Positions 1 through 64,000 of a stretch of DNA of 64,000 nucleotides are shown here, piece after piece. The DNA lies in the NCBI GenBank assembly GCA_040751795.1, contig JBFMHR010000003.1, positions 264,421 to 328,420 of the forward strand, given 5' to 3'. Every line of letters begins with the position of its first letter. Positions within the stretch are counted from its first letter, which is position 1. This DNA comes from Thermoplasmatota archaeon. Lineage in GTDB: Archaea; Thermoplasmatota; Thermoplasmata; UBA10834. Made by a program: the position numbers and the translations under genes. Under the pieces are notes generated by a model. That model did no database searches, was not told where the DNA came from, and worked only from the letters and a program-made list of their open reading frames with translations.

Positions 1-20
1 TTGAACGGGTCAACCCCGCC

Positions 21-2858
21 ATGGAGAGGTGGTATCCAGGCTCCGCGCCCCTGGTTGGCAAGAGGTGCTACGAGGCCTACCGCTCCCGGTCCTCCCCGTG
101 TCCAGTCTGTCCGGTGGTCAACACCTTCAAGTCCGGGAGGCCGTGCTCGCAGCGCCTCGCGAAGATGGGCCCGGACGGCGAGGACGCGGGATGGCTCGAG
201 GTCCACAGCTTCCCGGTCATCGATGGCCGGACCGGGGAGGTCGAGCAGGTCATCGAGTACCTGAGGGACGTGACCGAGCAGGAGGCCGCCAAGGACTCCT
301 CCCAGATGAGCGAGCTCAGGTACAGGGCCCTCACCGACATCGCCAGCGACGGCGTCCTGGCCGTGGACCGGGCGGGGAAGATCGTCTTCTCGAGCCCCCG
401 AGTGACGGAGATCCTCGGGTATCTGCCGGAGGAGGTCGTGGGCGCCCCCTTCCAGTCGCTGGTCGACAGGGAGTGGCTGAGCGGGCCCGGGTCCGGGGCG
501 CTCCACAAGGCGCTGGAGGGGCGCGAGCGAATCGAGATGAGGTTTGCGCGGAAGGACGGGACGCGGGCGGACGTGGTGGTGTCGTCGTCCCCGGTGTCCT
601 CGGACCGCGGCGTCTTCGACGGCGCGATCGTCGCCATCGCCGACGTCGGCGGGCTGAGGGCGGCCGCCCGCGGGATCACGTTCTCGGAGGACAGTTACAC
701 CAGGGTGTTCCAGACGTCACCGCAGATGATCATGATCGCGCGCGTCTCGGACTCGGCGATACTGGAGGCGAACGACTCCTTCGCCAAGGCCACGGGGTAC
801 GCTCACGGACAGATGGTAGGCAGGAGCTTCAAGGAGCTCGGCATCGTGTCCGAGGACCTGGCCGCGCGCATCGAGCGCGCGCTCGTCGAGACGGGGCTGA
901 TCTTCGACATGGAGGCGGTCATGCACGCCGCCTCCGGAAAGGATATCCCGGTGAGGCTGTCCGCCTACAGGCTCCGTCTCGAGGGGGAGGAGTGCAGCGT
1001 CTTCCTATCCTGCGACATCTCGCTCGTCGAGAAGGGGTCCCACGAGATGGAGCACGAGAGGGATGTGCTGAAGGCCGTCCTGGAGTCGGCCCCCGACGGC
1101 ATCCTGATAGCGTCCCTCGACGGCACGATCGTCGAGTGCAACGCCGCATTCCGCTCGCTGCTCGGGGGCATCCCAAAGGAACATCTCGTCGGCAGGAGCG
1201 CCTACGCCCTGCTGGGCGAGAGCGAGGCCGCACTCGCCAAGAGGATCGAGGAGAAGCTGGTGCACGAGGGCATGGTGAGGGGGGTCGGCTTCACGTTCAA
1301 CCGCAGCGACGGGATATCCGTGGACGCGGAGGTGTCCGCGGCGCTGGTCCGGGGCGCCAGGGGGAAGCCGTTGTACTACGTGGCCGCCGTGCGCGACATG
1401 ACCGACGAGAAGAGGTACCGTGTCTCCCTCGAGAAGGCGCTCAGCGAGCGCAGGCAGATGGAGGCCATCATCGAGAGCAGCCAGGCCGTCGCCATAAGGT
1501 GGCTCGAGGAGCCGGGGTGGCCCGTGGACTACGTCTCGGAGAACGTCAGGAAGTTCGGCTACGAGGCGGCCGAGCTCACCTCCGGCGCCGTCGAGTTCCC
1601 GTCCATAATCCACCCGGACGACAGGGACCGTGTGGTCGCCGAGGCGGGGAGGTTCCTGGAGCAAGGGTCGGATGAGTTCGAGCAGGAGTACAGGATAGTC
1701 TCCCCCGAAGGGAAGGTCGCATGGATATACGACAGGACGACCGTCCTGAGGCGACCGGACGGCAGCGTGGAGGCGTGCCAGGGCGTCCTCGTCGACGTCA
1801 CGGAGATGAGGGATGCCCTGGACAGGCTGTCGCGGACGGAGAGCCAGCTGGCCCTCTTCATGGACTATTCCCCCGTCATGAAGTTCATGAAGGACCGCTC
1901 GGGCAGGTACGTCTACGTGAACAGGAAGCTCTGCGAGGCGGTCGGCATATCCCCTGAGGAATGGCTGGGGAAGACCGACCTGGAGATATTCACCCCCGAG
2001 ACGGCGAAGGGCCTGGCAGACGGCGACAGGACGGTGTTCGAGACGCGCCAGTTCGGGCTGTTCAACGAGGTCATCCCGATGAAGGGCAGGCCGCGCGAGT
2101 TCCTCACCTACAAGTTCCTGGTCCCGAACACGGCCGGAGGGGACGACCTGCTGGCGGGTGTGTCGGTCGACCTGACCGAGGAGAGGAGCAGCGAGAGGGC
2201 CCTGAGGGCGGCGAACGACAAGCTCGAGCTCCTCGGCAGCATGACGCGCCACGACATCGCGAACCAGCTGGCCGTGCTCACCGCCAGGGTGGAGATAGCA
2301 CGCATGGGGGAGACAGACCCGGTGAGGCTCGCATCGTTCAACGAGATGCTCGCATCGTCCAACGCCATACAGGGCCTCCTCAACTTCGCATCCGAGTACC
2401 AGGAGATCGGGTCGAGGGAGCCGGCCTGGATCCCCGTGAGGCTGGCCTTCGCCGCCGGGGTGATAGGGCTCCCCATGCAGGGGGTGCGGGCGGACGTCGA
2501 CGTGGGCGGCCTCGAGGTGTTCGCCGACCCGATGTTCGAGAGGGTCTTCAGGAACCTCGTGGACAACTCCCTGAGGCACGGGGAGAAGGTCTCGAGGGTG
2601 AGGCTGAGCGCTCGCCCCGACGGGAAGGACGTGGTCCTGGTGTACGAGGACGACGGGGTGGGCCTCTCGGCCGAGGCGAAGGCGCGCGTCTTCGAGAAGG
2701 GCTTCGGGAGGCACACGGGGCTCGGCATGTTCATGGTGCGCGGGGTCCTCGCGCTCACCGGGATGGAGATACGCGAGACGGGCGAGGAGGGTTCCGGGGC
2801 GAGGTTCGAGATACGGGTCCCCGAAGGCCGCTTCAGGGACCATGCCGGGAAGGGTTAA
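21..2858 (+). CDS. Multi-PAS domain sensor histidine kinase (possibly 5'-truncated by the window edge)
   Basis: 945-aa ORF with several PAS-like repeats. A HisKA-like H-box (MTRHDIANQLAVL) is followed by a C-terminal HATPase_c signature (DDGVGL...GLGMFMVRG). Codon usage matches neighbouring genes. Confidence 0.8.
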   Translation: MERWYPGSAPLVGKRCYEAYRSRSSPCPVCPVVNTFKSGRPCSQRLAKMGPDGEDAGWLEVHSFPVIDGRTGEVEQVIEYLRDVTEQEAAKDSSQMSELRYRALTDIASDGVLAVDRAGKIVFSSPRVTEILGYLPEEVVGAPFQSLVDREWLSGPGSGALHKALEGRERIEMRFARKDGTRADVVVSSSPVSSDRGVFDGAIVAIADVGGLRAAARGITFSEDSYTRVFQTSPQMIMIARVSDSAILEANDSFAKATGYAHGQMVGRSFKELGIVSEDLAARIERALVETGLIFDMEAVMHAASGKDIPVRLSAYRLRLEGEECSVFLSCDISLVEKGSHEMEHERDVLKAVLESAPDGILIASLDGTIVECNAAFRSLLGGIPKEHLVGRSAYALLGESEAALAKRIEEKLVHEGMVRGVGFTFNRSDGISVDAEVSAALVRGARGKPLYYVAAVRDMTDEKRYRVSLEKALSERRQMEAIIESSQAVAIRWLEEPGWPVDYVSENVRKFGYEAAELTSGAVEFPSIIHPDDRDRVVAEAGRFLEQGSDEFEQEYRIVSPEGKVAWIYDRTTVLRRPDGSVEACQGVLVDVTEMRDALDRLSRTESQLALFMDYSPVMKFMKDRSGRYVYVNRKLCEAVGISPEEWLGKTDLEIFTPETAKGLADGDRTVFETRQFGLFNEVIPMKGRPREFLTYKFLVPNTAGGDDLLAGVSVDLTEERSSERALRAANDKLELLGSMTRHDIANQLAVLTARVEIARMGETDPVRLASFNEMLASSNAIQGLLNFASEYQEIGSREPAWIPVRLAFAAGVIGLPMQGVRADVDVGGLEVFADPMFERVFRNLVDNSLRHGEKVSRVRLSARPDGKDVVLVYEDDGVGLSAEAKARVFEKGFGRHTGLGMFMVRGVLALTGMEIRETGEEGSGARFEIRVPEGRFRDHAGKG

Positions 2859-3564
2859 GATGCCCGAAACCCCTGGCGACGGGGGGACCATGGCAGGGGA
2901 GAGACACGCCGGAGGACGGCCGGGGCGCCGACTGAGGGTGCCCCGGAGGGTTATCGAGGCGGAGGCGTCGTGGGTCTCGTTCACCGTCCTCTTCTTCTGC
3001 ACCGTCTACGTGGTGCTCAAGGTCGACCTGATGTGGTCGGTCTTCGGCATCGCCGCGATGTCCCTCTACGCCCTCCCGATCGTCTCCACCCGGGACCCGT
3101 TCCAGGCCCTGCCGTGGGAGATGACCCTGCTCCTCTCCTCCCCGATAGTGCTGCACATCCTCGAGAGCTCCCGCACCCTCAGCGAGAGCTTCGCATGGTG
3201 GGACGACTTCACCTCCCTCTCGTTCGCGTTCTCGTTCGCGACGATAGGGTTCCTGCTGACGCTCGAGCTCCACATGTACACGGAGGTCAGGATGAACAGG
3301 GCCTTCTCCGTGTTCTTCGTCGTCGTGTTCACCATGGCCGTGTCGGGGTTCTGGCAGATCGGCGAGTACCTCAGCGACGTCCTGTTCGACACTGACAACA
3401 TCGCCTCCGGTGCCCAGGTCATGGAGGAGTTCCTCTGGGTCACGGCCGGGGGCCTCGCCATGGGCCTCGCGTACGGCGCGTACATGAAGGCCATGCCCCT
3501 GTCCAGGCGGCAGGTCCTGGGCCTCGTACATTTCTGGGAGGTGCCCGCGTGGAGGAGAAGCTGA
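2842..3564 (+). CDS. Polytopic membrane protein, paralog A of a tandem pair; start codon uncertain
   Basis: Hydrophobic helices throughout. Shares motifs with the downstream gene: FTMAVSGFWQIGEY versus FTMAMGVSWELMEY, and GLAYGAYMKA versus VASYGAYYLEH. Confidence 0.5.
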   Translation: MPGRVKMPETPGDGGTMAGERHAGGRPGRRLRVPRRVIEAEASWVSFTVLFFCTVYVVLKVDLMWSVFGIAAMSLYALPIVSTRDPFQALPWEMTLLLSSPIVLHILESSRTLSESFAWWDDFTSLSFAFSFATIGFLLTLELHMYTEVRMNRAFSVFFVVVFTMAVSGFWQIGEYLSDVLFDTDNIASGAQVMEEFLWVTAGGLAMGLAYGAYMKAMPLSRRQVLGLVHFWEVPAWRRS

Positions 3565-4250
3565 GGCTGATGTCCCGCGGGATGCAGGCGGGGATGTTGG
3601 GCGTCGTCGTGGGCGGCCTCGTGACGGACAACCTCACCTGGATCCCGGCTGCGGTCGCCTCCCTGGCCATCTCCGAGGTTCCGTCCCTTCTGAGGCGCGA
3701 CCTGAGCATCGTGCTCCCGGTCGAGCTCAACCTGTGGATCGTCCTCGCCCTCTTCCTCCACGTGGTGGGCGGCGTCTCGGGCTTCTACGACTCCCTTCCG
3801 GGGTGGGACCATCTCACCCATGCGATGTCCTCCTCCCTGGTCGCCGCACTGGCCTTCGTCGCAGTCGTCGCCCTGGACAAGTACGTGGAGTCGATATACC
3901 TGCCGTCCGGGTTCCTCGCGCTCTTCATACTCATCTTCACGATGGCCATGGGCGTGTCCTGGGAGCTCATGGAGTACTCCTTCGACTCGGTCGCCGGCAC
4001 CTACATGCAGTACTCCCTCTCGGACACGATGCTCGACCTCCTCTTCGACTGCTTCGCCGGCTTCGTGGTCGCATCCTACGGCGCATACTACCTCGAGCAC
4101 ACGAAGAGGGACCACTTCGTGGAGTCGCTCCAGCTGGACGCGGCGAGGGACAGGATCGCAGCGGCGATAAGGGCCTCCAGGGCCGGGGTCAGCGGCGCCC
4201 CGCCCCTCGGAGGGCTTCCTCCGCCCTCCGGAGGTCCTCCTTCGAGTTGA
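3549..4250 (+). CDS. Polytopic membrane protein, paralog B
   Basis: 233-aa hydrophobic ORF homologous to the upstream ORF. It overlaps that ORF by 16 nt in another frame. Its C-terminal tail converges on mobA. Confidence 0.55.
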   Translation: MEEKLRLMSRGMQAGMLGVVVGGLVTDNLTWIPAAVASLAISEVPSLLRRDLSIVLPVELNLWIVLALFLHVVGGVSGFYDSLPGWDHLTHAMSSSLVAALAFVAVVALDKYVESIYLPSGFLALFILIFTMAMGVSWELMEYSFDSVAGTYMQYSLSDTMLDLLFDCFAGFVVASYGAYYLEHTKRDHFVESLQLDAARDRIAAAIRASRAGVSGAPPLGGLPPPSGGPPSS

Positions 4251-4803
4251 CGTTCCAGAAGCTGAGGAGCTGCCCGTCCACGGCCCGGAGCTCGTCCTCT
4301 CCGACCCTCAGCAGGTCCATTCTCGCCAGGGCGTCCGCGACCTTCCCCCTCCCCGACGCGAGCTCCTCGGCGAAGGCCGCGAGCCCGGCCCCCCTCATGT
4401 AGACCGCCACCAGCGGCTCGAGGTACCCCCGGACCACCGGGACCGCCCCGTCCCTCCCGGCGGCCCGGCGGGCGAGGAGGGCCACGATGTCAGGCCTCAG
4501 GAACGGGACATCGCACGGGGCGACCGCCACGGAGCCGTGCCTCGCCTCCCTGAACGCGTTGCGCAGCCCCTCCAGCGGTCCCCTCCCGGCGGCGCGGTCC
4601 TCGACGACCGCGACCCCATGGCCGAGGACGCGCCGGTACTCGGGCCCGCGGCCCGGCCCGACGGCGACAGTGATGTCGTCCGCCACCTGGGAGAGTGCGT
4701 CCAGCACGCTCAGGACCATGGGGCGGCCGCAGAGCTCGACCAGCCCCTTCTCCCCCCCCATGCGGCTCCCGGCCCCGCCGGCCAGGACCACTCCCGAGAG
4801 CAT
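4189..4803 (-). CDS. mobA: Molybdenum cofactor guanylyltransferase MobA
   Basis: N-terminal LAGGAGSRMG nucleotide-binding motif. Length of 204 aa is typical of MobA. Confidence 0.8.
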   Translation of the reverse strand: MLSGVVLAGGAGSRMGGEKGLVELCGRPMVLSVLDALSQVADDITVAVGPGRGPEYRRVLGHGVAVVEDRAAGRGPLEGLRNAFREARHGSVAVAPCDVPFLRPDIVALLARRAAGRDGAVPVVRGYLEPLVAVYMRGAGLAAFAEELASGRGKVADALARMDLLRVGEDELRAVDGQLLSFWNVNSKEDLRRAEEALRGAGRR

Positions 4804-4922
4804 GCCGACAGGTATCCGGGTGGCTCGTAATCAACCTATCCGGCGGAGCGCACGCCGATGGAGCCAGCAGGCGGAAGGTATTACTACCTCCGACCTGTTC
4901 CGCAGGTTTGAGGAGCGGGTCC

Positions 4923-5969
4923 ATGGCCAAGGTGACGATGGCCCAAGGGGCGGGCGGCGAACGGATGCAGGAGTTCATCCGCGAGTTCGTGCTGAAGGAG
5001 CTCGAGCACGACTTCGGCGAGATCCCCCTGGGCGCCCTCGACGACGCGGCGGTCGTGGACGGCATCGTGTTCACCACGGACACCTACACCGTCAAGCCGC
5101 TCTTCTTCCCGGGAGGGGACATAGGCCGCCTCGCGGTCGCGGGCACCGTCAACGACCTGTCCGTGATGGGCGCGGCCCCGGTGGCCCTCTCCTGCGCGAT
5201 GGTCATCCAGGAGGGTTTCCCGACCGACGACCTCCACACGATCATGAAGAGCCTCAGCTCGACCGCCAGGTCAGCCGGGGTGAGGATCGTCACGGGCGAC
5301 ACGAAGGTCGTCGAGAAGGGGGCCGTCGACGGCCTGTTCATAAACACGAGCGGCATCGGGAGGCGCTCCCCGCACCTGGACCGCAACATCGCGGAGGTCA
5401 GGAGGTCGAGGGGCTTCAGGTGGGAGTGGCCCAACGACTCCGGCGTCGCCGACGGCGACATCATCATCGCGTCAGGGCCGATCGGGAACCACGGCGTGGC
5501 GCTCCTCTCCTTCAGGGAGGGCTACGGGTTCGACACCGTCGTCAAGAGCGACGCGGCCCCGCTGAACCACCTCGTCGCGGAGGCGCTGAAGGTGGGGGGA
5601 GTCACCTCCATGAAGGACCCGACCAGGGGCGGCCTCGCGAACCTGCTCAACGAGTGGTCGGAGAAGTCCTCCGTAGGGATCAGGGTCAGGGAGGAGGACA
5701 TCCCGATGGACGGCCCCGTCCTCGCCGCCTGCGAGATGCTGGGGATAGACCCCCTCGAGGTCGGCAACGAGGGCAAGGTAGTCTTGGCCGTGGTCCCGGA
5801 GAAGGCGGAGGCGGTCCTCGAGGCGATCAGGGCCGTCCCTGAGGGGTCGAGGGCCGCGATCATAGGCGAGGCGAGGAAGGACATCCGCGGCGTGATGATG
5901 GAGACGCACACTGGCGGGAAGAGGGTGCTGGAGCCGCCGGTGGGCGACCCGGTCCCGAGGATCTGCTAG
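4923..5969 (+). CDS. hypE: Hydrogenase maturation factor HypE (carbamoyl dehydratase)
   Basis: AIR-synthase-like fold with N-terminal AQGAGGERMQEF and the diagnostic C-terminal ...PRIC. Start chosen at ATG 4923 within the longer listed ORF. Confidence 0.85.
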   Translation: MAKVTMAQGAGGERMQEFIREFVLKELEHDFGEIPLGALDDAAVVDGIVFTTDTYTVKPLFFPGGDIGRLAVAGTVNDLSVMGAAPVALSCAMVIQEGFPTDDLHTIMKSLSSTARSAGVRIVTGDTKVVEKGAVDGLFINTSGIGRRSPHLDRNIAEVRRSRGFRWEWPNDSGVADGDIIIASGPIGNHGVALLSFREGYGFDTVVKSDAAPLNHLVAEALKVGGVTSMKDPTRGGLANLLNEWSEKSSVGIRVREEDIPMDGPVLAACEMLGIDPLEVGNEGKVVLAVVPEKAEAVLEAIRAVPEGSRAAIIGEARKDIRGVMMETHTGGKRVLEPPVGDPVPRIC

Positions 5970-6481
5970 GCACTGCGCCTGACGAACTCGCGTTCTATCA
6001 TGTCCACTATGGCCGGGAGGCTGGCCGCCACCCTCGGGGTGAGCCCCTCGCGGAAGTTGTCGACGTCCTCGGCCTCTATGGCCACGAAGAACACCTCCTT
6101 CGGCATCCTGTCGGGCACGACCTGCCTCCCCATGGCCAGGGCCGTGGGGATGTTGAAGCCGTGGGGCGAGGTCCCGTGGACGGTCCTCCGGAAGTCCTCC
6201 TCCGTGAGTATGTAGTGGTCCCCCGGGGTGCCCCCCCTCGTCTGTATCGCGTCGATTATGACCACCCTGTCGTGGTCGAGGACCATGTCGAGGAGCTCGA
6301 GCCCGCTCGCCGGGAGCTCCTCTATCGACACGCCCTCCAAGCCCCGCTCCATGAGCATCCTGGCGGCGTATATCCCGACGCCGTCGTCAGAGAGCACGGG
6401 GTTCCCGACTCCCACGATGAGGGTCTTCACGGGCAAGGGTAGCACCTCATGCGTATTCATCCTGTCGGGGTGGAAAATCAT
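5966..6481 (-). CDS. [NiFe] hydrogenase maturation endopeptidase (HycI/FrhD/HoxW family)
   Basis: LIVGVGNPVLSDDGVGIYAARML motif. Lies immediately downstream of mvhA on the same strand. Confidence 0.8.
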   Translation of the reverse strand: MIFHPDRMNTHEVLPLPVKTLIVGVGNPVLSDDGVGIYAARMLMERGLEGVSIEELPASGLELLDMVLDHDRVVIIDAIQTRGGTPGDHYILTEEDFRRTVHGTSPHGFNIPTALAMGRQVVPDRMPKEVFFVAIEAEDVDNFREGLTPRVAASLPAIVDMIEREFVRRSA

Positions 6482-6515
6482 GGATGCGAGGGGCTCCCGC
6501 CCCTCGAGAGGTTTC

Positions 6516-8030
6516 TCAGAAGTTCCTGAGCTTCTCCGCGACCGAGCCGTCCGCCTTCCTGACGGTCACCTCTAGCGCCGGCCCGCCGTTCAGCGAGTGC
6601 GTGCCGCAGGAGTTGCAGGGGTCGTAGCACCTGAAGGCCATCTCGACCTTGTTGAGCAGCCCCTGCGAGACCATCCCGTTGTGGATGAGCGCCTTGGCCG
6701 CCTGCTTCACGCTCGTGTTCATGGCCGCGTAGTTGTTGGTCGTCGCGACGATCATGTTGATCTTGGTGCACAGGCCGTCCTTGTCGGAGGCGTAGTGGTG
6801 TATCAGCGTGCCCCTCGGGGCCTCGCATATGCCCACGCCCTCCTTGGGCGGGTTCCACGGCCCCCTGGTGTCGTCGCTGGTGATGCTCTTGTCCCTCGCG
6901 AGCTCGAGCATGCGCTCGGTGGCGTACTGGAGCTCTATCACGCGCGCCCAGTGGTACGCCAGGGTGTGGTGCACCGGCCCGGTGACGCCCAGGTCCCTCA
7001 TGGTCTTCTTGAACGCCTCGTACTCGGCCTGCGCCAGGGGGGTCGTGTAGCCCTCGCAGACGTTGATCCTGCCGAGCGGTCCGACCCTGTATATGCCGCT
7101 GGAGGGGCCGGTGGTGAAGCCGTTCCAGCCCACGTTCTTGAGGTAGGGCATCTTCATGTAGGTCCAAGGCTCGACGTGCTCCGCTATGACGTCCAGGTAC
7201 TCGCTGGGCTTGAACTTCACGACCTGCTTGCCCTTCTGGTCGACCACCCTTATGTCGCCGTCGTAGAACTGGCTCTTGTTGTTCTTGTCGACCATGCCCA
7301 TGTAGTAGGTCTCGAGGTAGTATGCGTCCTGGTTGAGCACCAGGCCGAGGTAGTCCTTGTTCGCGAGCACGACGTCGTGGAAGAGCTTGATGGTGAACTT
7401 GCCGAACTCGACGCAGCTCTTGGCCATCTCCTCCATCTGCGCGCGCTCCTCCTCGGAGATCTGCTTCGAGACGCCCCCGGGGAGGCCGAACACGGGGTGC
7501 GTCGCCCTGCCCCCGATGATCTCCTGGATCTTCTGGCCGTAGGAGCGGTGCTTGATGACCTCGGCGCCGATCGGGACGCCCACGGCGTCGACGACCCCGA
7601 GGACGTTCCTCTTGTTCGACGGGGCCGACGGCCCGAGGACGAAGTCCGCGGCCGCGAGGGCGTAGAAGTGGGCTATGTGGCTGTGCGTGTACTGCCCCAT
7701 GTAGAAGAGCTCCCTGAGCTTCTTCGCCGTGGCGGTCGGCTCTGCGCTGAACACGGCGTCCAGGGCCTTGGTGGACGCTATGTGGTGGGCCGCCGGGCAC
7801 ACGCCGCAGAGCCTGTTCGTCAGGACGGGCAGCTCCTGCACGTGCCTGCCTATGCAGAACCTCTCGAAGCCCCTGAGCTCCGGGATCTGCATGTAGGCGT
7901 TGGAGACCTCCCCCTTGTCGTCAAGGAATATCTCTATCTTGCCGTGCCCCTCGAGCCGCGTCACGGGGTCGATCGTGATCTTCTTCTCCGTCGTCTTCAC
8001 CGGTGTGTCGTTGATGATCGGTCCTGCCAT
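6516..8030 (-). CDS. mvhA: F420-non-reducing [NiFe] hydrogenase large subunit MvhA
   Basis: N-terminal RLEGHG...RxCGVC Ni-binding motif. C-terminal DPCNSCGTH is followed by a protease-cleavable extension. Length 504 aa. Confidence 0.9.
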   Translation of the reverse strand: MAGPIINDTPVKTTEKKITIDPVTRLEGHGKIEIFLDDKGEVSNAYMQIPELRGFERFCIGRHVQELPVLTNRLCGVCPAAHHIASTKALDAVFSAEPTATAKKLRELFYMGQYTHSHIAHFYALAAADFVLGPSAPSNKRNVLGVVDAVGVPIGAEVIKHRSYGQKIQEIIGGRATHPVFGLPGGVSKQISEEERAQMEEMAKSCVEFGKFTIKLFHDVVLANKDYLGLVLNQDAYYLETYYMGMVDKNNKSQFYDGDIRVVDQKGKQVVKFKPSEYLDVIAEHVEPWTYMKMPYLKNVGWNGFTTGPSSGIYRVGPLGRINVCEGYTTPLAQAEYEAFKKTMRDLGVTGPVHHTLAYHWARVIELQYATERMLELARDKSITSDDTRGPWNPPKEGVGICEAPRGTLIHHYASDKDGLCTKINMIVATTNNYAAMNTSVKQAAKALIHNGMVSQGLLNKVEMAFRCYDPCNSCGTHSLNGGPALEVTVRKADGSVAEKLRNF

Positions 8031-8036
8031 CTCATC

Positions 8037-9050
8037 TCACCCCTTCCTCTTGCGCTCCTTGACGGTCCTCCTCAGAGGGGACTTCGGGAGCGTGAACGCA
8101 TAGAAGGTCCCGAGCGGGTCCTTGACCTGCATCATCATTTCCATTATCTGCTCCTCATTTAACTTTGACTCCGAATCCGTGATGTTGAGGAGGGACGAGA
8201 CGGCGCTCAGCATGCTCGCGCCCTGGTCCGTCACGGCCTTGGTCGGTCCCATGCAGCCCCTGCAGGGCATGTTCGCGTTCGGGCACATGGCGCCGCAGCC
8301 CGCCCTCGTCGCAGGGCCGATGCATATGATGCCCTGGTCGAGGAGGCACTTCTTCGGGTCCGCCTTGATCTCGTACGACTGGTAGATCTTGTCTATGCGC
8401 CTGTTCTTCTCGACCCTCTCCCTCTTGCACTCGTCGCACAGGGTCTTGTCGCTCGCTATGACCGTCCCCTTCGGGGGCAGCGGCGCCCCCTGCGTCACGT
8501 GCTTCGCGACCACGTCGACAGCCAGGGCGATCAGGTTCGTGGTCGGCGGGCAGCCCGGCATGAAGTAGTCGACGTCGACCACCTCCTCCAGGGTCTTGAC
8601 GTCGTCGTAGAACCTGGGCAGCTCGAGCTCGCCCTCGGGCACCTTCGTGTGCTCCTGGGGGTACGTGCCGGCCTTGTTGTCCGTGGACTGGGTCTTCTTG
8701 TACACGGTCTCGAAGACCTCCTCCCTGTTGGTGACGTTGCCCAGGCCGGGCGTGCCGCCGAAGCAGGCGCACGAGCCGAAGCTGATCAGCACGACCGACT
8801 TCTGCCTCAGGACCTTCGCCACGTGCTCGTTCTCGCTGTTCCTTATGGCGCCGTTGTAGAACGACACCGTGATCGACTTGTCGGGCATCTGCTCGATCTC
8901 GTGCAGCTTGCCGTCGAACCCTATCGGCCAGAACACGACGTCCGCTATCGCGTGGACGTCCAGGATCTTGGCGTCGATGTCCAGGAGCGCGACGTCGCAG
9001 CCGCCGCACCCTGCCCCCCAGTACTGCGCGATCTTGATCTTCTCAGCCAT
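8037..9050 (-). CDS. mvhG: [NiFe] hydrogenase small subunit MvhG
   Basis: Cys-rich small-subunit motifs (GCGGCDVA, GSCACFGG, GPATRAGCGAMCP). Sits upstream of the large subunit. Confidence 0.9.
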   Translation of the reverse strand: MAEKIKIAQYWGAGCGGCDVALLDIDAKILDVHAIADVVFWPIGFDGKLHEIEQMPDKSITVSFYNGAIRNSENEHVAKVLRQKSVVLISFGSCACFGGTPGLGNVTNREEVFETVYKKTQSTDNKAGTYPQEHTKVPEGELELPRFYDDVKTLEEVVDVDYFMPGCPPTTNLIALAVDVVAKHVTQGAPLPPKGTVIASDKTLCDECKRERVEKNRRIDKIYQSYEIKADPKKCLLDQGIICIGPATRAGCGAMCPNANMPCRGCMGPTKAVTDQGASMLSAVSSLLNITDSESKLNEEQIMEMMMQVKDPLGTFYAFTLPKSPLRRTVKERKRKG

Positions 9051-9051
9051 C

Positions 9052-9435
9052 TCAGTTCACCTCTCCTGCACCCGTCTTCTTCAGCAAGGCCGCGTACTGA
9101 GGCGACTGGCCCTTCATCCCCGCCTGCTCGATGAGCCTCCACTTCTTGAGGGCGATGATGTGCCTGACGATCTCCGGCTTAGGTATGCCCGTGGCGTCGT
9201 GCAGCTCGTGCACGGTCCTCAGGCCCCGCTCCATCTCCATCAGGAGCGAGTTCCTCTCCAGGTCCACCGCTGCAGCCTTCTGCACGATGAAGCTGTACCT
9301 CGCGTCGGTGATCGCCTCGCCGAAGACGTTGCCGGATGTGGTGAGCTGCCCCTTCTTCCCGAGGAGCCACCTCACCCGCTCGCCCTCGACGGTCCTCCTG
9401 GCCGCCTCTATCCTGGCCTTCCTGTCCATCCTCAT
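9052..9435 (-). CDS. Small winged-helix-like protein (domain X), free-standing homolog of the C-terminal half of the MvhD fusion at 12916..13707
   Basis: 127 aa. LERNSLLMEMERGLRTVHELHDATGIPKPEIVRHIIALKKWRLI aligns with FERSLILELSRGRARSVKELGQIMDVPTDRVLRHIVALRQKNMI of the fusion protein. ATGA overlap with mvhD upstream. Confidence 0.6.
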   Translation of the reverse strand: MRMDRKARIEAARRTVEGERVRWLLGKKGQLTTSGNVFGEAITDARYSFIVQKAAAVDLERNSLLMEMERGLRTVHELHDATGIPKPEIVRHIIALKKWRLIEQAGMKGQSPQYAALLKKTGAGEVN

Positions 9436-9884
9436 TCACCACCTCGCATCGGTGATGGTCCAAGTTCGTTTATCGTCTCGGTGAACTCCGTGATGGTCTT
9501 CTGGAACTTCTCGCCTTCACCGGCGGAGATCCACTCGAGCCTCAGCCTGTCCGGGTCGTAGCCGAACTGCTGTATCAGCATCTTCAGGAGGGCTATCCTC
9601 CTGCGGGTCCTGTAGTTCCCCCCTATGTAGTGGCAGTCCGCCGGGTGGCACCCCGCGACGAGTATGCCGTCCGCGCCCTTCTTGAACGCCCTCAGGACGA
9701 ACTCCGGGTCCACACGGGCCGAGCACATCACCCTGATGACCCTGAAGTAGGGCGGCATCTGCAGCCTGCTCACGCCCGCGAGGTCCGCGCCCGCGTACGA
9801 GCACCAGTTGCAGCAGAACACGATTATCTTCGGCTCGAACGCGTGCTCGGCCGCACCGTGCGCCTCCTTCGCCTCGCTGCTCAT
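9432..9884 (-). CDS. mvhD: Hydrogenase iron-sulfur subunit MvhD ([2Fe-2S])
   Basis: FCCNWCSYAGADLAG ... GCHxxDCHY motifs. 150 aa. ATGA overlaps with genes on both sides. Confidence 0.85.
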   Translation of the reverse strand: MSSEAKEAHGAAEHAFEPKIIVFCCNWCSYAGADLAGVSRLQMPPYFRVIRVMCSARVDPEFVLRAFKKGADGILVAGCHPADCHYIGGNYRTRRRIALLKMLIQQFGYDPDRLRLEWISAGEGEKFQKTITEFTETINELGPSPMRGGE

Positions 9885-12800
9885 CCCTTCACCTCCTGCT
9901 TCTTCGGCTGCTCAAGCGCAGCATCGATCATCGCCAGTATCTGCTCGTCCCTGAAGCCCTTCTGCGTCAGGGCCCCCGCAGGGCACGCGCCCACGCAGGC
10001 GCCGCAGCCCTTGCACAGCCCCACGTTGACGCTGACCATCTTCTTCTTCGGGTCGTCCTTGTGGGGCACGATGTCCAGCGCCTTGTACTCGCAGGTCGGG
10101 ACGCATATGCCGCAGCCGTCGCACAGGCTCTCGTCGACGCTCGCGACTATGCCCTCCGCCTCGAGGGTCGTCTTCGACAGGACGGTCATCGCCCTCGCGA
10201 CGGCCGCCAGGGCCTGGGATATGCTCTCGTCCACGAACTTCGGCCCGTGCGCCAGCCCCGCGAGGTACACGCCCTCGGTGGCGAAGTCGACCGGCCTCAG
10301 CTTCATGTGCGCCTCGAGGAAGAAGCCCTCCTTGGTCAAGGGCACCTTCAGCATCGGCGCGAGCTCCTCGGCGTCGTGCTGCGGCCTGGTGCCTGACGCG
10401 AGGACGAGGTAGTCGGGCCTGAGGACCAGCAGCTTGCCGGTGTCCTCCTCGGTCACCTTGACCTCCAGCTTCCCGCCCTTGTCCTCCACGACGGGCTTCT
10501 TCTCGTCGTCGAACCTGACGAACTTGACGCCCTTCTGCGAGGCCTCCTTGTAGTACTTCTCCCTGAAGCCGTAGGTCCTGATGTCCCTGAACAGGACGTA
10601 GACCTCCGCCTCCGGGTCCTTCTCCTTGACCTTCGTGGCGGCGGTCATCGTGCCCGTGCAGCACACGCGCGAGCAGTTCGGGTGGTCTCCCTCCCTGGAG
10701 CCGACGCACTGTATGAAGGCGTACGACTTCCCCTTGGCCTCGCCCTTCTTGAGCATCTCCTTGAACTCGAGCAGGGTCTTGACGTTCTTGCTCTTCCCGT
10801 AGAGGTACTCGCCCTCGGGCCTGTGCTCCTGCCCGCCGACCGCGAGTATGACAACGCCGTGCTCGACCTCCTTGCCGTCGGCGAGGGTGGTCTTGAAGTT
10901 CCCGACGTACCCCTCGATGTTCTTGACCTTGGCCCCGAGGTGCACGGTTATGTTCTTCTCCGCCCTGACCTCGGCCTCGAGCCTCTTCACGTGCTCCATC
11001 GGGTCGTCGCCGGAGGGCAGGTAGTGCAGCTTCCTCAGGTTGCCCCCGAGCTCCTTCTCCTTCTCCACGAGGTGGACCTTCACGCCCTGCCTGGCGAGCT
11101 CGAGCGCGGCCACCATGCCGCTCACGCCCCCGCCTATGACCAGGGCCTGCTGGTTCACCTTGATGGTGAGGTTCTCGAGCGGCTCCAGGAGCTTCGACTT
11201 GGCGATGGCCATCCTGACGAGGTCCTTGGCCTTCTTGGTGGCGGCCTTGGGCTCGTGCATGTGGATCCAGGAGCACTGGTCCCTGATGTTCGCCATCTCG
11301 AAGAGGTAGGCGTTGAGCCCGGCCTCCCTGATGGTGTTCTGGAACAGCGGCTCGTGGGTCCTGGGCGTGCAGCTCGCGACCACGACCCTGTTGAGCTTGT
11401 GCTCCTCGACCTTGCCCTTGATGCGCTCCTGCGCGTCCTGGGAGCAGGTGTAGAGGTTCTGCTCGGCGTAGACCACGCCCGGCAGCGTCTTGGCGTACTC
11501 CATGACCTCGGGCACATTGACGACGCCGCCGATGTTGATGCCGCAGTGGCACACGAACACGCCGATCCTCGCCTCCTGCCCGCCGACGTCCTTCTCCTTG
11601 GGGTACTCCTTCTTGGTGACGAGCGTGCCCCTGGCGGAGGCTATCTCCGTCCCGGCCCTGGCCGCGGCCCCGCTCGCCTCGGCGACCGTCATGGGTATGT
11701 CCTTGGGGGACGAGAACGCCCCGCTCACGAACACCCCCGGCCTCGAGGTCTCGACCGGGGTGAACACCCCGGTCTGGCAGAAGCCGTCGTCGTTGAGGCG
11801 GAACTTCATGACGCGGCTCAGCGCCTCCGCGTCGGAGGCAGGCGTCAGCCCGACTGCGAGCACCACGAGGTTGAAGACCTCCTCCTTCGGCTCGCCGTCC
11901 TCGGTGTACTTGAGTATGAGGTTCTTGGTCTTCGGGTCCTCGCTGACCGCGGCTATCCTCGACCGGACGAACCTGATCCCGTACTCGTCCTTGGCGCGGT
12001 TGTAGTACTCGTCGAACTGCTTCCCGAACGCCCTCAGGTCCATGTAGAATATCGAGGGCTTGATGTTGCCGCCGTGCTCCTTGGCTATGATGGCCTCCTT
12101 GACGGAGTACATGCAGCACACGCTGGAGCAGTACTCGTTCCCGCAGTGCTCGTCCCTCGAGCCCACGCACTGTATGAAGGCGATCTTCTCGGGTATGTCG
12201 CCGTCGGAGGGCCTCAGGACGGTGCCGAAGTACGGCCCGGTCGCGCTCAGCATCCTCTCGAACTCGATGCTCGTCACGACGTTCTGGTACACGCCGTACC
12301 CGTACTCGGGCTTCAGGCGCGCGTTGAACTCCTCGAAGCCGGGCGAGACTATGATCGACCCGACCTGGATCTCGAACACCCTCTCCTTCTGGTCGTACGC
12401 GACGGCCTTGGCCTTGCACTCCTCGGCGCATATGCCGCAGCCGATGCACCTCTCCGGGTCTATGGAGTAGACCAGCGGCACGGCCTGGGGGTAGCGCACG
12501 AATATGGCCTTGCGGACCTTCGTGCCCTCGTTGTACTCGTCCACGGTCTCGATGGGGCACTTCTGCGCGCAGCTGCCGCAGCCCGTGCACTTGGTCTCGT
12601 CGACCCTGAACGCCCTCTGCTTGACCGTGACGGTGAAGTTGCCCGCCTGCCCGTCCACTATGGCTATGTCCGCGTTCGTTATCAGCTGGATGTTGTGGTG
12701 CCTGCCCGTCGCGACGAGCTTGGGCGCCATGATGCACATGGCGCAGTCGTTGGTCGGGAAGGTCTTGTCCAGCTGGGCCATGACCCCGCCGATGCTCGGC

Positions 12801-12916
12801 TGCTTCTCCACCAGGTACACCTTGTACCCGGAGTCGGCCAGGTCCAGCGCGGACTGGAGGCCGGATATGCCCCCGCCCACGACCATGACGGCGCCGACCT
12901 TGTCAGTTGCGGCCAT
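9881..12916 (-). CDS. hdrA: Large heterodisulfide reductase subunit A: extra N-terminal FAD/thioredoxin-reductase-like module fused to a complete HdrA
   Basis: About 1011 aa. Residues 1-430 (VVGGGISGLQ, ferredoxin CxxCxxCxxxCP) are paralogous to the free 431-aa protein at 15582..16877. Residues ~450-1012 are a standard HdrA: RIGVFVCHCG Fe-S N-domain, second GGGVSG FAD motif, inserted and C-terminal 2x[4Fe-4S] domains. An alternative GTG start lies 3 nt upstream. Confidence 0.9.
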   Translation of the reverse strand: MAATDKVGAVMVVGGGISGLQSALDLADSGYKVYLVEKQPSIGGVMAQLDKTFPTNDCAMCIMAPKLVATGRHHNIQLITNADIAIVDGQAGNFTVTVKQRAFRVDETKCTGCGSCAQKCPIETVDEYNEGTKVRKAIFVRYPQAVPLVYSIDPERCIGCGICAEECKAKAVAYDQKERVFEIQVGSIIVSPGFEEFNARLKPEYGYGVYQNVVTSIEFERMLSATGPYFGTVLRPSDGDIPEKIAFIQCVGSRDEHCGNEYCSSVCCMYSVKEAIIAKEHGGNIKPSIFYMDLRAFGKQFDEYYNRAKDEYGIRFVRSRIAAVSEDPKTKNLILKYTEDGEPKEEVFNLVVLAVGLTPASDAEALSRVMKFRLNDDGFCQTGVFTPVETSRPGVFVSGAFSSPKDIPMTVAEASGAAARAGTEIASARGTLVTKKEYPKEKDVGGQEARIGVFVCHCGINIGGVVNVPEVMEYAKTLPGVVYAEQNLYTCSQDAQERIKGKVEEHKLNRVVVASCTPRTHEPLFQNTIREAGLNAYLFEMANIRDQCSWIHMHEPKAATKKAKDLVRMAIAKSKLLEPLENLTIKVNQQALVIGGGVSGMVAALELARQGVKVHLVEKEKELGGNLRKLHYLPSGDDPMEHVKRLEAEVRAEKNITVHLGAKVKNIEGYVGNFKTTLADGKEVEHGVVILAVGGQEHRPEGEYLYGKSKNVKTLLEFKEMLKKGEAKGKSYAFIQCVGSREGDHPNCSRVCCTGTMTAATKVKEKDPEAEVYVLFRDIRTYGFREKYYKEASQKGVKFVRFDDEKKPVVEDKGGKLEVKVTEEDTGKLLVLRPDYLVLASGTRPQHDAEELAPMLKVPLTKEGFFLEAHMKLRPVDFATEGVYLAGLAHGPKFVDESISQALAAVARAMTVLSKTTLEAEGIVASVDESLCDGCGICVPTCEYKALDIVPHKDDPKKKMVSVNVGLCKGCGACVGACPAGALTQKGFRDEQILAMIDAALEQPKKQEVKG

Positions 12917-13707
12917 CACTGCTCACCTCCGATGACGATGGTCTTGTATGTTGGAGTGAACCCCTCCGGGTGCTCCATCGCTATCATGTTCTTCTGCCTC
13001 AGGGCGACGATGTGCCTCAGGACCCTGTCCGTAGGGACGTCCATGATCTGCCCCAGCTCCTTGACGGACCTGGCCCTGCCCCTGGACAGCTCGAGGATGA
13101 GGCTCCTCTCGAACTCCTCCTCCGTCGAGGCGTCTATGATCTTGTCGAGCTCCGCCGGGTCCAGCTTGTTGCCGTAGGCGTTGCCCTTGTTGACCAGGTT
13201 CAGCTCCCTGCCGACGAGCGCCTTGAGCCTGAAGGTCTCCGACGCGCCGTCCGCTGCGGCCACCCTGTCGCCCAGCCTCTGGTCCTTCCTGACCTTGCTC
13301 GGGCCGAGCCTCCTTATGTTCTCGGTGAACTCGGTCACGACCTTGGAGAACTTCTCCCCCTCGGACGCGGAGACCCACTCCAGCCTGAGCCTCTCGGGCT
13401 CGAGCCCGCTCTCCTCGAGCAGGCGCTTCATCAGCCTCACGCGCTTCTCGGTGTAGTAGTTCCCGGAGATGTAGTGGCAGTCGCCTATGTGGCAGCCGCC
13501 CAGGAGCACGCCGTCCGCCCCGGCCCTGAATATGTCGAGGACGAGGTGGGGGCTGATCCTGGTCGAGCACATGACCCTCACGGCCCTTATGTTCGTGGGG
13601 TACTGGTACCTGCTGACCCCGCACAGGTCGGCGCCCGCGTACGAGCACCAGTTGCACAGGAACCCTATGATCTTCGGCTCGAACTCCGCCTTGGGTGCGT
13701 CGGCCAT
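12916..13707 (-). CDS. MvhD domain fused to C-terminal winged-helix-like domain X
   Basis: The N-terminal ~140 aa are MvhD (FLCNWCSYAGADL, GCHIGDCHY). The C-terminal ~115 aa are homologous to the free-standing ORF 9052..9435. Confidence 0.8.
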   Translation of the reverse strand: MADAPKAEFEPKIIGFLCNWCSYAGADLCGVSRYQYPTNIRAVRVMCSTRISPHLVLDIFRAGADGVLLGGCHIGDCHYISGNYYTEKRVRLMKRLLEESGLEPERLRLEWVSASEGEKFSKVVTEFTENIRRLGPSKVRKDQRLGDRVAAADGASETFRLKALVGRELNLVNKGNAYGNKLDPAELDKIIDASTEEEFERSLILELSRGRARSVKELGQIMDVPTDRVLRHIVALRQKNMIAMEHPEGFTPTYKTIVIGGEQ

Positions 13708-13710
13708 GGC

Positions 13711-15585
13711 TCACACCTCCTCCTGGAGCGCGGCCTTCGCCTCTGCGAGCAGCTGCGCGTCGGTGTAGTTGGTCATGGTTATCGCGCCCTCGGGGCAGGT
13801 CGCGCCGCAGCAGCCGCAGCCCTTGCACGCCGCCACGATGACCTCCGCCAGGCCCTTGTCGTTCTTCCTGAGCGCGCCGTACGGGCACACCTCTATGCAG
13901 GTTCCGCACCCGGTGCACCTGGTCTCGTCGACGACCGAGGTCAGCGCCTCGGCCTGGACGTAGCCCTTGGCCATCGGGATCGCGGCCCTCGAGGCCGCGG
14001 CCGAGCCCTGCGTGACCGCCTCGGTTATGTCCGCCGGGCCCTTGCAGGTCCCGGCGACGTATATGCCGTCGGTGGCGAAGTCGACCGGCCTCAGCTTCAC
14101 GTGCGCCTCCAGGAAGAAGCCCTCCTGGCCCAGCGGCACCTTGAGCATCTTGGACAGCTCGCCCGCGTCCGGCTGCGCCACGAGCGGGGTCGACAGGACG
14201 ACCATGTCGACGGGCATCGTCCTCTCGAGCTTCAGGGTCTCGTGGAAGTACGTGACCTTCAGCTGGTTGTCCTCCATGAAGACCTTGGGCAGGTGGTCGA
14301 GGGTGTACCTGTTGAACTTGACCCTCTTCTCCCTGGCCTTGTTGTAGGTGAGCTCGTGCTCCACGCCGTAGGCCATGACGTCCCTGTTGAACACGGTGAC
14401 CTCGATCTTCTCCGACGGCCCGAGCTTGACCTCCTCGGCCTCGCCCTCGGCCTCGCCGCGCCCGCGCCTCCTGCGCCTGCGCTCGAGGATCTCGTCGGTC
14501 GCCTTCTTCTCGACGGGGATCTTCTCGACGACGGTCCCGGCCTTCTCCATGACCCCGAGCATGTTCTCGTAGTTGTCCACGATGTTGATGGCGTTCTTGA
14601 TGGCGACGTTGCAGCAGATCCTGGAGCAGTAGGACATCTTCTGGCCCCTGGACCCGACGCACTGTATGAACGCCACGCTCTTGAGCTTCGGGAGGGTCTT
14701 CTTCTTGCACAGGATCTCGAACTCCGTCAGGGTGACGACGTTAGGGTACTGGTTGTAGCCGTACAGGCCCTCGGGGACGAACTCCAGCGCACCGGTGGCG
14801 ACGACTATCGTGCCGACCTTGAACTTCTTCCCCTCGCCCCCCTTGGGGGCGATGACGACCTCGTAGTTGCCTATGAAGCCGTCGATGCTCTTGACGGTCG
14901 AGTTCAGGTGCAGCGTGATGTTCTTGTGCCCCTTGACCTTGTCTATCAGGGGCTTTATGGTGTCCGTCGCGCCCTTCTCGGTGACGTAGAGGTTGTTCAG
15001 GAGCCTGACGAAGCCCCCGAGCTCCCCCTCCCTCTCGACGAGGTGCACGGGGAAGCCCATGTCGGCCAGCGAGGCCGCGGCGGTCATCCCGCTGACGCCG
15101 CCGCCAATGACCAGCCCGACCGGCTCGACGTCGACCTTCGCCTCCTCCTGGGGCTTTAGCAGCCTGGCCCTCGCGACGCCCATGCGGATCAGGTCCTTGG
15201 CCTTCTTCGAGGCGAGGTCCTTCTCCTTCATGTGCACCCACGAGCAGTGCTCCCTGATGTTCACGAACGTGAACAGGTACTTGTTGAGGCCGGCGCCCTC
15301 GCAGGTCGCCTGGAACAGGGGCGCGTGCGTCCTGGGCGTGCAGCTCGCCACTATGACCCTGTTCAGGTTGTGCTTCCTGATGGCCTCCCTGATGCTGCCG
15401 AGCCCGTCCTCCGCGCAGGTGTACATGTTCTGGGTCGCGTACACCACGTCGGGGAGCGTCTTCGCGTAGTCCGCCACGGTGGGGACGTCCACGAACCCGC
15501 CTATGTTGCTCCCGCAGGAGCAGACGAACACGCCTATCCTCGGCTTGTCGACCTCGTTGACCTTGTTCTCAGCCATGTCGCTCAT
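13711..15585 (-). CDS. hdrA: HdrA, complete-HdrA module (the C-half of a split large HdrA)
   Basis: Begins MSDMAENKVNEVDKPRIGVFVCSCG. The ATG overlaps the TGA stop of the upstream 431-aa gene (ATGA). Carries FAD-binding GGGVSG, an inserted ferredoxin and a C-terminal 2x[4Fe-4S] ferredoxin domain. Confidence 0.85.
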   Translation of the reverse strand: MSDMAENKVNEVDKPRIGVFVCSCGSNIGGFVDVPTVADYAKTLPDVVYATQNMYTCAEDGLGSIREAIRKHNLNRVIVASCTPRTHAPLFQATCEGAGLNKYLFTFVNIREHCSWVHMKEKDLASKKAKDLIRMGVARARLLKPQEEAKVDVEPVGLVIGGGVSGMTAAASLADMGFPVHLVEREGELGGFVRLLNNLYVTEKGATDTIKPLIDKVKGHKNITLHLNSTVKSIDGFIGNYEVVIAPKGGEGKKFKVGTIVVATGALEFVPEGLYGYNQYPNVVTLTEFEILCKKKTLPKLKSVAFIQCVGSRGQKMSYCSRICCNVAIKNAINIVDNYENMLGVMEKAGTVVEKIPVEKKATDEILERRRRRRGRGEAEGEAEEVKLGPSEKIEVTVFNRDVMAYGVEHELTYNKAREKRVKFNRYTLDHLPKVFMEDNQLKVTYFHETLKLERTMPVDMVVLSTPLVAQPDAGELSKMLKVPLGQEGFFLEAHVKLRPVDFATDGIYVAGTCKGPADITEAVTQGSAAASRAAIPMAKGYVQAEALTSVVDETRCTGCGTCIEVCPYGALRKNDKGLAEVIVAACKGCGCCGATCPEGAITMTNYTDAQLLAEAKAALQEEV

Positions 15586-16877
15586 CCCCCCGCCTGGGCC
15601 ATGGCCTCGACCGCCTTCGCGGCCGCGCTCGAGCCCTGGGCGACCGCCTCGGGTATGTCCGCCGGGCCGGCCGCGTACCCCGCGAGGTACACGCCGGGCT
15701 TGACGGTCCTGCCCGGGCCGAGGATCCTGTCCGCAGACTCCAGGAACCCGAACTCGTCGACCTTCAGCCCGAGTATCTTCGCCAGCTCGGCCGTCTCCTT
15801 CCTGGGCACCAGCGTGGTGGCCAGGACGACGAGGTCGAACTCCTCGGACTGCTGCCTGCCGCCCACGTCGTACACGACGACGGGGTTGTGTGTGTCCGGG
15901 TTCTCCTGGACCGTGGCGTCGGAGTTGATGTACCTGACGCCGTAGTCGCGCTTGGCCCTCTCGACGTACTCGTAGAAGCCCTTGGCGCAGGCCCTCATGT
16001 CCTTGTAGAATATGGTGGACTCGATGTCGTCGTAGTGCTCCCTCGCCAGCATCGACTCCTTGGTCGAGTGCATGCAGCACACGGCGCAGCAGTACGGGTG
16101 CCCGACCTGCGGGTTCCTCGAGCCGACGCACTGTATGAACGCCATCTTCTTCGGCCTCTCCTTGTCGGAGCGCCTCTGGATGTGGCCGTGGGTCGGGCCC
16201 GCGGCGTTGATCATCCTCTCGTACTCCATCGCCGTGAAGACGTTGGGGTACCGGCCGTAGCCGTACTCCGTGGACGGGGTCGGGTCCCAGACGTCGAAGC
16301 CGGTGGCGACTATGATCGCGGCGACCTCTATCTCCAGGACCTGGTCCTTCATCTCGTAGTTGATGGCGCCCCTCTTGCAGACCTTCATGCAGTTTCCGCA
16401 CTTGTCCTTGGTCAGCTTGAGGCAGTGCTCCTTGTCGATGGTCATGACCCTGGGGACGGCCTGCATGAACGGGATGTATATCGCCTTCCTCGTGGTGAGG
16501 CCCATCTCCCAGTCGTTGACGACCTTGCTCGGGCACTTCTCGAGGCACTCCCCGCAGCCGGTGCACTTGGTCTCGTCGACGTACCGGGCCTTCTTGAGCA
16601 CCTTCACCTTGAAGCTGCCGACGCTCCCCTCGACGCCGATCACCTCAGAGTAGGTGATCACATTGGTGTTCGGGTGGCTGAAGCAGTCGGCCATCTTGGG
16701 CGCCAGTATGCATATAGAGCAGTCGTTCGTAGGGAAGGTCTTGTCCAGCTGGGCCATCCTCCCACCGATGCTGGGGGTCTTCTCGACCAGATGGACGATC
16801 AGTCCCTTGTCCGCCAGGTCCAGCGACGCCTGTATCCCGGCGACTCCCCCTCCTATCACCATAACCGCCTTCTCCAT
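15582..16877 (-). CDS. HdrA-like FAD-dependent oxidoreductase module (the N-half of a split large HdrA)
   Basis: 431 aa: VIGGGVAGIQASLDLA, DKTFPTNDC, one ferredoxin CTGCGECLEKCP. Paralogous to residues 1-430 of both large HdrAs. Lacks the RIGVxVCHCG N-domain and the C-terminal ferredoxins. Confidence 0.85.
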   Translation of the reverse strand: MEKAVMVIGGGVAGIQASLDLADKGLIVHLVEKTPSIGGRMAQLDKTFPTNDCSICILAPKMADCFSHPNTNVITYSEVIGVEGSVGSFKVKVLKKARYVDETKCTGCGECLEKCPSKVVNDWEMGLTTRKAIYIPFMQAVPRVMTIDKEHCLKLTKDKCGNCMKVCKRGAINYEMKDQVLEIEVAAIIVATGFDVWDPTPSTEYGYGRYPNVFTAMEYERMINAAGPTHGHIQRRSDKERPKKMAFIQCVGSRNPQVGHPYCCAVCCMHSTKESMLAREHYDDIESTIFYKDMRACAKGFYEYVERAKRDYGVRYINSDATVQENPDTHNPVVVYDVGGRQQSEEFDLVVLATTLVPRKETAELAKILGLKVDEFGFLESADRILGPGRTVKPGVYLAGYAAGPADIPEAVAQGSSAAAKAVEAMAQAGG

Positions 16878-17085
16878 TCAAAGTCCTCCACGAGTCCTAA
16901 ACGATGGTTCCCCTAGTCTACGCCTCACTCGGCTCCGTGATCCTGAACTCAAGGGGTTTGCGCGCCCTGCCGGGCCCCTCTCCGTAACCTTTCCTCTGTA
17001 TTATCTGTTTCGTTGGACGGGCGACGAGTGTCGCGCCCCCGGACCTCACGTCCGTGCGGATATCGTCGGCCGGCAGGCGTCCGCG

Positions 17086-17529
17086 TCACTTGGCCGAAAG
17101 GACCTCCTTCGCCTCGGTGTCCTTCTGGATCTCCGTGACCTTGACCTTGAAGGGGGCCTTCTTCCTGCCTTGCATCCCCTCGGACGCGAACCTCTGGCAG
17201 TTCGGGTATGTGCAGGGGGTGCACTTCTTGTCCTTGCACGACAGCTCTATGAGCACGAGCCTGTCCCTGGTGTCCGCGGCCCCGGTGACCGGCTTCCTGA
17301 CCTCGAACATCTTGGTCATCCGCGTCTCGTAGGGCTTCTTCTTCGGCTCTATCCTGGCGAACCTCTGGCAGTTCGGGTAGGTGCACGGGTCGCACTTCTT
17401 GTCCTTGCACGACAGCTCGATCAGCAGGACCCTGTCGCCCTGCCCCTTCGCCTGGGCCGCCTCCTTGGCGTCCTTCTCCTTCTTCTCCGTCTTCGGTGTC
17501 ATCCTAACAGTCCTTCGCGTTTCATTCAA
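17086..17529 (-). CDS. Small basic Cys-rich protein with an internal tandem duplication (2 x C-x5-C-x2-C-x4-C)
   Basis: Contains LIELSCKDKKC(D/T)PCTYPNCQRFA twice, 57 aa apart. The underlying ~81-nt DNA segments at 17187..17267 and 17358..17438 are about 89% identical. Lys-rich composition in a GC-rich genome. Overlaps the stop of the upstream gene. Confidence 0.55.
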   Translation of the reverse strand: MNETRRTVRMTPKTEKKEKDAKEAAQAKGQGDRVLLIELSCKDKKCDPCTYPNCQRFARIEPKKKPYETRMTKMFEVRKPVTGAADTRDRLVLIELSCKDKKCTPCTYPNCQRFASEGMQGRKKAPFKVKVTEIQKDTEAKEVLSAK

Positions 17530-19087
17530 GCTGCTCAGCGATGGCGACGCTGAGGTCCTTGATCGGTATGTCGACCTGCTCCTTGGGCACCTGGGTCTTG
17601 TTCTCCTGGACGCAGGAGAGGTGTATGAGGCACTTGTAGCACCCCGTCACGAGGCACTCTGCCCCCGTCCTCTTGGCCTCCTTCAGCCTCTCGACCTGCA
17701 GCCTCCTGGAGGTCTCGTCGCAGGTGGCCCATGCGCTCACGCCGCAGCAGAGGGCCTTGTCCCGGACGTTCTCCATCTCCAGGATCTGCGTGCCCTTGGA
17801 GGCGGTCAGGGCGCTCCTGGGCTGGTCGTATATGCCCATGTGCCTGCCGAGCCTGCACGAGTCCTGGAAGGTGAGCTTCCGGGCGCTGTCCTTCAGCCTG
17901 AGCCTGCCCTCCTTGACCAGGTCGTCCACGAACTCCGAGATGTGGACCATCTCGAAGGGGTGGTCCCCGGCCAGCTCCTGGTAGTCCAGGTCGAACGTGC
18001 GCATGCACTCGGGGCACGAGAAGACGACCTTCTTGGCCCCCGAGGCCTTTATGACCTCGAGGTTCTTCTTCATCAGCTTCTGGAGCGCCGCCTCGTCCCC
18101 CGTCCAGTTGAGGTCGTGCCCGCAGCAGACCTCGTCGTTGCTGACGGCCGGGACAATGCCCGCCCTGTTCATAATCTTTACGACCGCCCGGGGTATGCCA
18201 GACAGGTCCAGCTTCCTCTCCTTGAATATCGCGTCGAAGTACGGCGCGCAGCCCGTGAAGAAGAAGACCTCGCCCTTGTCGGCTATCTTGAGTTCGGGGG
18301 TGACCCAGCTGAGCCTGTCCTGCTTGAAGCTCCCGTGGGCCATGATCCTCATCACGCCCTGCATGAGCCCGCCCTGGGAGCAGGCGGGGTCGTTCTCGAG
18401 GGCGACGGCCTCGCCCCTGAGGCCCCGTATGAACCCGGAGTAGTCGACCTTGTACGGGCACATGGAGTTGCACTGCTCGCAGGTGACGCAGGTCCATATG
18501 TCCTTGTCCTTAGAGAGGTTGCCCACCTGCCCCTCGGTCGCCCTCAGGACTATGGTCCTCGGGGCGAACTCGGTGTTGTACTTGGCGACGGGGCAGACGG
18601 TGGTGCACTTCCCGCACTCGACGCAGTCGAAGGCCCCCGTGTCCTCGATGAGCGCGTCTATGCGCTGCTTGAGGGTGTCGGGGTTCCTGGTGGCCCTCTT
18701 CACCTTGGGCATCGGGTTGGGGCCGAGCGCCCTGACCTGCTCGGTGAACTCCTTCATGGTCGCGGCGAACTTCTGGCCCTCCGAGGCGGAGATCCACTCC
18801 AGCCTCATCCGGTCCCTGCCCACGCCGAGCCTGTCGAGGACCTCCTTCACGGACTCCATCCGCTTCTCCGCCTCGACGTTCCCGGATATGTAGTGGCAGT
18901 CGCCAATGTGGCACCCGGCGACGAGCACTCCGTCCGCGCCGAGCTCGAGCGCCCTCACGATGAAGTAAGGCTCGACCCTGCCGGAGCACATCACCCTTAT
19001 GACGCGCGCGTTGGGCGGGTACTGCATCCTGCCCACGCCCGCGAGGTCCGCGCCCGCGTACGAGCACCAGTTGCAGCAGAAGGCCAC
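17522..19087 (-). CDS. MvhD-domain / HdrD-like (HdrC + HdrB) fusion protein; start codon uncertain (GTG at 19087 or CTG at 19118 overlapping the hdrA stop)
   Basis: N-terminal FEPNIVAFCCNWCSYAGADLAG...GCHIGDCHY (MvhD). Two CxxCxxCxxxCP motifs (HdrC-like). C-terminal Cys-rich CCG-type domains (CCGHDL..., ALCCGVSAWATC..., TGCYKC) as in HdrB/HdrD. No ATG or TTG lies between the hdrA stop and the conserved FCC motif. Confidence 0.75.
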   Translation of the reverse strand: MAFCCNWCSYAGADLAGVGRMQYPPNARVIRVMCSGRVEPYFIVRALELGADGVLVAGCHIGDCHYISGNVEAEKRMESVKEVLDRLGVGRDRMRLEWISASEGQKFAATMKEFTEQVRALGPNPMPKVKRATRNPDTLKQRIDALIEDTGAFDCVECGKCTTVCPVAKYNTEFAPRTIVLRATEGQVGNLSKDKDIWTCVTCEQCNSMCPYKVDYSGFIRGLRGEAVALENDPACSQGGLMQGVMRIMAHGSFKQDRLSWVTPELKIADKGEVFFFTGCAPYFDAIFKERKLDLSGIPRAVVKIMNRAGIVPAVSNDEVCCGHDLNWTGDEAALQKLMKKNLEVIKASGAKKVVFSCPECMRTFDLDYQELAGDHPFEMVHISEFVDDLVKEGRLRLKDSARKLTFQDSCRLGRHMGIYDQPRSALTASKGTQILEMENVRDKALCCGVSAWATCDETSRRLQVERLKEAKRTGAECLVTGCYKCLIHLSCVQENKTQVPKEQVDIPIKDLSVAIAEQLE

Positions 19088-19113
19088 TATGTTCGGCTCG
19101 AAACGCTCCTCGG

Positions 19114-22100
19114 TCAGGCGCCCACCTCCTCGTCCTTCCCCTCGGGCGCGAGGAGCGCCTCGAGCATGGTCATGATCTGGTCGGTCTTGAAGTGCTTCGG
19201 CCTTATCGCCCTGGAGCAGCACGCGACCGCGCAGGAGCCGCAGCCCTTGCACAGAGCCTCGTTGATCTTCGACTTGAACACCCCTGGCGAGACCTCCTCG
19301 ACCCTGGGCGCCCCGTACTCGCACAGCTCCTCGCACCTGCCGCATGCGATGCACTTCTCGGGGTCTACCTCCGAGACGACGCCCTCCGCCTCGATGAACG
19401 GCTTGGACAGGACCGTGTTGACCCTGGCGGCCGCCGCAAGGGCCTGGGATATGCTCTCGTCTATGAGCCTCGGGGAGTGCGCCAGGCCGCAGAGGAATAT
19501 GCCGTCGGTGGCGAAGTCGACCGGCCTCAGCTTCATGTGCGCCTCGAGGAAGAAGCCCTCCCTCGTCAGCGGGACCTTGAGCATCTGGGCCAGGTCCTTG
19601 TTGTCAGGGTTGGGCCTGACGGCCGCGTTGAGGACCAGGTAGTCGGGCCTGATGGTCACGGTCTGCTCTATGAACTGCTCGTCCACCTCGACGGTGAGGT
19701 GGCCCCCGTGCTCGCTCACCCTCGGGGGCGACGAGGGGTCGTACCTCAGGAACACCACGCCGAGCCTCGCGGCCTCGTTGTAGTTCTCCTCCCTGAAGCC
19801 GAAGGTCCTGATGTCCCTGTAGAGGACGTACACGGCCGTCCCCGGGTGGTCCTGCTTGATCTTCATCGCGTTGGCCATGGCCGTGGAGCAGCAGATCCTG
19901 GAGCAGTTGGGGTGCTCCTCGTCCCTCGAGCCGACGCACTGGATTATGACCACGCTCTTCGCCTTGAAGTCCTTGCCCGAGACCATCTCCCCGAGGTCGG
20001 TCTGCCTGATGACCTTCGGGTCCTTCCCGAAAAGGTACTGCTCGGGCTCGTGCTCGACGGCCCCCGTCGCCACGACTATGGCGCCGTGCTGGACCTTCTC
20101 CCCGCTCCCGAGGGTGGTCTCGAAGTTGCCGATGTAGCCCTTGACCTCGGCCACGGTGTCCTCCAGGTGGACCTTGATCCTCGGGTCCCCCATGACCTCC
20201 TTCTCCAGCTTCCTGAAGGTCTCCTGGGGGTCGACCCCTATGAGGGTGCGGTGTATCCGCCTGAGGTGGCCGCCGAGGTGCTTGCTCTTCTCCACGACGT
20301 GCACGTCGAAGCCGCTCCTGGCGATCTCCAGGGCGGCGGTCATGCCGCTCAGGCCGCCCCCAATGACGAGCGCGGACTGGGTGACGGGTATCCTGGGCTG
20401 CGGGAGCGCCTCGAGCGTGGCCGCCTTGGCGACGGCCATGCGGACCAGGTCCTTGGCCTTCTCCGTCGCGCGCTCCGGCTCCCTCCTGTGCACCCACGAG
20501 CACTGGTCCCTGATGTTGGCCATCTCGAACAGGTACTTGTTCAGGCCCGCCTCCTTCACAGTGTTCTGGAAGAGCGGCTCGTGGGTCCTGGGGGTGCAGC
20601 TCGCGACCACGACCCTGTTGAGGTCGTGCTTCTCGATGGTCTCCCTGATCTTCTTCTGGGTGTCCTGCGAGCAGGTGTAGAGGTTCTGCTCAGCCACGAT
20701 CACGTGCTGGAGAGTCTTGGCGTACTCCATGACCTCCGGCACGTCCACGACCGAGCCGATGTTGATGCCGCAGTGGCAGACGAAGACGCCGATCCTCGGC
20801 TCCTTGCCCGCGACCTCCTTCTCCTTGGGGTACTCCTTCTTTGTGACGAGTGTCCCCCTGCTCTCCGAGAGGAGCGCCGCCGCCTTGCCGGCGGCGCCGC
20901 TGGCCTGCGCGATCGAGTCGGGGATGTCCTTGGGCCCGGAGAACGCGCCGCACACGTAGACGCCGGGGACGGATGTCTCAACCGGGGACAGCTCGTCCGT
21001 CTCGCAGAAGCCGAACTTGTTGAGGTCGACGCCCAGCACCTTGGCGAGCGCGCCCGTCGCCTCCGGCGGCCTCGCGCCCGCCGAGAGCACCACGAGGTCG
21101 AACGCCTCCTCGGCGATGTCGGCCCCCTCGAGGTAGCTGAGGATGACGTTGCCCGTGGCAGGGTCCTCCTGCAGCTTGGATATCCTGTTGTTCCTGAGGA
21201 CGCGGACGCCGTACTCGTTCTCCGCGCGCATCAGGTATTCCTCGAACTCCTTGCCGAAGGCCCGCGTGTCCATGAAGAAGATGGCCGTGTCGAGGCCCGG
21301 GACGTGCTCCTTGCCGATGACGGCCTGCTTGAGGGCGGCCATGCAGCAGTAGGAGGAGCAGTAGGTGTTCCCCGTCTGCGCGTCCCTCGAGCCGACGCAC
21401 TGGACGAAGGCGATCTTCTTCGGGACGTCGCCGTCCGAGGGGCGGATCACATGCCCCTCCGTCGGGCCCGACGCGCTCAGCATCCTCTCGAACTCGATGT
21501 TGGTCAGGACGTTGGCGTACACCCCGTGCCCGTACTCCGCCTTCTTCGACGCCTCGAAGACGTCGTAGCCGGGGCTGAGGATGATCGAGCCCACCTCGAC
21601 GACCTCCTCCTTGTCCGGCTTCTCGGAGTAGCTGATGGCCTTCGCCTCGCAGAATTTCTCGCAGATGCCGCAGCCGATGCAGAGGCCCCTGTCTATGGTA
21701 TAGACCAGGGGCACGGCCTGGGGGAAGGGCACGTAGATGGCCTTGGCCGGCGCGAGCTCCCTGTCGAAGGCGTTCAGCCCCTCGACCGGGCAGTGCTCCG
21801 CGCAGACGCCGCAGCCCGTGCACTTCTCCTCGATGATGTACCTGGAGCGCCTGGTGAGGGTGACCTTGAAGTCGCCGGCCTTCCCGTCGACCTTCTTGAG
21901 CTCCGCGTTGGTGAGCATGGTGATGTTCTCGTGCCTGCCCGTGGCTACGAGCTTGGGGGACACGATGCACATGGCGCAGTCGTTGGTCGGGAAGGTCTTG
22001 TCCAGCTGGGCCATGGTGCCGCCTATGCTGAGGCCGGCCTCGAGTATGTACACCTTGAAGCCGGAGTCGGCGAGGTCCAGGGCCGCCTGTATGCCGGCGG

Positions 22101-22149
22101 GGCCGCCGCCCACGACGAGGACGGCGCCGACCTTCTTGTGCTCTGCCAT
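19114..22149 (-). CDS. hdrA: Large heterodisulfide reductase subunit A (second copy of the tandem-module architecture)
   Basis: 1011 aa. Same arrangement as 9881..12916, about 60-70% identical to it by eye. Two GxGxxG FAD motifs, RIGVFVCHCG, several 4Fe-4S motifs. Confidence 0.9.
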   Translation of the reverse strand: MAEHKKVGAVLVVGGGPAGIQAALDLADSGFKVYILEAGLSIGGTMAQLDKTFPTNDCAMCIVSPKLVATGRHENITMLTNAELKKVDGKAGDFKVTLTRRSRYIIEEKCTGCGVCAEHCPVEGLNAFDRELAPAKAIYVPFPQAVPLVYTIDRGLCIGCGICEKFCEAKAISYSEKPDKEEVVEVGSIILSPGYDVFEASKKAEYGHGVYANVLTNIEFERMLSASGPTEGHVIRPSDGDVPKKIAFVQCVGSRDAQTGNTYCSSYCCMAALKQAVIGKEHVPGLDTAIFFMDTRAFGKEFEEYLMRAENEYGVRVLRNNRISKLQEDPATGNVILSYLEGADIAEEAFDLVVLSAGARPPEATGALAKVLGVDLNKFGFCETDELSPVETSVPGVYVCGAFSGPKDIPDSIAQASGAAGKAAALLSESRGTLVTKKEYPKEKEVAGKEPRIGVFVCHCGINIGSVVDVPEVMEYAKTLQHVIVAEQNLYTCSQDTQKKIRETIEKHDLNRVVVASCTPRTHEPLFQNTVKEAGLNKYLFEMANIRDQCSWVHRREPERATEKAKDLVRMAVAKAATLEALPQPRIPVTQSALVIGGGLSGMTAALEIARSGFDVHVVEKSKHLGGHLRRIHRTLIGVDPQETFRKLEKEVMGDPRIKVHLEDTVAEVKGYIGNFETTLGSGEKVQHGAIVVATGAVEHEPEQYLFGKDPKVIRQTDLGEMVSGKDFKAKSVVIIQCVGSRDEEHPNCSRICCSTAMANAMKIKQDHPGTAVYVLYRDIRTFGFREENYNEAARLGVVFLRYDPSSPPRVSEHGGHLTVEVDEQFIEQTVTIRPDYLVLNAAVRPNPDNKDLAQMLKVPLTREGFFLEAHMKLRPVDFATDGIFLCGLAHSPRLIDESISQALAAAARVNTVLSKPFIEAEGVVSEVDPEKCIACGRCEELCEYGAPRVEEVSPGVFKSKINEALCKGCGSCAVACCSRAIRPKHFKTDQIMTMLEALLAPEGKDEEVGA

Positions 22150-22150
22150 G

Positions 22151-22609
22151 TCAGACCCCCTCCCCGTAGATCGGGCCGAGCCTCTGGAGCTCGGCGACCA
22201 TCTCCTTCACGACGTTCGCGAACTTCTGCCCCTCGGAGCCCGCTATCCACTCGATCCTGAACCTCTGCGCCTCTATCCCCGCGTCCTCGAGGAACGATGA
22301 CAGGAAGTCGCCGCGCATGGCGGCCTTCTCGTTGCCGTTGATGTAGTGGCAGTCCGCCGGGTGGCACCCGGCGACTATGACGCCGTCCGCCCCGAGCTCG
22401 AAGGCCTTGAGCACGAAGGCAGGGTCCACCCTCCCGGAGCACATGACCCTGACTATCCTCACGTTCGGGGGGTACTGTATCCTGGTCGTACCGGCGAGGT
22501 CGGCCCCCGCGTACGAGCACCAGTTGCAGCAGAAGGCCACGATCCTCGGCTCGTACCCGGCCTGCTCCTCGGCCGCCTCGTGCTTCTTCGCGTGCGTGGT
22601 CACGGTCAC
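22151..22609 (-). CDS. mvhD: MvhD-type [2Fe-2S] subunit (standalone, GTG start overlapping the hdrB stop as GTGA)
   Basis: EPRIVAFCCNWCSYAGADLAG, GCHPADCHY. 153 aa. Confidence 0.8.
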   Translation of the reverse strand: MTVTTHAKKHEAAEEQAGYEPRIVAFCCNWCSYAGADLAGTTRIQYPPNVRIVRVMCSGRVDPAFVLKAFELGADGVIVAGCHPADCHYINGNEKAAMRGDFLSSFLEDAGIEAQRFRIEWIAGSEGQKFANVVKEMVAELQRLGPIYGEGV

Positions 22610-23523
22610 GACCCCCTGAGCTTCCGCAGGAGCGAGTGGGCCGACACGTGGTGCGTGTCGAAGCCCAGCGAGATCGGGTCTATGCCCATGGCGAGCGCCT
22701 GGAACTGGGAGACGTGCATCACGGGGATGCCGTCCTTGGAGAAGGCCTTCTGGGCGTTGTCGAACTGGAGGAGGCAGAACGGGCAGCCCGTGACGACGCA
22801 GTCCGCGCCCACGGCCCCGATCTTCCTGCACTTGTCCTCGGTGAGCGAGTTGGCCAGGTCCACGACGTGCGACCTCACGCCGCCGCCCGCGCCGCAGCAG
22901 TCGAGCTTGTCGTCGTAGTCCACGCTCGTCGCGCCGCACGCCTCGACTATGTTGTCCAGGAGGACGGGGTTGTTGGGGTCGTCTATGGTCCTGCTCTCGG
23001 TCGGCCTGAGGTAGTGGCAGCCGTAGTGGACCGCGACCCTGATGTTCTTCAGCGGCCGCTTCACCTTCGCCTGGATGGCCTCGATCCCGATGTCCTTGGC
23101 CATGAGCTCGATGTAGTGCCGGACGGTGACGGGCTCGAAGACCCTCCTCTTCCCCTCGCTCTTCTTCGGCACGCCGGTGTACTTCTTGCCGACCTGCGCC
23201 AGGACCCTGTTCACCTTGCCCATGCTCTTCGGGTCCTTGAGGTACTCGGTGGCCTTCATGAGGGACGTCAGGCAGCCGTTGCAGACCGTCAGGATGTCCC
23301 TCCTCTCGTCCTGCGCCAGGACGAGGTTCCTCGCCGCGAGGAGCAGCCAGGTCTCCTTGTCGGTGGAGTAGAATATCCCCGGGACGGGGCAGCACGAGAA
23401 CTCGGGTATGTCCTTGACGTCGAGGTCGAAGCCGTCCTTGCCGCAGACCCATCTCACGGCGTACTCGATGCCCGGGTACCTGTTGGGTATGACGCACCCG
23501 AAGAAGTAGGCGTAGGACGTCAC
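22606..23523 (-). CDS. hdrB: Heterodisulfide reductase subunit B
   Basis: Two CCG domains (CCPVPG..., CCGAGGG...CPFC). GTG start preceded by GGAGGTG. 305 aa. Confidence 0.9.
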   Translation of the reverse strand: MTSYAYFFGCVIPNRYPGIEYAVRWVCGKDGFDLDVKDIPEFSCCPVPGIFYSTDKETWLLLAARNLVLAQDERRDILTVCNGCLTSLMKATEYLKDPKSMGKVNRVLAQVGKKYTGVPKKSEGKRRVFEPVTVRHYIELMAKDIGIEAIQAKVKRPLKNIRVAVHYGCHYLRPTESRTIDDPNNPVLLDNIVEACGATSVDYDDKLDCCGAGGGVRSHVVDLANSLTEDKCRKIGAVGADCVVTGCPFCLLQFDNAQKAFSKDGIPVMHVSQFQALAMGIDPISLGFDTHHVSAHSLLRKLRGS

Positions 23524-24104
23524 GGGTTCACCTCCGACTCGATGCCGATGAGCTTGTCGTACTTGGAGGCGTGGACGAGGACGCCGATCTCCCTGAGGAC
23601 GTTCTTGAAGCCCGGGCTGAACGTGTGGATCTCGCCGAGGCCCAGCTCCTTCCTTATCTTGTTGATCTCCTCGTCGGGCTTGACGCTCTGGCCGTACCTG
23701 ACCAGGTTGGTGGCCGCGACCTTTATGAACGGCGGTATGACGCCCTCGCGGACGGCGATGTGCCTCAGCGCGATCATGACCTCGGCCGGGTTGATGTCGG
23801 CGGGGCAGTGCTCGTAGCACCTGTAGCACGTGGCGCAGACCCACCTGGTGCCGAGCGTGTAGTTCTTCAGCCCGAACTGGCAGAACTTCATGATGCTCCT
23901 GGTCTTGTAGTCGATCTTGAGGCTGATGGGGCACACGCCGGTGCAGTTGCCGCACTGGAGGCAGGTCATGACGTCCTTGCCGCTGTACTTCTTGATCTCC
24001 TTGGCGAAGCCGGGCTCCAGCTGGGACTCGTCGATGACCTTCTCCTCGACCAGCTCCTCCTTGAGCCCGCTGATGAAAGTCTTCTCGACCTCTCCCATGC
24101 TCAC
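23520..24104 (-). CDS. hdrC: Heterodisulfide reductase subunit C
   Basis: Two [4Fe-4S] motifs: CLQCGNCTGVCP and CATCYRCYEHCP. 194 aa. Confidence 0.9.
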   Translation of the reverse strand: MSMGEVEKTFISGLKEELVEEKVIDESQLEPGFAKEIKKYSGKDVMTCLQCGNCTGVCPISLKIDYKTRSIMKFCQFGLKNYTLGTRWVCATCYRCYEHCPADINPAEVMIALRHIAVREGVIPPFIKVAATNLVRYGQSVKPDEEINKIRKELGLGEIHTFSPGFKNVLREIGVLVHASKYDKLIGIESEVNP

Positions 24105-26188
24105 ACCTCCGCCCCGGCCTTCTTCTTGGCCGCCCTAGGGTGCCCGTTCGCGGACAGGGCCGCGACGAGCTCCGAGCATATCTGGTCGTCGGTGAACTGC
24201 CTGGCGGTGATGGCCGTCTGCGGGCACGAGGCCGCGCAGGTGCCGCAGCCGTGGCACAGGGCCTCTATGATCCTGGCCCTGGTCCTCCCCTCCTCGTTCT
24301 GGAAGAGCTCGGGGGCGCCGTACGGGCACAGCTCCGTGCACAGGCCGCACCCGACGCACAGCGACTCGTCTATCTGGACCGTTATGGGCTCGACCCTGAC
24401 CTTGCCGGTGAGCATCAGCGCCGCCGCGGACGACGCGGCCGCCTTGGCCTGGGCCACGGAGTCGGGGATGTCCTTCGGCGCCTGCGCGCACCCGGCCAGG
24501 AAGACGCCGTCCGTGGCGGTGTCGACCGGCCTGAGCTTCGGGTGCGCCTCGGCGAAGAACCCGTCGGCGCTGACCGGGAGGCTGAGGATCTTGCCGATGC
24601 GCTTGCTCCCCTCGGACGGGAGCAGCCCCACGGAGAGGACGACCAGGTCGAACTGCCTCTCGGTGATCTTGTTCAGCAGGGTCTCCTCGGCCCTGATCAT
24701 TATGCTCTTGGTCTCGGGGTCCTGGCTCAGCTTCGCCGGCCTGCCCCGGATGAACTCGACCCCGAACTCCTCCCTCACCCTGTGGTAGAGCTCCTCGAAG
24801 CCCTTGCCGAACGCCCTGATGTCGTTGTAGTAGACCGCTATCTCGGTCTCGGGCTCGTGCTCCTTGATGATCTGGGCGTTCTTGATGGCGTACATGCAGC
24901 AGACGCGGGAGCAGTAGTTCCTGTCGATCTTCTTGTTCCTGGACCCGACGCACTGTATGAACGCCACGCGCTTCGGGACCTTCTTGTCCGAGGGGCGTAT
25001 GAGGTGCCCGCCGGTCGGGCCGGAGGCGTTGAGGAGCCTCTCCAGCTCCAGGGCGGTGATGACGTTCTCGTACTCCCAGTACTTGTAGACGCCCTTCTTC
25101 ATGGGCACGTATGTCTCGAAGCCGGTCGCGACGATGATCGTGCCGACCTTGAGGTCGAGGACCTCGTCCTCCATCTTGTGGTCGATGGCCTTGTTGGCGC
25201 ACTCCTTGACGCAGAGGAGGCACTTGCCGCTCTTGAAGTGCAGGCAGTTCTCCTTGTCGACGGTGTACTTGAGGGGCACGGCCTGCGGGAAGGGGACGTA
25301 TATGGCCTTCCTCTTGCCGAAGCCCATGTCGAACTCGTTCTCCACCTTCACGGGGCAGACCTCGGCGCAGACGCCGCAGCCGACGCACTTGTCCTCGTGC
25401 ACGAACCTGGCCTTGCGCCGGACCTTGACGTCGTAGTTGCCGATGTAGCCCTTGACGTCCTCGACCTCGGAGTAGGACAGGAGGGTGACGTTGGGGTGCC
25501 TGGCGAGCTCGACCATCTTCGGGGCGAGTATGCAGATCGCGCAGTCGCCCGTGGGGAAGGTCTTGTCCAGCTGGGCCATGACGCCCCCGATGCTCGGCTT
25601 GGACTCGACCAGGTAGACCTTGAAGCCCATGTTGGCGAGGTCGAGCGTGGCCTGTATGCCGGCGACGCCGCCTCCAACGACCAGCGCCTTGGGCTCGACC
25701 GGCACCTCCCTCGACTCCAGGGGGGCGAGCCTCGCGGCCTTCGAAACCCCCATGCGGACGAGGTCTATGGCCTTCTCGGTGGCCTTCTCCTTCTCCTGGT
25801 TGTGGACCCAGGAGCACTGCTCCCGGATGTTGACCATGTGGAGCACATACGGGTTCAGGCCGGCCCTCTGGATGCAGGCCCTGAAGGTCGGCTCGTGCAT
25901 CCTGGGTGAACAGGACGCGATGACGACGCGGTCGACGTTGGCCTCCTTGATCGCCTTGACGATCTCCTCCTGGCCTAGGTCGGAGCACGTGTACTTGTTG
26001 TCCCTGGCGACGACGACCCCGGACATCTTCGCCGCCTCCTCGGTGACCTTCGGGCAGTCCACCACTCCAGCTATGTTGCTGCCGCAGTGGCACACGAAGA
26101 CCCCGATCCTGGGCGTGGTCGTCTCGGCTTGGGTTGTCTTTTCCGTGCTTGTCAAAGGTTCCTCTTTCAGAGGCTCGGGCGACCCCAT
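24101..26188 (-). CDS. hdrA: Heterodisulfide reductase subunit A (standard single-module form)
   Basis: PRIGVFVCHCGSNI N-domain, GGGVAGIQ FAD motif, inserted and C-terminal ferredoxin domains. Start taken at ATG 26188, preceded by GGAGGGGG. The longer ORF reaching 26260 has no support. Confidence 0.88.
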   Translation of the reverse strand: MGSPEPLKEEPLTSTEKTTQAETTTPRIGVFVCHCGSNIAGVVDCPKVTEEAAKMSGVVVARDNKYTCSDLGQEEIVKAIKEANVDRVVIASCSPRMHEPTFRACIQRAGLNPYVLHMVNIREQCSWVHNQEKEKATEKAIDLVRMGVSKAARLAPLESREVPVEPKALVVGGGVAGIQATLDLANMGFKVYLVESKPSIGGVMAQLDKTFPTGDCAICILAPKMVELARHPNVTLLSYSEVEDVKGYIGNYDVKVRRKARFVHEDKCVGCGVCAEVCPVKVENEFDMGFGKRKAIYVPFPQAVPLKYTVDKENCLHFKSGKCLLCVKECANKAIDHKMEDEVLDLKVGTIIVATGFETYVPMKKGVYKYWEYENVITALELERLLNASGPTGGHLIRPSDKKVPKRVAFIQCVGSRNKKIDRNYCSRVCCMYAIKNAQIIKEHEPETEIAVYYNDIRAFGKGFEELYHRVREEFGVEFIRGRPAKLSQDPETKSIMIRAEETLLNKITERQFDLVVLSVGLLPSEGSKRIGKILSLPVSADGFFAEAHPKLRPVDTATDGVFLAGCAQAPKDIPDSVAQAKAAASSAAALMLTGKVRVEPITVQIDESLCVGCGLCTELCPYGAPELFQNEEGRTRARIIEALCHGCGTCAASCPQTAITARQFTDDQICSELVAALSANGHPRAAKKKAGAEV

Positions 26189-26324
26189 GGTTCCCCCTCC
26201 TACTCGACTTGCCGCGTCGAAGTGCCGGATGGCCCGAGTGACCCCGCGGGAAGGCACCATTTCCTGCCGACTGGCGCTCCCACTCAGACCAGGTGTCGGA
26301 CGAGTGCAGATAATAAAGAGGTGC

Positions 26325-26334
26325 TTAATATAGG
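26325..26334 (-). promoter_or_regulatory. Putative TATA box (CCTATATTAA) for the hdrA-hdrC-hdrB-mvhD-hdrA operon
   Basis: AT-rich element about 137 nt upstream of the hdrA start, in an otherwise GC-rich intergenic region. Only a sequence pattern. Confidence 0.3.
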
Positions 26335-26620
26335 TTTCGTTGCGCGTCTTTCGAAAAACGCAGGCCTCCAGGCGATAATCGTTAAAGTTGCCGTGGCGGG
26401 TTGTAGGTTCAATTTCAGCGATGGGCTCAGAATTTCGAAAATCGTATAATTGACGTTTCTCGTTGCCCCCTTTCGCAACGAACCTGCGCCCGCCATCGTG
26501 AGGCGGACGTCCTGTAAAGAGTTTTCTGAGGCCGTGTTCCCGGGTGCCAAGGCCCGGGCGACGGCCTTCGTACCTTCTGCCCGTAAGGCGCCGCGGCCAT
26601 GTGCCCCGCGCCTGCCGCCC

Positions 26621-27703
26621 TCAGGCCCCCTTCTTCCGGTACCTGTGGGCGATGTAGCAGCTCCCCTCGCGGGACACCATGCAGGGGCCCATTGGGGTCG
26701 CAGGGGTGCAGGCGTTGCCGAACAGGGGGCACTCCTCGCTCGTCAGGATGCCTCGCAGCATCTCCCCGCACCTGCAGCCCTCCACCTCGCCGTACTCCTT
26801 CTCCTCCACGGGCCTGAGCAGGTCCTCGAACCTCCGCCTCGCGTCGTGCGCCTCGAACCTGCGCCTCAGGGCGAGCCCGCTGCCTGGTATGATCGGGAAG
26901 CCCCTCCAGAGGACGTCGGACGGCTCGAACACGTCGTCAATCGCCTTCACCGCCGTCGGGTTCCCTTCGCGGTGGACCACCCTGGTGTACTCGTTCTCGA
27001 CCTCAGCCCTGCCCTCCTGGACCTGGCGGGCCAGCATGTACACGGCCATGAGGAGGTCGAGCGGCTCGAAGCCCGCGACGACCTGCGGGATCTTGTACTG
27101 CTTGGACAGGAACTCGTACGGCTTCGTGCCGATGATGGTGCTCACGTGCCCGGGCTGGATCATGCCCTGGAGCCTCACCTCCCCCATGCCGGCGATGGCC
27201 GCCAGAGCGGGGGGCACGGTCCTGTGGCAGCTGATGACGGAGAAGTTGTCGGGCGGGTCGGAGAGGACCGCCGAGGCGGTCGTCGGCGCCGTCGTCTCGA
27301 ACCCGATGCCCATGAAGACCACCTCCTTCCTCGACCTCCTCGCGAGGGCGACGGCATCGTCCACGCCGAACACTATGTGCACGTCCGCCCCTTCGGCCTT
27401 CGCATCGTTGAGTGAGCCCTCCTCGCCCGGGACCTTCATGACATCGCCGAAGGCCGCGACGGTGACGCCCGCCCTGGCAAGGGCGAGCACCTCCTCCACC
27501 TCCTTGGGCGGCGTGACGCAGACGGGGCACCCTGGCCCCTGCCTTATGTCGACGCCGACGCGCCTGAACTCGGTGTCGAGCCCGAACCTCATCAGGGTGT
27601 CCTGGTGGGTCCCGCAGACGTGCATGACCGTGAGGTCGAGCCCCATGGATTCGAGCCTGTCGAGGACCTTCCTCGATGTCTCCCTGTCCCTCAGCTTATA
27701 CAT
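26621..27703 (-). CDS. hypD: Hydrogenase maturation factor HypD
   Basis: CGTHQD, GPGCPVC and FETT motifs, plus C-terminal Cys motifs. 360 aa. Confidence 0.9.
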   Translation of the reverse strand: MYKLRDRETSRKVLDRLESMGLDLTVMHVCGTHQDTLMRFGLDTEFRRVGVDIRQGPGCPVCVTPPKEVEEVLALARAGVTVAAFGDVMKVPGEEGSLNDAKAEGADVHIVFGVDDAVALARRSRKEVVFMGIGFETTAPTTASAVLSDPPDNFSVISCHRTVPPALAAIAGMGEVRLQGMIQPGHVSTIIGTKPYEFLSKQYKIPQVVAGFEPLDLLMAVYMLARQVQEGRAEVENEYTRVVHREGNPTAVKAIDDVFEPSDVLWRGFPIIPGSGLALRRRFEAHDARRRFEDLLRPVEEKEYGEVEGCRCGEMLRGILTSEECPLFGNACTPATPMGPCMVSREGSCYIAHRYRKKGA

Positions 27704-28070
27704 CCGGCACCACGACCCTGAGGTTCTTCACGGTGCATTCCCTCCCGCCAGAAATCCTGGCGAGCCCGCCGCACTTAGGGCACTCGAGTATGGGGACAGA
27801 CCGGTGAGGCGTGTCCTCGGAGGGGGACATGGCCCCCCTGAACCCGCAGTCGCACTCGATGGTCCCCTTGACTGGGACGATTGTCAGCTTCGACCCCTTG
27901 AGGATGCTGTCCTTGGTGAGCACCTCGTAGGCGAACCTGAGCTGCTCCTCGCCGAGCATGGTGAACTCCCCGAGCTCGAGGACCACCTCCTCGACCCTCT
28001 CGGCCTTCCACTTCCTGGCCTCATCGACGATGCCATCGACCATCTGGCTCATGACGGAGAACTCGTGCAT
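27696..28070 (-). CDS. hypA: Hydrogenase nickel incorporation protein HypA
   Basis: MHEFS N-terminus and a CxxC...CxxC zinc site. 124 aa. Confidence 0.85.
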   Translation of the reverse strand: MHEFSVMSQMVDGIVDEARKWKAERVEEVVLELGEFTMLGEEQLRFAYEVLTKDSILKGSKLTIVPVKGTIECDCGFRGAMSPSEDTPHRSVPILECPKCGGLARISGGRECTVKNLRVVVPDV

Positions 28071-28073
28071 CGC

Positions 28074-28301
28074 CTAGGCCCCCGTGTCCCCCTGCGAGAG
28101 GAGCTGCCGGAACAGATCCAGGGTCTTCTCGGCATCCTCCCTGTCGAGTATCTCTATGGCGTAGCCGGCGTGGACGATGACGAAGTCCCCGACCTTCGCG
28201 TCGACGAGCGACACGTTGGCGGTCCTGGTCACGCCGCCGAAGTCGACGGTCGCCATCACGCCGTCTATGGACTTGACCTCGGCTGGGACGGCAAGGCACA
28301 T
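28074..28301 (-). CDS. hypC: Hydrogenase assembly chaperone HypC
   Basis: Characteristic MCLAVP N-terminus. 75 aa. Confidence 0.85.
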   Translation of the reverse strand: MCLAVPAEVKSIDGVMATVDFGGVTRTANVSLVDAKVGDFVIVHAGYAIEILDREDAEKTLDLFRQLLSQGDTGA

Positions 28302-28336
28302 CGGACGGTCAGTATGTGGGTCCCGTTGATAAACAT

Positions 28337-30544
28337 TTAGCCGAGCCGCGCGCCAGCTATCGCGTTCTGGCCGGTCGATATCCCGCCGTCCCCGTTGGGG
28401 ACCCTCTCATCCCCGACGAACTCGAGCCCCCTCGCCTCGACCGCCTGCTTCACCCACGCGGTCACGGGCCCGCTGAACGACACGCCGCCGGTGAGGCCAA
28501 CCTGTCTCAGCCCCTCCGACGAGGCGCGGTCACAAGCCCGGTCCGCGAGTCCCGAAACGAGCGTCTTCACGAACGATGCGGCTGCGTCCGCCCTCTCCCG
28601 GTCGGACTCGGGTTTGAGCCCCATGAGCTGCGACAGCATCGGCACGGTCTGGGCCACTTCCACCTTCCCGTCCATCCTGAACTCCAGGTCGAAGAGTACG
28701 TCGGGCCTCCCCGCCTCCAGCCACCTCTCGAGCTTGATCGCCGGCTCGCCCTCGTAGGTCCTCCTGCAGCAGACGCCCAGGATGCACGAGACCGCGTCGA
28801 GGACGCGGCCCATGCTCGAGGCCGTCACGCTCCTCGGGAGCATCTTCGCGTAGATGTCTGCGGCCTCCCCGTCGACCATCGTCGGCTCCATCCCCGCCAT
28901 GAGCTGCACTGCGGTGACGACCCTCCTAGGATCGGTCACAGCCCTGTCACCGCCGAGTAGCGGGATACCCTGGAGGGTCCCGAACCGCACATAGCCGTCG
29001 TAGTCCGCGACCATGCTCTCCCCCCCCCACGAGGTCCCGTCGTCGCCGTAGCCAGTGCCGTCCCAGGTGAGGCACGCGAGCGGCCCATCGATGCCCCTGT
29101 CTATCTTGAGCGCGGCCGCGTGCGCGTGGTAGTGCTGCGTCTCGAACATCGGGCAACCGAACTCCTTCGCGAGCCTGCGCGCTACGATGCGGGTCGAGTA
29201 CCTCGGGTGCTTGTCGAGGCCTATGGCCTCGACCTCCTTCACTCCGAGCAGCCTCGCGAGGTGGTGGACCGCGTCGTCGAGGTACTGCAGCGTAGGGTGC
29301 TGCTGCGACTCGCCGACGTACTGTGTCAGGAACACCTCGCCGTTCCTGCTGACCGAGCCGGTGACGTCCCACTGGGCCCCGACACCGACCACGGAGCGCC
29401 CGTGGTTCGCCTTGATCGGGACGGGGACGAACCCCCTGGACTTGCGCGTGAAGTTGGTCAGCCCGGAGTTGACCTTGACGACCGTGTCGTCGCACCGGTG
29501 GATGATCCGCCTGTTGTGCAGGAGGTAGGCGTCGAGCCCCAGCTCGAACGCCTTCTCGTTCTCGACCACCATCGGCTCGCCCGGCGGGTTGGCCGAGGTC
29601 ATTATCACCCCGTCGGCCCTGAGGTGCCTGAACATGAGCAGGTGCGCTGCGGAGTAGGGGAGCATGACGCCGACGTTGCCGAGGCCGGGCGAGACCTTCT
29701 CCAGCTCCTCGGCCCTCTCCGGCCTCTTGCGCAGAAGGACAATCGGGCGCTGCGGGGATGTCAGGAGCACCCGCTCCTGGTCGCCAACGGCGGCGTATTC
29801 CTCGACGGTGCGGAGGTCCCGCATCATGACCGCGTAGGGCTTGTCACCGCGCCGGTAGACCTTCCTCAGCCTCGGGGCGTTCGAGAGGGTGCAGACTATG
29901 TGCATGCCGCCCCACCCCTTGAGGAGGCCGACGGAGCCGCCGTCCACCCTCTTCGCGAACTCCTCGAACGGGTCGCCCGGGACGACGTCCCGGGCGTTAT
30001 CATATAACGTGTACGTAGGGCCGCATGCCGGGCAGGACAGGGTCTGCGCGTGGAACCGCCGGTCCTCGGGCGACAAGTACTCCCCGTGACACGACGGGCA
30101 TGGGGGGAAGTCCGACATGCTCGTCCTCGCCCTGTCGAACGGCACATCTGCAATGACGGTGAACCTCGCCCCGCACTCCGTGCAGTTGGTGAAGGGGAAG
30201 AGGTGCCTCCTGTTCCCCTCCTCGTTGAAGTCGTCGGCGCATCGCTGGCATATCGCGGTGTCGGTCGGGATGAGGGACACTCTCCTCCCATCTGTGCTCT
30301 CCGCGATTCTGAACTCCCCGAGCTCTTCCTCGGTGTCCTCGATGTCCGCCCGGTCGATCCTGGCCAGCGACGGCAGCGCCTCCCTTAGGCGCCGGAGGAA
30401 CTCCTCGGCGTCCCTGTCGACGTGGACCTCGACGTTGGAGCCGTTGTTCAGGACGTACCCCTTCAGGCCCATGGCCTTCGCGACCCTGAACACGGTGGGC
30501 CTGAAGCCGACCCCCTGGACTACGCCGTACACGGTTACCTTCAT
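28337..30544 (-). CDS. hypF: Carbamoyltransferase HypF
   Basis: Acylphosphatase domain (VQGVGFR), two CxxC...CxxC zinc fingers, YrdC-like and Kae1-like domains. 735 aa. Confidence 0.9.
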   Translation of the reverse strand: MKVTVYGVVQGVGFRPTVFRVAKAMGLKGYVLNNGSNVEVHVDRDAEEFLRRLREALPSLARIDRADIEDTEEELGEFRIAESTDGRRVSLIPTDTAICQRCADDFNEEGNRRHLFPFTNCTECGARFTVIADVPFDRARTSMSDFPPCPSCHGEYLSPEDRRFHAQTLSCPACGPTYTLYDNARDVVPGDPFEEFAKRVDGGSVGLLKGWGGMHIVCTLSNAPRLRKVYRRGDKPYAVMMRDLRTVEEYAAVGDQERVLLTSPQRPIVLLRKRPERAEELEKVSPGLGNVGVMLPYSAAHLLMFRHLRADGVIMTSANPPGEPMVVENEKAFELGLDAYLLHNRRIIHRCDDTVVKVNSGLTNFTRKSRGFVPVPIKANHGRSVVGVGAQWDVTGSVSRNGEVFLTQYVGESQQHPTLQYLDDAVHHLARLLGVKEVEAIGLDKHPRYSTRIVARRLAKEFGCPMFETQHYHAHAAALKIDRGIDGPLACLTWDGTGYGDDGTSWGGESMVADYDGYVRFGTLQGIPLLGGDRAVTDPRRVVTAVQLMAGMEPTMVDGEAADIYAKMLPRSVTASSMGRVLDAVSCILGVCCRRTYEGEPAIKLERWLEAGRPDVLFDLEFRMDGKVEVAQTVPMLSQLMGLKPESDRERADAAASFVKTLVSGLADRACDRASSEGLRQVGLTGGVSFSGPVTAWVKQAVEARGLEFVGDERVPNGDGGISTGQNAIAGARLG

Positions 30545-30553
30545 CGGCTACCC

Positions 30554-31228
30554 CTACAGCCCGAGCGCGGACACGAGCTCGTCCAACCCCCTGCCGCGCC
30601 TCGTGTCCATCATTATGACCTTGGCCCCGGGGTTGATCCTCCTCGCGTCCCTCTCGAGTATCCTCGGATCGACGCCCATCGCCTCCGCGAGGTCGACCTT
30701 GTTGATGACTATGATGTCCGAGAACGCGAATATCGGCGGGTGCTTCCTGACCATGTCGTCGCCCTCCGTGACGCTGATGACCACGACGCGCACGTGCGAG
30801 CCGACGGGGAAGTCGACGGGGCAGACCAGGTTGCCCACGTTCTCAATGAAGAGGTAGTCCAGCTCCTCCAGGGGGAGGTCCTCGAGAGCGTGGTCCACCA
30901 GGTGGGCGTCGAGGTGGCACTCCTTCCCCGTGTTGATGTTCGCGGCGGGTATGCCGTGCGATACGAACCTCTGGTAGTCGTCGTCGCCCGAGACGTCCCC
31001 CGCGATGGCCGCCGCCCTCTTGCCCTTGGACCTCAGGTGGTCCACGAGCTTCTCGATGATCAGGGTCTTGCCGGAACCGATGGCCCCTAGGAAGTCGAAC
31101 GCCCTGATGCCGTGCTCGTCGAGGAGGGCCCGGTTGTGGTCGGCGATGTGCCGGTTCTCGGAGAGGATGTCCTTCTCCATCTCGACCGTGACGACCTTGT
31201 GCATGCCCGTGAATCCGGCCTGGCCCAT
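30554..31228 (-). CDS. hypB: Hydrogenase nickel incorporation GTPase HypB
   Basis: P-loop GAIGSGKT. ENVGNLVCP metal-binding motif. Confidence 0.9.
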   Translation of the reverse strand: MGQAGFTGMHKVVTVEMEKDILSENRHIADHNRALLDEHGIRAFDFLGAIGSGKTLIIEKLVDHLRSKGKRAAAIAGDVSGDDDYQRFVSHGIPAANINTGKECHLDAHLVDHALEDLPLEELDYLFIENVGNLVCPVDFPVGSHVRVVVISVTEGDDMVRKHPPIFAFSDIIVINKVDLAEAMGVDPRILERDARRINPGAKVIMMDTRRGRGLDELVSALGL

Positions 31229-31292
31229 TAATATTTTGGCCCGGCGGGCCCGTGCGCCGTCGCGACGCGTGAGTTAAAAGGATGGGAGGGGG

Positions 31293-32708
31293 CTACTTGC
31301 CCCTCTCCTTCTTCTCCTCAACTGGTTTCTCCTCTTCCTCGACGGCCCTGGTGACCTTGGCCTTCAGCTCCTTGTTCTCGTCGAGGACGCCTGTGAGGAC
31401 GCCCATGATGTCCTTGAAGCCGAGGTCGTTCGGCCTCGCGAGCCTGTTCAGGACGGACATGGCGGAGCTGTCGCTTGCGACGCTCATGCTCTCGATCATC
31501 TGCCCGAGGTCGAAGCCCGCCCTCGCGCTGCTGCCGCCCGCGAACACCTTGAGGTCCGCGCTGCTGAGCGCCTTGGCGGTCTCTATGCCGATCTCCTTCT
31601 GCATGTCGACCAGCTTCTCGGCCACGAGGGCCCTGATGGCCTCGGGGCCGAACCTGTTGAGGGCGTCCTGGAGCTTCATCTTGGCCTCGGCATCGGCGAG
31701 ACCCCTCTCCCTGATGGGGGACGCCTCACCCTTCGCCTTCTCGGTCAGGTAGATCCTGTCGCCCTCACCGTCGAGCCTCTTCTGCTCCTTGTTGATCTCC
31801 TCGACCTCCTTGTTCTGGTTGGCGACGACGAGGGCCTTCTGCTTCATGATCTCGGCCATCTTGACCTCTTCGACCCTGACGACCTCGTACTGCTCGGCGA
31901 CGGCGACCTTCTGCTGCTCGGCGACGGCCTTGTCCTTCTCCTGCTCCCTCTTGGCCACCTCCTCGTCCCTGCGGATCTCCCGCTTCTTGGCCTCCTCGTC
32001 CGTCTCCGCCTCCTTGAGCCTGGCGATCTTCCTCTGCTCGGCGTTCTTCTGGCGCGCCTCGCTGTTGATCTGCTCCTCGATGATGGAGGAGATGTCCTTG
32101 ATCACGTGCGGGGGCTCCTCCTCGCCGTACTCGGCCTTGGTCGGGTCCTTGAAGTCCACCAGCTCGATGTCCTTGAGGTCTATGCCCCAGTGCTGGATGG
32201 CCTCCCTCAGGGAGGGGGTCACCGTCTCGATGATGTCCTCCCTGTTGTTGATGATCTCCCTGATTGTCTTCTTGGTGCACGCGTCCCTGGTGGTCGCCAT
32301 CACAATCTGCGCCACCTGCTGCTCGAGCTCGTGGATGTTGCCCCCGAACCTCTGGGCGGCCTTCACCGGCTCCGTCACAGCGACGTACGTGATGATGTTG
32401 CAGAGGAACCTCGCCCTGTCGATGTCGAACGACATGAAGTTCGCGACATCGATGGTGATCATCCTGAGCGGGACCCTGTGGACCGTCATGCCCAGCCCGA
32501 ACAGGAAGAACCAGCTCGGGATCTTGAAGTACGCAGCCTTGCCCACAGTGTTGTACTCCTTGTGCGGCGAGAGCACGCGCATCTTGCCCTTCTGGATCAC
32601 GACGTCGACGTAGTCCGCGGGGACGATGGTGTACATCGCCGCGAAGATCGCGAACAGCAGCAGGATGCTGAAGAGGATGATCAGTATGAGCATCCAGGTC
32701 TCGATCAT
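31293..32708 (-). CDS. SPFH/band-7 (flotillin-like) membrane protein
   Basis: N-terminal TM helix, SPFH domain, long Glu/Lys-rich coiled coil. 471 aa. Confidence 0.85.
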   Translation of the reverse strand: MIETWMLILIILFSILLLFAIFAAMYTIVPADYVDVVIQKGKMRVLSPHKEYNTVGKAAYFKIPSWFFLFGLGMTVHRVPLRMITIDVANFMSFDIDRARFLCNIITYVAVTEPVKAAQRFGGNIHELEQQVAQIVMATTRDACTKKTIREIINNREDIIETVTPSLREAIQHWGIDLKDIELVDFKDPTKAEYGEEEPPHVIKDISSIIEEQINSEARQKNAEQRKIARLKEAETDEEAKKREIRRDEEVAKREQEKDKAVAEQQKVAVAEQYEVVRVEEVKMAEIMKQKALVVANQNKEVEEINKEQKRLDGEGDRIYLTEKAKGEASPIRERGLADAEAKMKLQDALNRFGPEAIRALVAEKLVDMQKEIGIETAKALSSADLKVFAGGSSARAGFDLGQMIESMSVASDSSAMSVLNRLARPNDLGFKDIMGVLTGVLDENKELKAKVTRAVEEEEKPVEEKKERGK

Positions 32709-32956
32709 GCGCTCACCTTCTTCATCGCGGTCAGGACGAGCGTCCCGTCGTACAGCCGCCCCGCGATCATCCGGTGCGGCAGTAGGGTGACGATGTCCTC
32801 CTTCTCGACGTAGATGTCCTTGCCGTCGTTCAGGTCCCTGTACGCGCTCTCCAAGTCCTCGATCGTGCGGAAGATGATCCTGTCCCCCTTGGCCTTGTCG
32901 CCAAGGATGAGCTCCTCTACGGAGTAGATCTTCTTCCCCTCCGGGCTCTGTCTCAT
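32705..32956 (-). CDS. Small soluble hypothetical protein translationally coupled (ATGA overlap) to the flotillin gene
   Basis: 83-aa ORF with a 4-nt overlap. No recognisable motif. Confidence 0.45.
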   Translation of the reverse strand: MRQSPEGKKIYSVEELILGDKAKGDRIIFRTIEDLESAYRDLNDGKDIYVEKEDIVTLLPHRMIAGRLYDGTLVLTAMKKVSA

Positions 32957-33099
32957 GGTACCAATTCCCCCAGCTTCATTTCCTGGCGCGGCGCCTAGCT
33001 GCCGCGCCTTCTGGCCTCAAGAACGTCGTCGACCTTTATTAACACAGAGGGTGGGAATCCGTGCATCGGCTGCGCCGGAGCTGGCACATCAGCGCCCCC

Positions 33100-33528
33100 T
33101 CATATCCTGGAGCCGATGAGGAAGAGCTGGGGCAGGGATCCGACGAGGGCTGTCAGGAAGATCAGGGCAATGGCGAGGACGAAGTGCATCGTCACGATGG
33201 AGACGATGATCGAGATTGCGAGGACAACCAGGGACACGACCCAGACCGCCGTGAACTTGACCGCCTTCCGCCCGGGCGAGCCGCCGATCCAGGGGAAGTC
33301 GTTCAGGAAGTCGTCCCTGCCCTCCGCGCGCTGCATCTTGCGGATCATGTGCTCGCTGGGCGGCCTGGAGAGGAGCCACGCTCCGCACCTGGGGCAGTTC
33401 GTCCCCCGTTGGTTGAAGCCAATCCGCTTCTCGCACTTGGGGCACCGCAAGTCCTCAGCTCCGTCGTCGTATGATAGCAGGTGGCGCCTCATGAACCCTT
33501 CTGACCGGTCATGGCCCGTCAGATCCAT
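33100..33528 (-). CDS. Zinc-ribbon (CPKC...CPRC) membrane protein
   Basis: N-terminal CxxC-x14-CxxC followed by two hydrophobic helices. Start at ATG 33528. Overlaps the upstream small membrane ORF by 10 nt. Confidence 0.5.
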   Translation of the reverse strand: MDLTGHDRSEGFMRRHLLSYDDGAEDLRCPKCEKRIGFNQRGTNCPRCGAWLLSRPPSEHMIRKMQRAEGRDDFLNDFPWIGGSPGRKAVKFTAVWVVSLVVLAISIIVSIVTMHFVLAIALIFLTALVGSLPQLFLIGSRI

Positions 33529-33824
33529 CTGTCGGAAGGGTAGGAGTCCTTGTGGAGGACCAGGGACACGAGGGCGAAGGCGATCACGAAGTTGAAGAAC
33601 ACCAGGAAGAAAGTGACGATGTACCCGCCCGACATGAAGGGGTTGTCGAACTCCTCTTCTGCCCACGGGACGACCCAGATGAGGACCAGGGCGTCCGCGA
33701 CCACGGTGGCCAGGGCCGCCACCGCGGCGATGGCCATCCGCCTTCCCCGCTCCTCATCGTCCGCGGCGAAGTCATCCTTCAGTTTCGGCTCCTCGGAGCT
33801 CATCATCCTCTGGGAGGTGAGCAT
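33519..33824 (-). CDS. Small membrane protein
   Basis: 101 aa with two hydrophobic segments. First gene of the flotillin-containing run. Confidence 0.4.
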   Translation of the reverse strand: MLTSQRMMSSEEPKLKDDFAADDEERGRRMAIAAVAALATVVADALVLIWVVPWAEEEFDNPFMSGGYIVTFFLVFFNFVIAFALVSLVLHKDSYPSDRWI

Positions 33825-33932
33825 GCCTGCGCTACAACTATGTTGCGGGACTTGGCGCCCGCAGGGTTGATAACGGCGGACCGGGATTCGGCGAGTCGCC
33901 AGGGTTTCCCGTGGCTGAGGGGCAGGACCGTC

Positions 33933-34871
33933 ATGAGTGTGAGGTTCAGGAAGTACGACCCCGCGCTAGATTTCCTCGGGGTCCGGAAGATGCTGGTGGA
34001 AACGTTCGACGCATTCGACAGGCCCCTGAACTGGCGGATCGAGAGATGGAACTACGCCAGGCACTTCGAGGCCCCATACCTCTGCCGGGACGAGGAGATC
34101 ACTCCGGAGAAGAGCCGCGACGCCATCCGGTTCTGGGAAGCCTCCGTGGGGATATGGGAGGACGAGGAGGACGGGGTCGTCGGGGCGGTCCACACTGAGC
34201 ATCCCGCGCTCGGGGACGCGTTCATCCAGAGGCACCCTAGGCATCTGGACCTACTCGGGGACATGCTGGACTACGCGGAGTCGCACCTGGCAGACAGGGG
34301 GAGGGGAGTGCTCAGGACATTCGTCTACGAGCACGACAGGGACATGCTGTCCCTGGTGGAGGCCCGCGGCTACAGGAAGATCGAGGAGGACTGGGACTAC
34401 GACCAGGAGATCTCCGTGAGGGACCTGCCCCTTCCGGACCTGCCGAGCGGGTATTCGATAGTCTCGATGGCCGAGATGGACGACCTCGAGGCGAGGGGGC
34501 GGGCGTTCGGCCTGGGCTTCGACCATCCAGAGCCGATCCACTGGGCGCCCGTCCACGTCTACGAGGAGCTCCAGCGCGCTCCCGACTACAGGAGGGGCCT
34601 CGACCTGTGCGCGGTCGCACCTGACGGAGAGATCGCCTCGTTCTGCATTGTGTGGTACGACACCCGCAACAGGATAGGAGTCCTCGAACCGGTCGGGACG
34701 GTCCCGCGGCACAGGAAGATGGGGCTGGCGAAGGCGGTGATATCCGAGGGGGCGAGGCGGATCGCGGCCATGGGCGCCGAGAGGTTGATAGTTGGCGGAG
34801 GTCAGGAGTACTATGGGAAGATGGGATTCCGGAAGACCCACACCTGCTTCGGATGGACGAAGACCATCTGA
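33933..34871 (+). CDS. GNAT-family N-acetyltransferase
   Basis: C-terminal acetyl-CoA binding signature (RHRKMGLAKAV...). Start at ATG 33933, taken from the longer listed ORF. Confidence 0.65.
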   Translation: MSVRFRKYDPALDFLGVRKMLVETFDAFDRPLNWRIERWNYARHFEAPYLCRDEEITPEKSRDAIRFWEASVGIWEDEEDGVVGAVHTEHPALGDAFIQRHPRHLDLLGDMLDYAESHLADRGRGVLRTFVYEHDRDMLSLVEARGYRKIEEDWDYDQEISVRDLPLPDLPSGYSIVSMAEMDDLEARGRAFGLGFDHPEPIHWAPVHVYEELQRAPDYRRGLDLCAVAPDGEIASFCIVWYDTRNRIGVLEPVGTVPRHRKMGLAKAVISEGARRIAAMGAERLIVGGGQEYYGKMGFRKTHTCFGWTKTI

Positions 34872-35231
34872 TCATACCGTCGCGACCGCCATCCGCCTCG
34901 GAATGCTGCCTGGTCCGGGGAACTCTGCAGCTGGTCGGGCGAGATGTGCCTATGAATGGGGCAGAGGGATTCAAGCTCCTGCAGAGCCAATGTGTCCGGA
35001 GCCTGAGGAAATCAAGCGGGACTTCGTACGGGGACGACCCGTTTGAGTCCTCCGCTACCCCCCCTCATCGCCATCAACGAGATCGATCTGCGCCTGAAGG
35101 TTGATCGCCTCAGGCCGGCACGGCAAGCCCCCTTAGATGGACAGCCGCCCAGCAGTAGGCATGTGTCCGACAACTTTAAAGTTCACATACATAATGGGAT
35201 ATATCCGATAATTATTCATATTAGTGGCACA

Positions 35232-35861
35232 ATGAGATATATTGTGACATTCCGACTGAACGGACACGGACTCCCGCGTTACATTCGAGAGGGGGACAAG
35301 GTCGAGCGCATCTATCGGGTACTGCTGAGCAGACGCGGGGCGGGCCAGACGTGGTATCGTATCGCCAAGGCAGCTGATGTGAGCTACGGCTGGGCCCATC
35401 ACATCTTGCAGAACTTGGAGCGCGACGGCCTGATTGATGGGTCAAGGGTAATCGAGCCCCGATCACTGTTCTTGAAGTGGGCGCGGAGAAGGGATCGCAG
35501 GCTATTTCGAGAATACAACATCCAGGAGCCAGATGAACTCATCTCCGAATCGAAACTCGACCACGCATTCACTGGCTACTTCGCCGAGAACCACCTGGGT
35601 CGGTACCTGTTCCCGCGTTTGCGGGAATTCTACGTCAAGGCGGATGACAGAATGAAGTGGCATCAGCTCCTCACGAGGCATGGATATGTAGGCAGGGGGA
35701 ACACGCTGGTTCTCCTGGCCGACGACCATGTGTTCTTCGAAAGACAGAATGTCGACGGCTACCCTCTTGTGTCTACACAGCAGCTGATTGCCGACCTTTA
35801 CCGCACTGGGGCTGAGTGCGCAGAGGCAGCTGACATCTTGGTCTCGAAGGTCTACCCATGA
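35232..35861 (+). CDS. AbiEi-like antitoxin / wHTH transcriptional regulator (type IV toxin-antitoxin, inferred)
   Basis: N-terminal winged helix (ERIYRVLLSRRGAGQTWYRIAKAADVSYGWAHHILQNLERDGLI). 4-nt overlap with the downstream nucleotidyltransferase gene. Local GC is markedly lower than the surroundings. Confidence 0.5.
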   Translation: MRYIVTFRLNGHGLPRYIREGDKVERIYRVLLSRRGAGQTWYRIAKAADVSYGWAHHILQNLERDGLIDGSRVIEPRSLFLKWARRRDRRLFREYNIQEPDELISESKLDHAFTGYFAENHLGRYLFPRLREFYVKADDRMKWHQLLTRHGYVGRGNTLVLLADDHVFFERQNVDGYPLVSTQQLIADLYRTGAECAEAADILVSKVYP

Positions 35862-36658
35862 CCGTACCGCTCTATGATCCGCAGGAAACCGATGCGGCAT
35901 TGACAGCCCTTGGGGAACTCTCGAGGTCGTTGCCAGAACCATTCCTCCTCATGGGTGGATGGGCCGTCTACCTCACCGTCAATGAGTCCTTCAGCAGAGC
36001 ACACGGATCGCCGTATCTCGGTTCCCGGGACATCGACGTATGCTTTCACGTCGAACCCGATCAGACCGTGGAGGCTCTGCGTACCAGCACGTTCGCCAAG
36101 GCCTTGAGCATCGTCAGAGAGGCTGGCTATACACCCCACGGCTCCTTCCGATTCTGCAAGGTGATCCGCAGAGTCGACGGAATGGTTCTGACCGAGGAGG
36201 CAGCGAAGAGGCATCCGCTCCACGAGACCTCCTACCTTTACGTCGATATGATGGTGGACAACGTACATCCGCAACACAAGCACATCTTCAGATGCGACCC
36301 GCTCGATGAACCCCTGGCGGCTCGTGTGTTCGAAAGCGGTGAGGTTGTCCGGCGATCATTGGGGGACTTCAGAGTCCACACTCCTGCTCCGGCGTCCCTG
36401 CTCGCCACAAAACTGAGGTCTATTCCCAAGCGACAACTGGATGACAAGCTCTGGAAGGATGCATGCGATATCTACTCTCTCATATGGCATTCATCGGAGG
36501 ACTATTCGTCAATACTCGCGAAGGTGAGGAAGGAGTATCCCGATGGTTGCTCGGCGGCGCGTGGGGCGATGACGGATGAGGTCGTGGCTCGGGCCGCCCA
36601 TCATATCGGAATCGGGGACGATGAGTTCGCGAGCGTTGTCGATCTCCTGGATGGATGA
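35858..36658 (+). CDS. AbiEii/DUF1814-like nucleotidyltransferase (putative toxin)
   Basis: MGGWAVYL...GSRDIDVCFHV matches the GG-x-AL...R-x-S-x-D-x-D pattern of nucleotidyltransferase-fold toxins. Confidence 0.55.
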   Translation: MTVPLYDPQETDAALTALGELSRSLPEPFLLMGGWAVYLTVNESFSRAHGSPYLGSRDIDVCFHVEPDQTVEALRTSTFAKALSIVREAGYTPHGSFRFCKVIRRVDGMVLTEEAAKRHPLHETSYLYVDMMVDNVHPQHKHIFRCDPLDEPLAARVFESGEVVRRSLGDFRVHTPAPASLLATKLRSIPKRQLDDKLWKDACDIYSLIWHSSEDYSSILAKVRKEYPDGCSAARGAMTDEVVARAAHHIGIGDDEFASVVDLLDG

Positions 36659-36754
36659 CGCGACGCTTTCCGCAGACATCCTCCAGACTCCGCCTGGGCA
36701 GCATGCCCGAAGCCGGAGGATTTCAGACGACGCCATGCCCGGCACCCCCGGTGC

Positions 36755-36760
36755 AAAAAA
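36755..36760 (-). terminator. Oligo-T tract (TTTTTT) downstream of tRNA-Trp
   Basis: T6 run about 47 nt 3' of the tRNA on the minus strand. Archaeal terminators are typically oligo-T. Confidence 0.3.
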
Positions 36761-36806
36761 CCCCTTGATTTCTCGGACCGATGACTATACTGGCTATGCC
36801 TAGGAG

Positions 36807-36981
36807 TGGGGGCAGAGGGATTTGAACCCCCATCGACGGGTTTCCTCCACGCGGAGAGCGACTCCGCGCGTTCTACGGACTATGGGTCATCGCTCCAGTT
36901 ACTCATCACTGGTCAGCAAACCCAACGGAAATCATTCCCATAACTGGAGCCCGTAAGGATACCAGGTTACCCCATACCCCC
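36807..36981 (-). tRNA. tRNA-Trp (anticodon CCA) with a 102-nt intron at the canonical 37/38 position; the intron carries box C/D-like motifs
   Basis: Exons fold by hand. Acceptor GGGGGUA/UGCCCCC with discriminator A. T-arm GGGGG-UUCAAAU-CCCUC. Anticodon stem ACGGG/CCCGU, loop CUCCAG. Intron contains GUGAUGA and CUGA, and CTGGAG complementary to the anticodon-loop CTCCAG (BHB-like). No encoded CCA. Confidence 0.75.
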
Positions 36982-37181
36982 AGAGTGGTTTGGACGCCGG
37001 GGAGCCTACTTCTTCCTCAGCTTCTGAGCTCTCTTCCGTCTCCTCATCTTCTTCTTGCGCCACTTCCATCGCTGCTTGCCGCGCTTCTTCCAGGCACGTG
37101 AGCTCCTCTTCATCGGTCAGACTCCCTCGCGTCTTTTGGGCGTACAACGCCCCCCTTTTATATGTCTTTTGGAGGCCAAGG

Positions 37182-37305
37182 CGGGCCGGTCGGGACTTTC
37201 GGGCGCTTCGGGCGCCTTTCGAACCCGAGACCACTGGCTTGCCTCACCGCCCCTTAAGGGGCGGATTAGAAGGCCAGTGCTATATCCTGACTAAGCCACC
37301 GGCCC
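37182..37305 (-). tRNA. Candidate tRNA-Arg (anticodon UCU) with two putative introns (27 nt at 37/38, about 22 nt in the T-loop)
   Basis: Perfect 7-bp acceptor GGGCCGG/CCGGCCC. D-arm GCUUAGUCAGGAUAUAGC. Anticodon stem CUGGC/GCCAG, loop CUUCUAA. T-stem UCGGG/CCCGA encloses UUCGAAA plus a GGCGCCCGAAGCGCC hairpin insert. Confidence 0.4.
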
Positions 37306-37440
37306 ACGCCTGGCCTCGGTGTAGAAGAGCCGCCGCCGTATTAAAGCTTGGTTGCAGGCCCGGCGCCCAAGGCGATAGTGCTCTAGCTCCCTGGCTCCGG
37401 GGTTACATTAAAAGCGATGCACAGCCCTCAAGGTGGTCGG

Positions 37441-38223
37441 ATGGCCGCGATAGAGATATTCGAACTCAAGAAGACCGACCTCCGCAACGCCGTGGTAATA
37501 GACGGCTTCCCGAGCGTGGGCCTGGTCAGTTCCATAGTGGCGAACTACCTGATAGCGCTCCTGAAGATGGAGTACGTCGCGGTCATGGACTCCGACCTGT
37601 TCCCGACGGTGTCCCTCATCAGGGACTCGGAACCGCTCGGGCCCGCGCGCGTATACGCACGCCCCCGCCTCAAGGACGGGGAGCAGCAGGTCGTCGTCTT
37701 CTCGACCGAGATACAGCCCTCAGCGCAGCTCCTCAGGCCCCTGGGGACGGCGATCATAGACTTCGCCATCGCCCAGCGCTGCAGGCTCGTGATATCCGCG
37801 GGCGGCCTGATCGTGGAGAGGGGAGAGGACGAGGCCGGCCAGGAGGAGGAGATCGGCGAGGTCGCCGTCTACGGCACCGGCAGCACGGACGCGGCCCAGG
37901 AGCTCCTGAAGGAGGCCGACGCGGAGCCGTTCCTCGAGGGCGTGATCTCCGGCACCGCGGGGGTGCTGCTCAACGAGGGCAAGAGGAGGCAGGTCGACGT
38001 CATCACCCTCCTCGCGGAGGCAAGGCCCGACGTCGCAGACGCCAGGGCGGCCGCGCTGATACTCGCGGCCATTGACCAGATGGTCCTCCACATGAACCTC
38101 AACGTCGAGCCGCTGTGCAAGGAGGCGGAGAGGCTAGAGGCGCAGCTGAAGGTGCTGCACAAGGACGCCGCGCGCCAGAGCAGGGGGCAGTCACCCAACA
38201 ACAAGGTCGAGGGGTACTACTAG
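37441..38223 (+). CDS. PAC2-family protein (proteasome assembly chaperone-like, PbaA/PbaB family)
   Basis: VVIDGFPSVGLVSSIVANYL motif typical of the PAC2/COG1938 family. 260 aa. Confidence 0.5.
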   Translation: MAAIEIFELKKTDLRNAVVIDGFPSVGLVSSIVANYLIALLKMEYVAVMDSDLFPTVSLIRDSEPLGPARVYARPRLKDGEQQVVVFSTEIQPSAQLLRPLGTAIIDFAIAQRCRLVISAGGLIVERGEDEAGQEEEIGEVAVYGTGSTDAAQELLKEADAEPFLEGVISGTAGVLLNEGKRRQVDVITLLAEARPDVADARAAALILAAIDQMVLHMNLNVEPLCKEAERLEAQLKVLHKDAARQSRGQSPNNKVEGYY

Positions 38224-38437
38224 GCCCAATCAATTCGCTCAGGGTGCCGGACCGTGAACCAGAGCTGTCGGGGCAGGCCCGTGGATGTCATCCGCTCTCC
38301 GCTGGGCTGCATGCAGGAGCGCGGTTCCAGGCCCGTCTGGGTGCCGCCGCGTCACGTTTCATATAGCTGGGCGGAGTTCCGTTGACGTGCCCGAGTGACG
38401 CCGACCAGAGTATGCGGCCATCCTGCGGTTCGGCCGG

Positions 38438-39628
38438 GTGCGCCTCCATCTAGGTGAATCGATGATCGAGTGGATCTACAACGCGCTCATAGTGTTGTTC
38501 GTGATCGCGTGGGTCCTGGCGGTGAAGAGGCCCGGTGCGCTCCGGTTCCTCGCCCCTCTCGCATCCAGGAAGAAGGTCACCCTCGCGATGGCGTGGACCC
38601 TCTTCCTCGCGTTGGCGCTCACCTTCGTCATCTCGTTCGATTACATGGAACAGAGCCACGACATCGATGATGCTGTAGAGGCAGCCGTCGAGAGCTACCT
38701 AGAAGGGACGAACCCCTACACAGACCCCGTGGTGCCGCGGTTCAAGGAGATGGGGCACTTCGTCCTCTTCGGCGGGCTCGGCGACGGCGAGATCGAGTGG
38801 GCCTACGGGCCCTACAACTACCTTCCTGTTGACTTGCTGTTCTACGCTGCGTCGTACGAGGCGATGGGGGGTCTGGGTTCCCCATACTGGTTCGTCCTGA
38901 CGAACCTGCTGCTGTCGTCATTCGCCCTCGCGCTCCTCAACAGGCTCCTGAAGGTGGATTGGCTGTTGTACGCCCCCGCCGCGGGTTGCATCGTCCTCTT
39001 CCTCGCCTTTGACAATACCAGCCTCACGCTCCTCCTGATGGTCGCCGCGGTGGTCGCCAGGGAACAGCTGCGTGCGCACCGCGAGGTCGCATCCCTTGTC
39101 CTCCTGGGGGTCGCATCCCTGACGAAGGTGTTCGCAGGCATCCCGTTCGTGTGCTTCCTCCTGCGCGACATTCAATGTGCGCTGAAGGCGAGGGACTGGC
39201 GGTCGCTGGCCCAGACCGGTGCCGCCGCGGCGGCCTGCGGACTGCTGGCCTTCCTCGTCATATATCCTTTCGGGACTTCCGACGTCCTCGACTCGACCGT
39301 CTTCATATACTCCAGCGGCGAGGAACGCGAGGACAGGCCCATGGGGGGCACGCTGCTCAGCGAACTCCCCCTGGATAGCGACTACTACTCCGTGATCAGC
39401 ATCGCGTCCATCGTCGCCGCCCTTGCCGTCAGCCTCCGCTTCAAGAACCTCAACGACAGGGTCCTCATCGTCTCCATGGCCGTCCTGCTCGTGTCCGTGA
39501 AGAGCACGTTCGCCCCGTTCTCGGTGGTCGCGCTCTTCATCGTCCTGCGCGCCAGAGGGATCACCCTCGGCGGCAAGGGGGAGGTCGCTCCACCGGCCCC
39601 TGGAGAGGCCGTCAGGCCCCCGTCGTGA
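38438..39628 (+). CDS. Polytopic integral membrane protein (possible glycosyltransferase-like), function unknown
   Basis: At least 9 predicted TM helices, about 396 aa. Confidence 0.55.
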   Translation: MRLHLGESMIEWIYNALIVLFVIAWVLAVKRPGALRFLAPLASRKKVTLAMAWTLFLALALTFVISFDYMEQSHDIDDAVEAAVESYLEGTNPYTDPVVPRFKEMGHFVLFGGLGDGEIEWAYGPYNYLPVDLLFYAASYEAMGGLGSPYWFVLTNLLLSSFALALLNRLLKVDWLLYAPAAGCIVLFLAFDNTSLTLLLMVAAVVAREQLRAHREVASLVLLGVASLTKVFAGIPFVCFLLRDIQCALKARDWRSLAQTGAAAAACGLLAFLVIYPFGTSDVLDSTVFIYSSGEEREDRPMGGTLLSELPLDSDYYSVISIASIVAALAVSLRFKNLNDRVLIVSMAVLLVSVKSTFAPFSVVALFIVLRARGITLGGKGEVAPPAPGEAVRPPS

Positions 39629-39797
39629 TGCCGACGGACGCCGTACCCTTACACGCGCCCGGCCGTAACCTGTTCGGGGCCCGAAGGTCGGCGCGGATGC
39701 CCATGCTGCCCACCCCGTTCTTCCTAAAGTAATATCTATTGTTTCAACCATCCGCAACAGAAGCGATGTTTAATCGCACGAACTTCGAGGTGTTCCG

Positions 39798-41135
39798 ATG
39801 GTAGCGCAAAAAGCTTCAATCAAGACCGAGGTCCCCGGCCCCAAGTCCGTGGAGCTCGGCAAGCTGCGGGAGAAGTACCTGTCGAAGGGAGTCGGCATAG
39901 TCGCCCCGGTGTACATCGAGAAGGCCGAAGGGTCCCTCCTGTACGACGTCGACGGCAACGTCTTCATCGACATGGGGAGCGGGATAGGCGTCAACAACGT
40001 GGGCAACAGGCCCCCGGAGGTCGTGGCGGCGGTCAAGGCCCAGGCGGACAAGTTCCTCCACCTGTGCTTCCAGGTCACCCCGTACGAGAGCTACCTCCGC
40101 CTCGCCCAGAAGCTCGCGGAGTCCGCGCCAGGCAAGGGTTTGACGAAGTCGGTCCTGTACAACTCGGGCGCCGAGGCGGTGGAGAACTCCGTCAAGATCT
40201 CGAGGCACTACACGAAGAAGCCGGCGGCCTTCTCGTTCGTCCACGCGTTCCACGGCCGGACCATGATGGCCATGGCCCTGACCTCGAAGGAGATGCCCTA
40301 CAAGGCGGGGTTCGGGCCGCTGCCGGAGACCTACAAGGTCGAGTTCGCCTACTGCTACAGGTGCCCCCTGAACATGACGTACCCGTCCTGCGGCGTCGCC
40401 TGCGCGGACAAGATCGACGAGACGTGGTCGAAACCCCAGTTCCAGGGCAAGGTCGCGTGCCTAATAGGTGAGCCGATCGCGGGCGAGGGCGGTTTCATCG
40501 TCCCGCCCAAGGAGTTCTTCGCGAAGGTCACCAAGATCTGCAGGAAGCACGGTGCCGTGTACATAGACGACGAGATCCAGACCGGCGCCGGGAGGACGGG
40601 CAGGATGTGGTGCGTCGAGCACTGGCCTGGCGTCGAGCCGGACATGCTGGTCAGCGGCAAGGGCATAGGCGGAGGGTTCCCGGTGTCCGCCACCACGGGC
40701 AAGCCGGAGATCATGGACGCGCCGCAGGTCGGCGGCCTGGGCGGCACGTTCGGAGGCAACCCGGTCGCGTGCTCCGCGGCCCTGGCCCAGTGGCCGGTGA
40801 TCGAGAAGGCGTTGAAGAACGTCCCGAAGGTGAACGCCTACATGACGAGGAGGCTCTCCGAGCTGCAGAAGCGCTTCCCCATCATCGGCGACGTCAGGGG
40901 CATGGGCGCGATGATGGCCGTCGAGCTGGTCAGCGACCCGAAGGCCAAGACCCCGGCCGTCAACGAGACCAAGGCGATCAAGGCCGCGGCGCTGAAGAAG
41001 GGCCTCCTGCTCCTGACCTGCGGCACCTATGACAACGTCATAAGGATGCACCCGTCGATGGTGATGCCGCCGGAGGTCCTCGAGCAGGCGATGGACATCC
41101 TCGAGGCCAGCTTCGCCGAGGCCGTCAAGGCGTAG
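39798..41135 (+). CDS. Class-III PLP-dependent aminotransferase (4-aminobutyrate/acetylornithine aminotransferase family)
   Basis: GSGIGVNNVGN, DEIQTGAGRTG, and a PLP-lysine region SGKGIGGGFP. 445 aa. Confidence 0.85.
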   Translation: MVAQKASIKTEVPGPKSVELGKLREKYLSKGVGIVAPVYIEKAEGSLLYDVDGNVFIDMGSGIGVNNVGNRPPEVVAAVKAQADKFLHLCFQVTPYESYLRLAQKLAESAPGKGLTKSVLYNSGAEAVENSVKISRHYTKKPAAFSFVHAFHGRTMMAMALTSKEMPYKAGFGPLPETYKVEFAYCYRCPLNMTYPSCGVACADKIDETWSKPQFQGKVACLIGEPIAGEGGFIVPPKEFFAKVTKICRKHGAVYIDDEIQTGAGRTGRMWCVEHWPGVEPDMLVSGKGIGGGFPVSATTGKPEIMDAPQVGGLGGTFGGNPVACSAALAQWPVIEKALKNVPKVNAYMTRRLSELQKRFPIIGDVRGMGAMMAVELVSDPKAKTPAVNETKAIKAAALKKGLLLLTCGTYDNVIRMHPSMVMPPEVLEQAMDILEASFAEAVKA

Positions 41136-41282
41136 GCGCCCAGGCGCCCGAAACCCTTCTCAAACCCCCTCTTTGCTTCTCCAGGCGATGCCCCCTCAGG
41201 GACGGCCACCGGCCCGCCCCCTGTGCGAAACTATAAAATATACTTTCATTATTTCAAGTTGGCTTTAACGGAGGCACACGAG

Positions 41283-42233
41283 ATGTCATCGAAGGGCATG
41301 AGCAAGACCTCCAGGACGGTCTGGACCGTCCTGGTAGTGGCACTGACGGGCGTTGCAGCGTTCACCGGCGGGTACTTCGTCGGCGCGATGGTGGCCGACA
41401 CCGACGACGGTTTCACCGTCGTCGACGACTACGGCAGGACTGTGACCCTCGACGCGATACCCGAGAGGATCATCTCGATAGCGCCGTCGCCGACCGAGAT
41501 ACTGTTCGCCATCGGCGCCGGCCCCCAGATCGTCGGGGTGGACAACTACAGCGACTACCCCGAGGCGGCGGTCTCGCTCCCCAAAGTGGGCGACTACACC
41601 CTGAACCTCGAGGCGGTCGCGTCGCTCCAGCCGGACCTCATCGTGGGAGGCGACCTCGTCCCCCTGGCGCAGCTGGAGCAGCTGGAGGCGCAGGGGATAC
41701 CGTACGTCCTCCTCGCTGACAGGACCCTCGAGGACGTCCTGAAGACCATAAGGCTCGCAGGCGTCATCACTGGCCACGTCGCCGAGGCCGACGCGGTCGC
41801 GGACGCCCTCTCGGAGAGGATAGACGCGGTCAAGGAGAAGACCCTAGACCCCGGCGTCGTCAAGCCCAGGGTGTACATCGAGTACGACGAGTTCATGGGC
41901 CTCTGGACATACGGTCCAGGGTCCTTCGGGGACGACCTCATCATGGCCGCGGGCGGCATCAACATAGCGCACAACACGAGCTCGGAGTACCCGATGGTCG
42001 AGAGCGAGTTCGTCATCGCGCAGAACCCCGAGATCATCGTATACACCACCGGGCCCTGGTCGACCCTCAACGAGGACACCTACATCAACCGGCCCGGCTG
42101 GGACGTGATCGACGCGGTCGTCGACGGGGACATATACGGCATGGACGCGAACCTGATCAGCAGGTACGGGCCGAGGATAGTGGACTGCCTCGAGATGCTC
42201 GCGGAGATCATCCACCCAGAGCTGTTCGAGTGA
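41283..42233 (+). CDS. ABC transporter substrate-binding protein (Fe3+-siderophore/cobalamin, BtuF/FhuD-like)
   Basis: N-terminal signal/TM anchor. ISIAPSPTEILFAIGAGPQIVGVDNYSDYPE is typical of class III periplasmic binding proteins. Confidence 0.75.
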   Translation: MSSKGMSKTSRTVWTVLVVALTGVAAFTGGYFVGAMVADTDDGFTVVDDYGRTVTLDAIPERIISIAPSPTEILFAIGAGPQIVGVDNYSDYPEAAVSLPKVGDYTLNLEAVASLQPDLIVGGDLVPLAQLEQLEAQGIPYVLLADRTLEDVLKTIRLAGVITGHVAEADAVADALSERIDAVKEKTLDPGVVKPRVYIEYDEFMGLWTYGPGSFGDDLIMAAGGINIAHNTSSEYPMVESEFVIAQNPEIIVYTTGPWSTLNEDTYINRPGWDVIDAVVDGDIYGMDANLISRYGPRIVDCLEMLAEIIHPELFE

Positions 42234-42243
42234 GCAGGAGCCG

Positions 42244-43344
42244 GTGATGCACCCTGGGAAGGGAGAGGCCGAGTCCGCGGGCGTGGACTTCCCGAGGCTC
42301 ATGAGGCGGAGGTTCGTATGGCTCGTCAGCCTCGCGGCCGGGCTGGCCGCGTCGGTGATCGCGGCGGTCCTCGTGGGCACCCTCGGGCCCATCGGCCCGG
42401 GCATCCCCGAATACATCTCCTTCAGGGAGGCCATCGGGGCCATCTTCCTCCAGCAGGGGGACTGGCCCTCCTACTTCTCTGACGTGTTCTGGGACGTGCG
42501 GATCCCCAGGGTCCTGCTCGCGGCGGCGGTAGGCGCGTCGCTCGCGTGCGCCGGCACCGCGATGCAGGCCGTGTTCAGGAACCCCATGGCCGACCCCTAC
42601 ATAGTAGGCGTGTCGTCCGGCGCATCAGTCGGAGCGGTCGTGGCCGGCCTGATGGGGTTCGCGACAATCGCGGTGATCGGCGCGCTGATAACCCCTGCGC
42701 TGGCGTTCACGACCGCGCTCCTCACGGTCTTCGTGGTCTACTCCCTGGGCGTCGTCGGGGGGAAGGTGTACGTCAACACCCTCCTCCTCTCAGGGGTCGC
42801 GGTCGCCGCGTTCCTCGGCGCCGTGGTCTCCGTGCTGATTTACTTCGCGGGCCAGCAGTACCACAGGATAATCTTCTGGCTCCTCGGGAGCCTTTCGCTC
42901 GCGTCGTGGTCGGCGTTCGCGGTGGTCGCGATCGCCGCCGCGATCGGGATAGTCCTAGTGTTCATATCGAGCAGGGACTTGAACGCCCTGCTCCTCGGCG
43001 AGGAGACCGCCCACAACCTCGGCGTCGACCCGGAGGGCCTCAAGACACTAATGCTGGTCGTGGCCGCGGTGATGACGGCGGCCGCCGTCGCGTTCACGGG
43101 CGTCATAGGTTTCGTCGGCCTGATCATACCGCACATGGTCAGGCTCGTGGTCGGGGCGGACCACCGCATCCTCGTCCCCGCGGCGACCATGTCGGGGGCG
43201 ATATTCCTGATCTGGGCGGACACGGCCGCCAGGACGATCATCGCCCCCACCGAGCTGCCGGTGGGCATCATCACGGCCCTCTGTGGAGGGCCGTTCTTCC
43301 TCTACCTCCTCAGGAGGAACCGGCTGGCGGGTGAGGACCGATGA
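42244..43344 (+). CDS. ABC transporter permease (FecCD/BtuC family)
   Basis: About 10 TM helices with a conserved FecCD signature region. Adjacent to the binding protein and the ATPase. Confidence 0.85.
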   Translation: MMHPGKGEAESAGVDFPRLMRRRFVWLVSLAAGLAASVIAAVLVGTLGPIGPGIPEYISFREAIGAIFLQQGDWPSYFSDVFWDVRIPRVLLAAAVGASLACAGTAMQAVFRNPMADPYIVGVSSGASVGAVVAGLMGFATIAVIGALITPALAFTTALLTVFVVYSLGVVGGKVYVNTLLLSGVAVAAFLGAVVSVLIYFAGQQYHRIIFWLLGSLSLASWSAFAVVAIAAAIGIVLVFISSRDLNALLLGEETAHNLGVDPEGLKTLMLVVAAVMTAAAVAFTGVIGFVGLIIPHMVRLVVGADHRILVPAATMSGAIFLIWADTAARTIIAPTELPVGIITALCGGPFFLYLLRRNRLAGEDR

Positions 43345-44597
43345 GGCTGGAGGTGAAGGGGCTCTCCTACTCATTCGGGGACAAGAAGGTCCTGAAGGAC
43401 GTGTCCTTCGAGGTCAGGCCGGGGGAGTTCATGGGGCTCATGGGCCCCAACGGCTCGGGGAAGACGACGCTCCTCCGCTGCATCATGAACTACCTCGGGC
43501 CCCCCGAGGGCTCGGTCCTCATTGACGGCCATGAGCTGCAGGGCTGCCCCCCCGAGAAGCTGGCCCGCACATTCGCGGTGGTGCCCCAGAGCTCCTCGAC
43601 CGACTTCACGTTCTCCGCGTACGACATAGTGATGATGGGTCGCATCCCCCACAGGGCCAGCAAGTTCGCGGGCCCGTCGAGGGAGGACGCGGACGCCGTC
43701 AGGGGCGCCATGGAGAGGACCCGCACGTGGGCCATGGCGAGCAGGCCCTTCTTCGCCCTGAGCGGCGGGGAGAGGCAGAGGGTGATCATAGCCAGGGCGG
43801 TGGCCCAGCAGCCGGAGGCCTTCCTTCTGGACGAGCCCACGGTCTACCTCGACATCAACGGACAGCTCGAGGTCATGGACCTCATCAGGAGCCTCAACGA
43901 GGAGGAGGGCCTCACGGTCATCGCGGTCCTGCACGACGTGAACGTCGCCGCGCGGTACTGCGACAGGATAGCCCTCCTGAGCAACGGGTGGCTCGAGGCC
44001 ATCGGCCCGCCGGCCGAGGTTCTCACACCTGGGGTCATACAGAGCGTGTACGGCGTGGAGGTCGCCGTGAGGAAGGACCCGTTCACGGACGCGGTCTACG
44101 TGATGCCGCGGTCATCGGTCGCGCCGGCGCCCAGGCACGGGCGCAGGGTGCACGTCCTGTGCGGCGGCGGGGCCGGAGGCCCCGTCCTGAAGGCGATCGC
44201 GGATGCGGGATACGGCGTGTCGACCGGGGTGTTGAACGTCCTGGACTCCGACTTCGAGAACGCCAGGGACCTGCACATACCGGCCGTCCCGGAGGCCCCT
44301 TTCGCCGCCGTGAGCGACGCGGCGCACGAGGAGAACCTGAGGCTGATAGGCGAGTCGGAGACGGTCGTGGTGTCGCCGTTCCCCGTCGGGCCAGGCAACT
44401 TCAGGAACATCGAGGCGGCGGAGCACGCCCTCCGCTCGGGCAAGAGGGTAGTGGTCCTCATGCCCGGCGACCCGTCCTCCGTGGACTTCGTCGGCGGGAG
44501 GGCCGCCGAGGCCATCAAGGGTTTGATTAGGTCGGGAGCGATTGAGGTCAAGAGCCTCGACGAGGCGCTGAAGCGCCTCCACGGGCCGGACGGGTGA
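43341..44597 (+). CDS. ABC transporter ATP-binding protein with an approximately 150-aa C-terminal extension
   Basis: Walker A GPNGSGKTT, signature LSGGERQR, Walker B LLDEPT. Residues ~265-418 (VHVLCGGGAGGPVLKAIADAGYGV...VVLMPGD) form an extra domain of unknown function. Confidence 0.85.
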   Translation: MRLEVKGLSYSFGDKKVLKDVSFEVRPGEFMGLMGPNGSGKTTLLRCIMNYLGPPEGSVLIDGHELQGCPPEKLARTFAVVPQSSSTDFTFSAYDIVMMGRIPHRASKFAGPSREDADAVRGAMERTRTWAMASRPFFALSGGERQRVIIARAVAQQPEAFLLDEPTVYLDINGQLEVMDLIRSLNEEEGLTVIAVLHDVNVAARYCDRIALLSNGWLEAIGPPAEVLTPGVIQSVYGVEVAVRKDPFTDAVYVMPRSSVAPAPRHGRRVHVLCGGGAGGPVLKAIADAGYGVSTGVLNVLDSDFENARDLHIPAVPEAPFAAVSDAAHEENLRLIGESETVVVSPFPVGPGNFRNIEAAEHALRSGKRVVVLMPGDPSSVDFVGGRAAEAIKGLIRSGAIEVKSLDEALKRLHGPDG

Positions 44598-45400
44598 CGG
44601 GGTTGAAGGAGAGGCCTCTGAGGGACCTGAAGCGCAACACGGAGATGCTGATCCTGGTGGGGCTCATAAGGTCGCCCTCGGCCAGGCTCAGGGACGTCGC
44701 GGAAGGGCTCGGCATCACCGTGCAGGCGGTCAGCCAGTACACGAACCAGATGCGCAAGGAAGGGCTCCTCCTCGAGCGCAAGGGCCTCCTCAGGCCCAGC
44801 AGGAAGGGCATGCAGGCCCTGCAGGAGCACTTCTCCAGCATCAAGCAGGACGTGGACGAGATCCTCAGGGGCATAAGCGTCGTGGACAGGTGCGTCGCCG
44901 TCGCCGGCACGCCGGTCAGGAAGGGGTCCCCTGTCGGTCTCGCCATGGAGGACGGGATGATGATGGCCTTCGCCGGCGCGAAGAGCTCATCCACCGGTGT
45001 CGCCCTGGAGGACGCCGAGGAGGGGGACGACGTGCTCGTCGGGCGGCTGGAGGGCATACTCGACATGGACCTCGGCAAGCTCCTGGTGCTGGAGGCACCG
45101 TCGGAGCTGGACGGGGGCTCCAAGGCCGCCGACATCGGGCAGGCCAGGCAGAAGGTGGAGGACTTCTCCCCGGGCCTTCTCGCAGCCGGCGACACCGTCG
45201 GGGCGGCCCTGCTGATGAAGGCCAGCGGGGAGATGCTAACGCTCCACGCGCCAGTGGAGTCCGCGATGAGCGCCCTGAGCAAGGGCGTCGACGTGGTCTA
45301 CTGCGGGACCAGGGAGTCCTGCGAGCTGATGATCGAGGCGGTGGCGAAGCTCAAGGCGGACACGGGCTACGACATCAAGTGGCGGACCTTCAGACTGTGA
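44594..45400 (+). CDS. Winged-helix transcriptional regulator with an uncharacterised C-terminal domain
   Basis: N-terminal wHTH (ARLRDVAEGLGITVQAVSQYTNQMRKEGLL). 4-nt overlap with the ABC ATPase gene. Confidence 0.5.
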   Translation: MTGLKERPLRDLKRNTEMLILVGLIRSPSARLRDVAEGLGITVQAVSQYTNQMRKEGLLLERKGLLRPSRKGMQALQEHFSSIKQDVDEILRGISVVDRCVAVAGTPVRKGSPVGLAMEDGMMMAFAGAKSSSTGVALEDAEEGDDVLVGRLEGILDMDLGKLLVLEAPSELDGGSKAADIGQARQKVEDFSPGLLAAGDTVGAALLMKASGEMLTLHAPVESAMSALSKGVDVVYCGTRESCELMIEAVAKLKADTGYDIKWRTFRL

Positions 45401-45442
45401 TTTTCAGGTGGCAGGGCTAAATCCCGCCATTCGGATTCACCC

Positions 45443-46021
45443 GTGGTGAGCGCGGTGGATGTGGCAGGTGCCGTGGAGGCAAGGAGGGCCAAGAGGGTCC
45501 TGTCCGAGCGTGCAGTCGAGGACGAGAAGGTGCGGGCTCTCGCGGAGGCGGCGCGCCTCTCCGCGTCCTGCTTCAACAACCAGCCATGGAGGCTGGTGTT
45601 CTGCAGGGGCGAGGGGGCCCTGGAAGCCGTCAAGGGGGCGCTGTCCAAGGGGAACGCGTGGGCGACGAGGTCACCCCTAATCATAGCCGTGGCGGCGAGG
45701 CCGCCCGACGACTGCCAGCTCAGCGACCGCAGGGACTACTTCCTCTTCGACTGCGGGCTCGCGATTGGCCAGCTGGAGCTCGCGGCCACGGCGATGGACC
45801 TAATCGCCCACCCGATCGCCGGCTTCGACCCACTGAAGGTGAAGGCCGCCCTGGGGATACCTGAGGACCACACGGTGATAACCCTCGTGATATGCGGCTA
45901 CCCCGGGACCGACGATTCGCTGCTCTCCGACAAGCAGAGGGAGGCCGAGAGGTCCCGGCCAGAGAGGAAGCCCCGGGGGGAGAATCTCTTCGCGGACGGG
46001 TGGGGCCGCCCCCTCGCCTGA
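45443..46021 (+). CDS. Nitroreductase-family protein
   Basis: Resemblance to the nitroreductase fold (RxS...FNNQPWRLVF, dimeric flavoprotein family). 192 aa. Confidence 0.65.
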   Translation: MVSAVDVAGAVEARRAKRVLSERAVEDEKVRALAEAARLSASCFNNQPWRLVFCRGEGALEAVKGALSKGNAWATRSPLIIAVAARPPDDCQLSDRRDYFLFDCGLAIGQLELAATAMDLIAHPIAGFDPLKVKAALGIPEDHTVITLVICGYPGTDDSLLSDKQREAERSRPERKPRGENLFADGWGRPLA

Positions 46022-46080
46022 CCCCGGCAAGGCATATATCGGGCCTGTGACCATCGGGAGGCAGTCCGGAGGCTGTCCAG

Positions 46081-47016
46081 ATGATGCGGTTCTACGTTGT
46101 CGAGGCCGGTGAGCTGAAGAGGGTCGAGACCGCGCAGATGCGCGAGGTCCTCTGGATCGACCTCGTGGCGCCGTCCCCGGAGGAGGTCGAGGAGCTCCAC
46201 AGGGAGTTCGGCATCGACCTCCAGGACATCGCGGACTGCCTCGACCCGAACGAGCGCTCCAGGATAGAGGTCGAGGAGAGGTACGATCTCCTCGTCCTGC
46301 GCAGCCTGCTGGCCGACGAGCGCGCCCCGGACAGGATCCAGACGATGCCCATCGGCATCATATCCACGAAGGACCAGATCATCACCGTCCGGATAGGGGC
46401 CTCGTTCCATGCGGAGGACGTCTGCTCCGACATGAAGAGGAGGCCCCGCCTCGAGACGAAGGAGGACCTCTTCCTCGCCCTCGTGAGGCGCGTCCACCGC
46501 GACATGGAGAGGACCGTGAGGCCGATGGAGCGCAGGATAGGCGCCATCCAGGAGACTATCCTCCACGCCAAGAGCGCGGAGGTCGCGCACAGCGCCTTCG
46601 CCCTGAGCAACGGGCTCATCCTCCTCAACACGGCCCTGCTGTCGAACATGAACGCCATCTCCCTGCTCCCCCGCATGAAGCAGCTGCACATGACCAAGGA
46701 GCGGCTCGACCTGGCGGAGGACATCGAGAACGACGTGGCGCAGCTCTACGAGATGACCACGATCTACCGGGAGATCATGTCCAACATCCTGAACGCCTAC
46801 GAGACGGCCGTCTCGAACAACCTGTCGTTCATAATGAAGACCCTCACCACTATCAGCCTGATCCTGATACTGCCCACCCTGGTGGCCAGCCTGTACGGCA
46901 TGAACGTCGACCTCCCGTTCCAGGGGGACCCGAACGCCTTCTGGTTCGTCATCGGCGTCTCAGCGGTCTGCGTCGCGGGGCTCTGGGTGCTCTTCCGCCT
47001 CAAGAGGATCCTCTGA
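46081..47016 (+). CDS. corA: Magnesium transporter CorA
   Basis: C-terminal two TM helices with the YGMNVDLPF (GMN) motif. 311 aa. Confidence 0.85.
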   Translation: MMRFYVVEAGELKRVETAQMREVLWIDLVAPSPEEVEELHREFGIDLQDIADCLDPNERSRIEVEERYDLLVLRSLLADERAPDRIQTMPIGIISTKDQIITVRIGASFHAEDVCSDMKRRPRLETKEDLFLALVRRVHRDMERTVRPMERRIGAIQETILHAKSAEVAHSAFALSNGLILLNTALLSNMNAISLLPRMKQLHMTKERLDLAEDIENDVAQLYEMTTIYREIMSNILNAYETAVSNNLSFIMKTLTTISLILILPTLVASLYGMNVDLPFQGDPNAFWFVIGVSAVCVAGLWVLFRLKRIL

Positions 47017-47125
47017 CCTCGGTCCCCACCGCGGGGACGGCCCCGGCCGGCGGGCCTCCATGGCTTACCCAGGCGGGGGTGCCAGCACATGTATTTAACA
47101 CCGGGATGTCATATCCAGCATCAGA

Positions 47126-47422
47126 GTGGCCATGGTCTCCGCGGTCGACGTGTCGATGGGGCTCCTGTTGGGCGTCTCAGCGTTCCTGCTGGTGCTCTCC
47201 CTCGTGTCGTACAGGAGGAGCGGGATCCGCTCCGTGCTCCTCCTGTCGGAGGGCCTCTCGGTGCACGTAGTGGTCACATCGCTGCTCATCGGGCTAGGAT
47301 ACACCACGGACTGGCTCGATAAGGTCGACGGGACCCTGATGGCCGTGGCCGACGCGGTCATCCTCCTCTCCGTGGTTCTCCTGGGGCACTTCGGAGGTAG
47401 GCCCGGTGCCGGACCCTCTTGA
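47126..47422 (+). CDS. Small membrane protein
   Basis: 98 aa with three hydrophobic segments. Overlaps the start of the downstream regulator. Confidence 0.4.
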   Translation: MAMVSAVDVSMGLLLGVSAFLLVLSLVSYRRSGIRSVLLLSEGLSVHVVVTSLLIGLGYTTDWLDKVDGTLMAVADAVILLSVVLLGHFGGRPGAGPS

Positions 47423-47981
47423 GCTGGCCAGCAGGAAGAAGATATTCGAGTGCGTCAGGGGCAGCCCTGGCATACACTTCAGGGAGATCCAGCGCCGCAC
47501 CAACCTGCCCATCGGGGTCCTGGAGTACCACCTGAACTACCTCGTGGACCACTCGTTGCTGTCGCTGGACAAGCAGGAGAGCTTCTCGAGGTACTTCCCG
47601 AGCGGCCAGGTCAGCGCCGACAAGCAGCGGATACTGTCCGCCCTGAGGCAGGAGATCCCCCGCGGCATCATCCTCTACCTGATGGGCCACCCGGGGGCGA
47701 CGCACGGGGAGGTCCTGAGCAACTTCACCATATCCGGGGGGACCCTCTCGTACCACGTGAAGAAGCTCGTGTCGAGGGGCGTGGTGAAGCTCGACAAGGT
47801 CGGCCGCGAGTCGAGGCTGACCGTGATAGACCCGGACAAGGTGGCGGACCTGCTGATAATCTACAGGCGCACATTCCTGGACAAGCTGGTCGACGACTTC
47901 GTGGCCATGTACGTCGAGAACAAGGGCAGGGCCGTCCCGGCGGAGCAGTCCTCAGAACCAGGCGCCGACAGGACCGGGTGA
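47406..47981 (+). CDS. Tandem winged-helix (ArsR-like) transcriptional regulator
   Basis: Two HTH-like repeats (IHFREIQRRTNLPIGVLEYHLNYL and THGEVLSNFTISGGTLSYHVKKL). GTG start. Confidence 0.55.
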   Translation: MPDPLELASRKKIFECVRGSPGIHFREIQRRTNLPIGVLEYHLNYLVDHSLLSLDKQESFSRYFPSGQVSADKQRILSALRQEIPRGIILYLMGHPGATHGEVLSNFTISGGTLSYHVKKLVSRGVVKLDKVGRESRLTVIDPDKVADLLIIYRRTFLDKLVDDFVAMYVENKGRAVPAEQSSEPGADRTG

Positions 47982-47988
47982 GCCCGGC

Positions 47989-49218
47989 TCACTTGCCCCT
48001 GTAGTACCTGTTCTTCTCGAGCACGACCGTGTCGCTCTGGTCGTCCTTCGAGGCCCTCCTCGCGGCCACCGCGAGGCCGGCCCCGCCGGCCGCGACGAGC
48101 CCGATGAGTATGCCCGCGACCGTCGACATCGCGGAGGTCCCTATGATGTTCCCGTCAGGGAGGTCCACCACGGCCCCGCCGCCAGGGCTGGGGAAGAGCC
48201 CGATGCTGGGGTCGTGCGTTATCTGGAGCGTCGACTCGTCCACTGGGGCCGACAGGTAGACCTTGAGCGCCTCGCCGTCGGTCCTGTAGTAGGTCTTGAG
48301 GTCCTCGAAGGTGTCGCCCGCAACCACCGTGCTGAGGCACTCCGGCGCCCACGAGAAGAAGCTGGTCTCGTTGGTCTCCAGGAAGGCGAACAGCTGCTTG
48401 AACTGGCTCCTGTGCTGGAACGAGTGCATTATCAGGTCGCCGTCGACGGTCGTCTCGTTGACGTCGGGGTCGCTCGTGCTCACTTCGTCGCTCTGGAACC
48501 CCTCGAAGACGTACTGCTCGTCCATCGCCGTGGGGGTGAAGTTGCCGAACTCCATCATCATCAGCCCGATGTCGAGGGCCAGGTGGTCCGCGTCGATGGG
48601 GGTGTTGATGTCGACCGTGATGTCGAACTTCAGCTCCGTGGAGCCGTTGACCGGGTAGAGCCCCTCGTCTATGGCCCCGCCGAACGTCGACGAGAAGTTG
48701 GACGAGGATATGACGAAGTCCACGGTCACCTCGGCCCAGTCCTCGATGATCACGATGCCGGGCGTCCCCGGTTCGGGGTTCCCGTCCTCGAAGGCGATCC
48801 TCTTGTTCATGGACACAGAGGAGTGCATGGAGAAGTAGGCCGTTGATGTCCCGTCCCCTTCGTCCACTATCTCGGGGACGTCTGAGGTCCAGGTGGCGTG
48901 CTCCATGGACGCGTGGTAGGGCACCTCGTCCAGGATCAGCCCGGCCTCCGCGCTCTCGTTGTAGCCGAGTATCGAGGAGAACACGAACCCGTAAGAGCGG
49001 TTGTCGGGCGAATCGTCCTCCATGATCGCGGCAGCGGGGAAGAGCGTGGATATCGCGATGCTCATGTTGTCGGTGGAGAGCACGACGTAGCCCTCCTCGA
49101 CCTCGTAGGAGATGTCCCCGTCCTCGGCGGAGGCGGGAGCCGTGGCTGCGAATTGGAGCAGCAGTGCCAGCGTCAGGGACACTGCTAGGATAGTAAGGGC
49201 CCCCGATCTTTTCCTCAT
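47989..49218 (-). CDS. Secreted/surface glycoprotein with a C-terminal TM anchor
   Basis: Signal peptide (MRKRSGALTILAVSLTLALLL). At least 8 N-x-S/T sequons. C-terminal hydrophobic helix plus a basic tail (AARRASKDD). Confidence 0.6.
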   Translation of the reverse strand: MRKRSGALTILAVSLTLALLLQFAATAPASAEDGDISYEVEEGYVVLSTDNMSIAISTLFPAAAIMEDDSPDNRSYGFVFSSILGYNESAEAGLILDEVPYHASMEHATWTSDVPEIVDEGDGTSTAYFSMHSSVSMNKRIAFEDGNPEPGTPGIVIIEDWAEVTVDFVISSSNFSSTFGGAIDEGLYPVNGSTELKFDITVDINTPIDADHLALDIGLMMMEFGNFTPTAMDEQYVFEGFQSDEVSTSDPDVNETTVDGDLIMHSFQHRSQFKQLFAFLETNETSFFSWAPECLSTVVAGDTFEDLKTYYRTDGEALKVYLSAPVDESTLQITHDPSIGLFPSPGGGAVVDLPDGNIIGTSAMSTVAGILIGLVAAGGAGLAVAARRASKDDQSDTVVLEKNRYYRGK

Positions 49219-49504
49219 CGTGATAGCATCATCATGTTGGCCTTTATTAAGCAATTTGGTACACAGCTCGAAATGCCGAGGCGCCGCGGCGTCCATTCGG
49301 AGAGGGCCCGCACCCCCGCCCTTCGGCCGCCGCCTTCCGGTCGGTAAACGCCGCAAATATAACTGGAGTCCTCAGGGCGTACTGACCTCATCGGTTAACA
49401 ATGTTATACATTGGTGGGGGTTTAACTACGTCCAGGAACGTAGTCGGTCCAGCACCCTTGGCACGGTGCTTGACATAGGAGAGAATAGGGGAGGAACAAG
49501 AGAC

Positions 49505-50326
49505 ATGCACTACAAGAGAGCATCAGCGATGCTCGCGGTCGCCCTGATGGCGTTCGTGCCGTTCGGGATGATCGTGAGCGCAGCGGAGGAACCAGCGACA
49601 CCGATGCCCTTCACCGCACCAGGTGAAGTGACCCCCGGGATCGCCGACCCGAACATGGAGTACGCGGTGTACTTCGCCGACAACATGGCCTTCACCCCGC
49701 AGTGGAGGCTCGGCAACCTCGTGAGGGTCGAGACGATGGTCCTGAAGGCCTTCGAGACGAACGCCGACGGCCTCGTGAACGCCTCGGACATACCCGTTGC
49801 GGTGAACACCAACATCACGTCGGGCGTGGTGTACGACCAGGCCGCCCTCCTTGGGAACCCGGACAACATCCTCTGGACATGGATGGTATCCGTCCCTTCG
49901 ATAACCGTGACCATGACCGGTGAGAAGGGCGACGTGCACACGTTCGCCTCCGACTTCACCGACGGGATATCGGACGCGGACCTCGTGACCAGGGAGACGA
50001 ACAAGGCCGGCCATCTGATCTACGGCTTCCTCTGGGACACCGAGGGCGCCACTGTGCTCGGCGGCGTGTACAGGGTCTCCGTGGACATCGGGAGCGCATA
50101 CCCGGTGACAATGGCCGTCAGGAGCCTGGTCGTCGCGGAGGATGCGGACCCGATAGGGTACGAGGAGCTGCCTGCTGGGACGCTCGACGCGTTCGTATCG
50201 GGCACCGGCGGAGTCGTCGGTGACGATGCGTACATCTACCTCGGCGTCCTGATCGCCAAGGGCGGCAGCTCGGGCGGCGGCGGTGGCAACGGCGGCAGTG
50301 GCGGGGGCCACGGCCGCGGCAGATGA
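49505..50326 (+). CDS. Secreted protein, tandem paralog 1, with a Gly-rich C-terminal tail
   Basis: Signal peptide. YAVYFADNM..PQWRLGNLVR(V/I)ETMVLK and NKAGHLIYGFLWDT are shared with the downstream paralog. Tail GGSSGGGGGNGGSGGGHGRGR. Confidence 0.6.
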   Translation: MHYKRASAMLAVALMAFVPFGMIVSAAEEPATPMPFTAPGEVTPGIADPNMEYAVYFADNMAFTPQWRLGNLVRVETMVLKAFETNADGLVNASDIPVAVNTNITSGVVYDQAALLGNPDNILWTWMVSVPSITVTMTGEKGDVHTFASDFTDGISDADLVTRETNKAGHLIYGFLWDTEGATVLGGVYRVSVDIGSAYPVTMAVRSLVVAEDADPIGYEELPAGTLDAFVSGTGGVVGDDAYIYLGVLIAKGGSSGGGGGNGGSGGGHGRGR

Positions 50327-50532
50327 GGGGACCTCCTCAGACCGCACGAAACCACATCAAACCCGTTCAGCGTTTTCCTTAGTCCTTGCCGTCACTGACA
50401 CCGGGCGCGCGCACGCGACTTAACGCCGATATTTTGAATATTGAACTATCCATATATAAATACCACCGACGACCTACTGCGCGCTGCGCCAGGGGCAACA
50501 CTGGCGCATGACGAACGGGGGAGACATCTGAG

Positions 50533-51450
50533 ATGAAGTACAGTAGGGGAACAGCCATGGCTGTTGTCGCCATCTTGGCGATCATGCCATCGGCTTGGCT
50601 TGTGAGCGCGCATGAGGAGACCAGCCCACTGCCCATAACGCCTGCGGACTCCGCACCTGGCTACGCCGTGTATTTCGCAGACAATATGGTGTACGGCCCG
50701 CAGTGGCGCCTCGGCAACCTCGTGAGGATCGAGACGATGGTGCTGAAGCTTGACGACTACAACAATGACGGGCTCGCGAACGCTCTGGACCTACCGCTGG
50801 AGGTGAATGGGACGGTGGACCCGACAGACGACGTCGTGTACACCCAGACGGCTCTGATCGGGGACCCGTTGCTCCTGCTCGGGACGTACATGGTCTCGGC
50901 GCCGGAGATACTCATAACGATACAGAGCGACGAGCGCGGCCCGTACAGGTTCTATGGCATGTTCGATGACTCCGGCACCTATGTGCCGGTGCTGGACGGG
51001 GAAGGGGCAGGCGCCCTGACCCGGGAGATCAACAAAGCCGGCCACCTGATATACGGCTTCCTCTGGGACACATCCGCCGAGGACGTGACCGTTGGACGCT
51101 ACAGCGTATCGGTCCAGCTGCCTCCAGCATATCCGATATCGATAGCCATAAGGAACTACTACGTGAGCGAGGACATCGACGGCGACGGCGAGCAGGGGGA
51201 GCGTCTGCCTGGCCCACCGACCGAAGAGGTCCCGCCGGACTACTTCCTCGAGCTCGACGCGGTCACGGACCCGGTCCTGACCGGCCAGGGCGGCGTGGAT
51301 GCAGCGGCCAATGCGGCTTTCATCTACCTTGGCGAGATCATCCTCGGAGGCGGGAGCGGCACGGGCGGGGACAACGGCGGGGAGAACGGCAACCCCGACT
51401 CCGGAGGCAATCAGAACGGCCTCCTGGGGAACCGTCACGCGCACAAGTGA
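50533..51450 (+). CDS. Secreted protein, tandem paralog 2
   Basis: Same conserved blocks as 49505..50326. Gly/Asn-rich tail. AT-rich promoter-like sequence upstream. Confidence 0.6.
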   Translation: MKYSRGTAMAVVAILAIMPSAWLVSAHEETSPLPITPADSAPGYAVYFADNMVYGPQWRLGNLVRIETMVLKLDDYNNDGLANALDLPLEVNGTVDPTDDVVYTQTALIGDPLLLLGTYMVSAPEILITIQSDERGPYRFYGMFDDSGTYVPVLDGEGAGALTREINKAGHLIYGFLWDTSAEDVTVGRYSVSVQLPPAYPISIAIRNYYVSEDIDGDGEQGERLPGPPTEEVPPDYFLELDAVTDPVLTGQGGVDAAANAAFIYLGEIILGGGSGTGGDNGGENGNPDSGGNQNGLLGNRHAHK

Positions 51451-51660
51451 GGGCCGATGAGGGCGCGCGGACAGACCGCCGGCACGCCCTCCCTCAAACC
51501 ATTTCCACCCTCTTTTCCTTTTGAATCCTGCGACGTCTGGCTATGATGCAATGAGGATTGTGCTAGCATTTGATTCTTGTACCACAAACCACTTATCAAG
51601 TGCCCCGTGTTGGTCGATTCAGAAACGGCGAGACCGTTTCCGAAGAGAAGGTGAGGTAAG

Positions 51661-51921
51661 ATGATATCGAAGGTATGGATCGCGCTGGCACTCGGCGCCG
51701 CGTTCATGGTCGGCGGAGTGGCCGTCGTATCGGCCGCGGGCAACATGAACGGCGACTGTGACCAGATCCAGGACCAGCTCAAGGACGGCACTGGCGACAA
51801 CTGCCAGGACGAGACCCTAGAGGACGGCACGTGCGACTCGTGCAACGACTACGACTGGGACTTCCTCTACGGCGAGACCGAGCTGGAGCCCCCGTATCAG
51901 TCTGCATGTGGACAGGAATAA
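51661..51921 (+). CDS. Small secreted acidic Cys-rich protein (6 Cys, DG-repeat)
   Basis: Signal peptide followed by about 60 aa. Two D-G-T-(G/C)-D-x-C-x-D-E/Y units. SD-like GAGGTAAG upstream. Confidence 0.5.
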   Translation: MISKVWIALALGAAFMVGGVAVVSAAGNMNGDCDQIQDQLKDGTGDNCQDETLEDGTCDSCNDYDWDFLYGETELEPPYQSACGQE

Positions 51922-52084
51922 CCGCATAGTCATCTGCAAAGGGTCTCCCCTAAGTCTCCTTTGTGTCAAGGGCCGCGGTTTCCTGCCCACACAACCTTTT
52001 TCCCATCCTCCGTCCCGCGACGTGCGGGAACTGGCCCAGGGGCCGGCAGCGGCGCCCTGGGCGGACAATTTTTTATCACCCATC

Positions 52085-53392
52085 ATGCCATACTCCCCGA
52101 CCATGAGGATCGATTCGAGGCTCGTCAAGAGGATCCGCAAAGAATTCCCGGCCGCCGAAGCGGACCCCGCCGGCCGCCCGCGCGCCTTCCTGGACAACGG
52201 TGCTGGCACGCTCGTGACGATGCGCAGCGCGGAGCGCGAGGCCATGGCGAGGATTGACTGGTGTGCGAACGTCGGGAACCTGTTCCCCGAGTCGCTGGGG
52301 GCGGAGGAGACCATCCTCGAGGGCAGGCAGGCGGTGTCAGATCTGCTCGGCGCGAGCGGCCCCGACACCATCCTGTCGGGGGAGTCCGCGACATCGCTCC
52401 TGTTCAACCTCAGCTACGCGATGGGGCGCGAGTTCACAGGCGAGGAGAACGTCGTCACCACTGGCTACGAGCACTACACCAACATCAACCCGTGGGTCGA
52501 GCTGGGCGAGGAGGAGAGGATAATGCAGCTCCGGTTCGCGGAGTTCGACCGCGACACCGGCCGCATAGACCTCGAGACGCTGTCGGACCTGGTCGACGGG
52601 GACACGAAGGTCGTGAGCGTCAGCGCGGCCTCGAACGTCCTCGGGACCAGGACCGACCTGAAGGAGGTCGGGAAGATCGCCAGGGACGCCGGGGCGTACT
52701 TCATCGTGGACGCGGTCCACCACATCGCCCATGGCGCGACCGACGTCAGGGCGATCAAGTGCGACGCACTCGTGTTCTCAGGCTACAAGCTCTTCTCCAG
52801 GCACGGGAGCTTCATGTACCTGAGCCCGGAGCTGATCGAGGGGCTCACCCCGTACAAGGTCCTCCCCTCGCCCAAGCACGGGCCGGAGAAGTGGGAGTGG
52901 GGCACGCGCGACCAGGCGATGTTCGCCGCGGCCGCCGGCGCCATAGACTACGTCGCATGGGTCGGGGATCCCTCCGCGAAGAGGCCCCCGTCCCCCGGCA
53001 AGCAGAGGCGCGCGAGGCTCCTGGAGGCGTTCGAGGCGATCGAGGAGTACGAGAAGACCATCTCGGACCTGGTCCTGAACGGCCGGGGCAAGCTGAGGGG
53101 GCTGCTGGACATCCCTGGCCTGACGCTCTACGGGCCGCCCGACACCAGGGGCAAGATGGGCCGGGACCCGACCTTCTCGTTCAAGGTCGACGGATGGGAC
53201 GACCGGAAGCTGTCGAAGCTGCTGTGGGACAAGTACGCCTTGGCGGTGGGCGCGGAGGACTACTTCTCCCGGGTGCCGGCCCTCTACGAAGCCGAGACGA
53301 TGCTCAGGGCGACCTTCGTCCACTACAACACGGAGCAGGAGGCCATGTCCCTCCTGAGGGCGCTGAACGAGGTGGCCGAGAGGAGGCGCTGA
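52085..53392 (+). CDS. Class-V aminotransferase / cysteine desulfurase-like PLP enzyme
   Basis: Fold-type I signature. Putative PLP-lysine in FSGYKLFSRHGS. Start chosen at ATG 52085 within the longer ORF. Confidence 0.7.
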   Translation: MPYSPTMRIDSRLVKRIRKEFPAAEADPAGRPRAFLDNGAGTLVTMRSAEREAMARIDWCANVGNLFPESLGAEETILEGRQAVSDLLGASGPDTILSGESATSLLFNLSYAMGREFTGEENVVTTGYEHYTNINPWVELGEEERIMQLRFAEFDRDTGRIDLETLSDLVDGDTKVVSVSAASNVLGTRTDLKEVGKIARDAGAYFIVDAVHHIAHGATDVRAIKCDALVFSGYKLFSRHGSFMYLSPELIEGLTPYKVLPSPKHGPEKWEWGTRDQAMFAAAAGAIDYVAWVGDPSAKRPPSPGKQRRARLLEAFEAIEEYEKTISDLVLNGRGKLRGLLDIPGLTLYGPPDTRGKMGRDPTFSFKVDGWDDRKLSKLLWDKYALAVGAEDYFSRVPALYEAETMLRATFVHYNTEQEAMSLLRALNEVAERRR

Positions 53393-53681
53393 GAGCCGCG
53401 TCGGCGGGGAGCTGGATGGTCACTAGCCGGGTCAACGCTATAAAGAGCTGTCGGCATCTGGCTATCCCCGAAACCCTTCTAATTCCGTTCCACCTTTTGA
53501 AACTTGCACCACAATGGGTATAGGTGCCATCGTCCGCTCAGCGTTCGAAGCGCAGTTAGGGCGACAAGGGGACTCCGAGCCTCTAAGGCTCCAGATTCGT
53601 CGTCTCGCGGTTGCGCAGGAAGACCCGGTCGGTCGGCAGGGGTCGCATCCTCGCCGAGGGCCAGGGGAAGAGGTGAAGAAC

Positions 53682-54410
53682 ATGGAGAGGAAGTTCGAGA
53701 GTGAGCTGGCAGGGCAGATCGCCCGGCGCCACAGGAACCCGCTGAAGGGCAGGATGAATGTCCTGCTGGCGGCCTTGGTGTCGTGCGTGGTCATGGTCGC
53801 CGCGGCAGCCGCCGTCCTGTCGATGCAGGCGAGCGCGAGCCTGGGCGGGCCGACGGAATATGTGAGCGTGTTCTCCAACGAGGACTACCTCATCAACCTA
53901 GACGGCACCGTGGCATACAAGGAGTACGCCGACGGCGAGGTGGTCGATGACACGTTCCTCGTGAAGAGGAACTCCGAGCTCAAGTGGACCGAGTTCGACA
54001 CGCCTGGCCTATCGACGGTCGACTACACGAAGGTCGTGTACTCGGTCAACGTGAAGCTGAGGGACATATCCTCGTTCGCCGACGGAGTCGGCGGGATGGT
54101 CGTGGCGGACCTGGCGGTCGCCGGGTTCGTGCAGTACAGCCCGTGGATATCCTCCACGAACGTCTGCGTCAACGGGGTCGAGGTCTCGGCATCGGCGGGC
54201 ATAACGCTGGGCACGCTGCCGTACATGACGACCTCGTTCGACGCGGCGACGGGCACTCTGAGCGCCCAGGTCATCCTCCCGACGGACATCACGTACAACA
54301 ACGACGACGTGGTCTCGATCTTCGTGATGTTCAAGACGGTCGAGGTAGACCTCGTTATCTCGGGCAGCGAGATCGGGTTCCCGGACTACCAGGTCACGAC
54401 CGAGGGTTGA
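53682..54410 (+). CDS. N-terminally membrane-anchored extracellular protein
   Basis: Short basic N-terminus, one TM helix (VLLAALVSCVVMVAAAAAVL), then a beta-rich Thr/Val-rich domain. SD GAGGTGAAG. Confidence 0.55.
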   Translation: MERKFESELAGQIARRHRNPLKGRMNVLLAALVSCVVMVAAAAAVLSMQASASLGGPTEYVSVFSNEDYLINLDGTVAYKEYADGEVVDDTFLVKRNSELKWTEFDTPGLSTVDYTKVVYSVNVKLRDISSFADGVGGMVVADLAVAGFVQYSPWISSTNVCVNGVEVSASAGITLGTLPYMTTSFDAATGTLSAQVILPTDITYNNDDVVSIFVMFKTVEVDLVISGSEIGFPDYQVTTEG

Positions 54411-54576
54411 GACATCCTCCTGAGTGCCGAGGCACTCAAAACCCCAACGGGCCCTGGAGACTGAGCGTCCCCAGGGCCGGCAGATTTTCCGAGTCCCACG
54501 ATGAGCCGGGCTGCGATGCCAGTGGGATTAAAAGTGGGAAGGAGGCCACGGGGCCTCCGTTTGATCGGGTTTGCGC

Positions 54577-56052
54577 CTACTTCTTGTTGTAGTACTTCGA
54601 CCAGTCGCCCGGCTGCGAGCCCTTGCTCCTCTCGTAGGAGCCACGGTCGCCCCTCCCGGGCTTCTTCCCGGAGGATGAGACGGCCGCGATCGCGACGACT
54701 ATCAGCACTATCACGACCGCCCCGACCAGCAGCAGGAACACCGGCAGTTTGGTCGTCGTGTCGGCGTTGACGTCGACGAGCGCCTCGGACGAGTAGACCG
54801 GGTCGTGTATGATGCTGTCCCCGCCGGGGAACACCATCGCGCCGAGCGCCACGAAGCCGGTGAAGACCTGCAGCTCGCCGGCGACCTTCGCCCACGCCAT
54901 CACCCTGTGGCCGGCCATGATCTGCACCTTGACCAGCTCGGGCTCTCCGTCGACGGTGACGCTGTCGACCCACGTCAGCTGCCCTATGTCGGTGAGGTCT
55001 GTCCCGAAGGTCAGCCTGGTCTGCGTGAGCTGCCTCGGCCTGATGAGGTCGCCCGTGGTCTCGTTGACCTCGAGCTCACCCTCGACCGACGCGCAGTTCA
55101 TCACGCCGACCTGGTTGGTGTAGGTCAGCATCTTCATCTCCATCCATGTCGCCATGAGCGGGGAGACGAAGTTGCCCACGAGGCTGTGGAACTCGATCAG
55201 GACGGCCGGGTTCGTGTTGTTGGGGTCGTAGTCCCAGCCCTGGATCTCCTGGTCCCACTTGACGTCGTACTTCATGATCTTGCCCTCGGCCTGGAGGGGC
55301 TCGAGCCTCTCCGCGCTCATGAAGAGCATCTTCCCGAGCGGCCCGCTCGTGACCGTCACCCTCCATTGCGGGAGGGAGACGTTGTCGTACTGGGCGAGGT
55401 CCGCCGTCAGGTGGAAGGTCAGGGTCAGCTCGTTGAGCATGTCGTCGCCGGTGTCCGCCTCGGCGGACTCGTCGACGAGCTCGTAGGGCAGGTCGGTCGC
55501 CGTCAGGCTGAAGTCCCAGGCCCGGCTCTCCTCCGTCCCGGTCTCGATGACCTCGGAGGCGTCCCACGAGGTGTTGAGGTCGACCTTCTTGTAGGCCGTC
55601 TCCTCGTACGCGTAGTCGAGGAACTTGCCGTCCTCGTAGGTCCTGGTGTAGTTCACGAGCCCGTCGTCGTCCGAGTCGTTGAACTCGAGCATCGAGTCGA
55701 GCTTCACTGCGTACATCGTGTACACCTTGACCGTCGCGTTCTCCTCGATCATCTCGCCGTCCATGTTGTACACCTGGGCGAGCCCGAGGTACCGCGCCTT
55801 GATGGTCACGAAGTACACGGCGTTCTCGTTGTCCTCTGTCCCCCAGACGATGCCGAACGCAGCGTCCGTGCCGAACTTGACGAAGAAGTGGTCCCCGCCG
55901 CCGAGCACCTCGGTGGCGCCGTCCTCCGTCTCGATCTGGTCATCCAGGGCGACGACCTCTGCAGCCGCCTGTGCAGGCACTGCGAGCACGCCCATGACCA
56001 TCATGAGCACCGCCGTCACCGCGAATGTCGCGATTGCCTTCATTCCTTTCAT
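54577..56052 (-). CDS. Surface glycoprotein with a signal peptide and a C-terminal TM anchor
   Basis: Signal peptide ...AVPAQAAAE. Multiple N-x-S/T sequons. C-terminal TM plus a basic tail. AAGGAG SD. Confidence 0.65.
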   Translation of the reverse strand: MKGMKAIATFAVTAVLMMVMGVLAVPAQAAAEVVALDDQIETEDGATEVLGGGDHFFVKFGTDAAFGIVWGTEDNENAVYFVTIKARYLGLAQVYNMDGEMIEENATVKVYTMYAVKLDSMLEFNDSDDDGLVNYTRTYEDGKFLDYAYEETAYKKVDLNTSWDASEVIETGTEESRAWDFSLTATDLPYELVDESAEADTGDDMLNELTLTFHLTADLAQYDNVSLPQWRVTVTSGPLGKMLFMSAERLEPLQAEGKIMKYDVKWDQEIQGWDYDPNNTNPAVLIEFHSLVGNFVSPLMATWMEMKMLTYTNQVGVMNCASVEGELEVNETTGDLIRPRQLTQTRLTFGTDLTDIGQLTWVDSVTVDGEPELVKVQIMAGHRVMAWAKVAGELQVFTGFVALGAMVFPGGDSIIHDPVYSSEALVDVNADTTTKLPVFLLLVGAVVIVLIVVAIAAVSSSGKKPGRGDRGSYERSKGSQPGDWSKYYNKK

Positions 56053-56224
56053 CTCCTTACCGCCTCATTGCCGAGGCCTCTCTGGACATGACGAGGCCGT
56101 CCCGGGGTATATGAACCCTGAGCACGGTTTTGCAGCCGATTTGCACCCCCTTCGCACGTCCTCGGACCGCCCGCGAGACCCCTGCGAAAGGGGTATTAGG
56201 GAGCCATCCCGTTCGAGGTCCCGT

Positions 56225-58981
56225 ATGCCACGCCCAGCGGTGTCGCAGAACGAGCGCCTGCTCCTGCACCTGCTCGAGATGGACGCCCACAGGGACGAGC
56301 CGGAGGTGCCCATGGGCGCCAGCCAGGAGGGCATAGCGAACCGCCTGGGTACGCAGGTCCACAATGCCTCGCGCGCCCTCTCCGGGCTGGAGTCGGAGGG
56401 CCTGGTAATGGACCGGCTGGCCCACGTCCGGGGCGCCCCCAAGAGGCGCAGGGCCTACTTCCTGACCGACAAGGGCCACCGCGCTGCGGGGAAGGTCAGG
56501 GACGGCCTCCTCCGGTCGAAGGTGGTGTTCGAGGAGCGAGGGCGCGCCGAGGAGATGCCCCTGGGGGAGGCGCTGAAGCGCATCAAGGCGTCGGCCGGCT
56601 CCGTCGGGGGCTTCCTCGACCTCGTCGACATGGCGCGGGGCGCCGAGGTGCTCAGGTCGGAGGACGTCTCGCGCAGGCTCTCCCCGTCGGCGCGCCCAGA
56701 GAGGTTCGCGGAGGCGGCCTCCGGCAGGCCCAAGGTGTCCGCGTTCTTCGGCCGGGAGGCGGAGAAGAGGGCGGTCCTCGGCCACATAGCGGGCGACTCG
56801 TCGGTGATGCTGATCTGGGGCATACCCGGCATCGGCAAGACATCGCTCTCCTCCAGGGTCTTCGACGAGCTCTCCGGCCACCATCACCTCTTCTGGTACT
56901 CGTTCCATCCATGGGACACGGAGGAGCACTTCATGTCGGTCCTCTCGAGGTTCCTCGAGTCGGCCAACCGCACGTCGACGGCGGAGGCGGTCAGGCGCGG
57001 CGCCGCCTCGGGGGACCTGTTCGCCCCGGTCGCCAGCGACCTGGCGGCGCTCGACGCCGTCATCTTCCTCGACGACGTCCAGAAGGCCTCGCAGAGGCTC
57101 GCGATGACCGTCGCGCTGCTGCTGGAGGCCGTGAGGTCTTCGGGCAGGTGCAAGGCGGTGCTCATGTCAAGGGAGCTCCCCCCGTTCTTCTCCAGGACGG
57201 GGGAGGGGAGCCTCACCCTGGAGCTCTCCGGGCTCGACCATGCGTCCGCGAAGAAGTTCGCGGAGAGCGCCAGGGCGAAGGACCCAGTCCTCGCCGCCGA
57301 CGCGAGCCGCGGCCACCCGCTCCTGCTGAGCCTCATGTCGCGGAGCGGCGTCGGCGAGTCCCGCGGGGACGTCCTGTCCTTCATGGACCGCGAGGTCAGC
57401 AGGTCTCTCCCCCCTGAGGAGCGGGGGATGCTGGAGCTCCTCTCCATCTTCAGGCACCCGGTCCCCCCTGAGGCGATACTCGGCTCCGGCGACTCCGCCT
57501 TGGTGGGCCTGAGGGAGAAGGCCCTGGTGGTCGAGGAGGAGGGGGGCGTCTGGACGCACGACATCCTGAGGGAGTTCTTCGCCTCGCGGCTGAGCCCCGA
57601 GTCGAGGGCCGCCCTGCACGGGAGGGCCGCGAGGTACTGCGAGGGCAGGGAGGGCTCGGACTGGTCGCTGGAGAGCCTGTACCACTACGTCCAGGCCGGC
57701 GACTTCGCCGCTGCCAGGCGCGTGTCCGTCAGGGACTTCGAGGGGATGTCCGAGGAGTTCCCGCAGGAGACGCTCGATTGCCTGCAGCAGGTCCACGCGC
57801 ACTCCGACCCCGGCCCAGAGACGGCGGACCTGCTCTTCCGCATGGCCGGCCTGAGCGAGTCCCTCGGAGACGACGCCTCCGCGACCAAGCACTACGGGTC
57901 GTGCCTGGCACTCCTCCCCGCCGAGGGCAGCTCCGAGAAGAGGGCCCTGGTGCTCGAGTCCCTCGGGAAGCTGAAGACCCGGGCGGAGGAGTGGGCGGAG
58001 TCCTTCGCAGCCCACGAGAAGGCGCTGAGGATCTACCAGGAGTCGGGCGACGCCGAGGGCCAGGTCAGGGAGTGGCTGAACATCGGCGGGGCCCACAGGA
58101 AGCACGGCGACCACGCGAAGGCGAGGGACGCCTACTCGGAGGCGCTCTCCATAGCCACGAAGAGGGAGGACAGGGCGGCCCAGGCCGCGTGCGTGAACAA
58201 CGTCGCGTTGCTGGACTGGGACGAGGGGATGCTGAAGGACGCAGAGGCCCGGCTCAAGGAGTCGGTGAGGCTCGCGCACGCGGTGCGCGACCATAGGGGC
58301 GAGGCCGTGGGGCTGGAGAACCTGGCGGAGCTCCTCAGGACCCAGGCGCGCCTGTCCGAGATGACCGCGCTGATGCGTGAGTCGTCCGAGGCCTTCCGAC
58401 GGGCGGGGGAGATCGAGGAGTACAAGAGGCTCCAGGCTGCCTGCGCGGAGTCCATGGACCTGCAGGGGAAGGGCGACGAGGCGATCGCCCTCTGCAGGGA
58501 CGCCCTCTCGGACCCGGAGCTGAGGAGGCGCGTCGGCCTCCTGAGGAGGCCGTCGCGGTACGACCGCGGCGACGTCGCCCTCTCCATGACGCTCATCGGC
58601 CTGCTCAGGTCCTCCGGGGACCTGAAGGGTGCGGAGGCCGAGATAGGCCGGCTCGTCCAGATGGCCGAGTCATCGGACGACCATGAGCTCCGTGCCAAGG
58701 CCAGGGTCGAGCTCTCCCTCGTGAGGGAGGGCTCCGGCGACCTCGACGGCGCCTCCCGCGAGCTCGCCGCCGCGGAGTCCATCCTCAGGTCCCTGGGCGA
58801 CAGGCGCGGCCTCGTCGCTGTGCACATCCTGCTGGGCAACATCGCCGAGAAGAGGGGGGACTACGACGCCGCCCGCGCACAGTACTCGGAGGCGGTCAGG
58901 CAGGCCGAGTCGCTCGGCGACGGGGCGGCGCTGGCGTCCGCGGCGGGGAACCTGGAGTCCCTGGACGCGCCTGCCAGGTGA
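56225..58981 (+). CDS. STAND-class NTPase regulator: N-terminal wHTH, P-loop ATPase, C-terminal TPR repeats
   Basis: wHTH (IANRLGTQVHNASRALSGLESEGLV). Walker A GIPGIGKTSL and Walker B VIFLDDVQ. About 400 aa of TPR-like helical repeats. Confidence 0.75.
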   Translation: MPRPAVSQNERLLLHLLEMDAHRDEPEVPMGASQEGIANRLGTQVHNASRALSGLESEGLVMDRLAHVRGAPKRRRAYFLTDKGHRAAGKVRDGLLRSKVVFEERGRAEEMPLGEALKRIKASAGSVGGFLDLVDMARGAEVLRSEDVSRRLSPSARPERFAEAASGRPKVSAFFGREAEKRAVLGHIAGDSSVMLIWGIPGIGKTSLSSRVFDELSGHHHLFWYSFHPWDTEEHFMSVLSRFLESANRTSTAEAVRRGAASGDLFAPVASDLAALDAVIFLDDVQKASQRLAMTVALLLEAVRSSGRCKAVLMSRELPPFFSRTGEGSLTLELSGLDHASAKKFAESARAKDPVLAADASRGHPLLLSLMSRSGVGESRGDVLSFMDREVSRSLPPEERGMLELLSIFRHPVPPEAILGSGDSALVGLREKALVVEEEGGVWTHDILREFFASRLSPESRAALHGRAARYCEGREGSDWSLESLYHYVQAGDFAAARRVSVRDFEGMSEEFPQETLDCLQQVHAHSDPGPETADLLFRMAGLSESLGDDASATKHYGSCLALLPAEGSSEKRALVLESLGKLKTRAEEWAESFAAHEKALRIYQESGDAEGQVREWLNIGGAHRKHGDHAKARDAYSEALSIATKREDRAAQAACVNNVALLDWDEGMLKDAEARLKESVRLAHAVRDHRGEAVGLENLAELLRTQARLSEMTALMRESSEAFRRAGEIEEYKRLQAACAESMDLQGKGDEAIALCRDALSDPELRRRVGLLRRPSRYDRGDVALSMTLIGLLRSSGDLKGAEAEIGRLVQMAESSDDHELRAKARVELSLVREGSGDLDGASRELAAAESILRSLGDRRGLVAVHILLGNIAEKRGDYDAARAQYSEAVRQAESLGDGAALASAAGNLESLDAPAR

Positions 58982-58998
58982 CCCCGGGCCGTCCCGCC

Positions 58999-59910
58999 TC
59001 ACCCGGTCCTCTGCAGGAACTCGGCGATGCCGAAACCTATCTTGCCGGCGATCGTGTACCTCGCCAGCGCCTCGTTCATCGTCGCGAGCGCCTTCCCCTC
59101 GGGGGACACGTGGTGCAGGTCCACCTTCCTGACCACGGACCCGAAGACCCTGTGGCTCCCGCCCTCGGAGTCGCGGAGGGTCATGTCGAACGACTTGATG
59201 TTCCTGCCGGAGTCCGCGTTGACGTTCAGGTCTGCGCCCGTCACCGGGACGTTCCTCCCGTCCGCGAAGACGAAACCGGCGTGGACGGTCCCTTCCTCGG
59301 TGACGAGCTTGGTCAGGTTGAACGCGTGCGACTCGGAGAACTGGCAGGTCAGCCATGTCCACCCCTTGGGCGCCCCCCAGTCCCTGGCGCCCCACGAGTG
59401 GTCCCTCTCCCCGAGGGCGCTGACCTCGAAGTCGTCGAGGCCGGTCGAGAGCCTCCCGGTGAGCCTTCCCACCTGCTCCATATGCTCCGAGGCGACCTCC
59501 CTGGACGCGCGCTCCCCGTGCGCGGACACGCACTCGCGGTAGTCGAAGACCTCGTTCAGCGCCTCGAACCGCAGGTCGAGCTCCACGTGGCTCTTCCTGG
59601 CCTTCCTCTCAGTGGTCCTCTCCATGCCGCCGCTGAACGACAGCCTCCAGCTCCTCTCCGGTTCGAGGAGCTCGAACCTGAGCCCCTTCGCCTGTATTGT
59701 CGGGCCGTCGAAGGGGACGGAGTCCTTGAGCCCCACCACGGAGCCGTCGGGCATCATGAAGTAGCAGAACACCTCCTTCAACCCGAGGTTGGGCTTGAGC
59801 CCGACCCTCATGAACCCGCACAGGTCCTTCGCGCGGTCGTAGAAGTTGAAGTAGAAGCTCTCGCTCCAGTGCCGGTGCTCCCCGAACGGGTGTACCACGT
59901 CCGCGTGCAT
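58999..59910 (-). CDS. Hypothetical protein (Trp-rich, possibly a CrtC/AttH-like beta-barrel fold)
   Basis: 303-aa ORF with consistent codon usage (HSWGARDWGAPKGWTW). 4-nt gap to the downstream PEP-utilizing enzyme gene. Confidence 0.45.
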   Translation of the reverse strand: MHADVVHPFGEHRHWSESFYFNFYDRAKDLCGFMRVGLKPNLGLKEVFCYFMMPDGSVVGLKDSVPFDGPTIQAKGLRFELLEPERSWRLSFSGGMERTTERKARKSHVELDLRFEALNEVFDYRECVSAHGERASREVASEHMEQVGRLTGRLSTGLDDFEVSALGERDHSWGARDWGAPKGWTWLTCQFSESHAFNLTKLVTEEGTVHAGFVFADGRNVPVTGADLNVNADSGRNIKSFDMTLRDSEGGSHRVFGSVVRKVDLHHVSPEGKALATMNEALARYTIAGKIGFGIAEFLQRTG

Positions 59911-59913
59911 GTC

Positions 59914-62538
59914 TCAGCCCTCCTGTATCAGTATCGTCCCCTCGTTCCCGTCCACCGTGACCCTCTGCCCGGTCCTCAGCATCCTAGTGGCCCCCATGAC
60001 CGCCGTCACCGCGGGGATCCCGTACTCCCTCGACACCACTGCCCCGTGGGAGAGGATCCCGCCCGTCTCCGTCACCAGGCCCCCGAGCTTGGAGAACACG
60101 GCGGTCCAGCCAGGATCGGTGTTCGACGTCACGAGGATCTCCCCCTCGAGCAGCTCCGAGACCTGCTCGATGGAGCTGACCACCCTGACCGTCCCTGTCA
60201 CCACCCCGGGGCTCGCGGACGTGCCCGTGATCCTCACCGCGCCCTCGCGGACCGCGACGGTGTCGTCGAACTCGTGGTCGCCGCGGAGGAACTTGGGGGG
60301 CAGCACGTCCTTGTAGGCCTCGAAGTCCCGCCTCCTCTGCGCCACGGGGGCGGCGACGGCCTCGGCGTCACCGCCGTGCGCGATCGCGAAGACCTCCTCC
60401 TTGCTGAGGAAGAACACGTCGGTGGGGTCCGGGAGGACGCCCCTCTCATGGAACCTGCGCCCGAACTCGAGGAAGAGGCGCCTCTGCCTCGCTATCTGGT
60501 GGTCCAGGTAGAAGCGCTGGTTCTCGCGGAACGTGAGGTAGGTCTGCGCGTAGCCCATGACGGTCTTCAGGGCCAGCCTCCTGGCGAATCCCCACCTCAT
60601 CCTCGACACCCTGCCCAGGATGTCCTTCTCCGCGGCCGTCCTCTCCGCCCTCTTCCTCCGTTCCAGCTCCTCGAGGTCCAGGTTGCTGGAGCCGGCGAGC
60701 GACTTGACCACGTCGACGACGAGGGAGGGGTCGTCCCTCCACCTCGGGAAGAATATCTCCCTCGTGTGGGACCGGTGTCCGTACTCGTCGATGAATCTCC
60801 CGAGCTCGCGGGCGAAGCCGCCCATCTCCCCGTCGGTTGCGAGCCGCGCCAGGAACTCCCGCGACGACAGGGTCCCGAGGGCCCTGAGCACCCTCTCGTC
60901 CCCCCTCGCCGACCTGGCGAGAGCGGCGAGGGCGATGTTGGTCTTGATCGTCTTGTTGTCCTCCAGCCCGGAGATGAGCTTGGCGTAGAGCGCCCCCGAC
61001 CTGTCGCCGAGCCAGTCCGCGAGCCACCTCTTCAGCATGAGGTTCGTCCCTATGCTGTGGGTGACCATCCCGTACCTGATCAGCCTGTAGTGCTTCAGGT
61101 AGGCCCTCTCCATGGCCCTGAACTCGTCGACCAGCTGCCCGTCCGAGAGCCCGCCGAGGTCGAGGGAGTCGAACCTCCCCATCTGGCGGAGGAATCCGGC
61201 GGCCCACTCCCGGTACGCCCTGTCGGTCCTGGGTATCATCCCGTCGGGGTCCAGGAGGGCGACCCTGACCTCCGCCCAAAGCCTCCTCACCGCCCTGGTC
61301 CTCGCGCCGGCTATCCTGGCCTGGTCCGCCTCGGGGAAGTAGTTGAGGAGCTCCTTGGTGCGCGAGAAGCGCGGGTTGTAGGTGAAGACCTCCTCGAGGA
61401 CGGCCGAGCTGAAGTAGACGTGCCCCTTGTGCACCCTGATCAGGTCGCCCTCGGTCAGGTCCCTGTAGCCCATGACCCTCGCGCCCTCGTGGTTGACGAT
61501 GTCGGTCAGGTACGAGCCGAGGAGGGAGAAGAACAGCGGGGACGTGACGTCGGCCCAGTACTCGTCTCCGTACGCCCTGGTCCAGAGCGCGCCCTCCCCA
61601 CTTCGGGAGGCAGTCACGGGCCTGGACTGGAGGACGAACACCCTGTCGCCCTCGATGGCCCACTCGATGTCCTGGGGCCCGCCGAAGTGCCCCTCGATCC
61701 TGGTGCCGATGTCCACCAGCAGCCTCAGCTCCGCGTCCGAGACGGAAGGGACAGTGCGGTCCTCCTCGCGGACCTCCGAGACGGCGCTCCCGCCGGGGCT
61801 GAGGAGGACCTGCTTCGCCTTGTCGTTGATGGCCCTGCTGACCACCTCCCCGGACCGCCTGTCGCACTCGAACCTGTCCGGGGTGACGAGCCCGGAGGCG
61901 ATCGCCTCGCCCAGGCCCCAGCTGGCCTCGATGAGCATCCTGTCGCTCCGGCCCCTCACCGGGTCGACGGTGAAGAGTATCCCGGAGGACCTCGCGTCGA
62001 CCATCCGCTGCACCACGACGGCGATCCCGTGCCGGAGGTGGTCCACGCGCGAGTCGTCCCTGTACGCGATGGCCCTCTCGTTCCAGTACGACGCCCAGCA
62101 GCGCTTGACCATGTGCGGGACGTCCGCCGTGGGCACGTTCAGGTAGGAGTCGAGCTGCCCCGCGAAGGAGGCGTCCTCGAGGTCCTCGGAGACCGCCGAC
62201 GACCTCACCGCCCATAGCGCGTCCGGGCCCGCGCGCGAGAGCTCCCCGAGGATGGCCCCGGAGAGCCCTTCGTCGGCTCCCGCGGAGGCGATCATCCCCT
62301 TGACCCTCCGGGACAGCTCCGACGGCCGCCCGGTCCCGGCGCCCCCGAGCAGCTCCGCGACGGCGTCGCGCAGGCCCGTGGACCGCATGAACGCGTCGTA
62401 CTCCCCGACAGGTATCACTATGCCGTCGGGGACTGGGAAGCCCGCGGACACGAGCCTGTGGAGGTTCGCGGCCTTCCCGCCGACGGTCAGAGTGTCGACC
62501 CCCCCGAGCTCGGAGAGGCGCATGCACCGGTCGGTCAT
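59914..62538 (-). CDS. PEP-utilizing enzyme family protein (PEP synthase / rifampicin-phosphotransferase-like architecture)
   Basis: N-terminal PPDK_N ATP-grasp nucleotide-binding domain. C-terminal phospho-His mobile domain (TGGILSHGAVVSREYGIPAV). No PEP-binding TIM barrel. 874 aa. Confidence 0.8.
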   Translation of the reverse strand: MTDRCMRLSELGGVDTLTVGGKAANLHRLVSAGFPVPDGIVIPVGEYDAFMRSTGLRDAVAELLGGAGTGRPSELSRRVKGMIASAGADEGLSGAILGELSRAGPDALWAVRSSAVSEDLEDASFAGQLDSYLNVPTADVPHMVKRCWASYWNERAIAYRDDSRVDHLRHGIAVVVQRMVDARSSGILFTVDPVRGRSDRMLIEASWGLGEAIASGLVTPDRFECDRRSGEVVSRAINDKAKQVLLSPGGSAVSEVREEDRTVPSVSDAELRLLVDIGTRIEGHFGGPQDIEWAIEGDRVFVLQSRPVTASRSGEGALWTRAYGDEYWADVTSPLFFSLLGSYLTDIVNHEGARVMGYRDLTEGDLIRVHKGHVYFSSAVLEEVFTYNPRFSRTKELLNYFPEADQARIAGARTRAVRRLWAEVRVALLDPDGMIPRTDRAYREWAAGFLRQMGRFDSLDLGGLSDGQLVDEFRAMERAYLKHYRLIRYGMVTHSIGTNLMLKRWLADWLGDRSGALYAKLISGLEDNKTIKTNIALAALARSARGDERVLRALGTLSSREFLARLATDGEMGGFARELGRFIDEYGHRSHTREIFFPRWRDDPSLVVDVVKSLAGSSNLDLEELERRKRAERTAAEKDILGRVSRMRWGFARRLALKTVMGYAQTYLTFRENQRFYLDHQIARQRRLFLEFGRRFHERGVLPDPTDVFFLSKEEVFAIAHGGDAEAVAAPVAQRRRDFEAYKDVLPPKFLRGDHEFDDTVAVREGAVRITGTSASPGVVTGTVRVVSSIEQVSELLEGEILVTSNTDPGWTAVFSKLGGLVTETGGILSHGAVVSREYGIPAVTAVMGATRMLRTGQRVTVDGNEGTILIQEG

Positions 62539-62644
62539 GGTATCGGCGTCGGCCGGCGCCAGTCCGCGACAACGTGGCCCCGGCCAGGCCAGTGCCGTGA
62601 ACCGGTTGCGGGGTGATAAACTGTTCCATCCGACGCGGGCCGGC

Positions 62645-63115
62645 CTACCTCCACCGGCGCACGCTGAGGCGGAGTATGTCCGTCCCCCTAAGCTCGGCGA
62701 CCAGCCTGTTGTCGCCGTCGACCACGGGCAGGTCGTTCAGGTGGTGGTCTACCATCAGCTGCGTGGCGTGCACCAGGAGCTCGTCGCGGGCGACCCTGAT
62801 CGGCTTAGCCATCACCTGGTTCACCCTCTCGTCGGCTATCTCCGCGAGCATCCTCAGGAACGAGGTCATCCCGGCGGGCCTCACGCCGAGCATGTACCCG
62901 GCGTGCCTGAGGAGGACCTCCTGCGTGACCGTCCCGGCGAGGCGGCCCTCCCCGTCCACCACGTACACCTTGTGGCTCGCGCTCTCCTCTATCATCGCCT
63001 CCACCGCCTCGCGGAGCGTCGCGTCCGTGCGCACGGTGACGGGCCCCGAGACCGCCTCGGCCCTCTCGAGGACCTCCGACACCCTGATCTCGCCGACAGG
63101 CTTGTCCTCCACCAT
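62645..63115 (-). CDS. CBS-domain pair protein
   Basis: Two CBS-like repeats. 156 aa. Confidence 0.7.
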   Translation of the reverse strand: MVEDKPVGEIRVSEVLERAEAVSGPVTVRTDATLREAVEAMIEESASHKVYVVDGEGRLAGTVTQEVLLRHAGYMLGVRPAGMTSFLRMLAEIADERVNQVMAKPIRVARDELLVHATQLMVDHHLNDLPVVDGDNRLVAELRGTDILRLSVRRWR

Positions 63116-63131
63116 CAGACCCCCTCCGGGC

Positions 63132-63986
63132 CTACTCCCTCTTGATCATGACCTCCATCTGCGGGTACGGGACCTCGATGTCGGCATCCGTCAGCTTGTT
63201 GTAGATCTCCTCGACCAGCCGGTCCCTCGCCTCCACGCGGGCCGAGTTGTCGTTGACCCAGCATATGACCTTGAAGGCCAGGGCGGAGTCGCCCATGCTG
63301 TCGAAGAGTATCAGGGGCTTGCGGCTCTCATCCGTGAGGAGCGAGTAGGGCGAGGCCTCGATGGCGCTCATGATCGCCTTCCGCACCTTCCTCGGGTCGG
63401 AGCCGTAGGCGACGTTCACGTCGACGTTGACCCTGGCCGGGTCCGAGACGTTGCTCACGCGGATGATCTTGTCGTTCACCAGCTTGTTGTTGGGGAGGGA
63501 GATCACCGTCGCGTCGGAGTACCTGTACAGCCTGCAGGTCCTGAGGCCTATCCTCCGGACCTCGCACCAGTCGCCGTCTGAGAGGATGATCATGTCCCCC
63601 TCGGCGAACGGCCGGTCGAGGAGGAGGAACACGCCGCTGAAGAAGTTGGAGAGCGTGTCCTGGGCGGCGAACGCGAGCACCATGGAGACGACTACGCCGC
63701 CCGCCACGAACATGGTGAGGTCCACGCTGAGCACATCGAGGACGTACCCGAGCGCGGCGAGCCCGATGACCACGACCCCGAGCTTCTCCACGACGGGGAC
63801 GAGCACGTCGTCGATGTTGCTGGTGGTCTTCTTGGCGATCATCTTGCCGTAGTACACGAGGATCTGCTTGAACAGCTTGTAGGCGAGGTAGAATATGACG
63901 AGGACCACGACCACGCTGTAGAGCGACAGGACGAGGTCCCTCATGTCCAGCGGGAAGTGCATGTGGAGCGCGTCGAGGGAGTTCAC
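63132..63986 (-). CDS. Mechanosensitive channel MscS family (N-terminus may lie beyond the window)
   Basis: Three TM helices followed by the MscS beta-domain. Conserved pore-lining helix region AQDTLSNFFSGVFLL. Confidence 0.75.
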   Translation of the reverse strand: MNSLDALHMHFPLDMRDLVLSLYSVVVVLVIFYLAYKLFKQILVYYGKMIAKKTTSNIDDVLVPVVEKLGVVVIGLAALGYVLDVLSVDLTMFVAGGVVVSMVLAFAAQDTLSNFFSGVFLLLDRPFAEGDMIILSDGDWCEVRRIGLRTCRLYRYSDATVISLPNNKLVNDKIIRVSNVSDPARVNVDVNVAYGSDPRKVRKAIMSAIEASPYSLLTDESRKPLILFDSMGDSALAFKVICWVNDNSARVEARDRLVEEIYNKLTDADIEVPYPQMEVMIKRE

Positions 63987-64000
63987 GACGCCGAACGCGA

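Follow-up and report, generated by a model that had tools for sequence, protein, structure and literature searches.

How a polypeptide with two HdrA-type flavin modules is put together, and which of its flavins would bifurcate electrons, is the question raised by a locus of a Candidatus Thermoplasmatota MAG, analysed here as a 64-kb stretch of DNA (the window). An earlier note on this DNA had described two open reading frames of about 1010 aa, each made of a ~430-aa N-terminal unit regarded as an extra TrxR-like module, a short Lys-rich linker, and a C-terminal unit regarded as a complete HdrA with its own FAD motif.

Two genuine genes for fused HdrA

Both reading frames are found as described, on the minus strand: T1 (9881..12916, NCBI MEW5748276.1) and T2 (19114..22149, MEW5748281.1) each encode a fused (type II) HdrA of 1011 aa starting from an ATG. 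The two proteins are 58 % identical and have the same anatomy. Translation of the plus strand across either span yields nonsense. In the T1 and T2 frames, GC3 is 0.96 and GC2 is 0.39-0.42, which is the signature of a true frame in DNA with a GC content of 65 %. Comparison with the HdrA of PDB 5ODC_A gives E = 4e-217, a match well outside chance that leaves no doubt that they are HdrA. T1 stays below the NCBIfam HdrA/HdrA2 cut-offs, namely: NF040770 (1034.7 vs. 1100 bits), NF041778 (747.4 vs. 1400 bits) and NF041891 (696.2 vs. 1300 bits). The T1 ATG at 12916 shares 1 nt with the TGA of the upstream gene, and at the other end the T1 stop and the mvhD start form an ATGA overlap.

There are 117 full-length homologues with at least 61 % identity, from independent assemblies, and at least 599 co-linear relatives across many phyla of archaea and bacteria. 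Conservation was counted among 119 close relatives and in a separate set of 38 phylogenetically broad (phylum-wide) relatives.

The N-terminal module is an HdrA core

The N-module of T1 (aa 1-430; 11627..12916, minus strand), assigned from the alignment with 5ODC_A and its motif residues, opens directly with the FAD motif, which reads GGGISG or GGGPAG in the two copies. The T1 motif lies at residues 14-19 (G14/G16/G19), and the acidic ribose ligand is E37 (E173 in 5ODC_A). In 5ODC_A numbering, Cys58 and Cys61 are Cys194 and Cys197, while the ligands of the TrxR-domain [4Fe-4S] cluster, Cys250/263/267/268, are Cys386/399/403/404. Glu220 (E356) and Lys273 (K409), the flavin-N5 pair proposed as a bifurcation signature, are also present. 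An inserted ferredoxin domain (aa ~101-182; 12371..12616, minus strand) holds the ligands for 2x[4Fe-4S], namely: Cys110, 113, 116, 120, 157, 160, 163 and 167. These 8 Cys are found without exception among the close relatives (119/119), and the domain is predicted to be the low-potential exit.

The alignment with 5ODC_A places neither an N-domain nor a C-terminal ferredoxin in the N-modules of T1 and T2. Residues 1-~430 hence agree with the earlier description of a unit with a GxGxxG FAD motif and one ferredoxin but no RIGVFVCHCG N-domain. That note had set an N-module devoid of FAD-binding residues against its own proposal; all of these residues are present, and the FAD and Fe-S sites, K409/E356 included, do not vary among the close (119/119) or the broad (38/38) relatives. 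T1 residues 12-372 match 5ODC_A residues 147-509, and Foldseek superimposes the T1 N-module on 8rwn_A with a TM of 0.94 and an rmsd of 1.9 Å. With 47-49 % identity to the solved HdrA core, compared to 34-39 % for the C-modules, the N-terminal unit is the closer of the two cores to HdrA and not an extra TrxR-like module.

The C-terminal module joins an arm to a stripped core

The Lys-rich linker that had been noticed between the units (T1 aa 431-447; 11576..11626, minus strand; ...TLVTKKEYPKEKDVGGQ) is conserved between T1 and T2, with GTLVTKKEYPKEK(D/E)V.G being near-identical in the two. Downstream of it are ...RIGVFVCHCGINIG... and the second FAD motif, GGG(V/L)SG. The linker residues have a pLDDT of 74-88 in the AF2 model of T1, which is of high confidence overall, with a pLDDT of 84.8 and a pTM of 0.87, a pTM that alone is no proof of dimer-like packing.

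The C-module of T1, encoded like the rest on the minus strand, begins with an HdrA N-domain (aa 448-585; 11162..11575) matching 5ODC_A residues 2-156 with 209 bits. The match extends over T1 448-602, and Cys456/458/491/516/548 are Cys11/13/46/71/103 of 5ODC_A. It is followed by a second, stripped TrxR core (aa 586-915; 10172..11161), assigned from the residue map on 5ODC_A, and by a C-terminal 2x[4Fe-4S] ferredoxin domain (aa 916-1011; 9884..10171) with Cys932/935/938/942 and Cys968/971/974/978; here, T1 846-1000 matches 5ODC_A 497-648. The stripped core does have the FAD motif of its own that had been claimed for it: GxGxxG at 595-600 (G595/G597/G600) and Glu618 (E173) are retained and invariant within the family, and the TrxR-cluster ligands Cys737/748/752/753 are conserved in 119/119 relatives.

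The C-terminal unit is not the complete, full-length HdrA that it had been taken for. In the alignment of T1 and T2, it lacks the inserted ferredoxin (5ODC_A residues about 237-318) and a 12-residue loop (about 363-374). Cys at 194/197 is never found in this module, with 0/119 close and 0/38 broad relatives having it. Lys409 and Glu356 are also lost in T1 and T2, the K409 position being Thr758 in T1 and Ala in T2, and the E356 position Lys719 and Gly, respectively. Among the 119 close relatives, the K409 position is occupied by Thr (72), Ser (14) or Lys (26), and the E356 position by Lys (71) or Glu (40). Outside the T1/T2 clade, E356 is kept in 32/38 sequences and K409 in 27/38, with another 6 having Arg. 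The C-module shows no recognisable donor-binding domain, and a cluster ligand (IQCVGSR) takes the position of the NAD(P)H Rossmann segment.

T1 and T2 as asymmetric pseudo-dimers

Every accessory domain (N-domain, inserted ferredoxin and C-terminal ferredoxin), as well as Cys197, occurs exactly once per polypeptide, while there are two TrxR/FAD domains. Neither module on its own makes up a four-domain protomer with Cys197; the whole set is found once per chain. In 119/119 close and 38/38 broad relatives, Cys58/61 are confined to the N-half and the N-domain to the C-half. T1 and T2 are each a fusion of two complementary HdrA flavoproteins, both of them incomplete. The covalent two-flavin-module HdrA of the earlier note is supported. 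The layout is different: instead of an extra module and a complete HdrA, a core-only unit (class A6-like) is joined to an arm with a stripped core (class A12-like).

The best reading of this arrangement is an intramolecular, asymmetric pseudo-dimer. We consider it likely that T1 and T2, as type II HdrA fusions, are intramolecular heterodimers of complementary HdrA paralogues, made up of an arm, a full core and an orphan core, in which the N-module flavin would be the bifurcating one. The two-module HdrA as such is already published and widespread, which makes it a solid but ordinary finding.

Gene neighbourhood

The genes at 5966-26260 encode HdrA, HdrB, HdrC, MvhD, MvhA, MvhG, HycI, an HTH-like protein and a small Cys protein. 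MvhD (FlpD, 150 aa; 9432..9884, minus strand) is encoded directly downstream of T1, and the order hdrA-then-mvhD is seen in 61/80 related loci. Downstream of T1-mvhD are the small and large subunits of a [NiFe] hydrogenase (6516..9050, minus strand), MvhG (8037-9050) and MvhA (6516-8030), followed by a HycI-type protease (5966-6481).

Upstream of T1, on the same strand, are an MvhD of 263 aa with a winged-helix-like domain fused to its C-terminus (12916..13707) and, upstream of it, two unfused HdrA genes. SN (15582..16877, MEW5748278.1) is a core-only, class A6-like HdrA of 431 aa that carries Cys197, the inserted ferredoxin, E356 and K409. SC (13711..15585, MEW5748277.1) is a class A12-like HdrA of 624 aa with an arm and a stripped core, and it retains E356 and K409. 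The ATG of SC overlaps the stop of SN as ATGA, making them translationally coupled neighbours, and clusters of 33 members attest to the two as separate genes.

T2 is followed directly by an MvhD-HdrC-HdrB fusion (~531 aa; 17522..19117, minus strand) composed of FlpD, Fer4 and 2 x CCG. Upstream of T2 is a canonical set (22151..26260, minus strand), namely: a four-domain HdrA (719-aa ORF with an uncertain start, 24101-26260), HdrC (23520-24104), HdrB (22606-23523) and MvhD (22151-22609). The window has 4 HdrA units and 4 FlpD (MvhD) domains, one per unit, and there are two HdrB/C-type modules in the cluster, with MvhD fused to one of them. There is no metF or metV among the genes at 5966-26260, no NADH-dehydrogenase-type partner in the cluster, no hdrBC in the immediate operon of T1, and no methanogenesis marker, including mcr, within the 64 kb. 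In this one 20-kb cluster, a single MvhAG hydrogenase is surrounded by four HdrA units of different build, of which one is canonical, one is split and two are fused.

Which flavin bifurcates

In solved homodimeric Hdr complexes, the bifurcating unit is built in trans: the flavin core of each protomer is served by the mobile arm of its partner. This arm is composed of the N-terminal cluster domain, the C-terminal ferredoxin domain and an attached [2Fe-2S] subunit of the MvhD type. The high-potential electron travels via HA4′, the TrxR-domain [4Fe-4S], to HdrC/HdrB, and its low-potential counterpart through the shuttle cluster of the arm to HA5′ in the inserted ferredoxin of the partner (PMC12350162). 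The place of residue 197 is between the FAD and the cluster in the partner's N-domain (PMC9012536; PMC13518236).

Mapped onto this scheme, the fusion would retain exactly one functional unit, i.e. one half of the normal HdrA dimer. Its arm would be formed by the N-domain and C-terminal ferredoxin of the C-module and by MvhD from the adjoining gene. Its working core would be the N-module, which brings FAD, Cys58/Cys61 and Glu220/Lys273 together with the TrxR cluster and the inserted ferredoxin. [quoted passage not shown] Electrons from H2 would enter T1 through MvhAG-MvhD and be split, one share going by way of the inserted ferredoxin to ferredoxin and the other by way of HdrC/B-like partners from the cluster to an acceptor of the disulfide type. 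From the distribution of these parts, we infer that only the N-module flavin bifurcates, which would answer the question of the earlier note as to which flavin does so. The orphan core may mainly preserve a dimer-like scaffold, with its FAD site and cluster possibly acting as a non-bifurcating relay. Counting against a pure scaffold, it keeps GxGxxG, Glu618 and the four TrxR-cluster Cys invariantly, which speaks for some redox function in addition. Since E356 and K409 are mostly kept in C-modules outside the clade, a ‘dead second flavin’ cannot be generalised.

Alternatively, the C-module flavin might be used catalytically without bifurcating, for two-electron entry or as a relay to a second HdrC/B-type module. 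A parallel is the HdrA of Moorella thermoacetica which, according to the summary of Mock et al. 2014 in PMC5861303, holds two FAD, only one of them proposed to bifurcate. The invariant FAD motifs and HA4-like cluster of the C-module are consistent with such a role, as is the presence of two HdrB/C-type modules in the cluster, one MvhD-fused. We nevertheless regard it as rather unlikely, given the lack of a recognisable donor-binding domain in the C-module, the cluster ligand (IQCVGSR) in place of the Rossmann NAD(P)H segment, and the absence of a metFV-type or NADH-dehydrogenase-type partner from the cluster.

Bifurcation by both flavins is less probable still. Lyu et al. 2025 argue for two bifurcation sites in type II HdrA (PMC12054007), which would here mean two independent sites per polypeptide, and the FAD-binding motifs and TrxR-domain cluster are indeed retained by both modules, with E356 and K409 of the C-module kept in most lineages. 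A second site would, however, have to work without an arm, without the low-potential exit of an inserted ferredoxin and without Cys194/197, and in T1 and T2 with Thr or Ala at K409 and Lys or Gly at E356. A single bifurcating flavin, in the N-module, remains the preferred reading.

Two alternatives concern the fusion itself. It is very improbable that a complete HdrA gained an extra N-terminal module, as first proposed, perhaps from an unrelated pyridine-nucleotide-disulfide oxidoreductase: the C-terminal ~570 aa superficially begin with an HdrA N-domain and close with a C-terminal ferredoxin, but they lack the inserted ferredoxin and Cys194/197, the N-terminal unit is nearer to canonical HdrA and has all the bifurcation-signature residues, and at another place in the window the two halves form a conserved pair of genes. 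The residue alignment rejects this candidate. A merger of SN-like and SC-like neighbours through an assembly or sequencing error, for which an unfused pair with an ATGA junction lies only 1 kb away, is rejected as next to impossible by the two independent fused copies with a conserved in-frame linker, the 117 full-length homologues in independent assemblies, the at least 599 co-linear loci in many phyla, and the mere 44-47 % identity of SN/SC to the T1 modules.

More speculatively, and rather improbably, this Thermoplasmatota clade might have a naturally ‘half-dead’ HdrA pseudo-dimer, whose orphan core would bind FAD and [4Fe-4S] without Lys409/Glu356, and the four units might form one multi-flavin machine or be alternative cores on one hydrogenase. 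If true, four units that join into one machine, or serve as alternative cores on one hydrogenase, would amount to a new way of organising bifurcating modules, and would also provide a clean natural system for probing the role of the second flavin in HdrA-type enzymes.

Comparison with known HdrA systems

Fused HdrA3/HdrA4 were reported by Chadwick et al. 2022 (PMC9012536), and the type II HdrA class, comprising class A3 and relatives, was named by Lyu, Yu & Lu 2025 (PMC12054007). T1 and T2 are like type II HdrA in having a ~1000-aa chain with two TrxR/FAD domains, an N-domain and Cys197 that are split between the halves, and MvhD and HdrBC nearby. Their halves match class A6 (core-only) and class A12 by domain content, as do SN and SC. 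T1 aligns co-linearly, and in an identical order of motifs, with proteins from Methanosarcina sp. DH2 (L073; 50 % identity, residues 4-997) and ANME-2 (L078; 49 % identity, residues 7-999). Chadwick et al. place the N-domain in the N-terminal half (PMC9012536), whereas all sequences examined here, including that of ANME-2, have it in the C-terminal half.

Published surveys of type II HdrA covered ANME genomes and mcrA-bearing archaea, whereas the present host is a Thermoplasmatota MAG with no mcr in the window. Approximately 75 % of the surveyed type II proteins have K409 and E356 in both domains (PMC12054007), unlike the T1/T2 clade, whose C-module lost both. In place of the FdhB-molybdopterin-protein cluster that Lyu et al. 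highlight (PMC12054007), the partners of T1 and T2 are an MvhAG hydrogenase and an MvhD-HdrCB fusion.

The tandem unfused HdrA5/6 and HdrA12/13 (Chadwick et al. 2022, PMC9012536) have exactly the SN/SC arrangement, in which one gene has Cys197 without the N-domain and its neighbour the N-domain without Cys197, and a heterodimer is predicted. T1 and T2 differ from such pairs in being covalently fused. The 44-47 % identity marks SN and SC as old paralogues of the modules in T1 and T2, and not as a recent precursor or a product of fission.

The MetFV-HdrABC-MvhD complex of Moorella, set beside T1 by its description (PMC5861303, PMC9012536), is a purified complex with a two-FAD HdrA, of which only one FAD is proposed to bifurcate; it is bacterial, NADH-dependent and partnered by MetFV, whereas the T1/T2 cluster has no metFV.

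Finally, canonical homodimeric HdrA (MvhADG-HdrABC, Fdh-Hdr-Fmd and Elp-Hdr; PDB 5ODC, 7BKB and 8RVU) shares folds and cofactor-binding residues with T1 and T2 (TM 0.77-0.94), as well as the MvhD partner and the logic of arm and core in trans. As a symmetric dimer, the canonical enzyme has 12 [4Fe-4S] in all and a pair each of arms and full cores, whereas fused T1 and T2 have a single arm and a full core next to a stripped one, for which 7 [4Fe-4S] are predicted along with 2 FAD motifs.

Two fused HdrA proteins built from complementary halves

Both of the long HdrA reading frames to which the earlier note had drawn attention are real. T1 (12916..9881; MEW5748276.1) and T2 (22149..19114; MEW5748281.1) each encode 1011 aa on the minus strand, and reading the same coordinates on the plus strand yields a nonsense translation. 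True frames in this 65 % GC DNA have a GC content of about 0.95 at the third codon position (GC3) and about 0.40 at the second (GC2); the respective values are 0.96 and 0.39 for T1, and 0.96 and 0.42 for T2. NCBI already holds the exact T1 and T2 proteins under the generic annotation of HdrA family protein, both on one contig of 353 kb that belongs to a Candidatus Thermoplasmatota MAG. By PDB sequence match, T1 aligns at E = 4e-217 with 5ODC_A, the HdrA from Methanothermococcus thermolithotrophicus whose structure is solved.

The alignment is a mosaic of three segments, namely: T1 12-372, equivalent to HdrA 147-509 (the TrxR/FAD domain with the inserted ferredoxin); T1 448-602, equivalent to HdrA 2-156 (the N-terminal cluster domain, or N-domain); and T1 846-1000, equivalent to HdrA 497-648 (the TrxR domain's final part together with the C-terminal ferredoxin). 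We rebuilt the 5ODC_A sequence from the T1 alignment, recovered the published landmarks C197, E356 and K409 in it, and aligned all HdrA modules of the window to it. In both proteins, the N-module (the first ~430 aa) starts straight at the FAD GxGxxG motif and carries Cys194/Cys197, Glu356, Lys409, 8/8 inserted-ferredoxin Cys and 4/4 TrxR-domain cluster Cys; neither N-domain nor C-terminal ferredoxin is present. It is followed by a conserved Lys-rich linker, GTLVTKKEYPKEK. Since the module alignment shows these parts, the N-terminal unit and linker were described correctly in the earlier note.

The C-module that follows had been taken for a complete HdrA, which it is not. Its parts are an N-domain in which five Cys are conserved, another GxGxxG motif together with Glu173, the TrxR-cluster Cys and the C-terminal ferredoxin. 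Missing are the inserted ferredoxin in its entirety (about 237-318), a loop of 12 residues (about 363-374) and Cys194/Cys197, while the Lys409 position is occupied by Thr in T1 and Ala in T2, and the Glu356 position by Lys and Gly, respectively. Each accessory element is present in exactly one copy per polypeptide. The covalent, asymmetric pseudo-dimer envisaged earlier is right in spirit, but its anatomy, an extra module joined to a complete HdrA, does not hold because T1 and T2 consist of two complementary, incomplete halves. With these corrections, most of the earlier observation stands.

Of the two cores, that of the N-module is closer to canonical HdrA, with 47-49 % identity to the solved HdrA core vs. 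34-39 % for the C-module, and it superimposes on 8rwn_A with a TM of 0.94 and an rmsd of 1.9 Å. Overall confidence in the AF2 model is high (pLDDT 84.8, pTM 0.87), and the T1 modules may pack in a dimer-like manner. The fold search, which compares single chains, confirms the module folds and says nothing on that packing. Neither it nor the PDB sequence match found a solved structure of any fused HdrA.

Conservation of the domain arrangement

The domain logic of T1 and T2 is conserved well beyond the window. We compared a close set of 119 full-length family members (at least 61 % identity) and a broad set of 38 uninterrupted sequences across many phyla, made up of T1, T2 and 36 related loci. 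All listed N-module sites, including the FAD-contacting residues, are invariant in both sets. Cys never occurs at 194/197 of the C-module in either set, and its FAD motif, TrxR cluster, N-domain Cys and C-terminal ferredoxin are always kept. In contrast, the loss of Lys409 and Glu356 from the C-module is specific to the clade of T1, T2 and three related loci (L001, L004 and L006). Across the broad set, this module keeps Glu356 in 32/38 sequences and Lys409 in 27/38, with Arg at the latter position in 6 more. A dead C-module flavin was thus rejected as a general property of type II (fused) HdrAs, as most lineages keep both residues there.

A genome scan returned at least 599 co-linear relatives. 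Their archaeal hosts include Thermoplasmata, Methanomassiliicoccales, Bathyarchaeia, Asgard archaea, Archaeoglobi, Methanosarcina and ANME-2, and their bacterial hosts Desulfobacterales, Syntrophobacterales, Chloroflexota and Planctomycetota, besides other groups. The motif order of the window recurs in the Methanosarcina, ANME-2, Archaeoglobi and Asgard representatives. Some related loci (L010, L011 and L012) encode longer fused HdrAs of 1090-1170 aa, with examples in Asgard MAGs. A clean ORF with both motifs is found in only 36 of the 80 related loci, and many bacterial loci have no uninterrupted ORF across the match, possibly due to selenocysteine at position 197 or to insertions.

The Hdr/Mvh gene cluster

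Several mechanically listed ORFs are wrong in this GC-rich DNA, and any annotation of the window needs a GC3/GC2 frame check. The frame plot identifies ORFs of 185, 320 and 153 aa, as well as a ‘448-aa X-MvhD’ ORF over its first ~300 aa, as wrong-frame artefacts (16949-19067 and 22610-23497); they are Arg/Gly/Pro-rich and have no Pfam or NCBIfam matches. The true genes in their place encode HdrB, a short MvhD, an MvhD-HdrC-HdrB fusion and a small Cys-rich protein. The re-called minus-strand order is hypD, canonical hdrA, hdrC, hdrB, mvhD, T2, the mvhD-hdrC-hdrB fusion, the Cys-repeat protein gene, SN, SC, an mvhD and winged-helix-like fusion, T1, mvhD, a free-standing helix-turn-helix-like protein gene, mvhG, mvhA and a hycI-type protease gene. 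The cluster thus encodes HdrA units and MvhD domains in equal number, four of each.

A complete canonical set of HdrA, HdrC, HdrB and MvhD (22151-26260, minus), whose HdrB has two CCG domains, sits immediately upstream of T2, and the junctions overlap or abut. Its four-domain hdrA (24101-26260, minus; ORF of 719 aa, start uncertain) has all 5ODC landmark residues. A third, unfused HdrA pair (13711-16877) consists of SN, a core-only protein of 431 aa (15582-16877, minus), and SC, an arm plus stripped core of 624 aa (13711-15585, minus). Unlike the fused copies, SC retains E356 and K409, and close to 5ODC position 420 it has an Arg/Glu-rich insertion of ~50 aa. The pair is not a direct precursor of T1/T2, to which identity is merely 44-47 %. 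Nor is it a frameshifted third fused copy: the SC ATG overlaps the SN stop in a clean ATGA junction, and each gene is attested separately in 33-member clusters.

The MvhD-HdrC-HdrB fusion gene (17522-19117, minus) comes right after T2 and lacks an ATG, GTG or TTG start codon ahead of its FlpD domain. A CTG that overlaps the T2 TGA as ‘CTGA’ stands 5 nt after a strong Shine-Dalgarno sequence (GGAGGTG); all other cluster junctions have a Shine-Dalgarno sequence with ATG or GTG. Translation could (re)initiate at this CTG. Alternatively, a frameshift could append MvhD-HdrCB to T2, an option considered because a class ‘A3+MVH’ exists in the literature. Of 80 related loci in species-representative genomes, 61 have a same-strand MvhD domain whose start lies within 400 nt downstream.

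Two small proteins are also encoded here. The first (~138 aa; 17086-17502, minus) has two copies of LIELSCKDKKCxPCTYPNCQRFA with four Cys each, matches no Pfam family, and occurs in only 2/80 related loci, both Thermoplasmata (L001 and L006); it is possibly a small partner protein that binds metal or Fe-S. The second (127 aa; 9052-9435, minus), the helix-turn-helix-like protein between mvhD and mvhG, shares homology with the last ~120 aa of the 263-aa MvhD fusion upstream of T1 (12916-13707, minus). Homologues are present in 17/80 related loci, among them some from Deltaproteobacteria, Asgard archaea and Bathyarchaeia. The protein resembles a conserved companion of MvhD more than an ordinary regulator.

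The Hdr/Mvh cluster has [NiFe]-hydrogenase maturation genes on either side, with hypE on one (4908-5969, plus) and hypD, hypA, a hypC-sized ORF, hypF and hypB on the other (26621-31228, minus). Also near the cluster, a 914-aa multi-PAS histidine-kinase-like protein (114-2858, plus) is a possible redox or H2-responsive sensor. At 32000-40000, where the minus-strand Hdr/Hyp block gives way to plus-strand genes, GC dips to 0.61-0.62 and AT skew changes sign; GC3 is atypically low (0.65) in the ORF at 35007-35861. No methanogenesis markers were found in the 64-kb window, and tRNA and Rfam scans detected no tRNA genes or Rfam families anywhere in it.

A proposed single bifurcating flavin per polypeptide

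The homodimeric Elp-Hdr and Fdh-Hdr-Fmd complexes contain two trans-acting units, in which an arm carries a [2Fe-2S] cluster to the partner's FAD' (PMC12350162). The high-potential electron exits through the partner's TrxR cluster HA4', and the low-potential electron passes from the arm's shuttle cluster to HA5' in the partner's inserted ferredoxin (PMC12350162). Core residue 197 sits where the core meets the N-domain cluster of the partner (PMC9012536; PMC13518236). By analogy, the arm of T1/T2 corresponds to the N-domain and C-terminal ferredoxin of the C-module with the adjacent MvhD, and the complete core to the N-module. The C-module core is left as an orphan that lacks an arm, the inserted ferredoxin and Cys197. 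We infer that each polypeptide has one bifurcating flavin, that of the N-module, and the loss of Lys409/Glu356 from the orphan core in this clade supports such an assignment. In the predicted electron path, H2 would be the donor for T1, and the acceptor would be of the disulfide type.

Comparison with known HdrA systems

Fused HdrAs amount to an experiment of nature in which the symmetry of the HdrA dimer is broken, albeit one of modest importance: the minimal bifurcating unit would be one arm and one core, with a second flavin site remaining. To this the window makes a modest addition, a Thermoplasmatota clade whose orphan core is stripped of bifurcation-signature residues. That residues thought necessary for bifurcation are lost at the second site in this lineage supports the one-site reading. 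In the window, a single hydrogenase is also surrounded by one canonical, one split and two fused HdrA units, all of them accompanied by an MvhD; having these states side by side is convenient for evolutionary and biochemical comparison, and the fused proteins would be a good expression target. None of these findings overturns current understanding.

The idea of a covalent asymmetric pseudo-dimer has been published before. The tandem (HdrA5/6 and 12/13) and fused (HdrA3/4) HdrAs of Chadwick et al. (2022) have the same Cys197/N-domain complementarity as T1/T2, and these authors proposed that the fused forms are ‘their own heterodimeric partners’ (PMC9012536). Their text gives the opposite order of the halves, of which we saw no example among the sequences examined here. 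Lyu et al. (2025) defined type II HdrA as class A6 fused with class A12, and counted 176 of them in mcrA-bearing archaea (PMC12054007). Finally, according to Buckel and Thauer, the HdrA of the Moorella MetFV-HdrABC-MvhD complex holds two FAD, one of which is proposed to bifurcate (PMC5861303).

Follow-up and report, generated by a model that had tools for sequence, protein, structure and literature searches.

The mvhD-hdrD fusion gene at 17522..19117 (-) of the window, that is, the whole 64,000-nucleotide stretch of DNA analysed, has no canonical start codon at its conserved N-terminus, and this is a true anomaly of the window gene. The orthologous start position is occupied by CTG, the first base of which is also the synonymous third position of the last Ala codon of the upstream hdrA. 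In the explanation that we hold to be probable, though well short of certain, a real A/G-to-C substitution, synonymous in hdrA, altered the start codon, and translation would still begin at CUG by Shine-Dalgarno (SD)-assisted termination-reinitiation, probably less efficiently. The CTG would then be a one-base oddity that probably still allows translation, in a gene that is an ordinary member of a widespread MvhD-HdrD family.

Domain organization and distribution of the fusion protein

The gene comprises 531 codons counted from the CTG, and its homologues, of 530-533 amino acids, start with M/V-(T/S)-x-x-x-FEP at the aligned position. The first-pass annotation had placed it at 17522-19118; the left end was retained, while the right end is 19117. 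Profile searches showed a full-length match to PF02662 (188.3 bits, cut-off 22.3; residues 10-132 on profile positions 1-123 of 123), which defines an N-terminal MvhD/FlpD domain (18722..19090, -) with a putative [2Fe-2S] site that includes Cys 14, 15, 18, 44, 69, and 74. Among 32 homologues, C15, C18, C44, C69, and C74 are invariant, as is P8, and F6 and I10 are nearly so. This domain is followed by an HdrC-like ferredoxin segment (residues 165-221; 18455..18625, -), recognized by Pfam Fer4_17/Fer4_8 and HdrC matches and containing two CxxCxxCxxxCP motifs found by regular expression (residues 165-176 and 210-221), all eight cysteines of which are invariant in the 32 homologues. The same type of search revealed two complete C-Xn-CCG-Xm-CxxC motifs with five cysteines each, located at residues 290-371 (C290 ... 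C331 C332 G ... C368xxC371; 18005..18250, -) and 421-496 (C421 ... C457 C458 G ... C493xxC496; 17630..17857, -). Pfam CCG matched in two stretches (1e-22), the best at residues 416-500, where an HdrB fold match was also found. The earlier domain reading, an MvhD domain with two ferredoxin motifs and two CCG domains, was therefore borne out by profile and motif checks, and all Cys ligands are present in both CCG domains. No NCBIfam equivalog scored above its cut-off for the fusion protein (best, TfrB with 123 versus 385 bits and LdhH with 120 versus 800), and the best NCBIfam match of the MvhD part was the C-terminus of HdrA2.

Over 100 database clusters, the majority of them from Thermoplasmata metagenome-assembled genomes (MAGs), have the same architecture at 530-550 amino acids. 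FlpD, Fer4, and CCG are present in all of the best 120 clusters (56-90% identity), which carry routine names such as "hydrogenase iron-sulfur subunit" and "heterodisulfide reductase subunit D"; judged by these matches, the MvhD-HdrD fusion itself is not new. In homologues of 73-90% identity, 530-533 amino acids long, the first residue aligns with the window CTG. With dN/dS about 0.1, purifying selection on the family is strong, and losing the gene would therefore not be expected to be neutral.

Gene neighbourhood

Genomic context analyses revealed that the fusion gene lies directly after a large type II hdrA, a class described previously (PMC12054007), within an mvh/hdr cluster of roughly 20 kb that has hyp maturation genes on its upstream side. 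This hdrA (19114..22149, -) encodes 1011 amino acids with two fused HdrA modules, as indicated by its ORF and by Pfam and NCBIfam HdrA matches, and is identical to MEW5748281.1. On the same strand, hdrC (23520-24104), hdrB (22606-23523), and mvhD (22151-22609) are linked by GTGA overlaps (22151..24104). A gene for a conserved small protein of 138 amino acids with two CX4CX2CX4C repeats (17086..17502, -) starts 19 nt downstream of the fusion gene, and follows it also in L161, L162, and L164-L187. The rest of the supercluster (6516..16877, -) consists of a split hdrA with an ATGA overlap (15582-16877 and 13711-15585), an mvhD-like gene of 263 amino acids (12916-13707), a second type II hdrA (9881-12919), a further mvhD (9432-9884), orf127 (9052-9435), mvhG (8037-9050), and mvhA (6516-8030). 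Seven further ATGA or GTGA junctions were found in the same cluster.

The start site at the hdrA junction

On the minus strand, hdrA ends with ...GAG GAG GTG GGC GCC TGA, with the TGA at 19116-19114, and the frame of the fusion gene reads CGC CTG ACC GAG GAG CGT TTC GAG CCG AAC ATA GTG... (R L T E E R F E P N I V A F C C). The CTG occupies 19117-19115, not 19118 as first annotated, and overlaps the stop codon in a 4-nt CTGA junction (19114..19117, -). An SD-like GGAGGTG (19123..19129, -) lies 5 nt upstream of the CTG; the motif also precedes many genes of the cluster, and the arrangement GGAGGTG + 5 nt + CTG is the same as that used by other cluster genes. Direct reading of the sequence confirmed that the stretch from the hdrA stop to FEPNIVAFCC lacks ATG, GTG, and TTG. 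The canonical codons nearest to the CTG are a GTG at +10 codons and a GTG at -35 codons. The GTG at 19087 and the CTG had been named as the only options, which overlooked two further GTGs in the same frame within hdrA (19222 and 19354). Starts at these two codons would lengthen the protein by 35 or 79 Arg/Gly-rich residues, an extension absent from every homologue.

Such an absence is rare: in 192 of 197 MvhD N-termini (fetched loci plus the window), ATG, GTG, or TTG is found at most 30 codons upstream. The window gene is among the remaining five, one of which is merely cut by a contig end. No called protein of the fusion gene, in versions of 610, 566, 531, or 521 amino acids, was found in a collection of 15 billion proteins, which does contain the hdrA from the same NCBI record. 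Apparently, the depositor's annotation accepted no start for this gene.

If the C is real, ribosomes might instead scan 27 nt past the hdrA stop and begin at the GTG at 19087-19085 (V11; -), giving a 521-residue protein without the first 10 residues. This is the first canonical codon downstream, as noted earlier, and its use would keep all cysteines, the first being residue 14. The cost to conserved N-terminal residues that the first-pass annotation anticipated is nevertheless evident: the product would lack P8, F6, and I10, the first invariant and the other two nearly so, and the start would fall inside the predicted strand beta1 (residues 10-15). In addition, the nearest SD-like sequence, GAGGAG, ends 18 nt upstream, which is too far, and reinitiation coupling requires overlaps or very short distances (PMC10666635). 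The codon-11 GTG is a synonymous variant that is also present in the normally starting relatives L001, L002, L081, and L165, and is thus not a compensating feature. L162, a lineage that shares the CTG, has GTC at this codon, and a start at its next ATG (M31) would cost it Cys 14, 15, and 18. Taken with these data, a start at this GTG appears quite improbable.

The junction in related lineages

Comparison of the junction showed ATGA, GTGA, or TTGA at exactly the orthologous position in 17 related lineages, with the 4-nt overlap of the hdrA stop. Of 19 lineages, nine have A immediately before TGA, seven have G, one has T, and two have C. The TGA and the GAGG core of the SD are invariant in a 10-sequence junction alignment; a single base, C where they have A, G, or T, sets the window apart from its relatives, and the window SD is intact. 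The nearest relative, L164, is 96.5% identical to the window at the DNA level over 8.2 kb (284 mismatches in 8,244 positions) and has an ATGA junction, the 45 nt upstream being identical; the window C is therefore one of many real strain differences. The second C was found in L162, where the junction is CTGA (...GGAGGTGgggacCTGA...) and the ORF is intact with 533 codons. Its sister L163, at least 90% identical, has GTGA, and L162 and the window are on separate branches of a neighbour-joining tree, which places the CTG codon as having arisen independently in the two lineages.

These comparisons bear on the possibility, raised in the first-pass annotation, of a local sequence error or frameshift. 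It is in our judgement unlikely that the C is a base-call or consensus error of the MAG and that position 19117 is truly A (as in L164) or G within an ordinary ATGA or GTGA start. The C is present in one assembly only, from a metagenome-assembled genome, ATGA stands between identical flanks in the nearest relative, and hdrA is broken (932 + 62 amino acids) in L177, an assembly of this clade, so that errors or lesions do occur in such MAGs. Against this, the same C occupies the same position in an unrelated contig of another lineage (L162), and the 284 differences from L164 imply that, at any given site, a real substitution is far more to be expected than a consensus error. Moreover, the assemblies L178-L183, obtained independently from several samples for a single related lineage, agree at the start site, which thus shows no sign of being error-prone, and the 64-kb window has long ORFs covering about 90% of its bases with no obvious broken genes in a crude ORF and codon-position GC scan. 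Sequence error is the less likely reading of the C, and a frameshift or indel is not needed, as frames and overlap are those of the relatives.

The related possibility that the gene is continuous with hdrA did not hold, since the frames differ, hdrA ends in TGA, and no slippery heptamer of the form X XXY YYZ is present at the junction (G GGC GCC TGA). A single polypeptide, made by programmed -1 frameshifting or hidden by an indel error in a true HdrA-MvhD-HdrD fusion, has some precedent in the well-known HdrA-MvhD fusions (PMC12054007, PMC11237513) and in the distant L095 (52% identity), where HdrA runs in frame into MvhD-HdrD. Yet all 18 other close lineages keep both frames and the NTGA overlap with the downstream gene starting there, and the difference from L164 is a substitution and not an indel; we give this explanation almost no weight.

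Both CTG alleles are terminal-branch singletons and the closest relative of each is canonical, a pattern that would also be expected of a base-call error or of a very recent, mildly deleterious mutation.

Selection and base composition at the start site

Purifying selection continues on the fusion gene in both CTG lineages, with no relaxed constraint. The window branch carries 23 synonymous and 6 nonsynonymous changes compared to 20 and 5 in its sister L164, and the L162 branch 29.5 and 6.5 compared to 35 and 7 in L163; the maximum neutral share of the branch is about 9% for the window and about 5% for L162, in parsimony-based tests with few outgroups and low power. Background Ala codon use is GCC 51%, GCG 45%, and GCA 2.5%, and this strong GC3 pressure drives the third position of the last hdrA Ala codon toward C or G. 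At the start site, A is strongly enriched and C is depleted but present, although the lineages are not independent, and CTG is about 5-fold rarer than background GCC use. A depleted yet present C is as expected of a weak but usable start codon.

The 5-fold depletion would also fit a real but very recent start loss that silenced the gene, leaving a nascent pseudogene or a transient deleterious allele tolerated through paralogous MvhD, HdrB, and HdrC modules. The terminal, singleton position of both CTG alleles, the presence in the cluster of four MvhD domains and of hdrB and hdrC as genes of their own, and the lack of an accepted protein call for the fusion gene in the database point the same way. 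Silencing is nonetheless not likely: neither CTG branch has a nonsynonymous excess, a stop, or an indel, and the mutation would have to have arisen independently on both, within roughly the final 9% of the window branch and the final 5% of the L162 branch. The strong purifying selection on the family and the intact SD also count against silencing.

A model for translation of the fusion gene

Among the options first proposed, tight translational coupling or reinitiation with a non-standard start is the best fit to the comparative data. In the favoured model, a ribosome terminating hdrA at UGA would be held by the conserved GGAGGUG SD 5 nt upstream and would reinitiate with initiator tRNA at the near-cognate CUG that overlaps the stop. 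The resulting protein would begin Met-Thr-Glu-Glu-Arg-Phe-Glu-Pro..., at a yield probably below that from AUG or GUG. As to function, the MvhD [2Fe-2S] domain may link the HdrA flavoprotein electrically with the fused HdrC/HdrB-like module, and this module would act on some thiol/disulfide substrate. Gene pairs with a -4 overlap are translated by termination-reinitiation in archaea (PMC6728339, PMC10666635), and near-cognate codons make up about 30% of putative alternative initiation sites in Ribo-seq of Haloferax volcanii (PMC7261190). Counting against a CUG start, a review of archaeal initiation gives AUG, GUG, and UUG only (PMC7531240), and efficiency is low in bacterial reporter data, CUG initiating at 1-2% of AUG in E. 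coli (bioRxiv 10.1101/063800).

Comparison with known systems

Residues 5-136 of the fusion protein are about 60% identical to the solved MvhD chains of MvhAGD-HdrABC (5ODC, 7BKB, 8RVU), and its model superposes on 5odc_D and 8rvu_F with TM 0.82-0.87 (60-62% identity). As in native MvhD, few residues precede the (F/W)EP motif. Here, however, MvhD is the N-terminal domain of a 531-residue protein and not a free subunit of 140 residues, and its gene follows a type II hdrA instead of mvhG/mvhA. The remainder resembles HdrD-type proteins (HdrD of HdrDE, TfrB, LutA/LdhH, and mycobacterial EtfD), which likewise have two CxxCxxCxxxCP motifs followed by two complete CCG motifs; fold matches include HdrB (TM 0.64-0.67), LutA (0.76), and EtfD as the top match. 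It differs from them by the additional MvhD domain and by scoring below every NCBIfam equivalog cut-off, and no hdrE-like membrane partner was seen among the scanned cluster genes.

In HdrA2 and type Ia HdrA, which carry a C-terminal MvhD, this domain is also covalently joined to another Hdr subunit, whereas here the partner is HdrD and not HdrA; all three are in one frame only in the distant L095. Gene clusters of type II HdrA are reported to include HdrD (PMC12054007, PMC9012536, PMC11237513), and the upstream gene in the window is likewise a type II (double) HdrA.

Regarding translation, the co-directional window pair, with its NTGA overlap at 19117-19114 and the SD GGAGGTG at 19129-19123 inside hdrA with a 5-nt spacer, resembles the archaeal and bacterial -4 overlap pairs of Huber et al. 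(2019, 2023), which share the 4-nt stop/start overlap, the SD within the upstream gene, and presumed membership of the products in the same complex. The difference is that the overlapping start here is CTG, while termination-reinitiation at -4 overlaps is described in the publications consulted for ATGA and GTGA only (PMC6728339, PMC13488343). CTG is occasionally annotated as a start, and its mismatch to the initiator anticodon is at the first position only (bioRxiv 10.1101/063800). The same mismatch would apply here as when bacteria initiate at a near-cognate CUG (translation table 11, E. coli reporters), except that the host is an archaeon and the context is one of reinitiation and not of de novo initiation.

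The Start Site of mvhD-hdrD

The type II hdrA gene (19114-22149, minus strand; 1011 codons) ends in ...GAG GAG GTG GGC GCC TGA, the TGA lying at 19116-19114, and one base back from this stop a second frame reads CTG ACC GAG GAG CGT TTC GAG CCG AAC ATA GTG GCC TTC TGC TGC, encoding L T E E R F E P N I V A F C C. This is the mvhD-hdrD frame, open for 531 codons from the CTG at 19117-19115 to the TGA at 17524-17522 (minus strand). In the window sequence, its stretch from the hdrA stop to FEPNIVAFCC contains no ATG, GTG or TTG: the nearest canonical codon 3' of the CTG is the GTG at 19087-19085 (V11 of the fusion protein, counted from the CTG), and the nearest in-frame ones on the 5' side are GTGs at 19222 and 19354, far within hdrA. 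The start-codon gap described by the first-pass annotation was therefore borne out, although its placement of the CTG at 19118 is one base off. A Shine-Dalgarno (SD) motif, GGAGGUG (19129-19123, minus strand), lies 5 nt upstream of the start.

The two upstream GTGs were rejected as starts: they would overlap hdrA by 109 (19222) and 241 nt (19354) and add an Arg/Gly-rich sequence absent from homologues. The one longer homologue seen (P0037, 545 aa) corresponds to locus L085, where GTG occupies the orthologous NTGA site (hdrA TGA stop overlapping a downstream NTG start by 4 nt), so its extension is a gene-caller choice. Reading the UGA as selenocysteine was also discarded, as the sequence gives HdrA only nine more residues before a TAG and leaves the frame still wrong for mvhD-hdrD. 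Rfam and tRNA scans gave no match in the window. Exact look-ups of the 610-, 566-, 531- and 521-aa versions of the fusion protein in the protein collection were all empty and so did not yield the depositor's start call; the hdrA product, NCBI MEW5748281.1, is present there, in a record without gene position. What replaces a canonical start is thus one C, the first base of an NTGA overlap start that is conserved in all other respects.

The Junction in Related Lineages

Homologues at 73-90% identity are 530-533 aa long and carry an M/V-(T/S)-x-x-x-F-E-P N-terminus at the residue aligned to the window CTG. DNA comparison revealed an SD core GAGG, a short spacer and NTGA, whose TGA ends hdrA and whose NTG begins the downstream gene, in 19/19 related lineages. 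N is A in nine (loci L002, L003, L005, L081, L083, L084, L161, L164, and L177), G in seven (L082, L085, L163, L165, the L166 group, L176, and the L178 group), T in one (L001) and C in two (the window and L162); the base is at the same time the synonymous third position of the last Ala codon of hdrA.

Neither an indel nor a frame change was found at the window junction relative to these relatives. A -1 frameshift or hidden indel, by which the gene would be fused with hdrA, was thus rejected, since the frame is unchanged with one base differing, the junction lacks a slippery heptamer, and in every close relative hdrA and the fusion gene remain separate. A fused arrangement is seen in a distant relative, 52% identical (L095; JABAOH010139124.1, around 600-700), where HdrA runs in frame without a stop into MvhD-HdrD (...NAIEGTIAGEEFEPSILAFCC...), a would-be three-way HdrA-MvhD-HdrD fusion. 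Among the options offered by the first-pass annotation, those of a frameshift, an indel or a gene continuous with hdrA accordingly fell away, while coupling or reinitiation with a non-standard start became the best-supported one.

A scan of Thermoplasmata loci for NTGA gave 14 ATGA, 11 GTGA, 1 TTGA and 5 CTGA. Two of the five CTGA are the hdrA/mvhD-hdrD junctions of the window and L162, one, in L005, is artefactual and stems from an N-run, and the other two, in the window (TGA at 3562, plus strand; 33521, minus strand), are followed by an ATG after 3 or 10 codons; the scan gave no clean CTG start beyond the window and L162. The junction between hdrB and stand-alone mvhD is GTGA in the window and L001 and CTGA in L081, with a GTG two codons later, and in L002 (about 480-575) it reads TAG-t-CTG, followed by 30 codons without ATG, GTG or TTG; from their sequences, L002 and L081 are possible further CTG starts in the clade. 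MvhD genes of two Promethearchaeota (Asgard) loci, L050 (about 5857-5905) and L143 (about 1910-1967), also have a short upstream open stretch without ATG, GTG or TTG. In the former, an ATT precedes the IxxFCC strand by 16 codons, at the place taken by ATG in relatives, and could possibly be the start.

Authenticity of the CTG

Over 8.2 kb, the sister of the window, L164, from an independent NCBI assembly, differs at 284 positions (96.5% identity); its ATGA junction is preceded by 45 nt identical to the window. The C is thus probably one of many real strain differences, and at this divergence true substitutions should far outnumber consensus errors per site. The same boundary is CTGA also in an unrelated contig, L162 (2392-2440; JGI 3300009509, Ga0123573_10003920), which reads ...GAG AAG GAG GAG GTG GGG ACC TGA CGG AGA AGC CCT TCG AGC CC... 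and whose ORF, counted from the CTG, is intact over 533 codons; its gene call starts at M31, giving 503 aa without Cys 14, 15 and 18. The sister of L162, L163 (at least 90% identical), has GTGA. In a neighbour-joining tree, the window clusters with L161 (ATG) and L001 (TTG) and L162 lies on a separate deep branch, indicating that the C arose twice. One related lineage was assembled independently from several samples (L178-L183), and these assemblies have the same base at the junction, and the site is therefore not visibly error-prone. A base-call error at the CTG is accordingly considered improbable. In L177 (1-889; GCA_974433865.1, CDDBJM010000035.1), type II hdrA is divided between two calls, of 932 and 62 aa, which suggests a frameshift or assembly error just upstream of its ATGA junction.

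Translation could alternatively, though improbably, start at the GTG at 19087. This codon occurs at position 11 also in relatives with normal starts and is absent from L162, it has no SD at usable distance, and it lies inside predicted strand beta1 (residues 10-15); a start there would cost the protein P8, which is invariant, as well as F6 and I10, which are nearly so.

Selection on the Gene and Its Start

An outgroup served to polarise the changes in mvhD-hdrD, in parsimony-based tests of low power. These gave 23 synonymous and 6 nonsynonymous changes on the window branch (CTG) and 20 and 5 on that of its sister L164 (ATG), and likewise 29.5 and 6.5 for L162 (CTG) and 35 and 7 for its sister L163 (GTG). 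Full relaxation predicts about 81 nonsynonymous changes on the window branch and about 105 on the L162 branch, so the neutral share of each branch is at most about 9% and 5%, respectively (95% confidence). Unrelaxed constraint on the CTG branches fits a gene that would still be expressed, and it also fits a very recent mutation, or an error, in both CTG cases; we consider recent silencing of mvhD-hdrD unlikely.

Ala codons in the hdr and mvh genes of the window are GCC (51%), GCG (45%), GCA (2.5%) and GCT (1.7%), and the junction base over the 19 lineages is A in 47%, G in 37%, T in 5% and C in 11%. Compared with Ala codon use, A is strongly enriched at this site and C about 5-fold depleted yet present, with binomial values indicative only because the lineages are phylogenetically related. 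We read this as C being continually produced by GC pressure while selection favours A or G, so that CTG would be disfavoured but tolerated.

Proposed Mechanism and Implications

The best-supported reading is that a real, weak CUG start would be used via translational coupling. A ribosome ending hdrA at the UGA would be retained by the GGAGGUG motif and reinitiate with initiator tRNA on the overlapping CUG, and the product would begin (M)TEERFEPNIVAF... Gene pairs with a -4 overlap undergo termination-reinitiation in Haloferax volcanii and E. coli, often SD-assisted from within the upstream gene (PMC6728339, PMC10666635). CUG has 1-2% of AUG activity in E. coli reporters (bioRxiv 10.1101/063800), and harringtonine Ribo-seq in H. 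volcanii placed about 30% of putative alternative initiation sites at near-cognate codons (PMC7261190); a review of archaeal initiation gives AUG, GUG and UUG only as start codons (PMC7531240).

More generally, and tentatively, -4-overlap reinitiation in GC-rich Thermoplasmata may loosen start-codon selection enough for CUG to serve as a weak start, a proposal that we hold at somewhat short of an even chance. In that case, the opening base of such a start would behave nearly as a synonymous site of the upstream gene, in line with all four bases occurring among close relatives, frequent A/G flips and C recurrent under GC3 pressure, and gene callers and annotation pipelines would systematically mis-call or drop CUG-start genes. 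Callers limited to ATG, GTG and TTG shorten or lose mvhD-hdrD when its start is CTG; since L162 is called from M31 and the collection has no protein call for the window copy, the subunit could be wrongly scored as missing or broken in metabolic reconstructions. Two independent CTGA junctions with SD intact and constraint unrelaxed make a natural experiment on near-cognate starts in archaeal termination-reinitiation. The main value of the CTG junction is this small test case together with the annotation caveat; the protein itself adds little, being one more member of an abundant family.

Genomic Context

The gene belongs to a co-directional cluster of about 24 kb (6516-30544, minus strand), with hypF, hypA and hypD followed by hdrA (719 aa), hdrC, hdrB, mvhD, type II hdrA and mvhD-hdrD, then by a small Cys-repeat protein gene, a split hdrA (431 + 624 aa), an mvhD-like gene (263 aa), a second type II hdrA (1012 aa), mvhD, orf127, mvhG and mvhA. 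It thus holds five HdrA-type units (719 aa, 1011 aa, split 431 + 624 aa, 1012 aa) and four MvhD domains besides hdrB, hdrC, mvhG and mvhA. Junctions are mostly 4-nt overlaps, GTGA or ATGA, and GGAGGTG-like SD motifs precede many starts. Double "type II" HdrA, HdrA-MvhD fusions and HdrD genes were previously described in such clusters (PMC12054007, PMC9012536, PMC11237513). One HdrA arrangement occurs in two forms, fused (1011 and 1012 aa) and split via an ATGA overlap (15582-16877 / 13711-15585). The MvhD-like protein (12916-13707, minus strand) has an FlpD domain at residues 13-135 and a C-terminal extension of about 125 residues without family match, and orf127 (9052-9435, minus strand; 127 aa), between mvhD and mvhG with an ATGA overlap, has no Pfam or NCBIfam match.

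Directly 3' of mvhD-hdrD lies a conserved small protein gene (17086-17502, minus strand; 125-150 aa), found in the same place in L161 (2305-2679), L162 (4037-4444) and L164 (3827-4243); few close relatives were among the matches listed from genome and metagenome scans, and a search with this small protein provided the most informative ones instead. The protein has two repeats of (V/L)L(L/V)IELSCKDKKCxPCTYPNCQRF (CX4CX2CX4C) and no match in Pfam or NCBIfam. Its 209 database relatives are nearly all unnamed or "hypothetical", with a few flagged PF04060, and the protein is a candidate for an as yet undescribed subunit of the Hdr complex encoded here, one that would bind Fe-S or metal. The tight coupling of mvhD-hdrD to type II hdrA, and the presence of this conserved gene immediately 3' of it, suggest that type II HdrA, MvhD-HdrD and the Cys-repeat protein form one complex.

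The MvhD-HdrD Protein and Its Relatives

A search of a collection of 5.8 billion protein clusters with the fusion protein gave 4564 proteins at E <= 1e-10. The best 120 all have the FlpD + Fer4 + CCG architecture, are 56-90% identical and nearly all full length, and come mainly from Thermoplasmata and Methanomassiliicoccales MAGs under names such as "hydrogenase iron-sulfur subunit", "heterodisulfide reductase subunit D" and [quoted passage not shown]; among the matches listed, bacterial MAGs hold full-length relatives at 41-43% identity. The fusion is nothing unusual within its family, which is large and already annotated and adjoins type II HdrA in Thermoplasmata hydrogenase/heterodisulfide-reductase clusters.

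In Pfam, residues 10-132 match FlpD/MvhD over its full length (188 bits) and residues 164-225 a ferredoxin dicluster, and there are two CCG stretches. Both CxxCxxCxxxCP motifs (residues 165-176 and 210-221) and both C-Xn-CCG-Xm-CxxC motifs (residues 290-371 and 421-496) are complete, with cysteines invariant in an alignment of 32 homologues. The earlier reading of an MvhD domain joined to two ferredoxin motifs and CCG domains was confirmed by these results, including the CCG Cys ligands of the C-terminal part, whose loss had been named as grounds against it. "HdrD-like" is a structural label only, as the protein attains no NCBIfam equivalog cut-off; the best NCBIfam scores of the C-terminal part are TfrB and LdhH.

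The MvhD domain is proposed, by analogy to solved Mvh-Hdr complexes, to dock on HdrA and carry electrons between the flavoprotein and the fused HdrC/HdrB-like module, whose two CCG domains would have a thiol/disulfide couple as substrate. Solved MvhD chains (e.g., 5ODC_D) share about 60% identity with the MvhD part. An AlphaFold2 model of the fusion protein (mean pLDDT 84.5, pTM 0.87) resembles solved MvhD with TM 0.82-0.87, solved HdrB with TM 0.64-0.67 and solved LutA with TM 0.76, and its top structural match is mycobacterial EtfD.

Follow-up and report, generated by a model that had tools for sequence, protein, structure and literature searches.

The 64,000-nt stretch of DNA analysed here, which we call the window, carries on its minus strand a small gene, hereafter X, whose product is built from two units with four cysteines each (Cys4) and which lies inside an Mvh/Hdr cluster. 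The features to which we refer below are the following, with the basis of each assignment in brackets:

5966..26260, minus strand: Mvh/Hdr cluster around X (Pfam scans)
17522..19120, minus strand: upstream gene, "HdrD-like", 532 aa, a fusion of MvhD (FlpD), an HdrC-like 2x[4Fe-4S] part and an HdrB-like CCG part (Pfam)
17503..17521, minus strand: 19-nt spacer from the stop codon of the HdrD-like gene (17522-17524) to the ATG of X (sequence)
17511-17516, minus strand: SD-like GAAGGA before the ATG of X (sequence)
17086..17502, minus strand: gene X, two Cys4 units, 8 Cys (ORF and translation)
17356..17436, minus strand: unit 1 core, aa 23-49, DRVLLIELSCKDKKCDPCTYPNCQRFA (direct-repeat copy 17357-17436, codon alignment)
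17368..17409, minus strand: Cys motif 1, C32-x4-C37-x2-C40-x4-C45, all four Cys invariant (motif scan, alignment A1)
17290..17355, minus strand: unit 1 tail, aa 50-71, RIEPKKKPYETRMTKMFEVRKP (comparison of both units)
17185..17265, minus strand: unit 2 core, aa 80-106, DRLVLIELSCKDKKCTPCTYPNCQRFA (direct-repeat copy 17186-17265, codon alignment)
17197..17238, minus strand: Cys motif 2, C89-x4-C94-x2-C97-x4-C102, all four Cys invariant (motif scan, alignment A1)
17128..17184, minus strand: unit 2 tail, aa 107-125, SEGMQGRKKAPFKVKVTEI (invariant K115, P117, F118, K121, T123 and E124)
17086-17088, minus strand: stop codon of X
16878..17085, minus strand: intergenic gap of 208 nt after X (sequence)
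~16998-17015, minus strand: conserved BRE/TATA-like block, CAACGAAACAGATAATAC (alignment with three orthologous gaps)
15582..16877, minus strand: downstream gene, HdrA-like flavoprotein of 431 aa, HdrA-N431 (Pfam Pyr_redox_2, Fer4, FAD_oxidored)

X is a genuine protein-coding gene, and its product of 138 aa (24 K, pI 9.46) is as Lys-rich as the first-pass annotation of this DNA had described it. The same annotation let X overlap the stop codon of the MvhD-HdrD fusion; we have dropped this overlap because it is created by a TTG at 17529 that is not conserved (it is CTG in loci L011 and L013), and we place the start at the conserved ATG at 17502, where the orthologues begin, 19 nt past that stop. 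The N-terminus so defined, MTPKTEKK, agrees with those of the homologues, and the SD-like motif of X resembles the AAGGA or GGAGGA motifs found 8-12 nt 5' of the ATG in orthologues. In the frame of X the GC content by codon position is 0.47/0.43/0.92, and this GC3 frame signal, together with conservation of the minus-strand frame, rules out the plus-strand and other-frame ORFs that span 16654-17553. A search of Rfam for an RNA element in or beside X gave no match (best E=0.74).

The HdrD-like gene matches the Pfam families FlpD (5.7e-56), CCG (1e-22, in two stretches) and Fer4_17/Fer4_8, and both CCG motifs of its protein are intact when read from the translation. HdrA-N431 comprises an FAD domain with an inserted ferredoxin, is without the HdrA N-terminal domain and opens a second hdr/mvh block. 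The first part of the cluster runs HdrA, HdrC, HdrB, MvhD, a tandem HdrA (1011 aa), the MvhD-HdrD fusion, X and the gap, after which come HdrA-N431, HdrA (624 aa), MvhD, a second tandem HdrA (1012 aa), MvhD, a 127-aa ORF, MvhG, MvhA and a HycI-like protease; the HdrC, HdrB and MvhD genes at 22151-24104 were assigned via synteny with L001 and ORF lengths. A putative HTH gene also belongs to the cluster. This gene order is identical in L001, L004 and L007. The order HdrD-like gene, X, HdrA-N431 is kept in loci L001-L060 except L051 and in 68 of the 72 loci found via the 431-aa gene, the distance from the HdrD-like gene to X being 0-26 nt across loci, with an occasional overlap.

X is tightly syntenic with hdr genes: by gene order, it keeps across diverged genomes the close and conserved position among them that is expected of an operon member, and the suggestion made at first pass, that a small Cys-containing protein is encoded here in association with the Hdr operon, is borne out: in each of the Hdr-linked loci inspected, X is flanked by an HdrD-like gene and a 431-aa HdrA-like gene. 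X is probably co-transcribed with that operon. The BRE/TATA-like block in the 208-nt gap, for which no Rfam family was found, is probably the promoter of the downstream block, and with a promoter there X would be the final gene of the upstream operon, translated as the last member of hdrA-hdrC-hdrB-mvhD-hdrA(tandem)-mvhD/hdrD-X. X is missing from 4 of the 72 related HdrD/HdrA-N431 loci, and in L057-L060 and L162 it consists of one unit; we therefore regard it as an accessory and not a core component.

At the DNA level the two units share a direct repeat (17186-17265 and 17357-17436, minus strand) of 80 nt that is 90% identical and spaced 171 nt from start to start; compared in frame, the copies agree at 72 of 81 nt. 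The first-pass annotation was therefore right that the copies are about 89% identical and that both encode, on the minus strand, (D)R..LIELSCKDKKC.PCTYPNCQRFA. Its cysteine spacing, C-x5-C-x2-C-x4-C, has to be corrected to C-x4-C-x2-C-x4-C (S-C-KDKK-C-xP-C-TYPN-C). Of the 171-nt internal tandem duplication that it proposed, the offset stands, but high similarity is limited to a 27-aa core of the 57-aa unit. Tandem Repeats Finder reported no 171-nt array. The tails of the two units, PKKKPYETRMTKMFEV and RKKAPFKVKVTEI, have diverged from each other in the codon alignment; that of unit 1 is basic, with K54, K55, P57, T60, F66, K70 and P71 invariant in alignment A1, and is probably an extended strand. 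In the same alignment no variation is seen at any of the eight Cys, at the P, Y and P of the loop or at the E before it; distant single-unit relatives likewise keep E, all four Cys and P, Y and P without change, with the next R nearly invariant. We describe the module of X as about 50 aa in which a short strand of hydrophobic residues (YLLIEL) is combined with the invariant loop E-x-S-C-x4-C-x-P-C-x-Y-P-x-C-x-R and with a tail, KKxPF..., that is basic.

There are 210 homologues of X, of 118-157 aa and 62-99% identity, and dN/dS against orthologues is 0.16-0.45. X is under purifying selection, and the lack of conservation that had been put forward as grounds for discarding the ORF is not what these data show. 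A profile search, the kind of check that had been proposed, returned only 29 clusters among 1.84 billion representative proteins; all are of at most 151 aa and none is a fusion, and hence X is not a fragment detached from some larger protein. Neither Pfam, NCBIfam nor the PDB contains a relative of X above threshold, and we treat the sub-threshold Pfam/NCBIfam matches to IBR, EsV_1_7_cys, L37ae and the IS91 zinc finger as noise. A literature search on the Cys motif found no relevant paper. The family is previously undescribed and, as far as can be seen, confined to Thermoplasmatota; those loci that bear organism names are Thermoplasmatota MAGs.

The first-pass annotation took the duplication to be recent and raised the possibility that the assembler had made it. 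What speaks for a recent origin of the two units by duplication, or for an artefact of assembly without biological meaning, is the 89-90% DNA identity of their cores, and also that L044 and a strain contig of 97.7% identity (L089/P0042) have one-unit versions. These rare exceptions may be genuine deletions or collapses of the two-unit form during assembly. Both units are present in 118 of 120 homologue clusters, both motifs in most genome loci (L010 to L056) and in 66 of the 72 metagenome loci found via the 431-aa neighbour gene, and the two-unit form is kept at conserved spacing down to about 40-50% identity. It recurs in many independent assemblies (JGI, ENA, NCBI, Logan), including L020, a 1.98 Mb record titled "chromosome: 1", and the longest exact match between the copies, about 26 nt, is probably below the k-mers typical of a final assembly. 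The unit tails differ from each other, yet each is conserved among orthologues, and identity between units within a genome (0.77) is close to that between genomes (0.71-0.73). When the two peptides are back-translated with the window's own codon usage (GC3 0.92), the cores are expected to agree at 67.9 +/- 2.5 of 81 nt (~84%), against the 72 observed (89%; P=0.07). The core identity is thus not above the codon-bias level and gives no sign of a recent duplication; gene conversion would account for a small excess at most and is not needed to explain the data. The combination expected of a recent tandem duplication (a within-genome excess, a synonymous excess and one-unit relatives) is not the pattern that X shows. 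The two-unit architecture of X is ancient, and the recent or artefactual alternative, to which we give almost no credence, is effectively already refuted. We stress that in genomes with GC3 above 0.9 a DNA identity of ~90% between conserved peptide repeats does not amount to a recent duplication.

X has shorter paralogues of 48 aa, single-unit and tail-less, which are mostly missed by gene callers. The tail-less paralogues follow iscS-iscU-pyrD-pyrK in 19 of 19 loci; a paralogue elsewhere has iscU on one side and an hdrC-like gene on the other, and one tail-less paralogue adjoins a THUMP/ThiI_fer gene, with no redox neighbour. In the Hdr, iscSU-pyrDK and iscU/hdrC-like contexts the neighbours are all Fe-S or flavin redox genes.

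From these observations, a metal-binding or electron-carrier role is the most plausible one for X. More specifically, we hypothesize that X is a metal-binding, likely Fe-S, electron-transfer/adaptor subunit of the Hdr-like complex, a reading that we prefer while giving it slightly less than an even chance of being correct. Each Cys4 loop would most likely bind a metal centre, an Fe-S cluster being more probable than zinc, and X would be a kind of "mini-ferredoxin", a small subunit dedicated to electron transfer or to an adaptor function. It would dock on the HdrD-like and HdrA-like partners within an Mvh/Hdr complex that would be H2-dependent and would bifurcate electrons by way of flavin. The 48-aa paralogues would have their place with other Fe-S flavoenzymes (PyrDK) or with Fe-S assembly (IscSU). 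The invariance of the Cys and of P, Y, P and E resembles metal-ligand conservation, the loop is like the [4Fe-4S] loops of RnfB and the corrinoid iron-sulfur protein (CFeSP) at the motif level, and X and its paralogues have Fe-S/flavin redox neighbours. Against this stand the strongly basic character of X, classical ferredoxins being acidic, and the tail-less paralogue beside THUMP/ThiI_fer. Structure prediction counts against it as well: AlphaFold2 gave a pLDDT of 38 for full X (67 sequences) and 60 for one unit (28 sequences), so that neither model is usable, and Foldseek found no PDB match for the single-unit model.

The same four invariant Cys in each unit could instead belong to a non-redox structural or assembly factor, whether an adaptor, with Zn(Cys)4 or a cluster, by which Hdr subunits are stapled together, or one that delivers Fe-S clusters to them, for example to the non-cubane clusters of HdrB/HdrD. 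The basic tails could then run along acidic partner surfaces, the paralogues adjoin iscS/iscU, some related clusters do without X, which elsewhere has one unit or two, and the failure of AlphaFold2 to fold it alone is what a partner-dependent peptide would give. X has, however, no paired CxxC knuckles and no match to Zn-finger, IscA, Nfu or HypA families, and its motif is closer to the redox-cluster loop of PF04060 than to a Zn site; we consider such a factor unlikely, if still worth keeping in mind. A role in regulation, in which X would be a small redox- or Fe-S-sensing protein, would bind to nucleic acid or to the transcription apparatus as WhiB-like proteins do and would control the downstream hdr/mvh block, could draw on the pI of 9.46, the succession of Cys4 loops and Lys/Arg-rich stretches, the adjoining 208-nt gap with its promoter-like block and the paralogue beside an RNA-modification-type THUMP gene. 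We hold this role to be very improbable: so close a linkage to the HdrD-like gene is what enzyme subunits typically show, the domain searches brought up nothing that binds DNA or RNA, and a putative HTH gene is already present in the cluster.

X might also be a redox-active dithiol/disulfide protein, a substrate or thiol relay of the HdrD-like CCG site analogous to DsrC with DsrK, which would take the place of CoM-S-S-CoB, a compound unlikely to be made by these archaea. It lies directly 3' of an HdrD-like gene with both CCG motifs intact, and the operon has a separate HdrBC pair besides, hence two disulfide-reductase sites. The C-x-P-C element of the loop recalls thioredoxin-type CxxC motifs, and the failed fold prediction is compatible with a flexible substrate arm. 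A published account of related basal Thermoplasmata (bioRxiv 10.1101/2020.03.09.984617) treats them as non-methanogenic and has their Hdr/Mvh act on "an unknown heterodisulphide". Four invariant Cys at fixed spacing are nevertheless the signature of a metal site and more than a two-Cys pair would need; they sit in the middle of the domain instead of on an arm at the C-terminus, the searches revealed no homology to DsrC, TusE or thioredoxin, and the paralogues stand beside PyrK and IscU, which handle single electrons or clusters and not disulfides. On balance a dithiol protein of this kind seems distinctly unlikely. We are a shade more sceptical of its fuller form, drawn by analogy, in which X would be the protein disulfide/redox partner of Hdr in non-methanogenic Thermoplasmatota, its Cys4 loops (as dithiol pairs or a cluster-thiol hybrid) accepting electrons from the HdrD-type CCG site as DsrC does for DsrK. 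Were it true, the "unknown heterodisulfide" of H2-dependent bifurcating complexes would be identified, and the 48-aa paralogues would be a general small redox currency that connects PyrDK and IscSU to the same pool.

Hdr/Mvh bifurcating complexes are widespread in uncultured non-methanogenic archaea, in which their ferredoxin partner and "heterodisulfide" acceptors are not known. As a conserved and unannotated protein of 14-16 kDa encoded next to the HdrD-like catalytic subunit, X is a concrete, testable candidate partner, and it defines a compact Cys4 module that is covered by no profile library and includes the 48-aa paralogue beside iscSU and pyrDK.

Among known systems, the zinc-ribbon or rubredoxin affinity considered at first pass did not hold up: those folds have two CxxC knuckles per domain whereas a unit of X has one, and no such Pfam, NCBIfam, PDB sequence or fold match was obtained. 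X likewise lacks the CxxCxxCxxxCP motif of 2x[4Fe-4S] ferredoxins and any Fer4 profile match. The C-x4-C-x2-C spacings of plant-type [2Fe-2S] ferredoxins coincide with those of X, but there, in a beta-grasp fold, the fourth Cys follows about 29 residues on, compared with +4 in X, and the Fer2 profile does not match. Compact four-Cys motifs can bind a [4Fe-4S] cluster, as in endonuclease III/MutY (C-x6-C-x2-C-x5-C), or a [2Fe-2S] cluster, as in SoxR. Endonuclease III/MutY, plant-type [2Fe-2S] and WhiB-like proteins have close Cys around a central C-x2-C in common with X, and they show that a Cys4 loop of 14 residues can accommodate an Fe-S cluster; the WhiB-like ones are, in addition, small and basic as X is. 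In all three the overall Cys spacing differs from that of X and the surrounding protein is unrelated, and the searches gave no sign of homology. DsrC, the substrate of the HdrD-like DsrK in DsrMKJOP, shares with X its small size, its Cys and, in a non-methanogenic setting, its genetic link to an HdrD-type CCG protein; it differs in carrying two Cys on a C-terminal arm, where X has four invariant close Cys per unit and a Cys-free C-terminus (…KEVLSAK). X has no Pfam match to the DsrC/TusE fold (PF04358) and no sequence similarity to it, and Pfam scans showed no sulfur-metabolism genes in the Mvh/Hdr cluster. Operons of the mvh/hdr type commonly carry a dedicated (poly)ferredoxin gene, for example mvhB, and by its context X may be the analogue of such (poly)ferredoxins of mvh/hdr/fwd operons, which are also small and Cys-rich with tandem putative cluster sites; MvhB-type ferredoxins, however, are acidic with Fer4 and X is basic without it.

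The closest likeness that we find is to PF04060, the [4Fe-4S] ("FeS") domain of RnfB/RsxB and the large subunit of the corrinoid iron-sulfur protein, which has the loop C-x2-C-x-[YF]-P-x-C-x2-[FY]-A in common with X at the motif level only. Sequence and profile searches of the PDB with X itself gave nothing relevant. Set beside the RnfB/CFeSP loops, which were taken from PDB matches (8ahx_B, 7zc6_B, 9eri_B, 4djd_C, 2h9a_A) and read C-G-x-C-G-[FY]-P-x-C-x-x-[FY]-A, the stretch C-[SDTN]-P-C-T-Y-P-N-C-Q-R-F-A of X shows the same Cys triad, with an aromatic residue and Pro between its second and third Cys and [FY]-A after the third. The Pfam profile matches both units of full X over profile positions 6-27 (E=1.4e-3), a match is precomputed for four homologues, and hhalign of alignment A4 against the RnfB/CFeSP loops gives P=3.9e-4 over 19 columns; these results speak for the Fe-S reading. 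Several values weigh against the Fe-S reading that we prefer: the score of 18.7 bits is below the gathering threshold of 23, a single unit reaches 15.9 bits, of 28 units just one has a match at E<1, and the hhalign probability is no more than 36%. So does the fourth Cys, which in PF04060 lies about 16 residues downstream of the triad and in X 4 (or 5) upstream of it, the unit having none after the C-x2-C-x4-C triad. Around the loop, X has a strand and a basic tail where PF04060 is helical, and X is free-standing and duplicated, whereas PF04060 is the N-terminal domain of a larger protein. What PF04060 proteins and X would share beyond the loop is their setting, in low-potential electron-transfer complexes.

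The window sequence contains a minus-strand open reading frame at 17086-17529, within which the N-termini of homologues, MTPKTEKK or an equivalent, place the start of gene X at ATG 17502, giving a protein of 138 residues (24 Lys, 8 Cys, pI 9.46). GAAGGA, an SD-like sequence, is found 9-14 nt before this ATG, and the ATGs of orthologues are preceded by similar motifs. We rejected TTG 17529 as a start, which would have produced the overlap with the stop codon of the MvhD-HdrD fusion claimed in the first-pass annotation: this codon reads CTG in the homologous loci L011 and L013. Starting 19 nt past the upstream stop codon (17522-17524), X is clear of the preceding gene; an overlap, of 4 nt, is seen in one relative (L088). 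Both its GC content by codon position (0.47/0.43/0.92) and dN/dS relative to orthologues (0.16-0.45) support the reading frame.

The repeat noticed on first reading is real. A repeat search finds a single direct-repeat family, whose 80-nt copies (17186-17265 and 17357-17436) are 90% identical and lie 171 nt apart; Tandem Repeats Finder does not report a 171-nt array. Compared in frame, the two 27-codon cores, DRVLLIELSCKDKKCDPCTYPNCQRFA and DRLVLIELSCKDKKCTPCTYPNCQRFA, are identical at 72 of 81 nucleotides and 24 of 27 residues. High similarity is limited to these cores, the remainder of each 57-aa unit having diverged:

unit 1 remainder: PKKKPYETRMTKMFEVRKP
unit 2 remainder: RKKAPFKVKVTEIQK

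The cysteines of each unit are spaced C-x4-C-x2-C-x4-C. The C-x5-C-x2-C-x4-C site originally described must be corrected, since the x5 pattern matches none of 120 listed homologues, of which 118 carry the x4 pattern at two sites.

Searching 5.8 billion protein clusters, we obtained 210 proteins of 118-157 aa with 62-99% identity to X. They come from JGI, ENA, NCBI and Logan assemblies, and each either lacks a name or is labelled 'hypothetical'. Two motifs are present in most GTDB-representative loci (L010 to L056), including members at only 41-55% identity, and in 66 of 72 metagenome loci retrieved via the neighbouring gene for a 431-aa HdrA-like flavoprotein. Each unit tail is kept among orthologues, yet the tail of unit 1 differs from that of unit 2, and mean core identity is 0.77 within a genome versus 0.71-0.73 for orthologous and cross-genome comparisons. 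The high DNA identity of the cores, from which a recent duplication had been deduced, results from amino-acid conservation and codon bias. Codon usage in the window is extreme (AAG 98%, TGC 96%, GAG 97%, TTC 99%), and random back-translation with this usage yields 67.9 ± 2.5 identical nucleotides against the 72 of 81 observed (P=0.07); in this genome, a DNA identity of about 85-90% is to be expected between any pair of conserved peptide repeats. The two-unit architecture of X is ancient and strongly constrained. Its recurrence across assemblies of four sources speaks against an assembly artefact, and we give almost no credence to either a recent duplication or an artefact as its origin. The sole anomalies are one-unit alleles, which run in the direction opposite to duplication. 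In L089 (ERZ1649853 NODE-2698), whose strain is 97.7% identical to the window, X lacks exactly one 171-nt unit, with the breakpoint exactly inside the 80-nt repeat and a product (P0042) of 81 aa; L044, at a contig end, is a second, independent case. Such alleles reflect either genuine recombinational deletions or collapses by the assembler.

A codon table of 23 genes places GC3 at 0.9-0.96 window-wide, with AAG as 98% of Lys codons and TGC as 96% of Cys codons. Three ORFs (35043-35861, 35858-36658 and 36932-37234) have a GC3 of only 0.60-0.67 versus ~0.9 elsewhere in the window, and the stretch 35043-37234 may be foreign DNA.

X genuinely belongs to a narrow family covered by no profile library. 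No relative scores above threshold in Pfam, NCBIfam or PDB, and when 1.84 billion representative proteins were searched with a profile, only 29 clusters matched; all are of 151 aa or less, and therefore include no fusions of X to larger proteins. This search also uncovered single-unit members of 48-100 aa. The pattern E-x-[SA]-C-x4/5-C-x-P-C-x-Y-P-x-C is invariant over all forms, and an R two residues further on is nearly so. Among 185,579 species genomes scanned, 70 loci were found, none in records of named, cultured species; all are Thermoplasmatota MAGs (labelled Thermoplasmata, Methanomassiliicoccales or 'Methanobacteriota') except one 'Paceibacterota' contig (L064, DATEYD010000314.1), which has the PyrK, paralogue, HMGL context and near-identical sequence to a Thermoplasmatota locus (L065), and is probably mis-binned.

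Many of the same genomes contain, as a second gene, a tail-less paralogue of ~48-50 aa (consensus MPxxVxKWNxKYEQIETSCRxKYHCTPCTYPNCQRxVRLKK..FGK), which often starts with GTG or TTG and is rarely called by gene callers. Examples are:

L080, 6001-6222: iscS-iscU-pyrD-pyrK setting (L061-L083)
L082, 6001-6186: same setting
L085, 5001-5150: further single-unit paralogue, other setting
L086, 5001-5147: further single-unit paralogue, other setting

In 19 of 19 loci (L061-L079) the paralogue lies 3' of genes for cysteine desulfurase, NifU_N (IscU), PyrD and PyrK and is followed by a convergent HMGL-like gene, an arrangement kept even where PyrK is only 38% identical. One paralogue is flanked by an IscU gene and an HdrC-like gene, the latter followed by a membrane protein; another is on its own, upstream of a THUMP/ThiI_fer gene.

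X itself belongs to a large Mvh/Hdr cluster, whose gene order is confirmed by synteny:

5966-26260, minus: Mvh/Hdr cluster
upstream of the cluster: HypF, HypD
first block, minus: HdrA, HdrC, HdrB, MvhD, tandem 1011-aa HdrA, MvhD-HdrC/HdrB fusion ('HdrD-like'), X
16878-17085, minus: 208-nt gap after X
second block, minus: 431-aa HdrA-like, 624-aa HdrA, MvhD, second tandem HdrA, MvhD, 127-aa ORF, MvhG, MvhA, HycI-like protease

Wherever flanking sequence is available among L001-L060, the order is HdrD-like, X, 431-aa gene, with L051 as the only exception, and the single-unit versions (L057-L060) keep these flanks. Of the 72 loci retrieved by way of the 431-aa gene, 68 have X; in the others (L137, L156, L158, L160), which are more divergent (431-aa gene 67-76% identical), the HdrD-like gene is joined directly to the 431-aa gene, which marks X as a tightly linked accessory that such clusters do not universally carry. 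The HdrD-like protein of L156 has a Cys-free C-terminal extension in place of X. Within the 208-nt gap, which has no Rfam match, a BRE/TATA-like block (CAACGAAACAGATAAKAC, ~16998-17015, minus) is conserved in three orthologous loci. It lies ~110 nt ahead of the following ATG and may serve as promoter for the second hdr/mvh block, with a long leader after it; its position after X points to X as the last gene of the first operon.

The cluster shows unusual redundancy: it encodes one canonical HdrA, two ~1011-aa tandem HdrA, an HdrA split into 431 and 624 aa, two HdrB-type CCG modules and five MvhD domains, alongside a single MvhAG hydrogenase and the HypD/HypF maturases. The 127-aa ORF (9052-9435, minus) between mvhD and mvhG has no Pfam match; since the ORFs at the same position in L001 and L007 give weak or faint HTH_5 (ArsR-type) matches, it is a possible regulator within the operon.

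Given four invariant, close cysteines per unit, a loop reminiscent of a known [4Fe-4S] loop and multi-cluster flavoenzymes as obligate neighbours, the reading that we find best supported, and propose tentatively, is that X is a small subunit of the Hdr-like complex that binds metal, probably as Fe-S, and acts in electron transfer or as an adaptor. Most, not all, paralogue contexts consist of Fe-S/flavin redox or Fe-S assembly genes. That X is instead a non-redox Zn or cluster-delivery adaptor seems unlikely. Both CCG motifs are intact in the HdrD-like fusion, and X as a DsrC-like protein dithiol/disulfide substrate of its CCG site is attractive because related lineages have been characterised as non-methanogens that have an 'unknown heterodisulphide' (bioRxiv 10.1101/2020.03.09.984617); we nevertheless judge it quite unlikely. 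A role as a Wbl-like redox-sensing regulator appears improbable. No confident model came from AlphaFold2 (pLDDT 38 for all of X, 60 for one unit) and Foldseek found no match to the unit model, an outcome that fits, but does not prove, a domain folding only around a cofactor or partner. X, tied to an Mvh/Hdr cluster in Thermoplasmatota, is a directly testable candidate Hdr partner protein, a function that we infer.

The Fe-S subunit reading may be compared with known systems. Pfam PF04060, the [4Fe-4S] N-terminal domain of RnfB and corrinoid Fe-S protein (CFeSP), aligns to both X units below the Pfam threshold (E=1.4e-3), and only 1 of 28 individual units matches it. Against a profile built from PF04060-type loops of solved RnfB and CFeSP chains, hhalign matched the X family over 19 columns, C-x2-C-x-[YF]-P-x-C-x2-[FY]-A (P=3.9e-4, probability 36%). 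However, the fourth cysteine of the X unit lies upstream of the triad, whereas that of PF04060 lies ~16 residues downstream; the similarity is a motif-level resemblance and not demonstrated homology. For its role, the parallel that we propose is with the (poly)ferredoxins dedicated to mvh and hdr operons, to which X bears no sequence relation.
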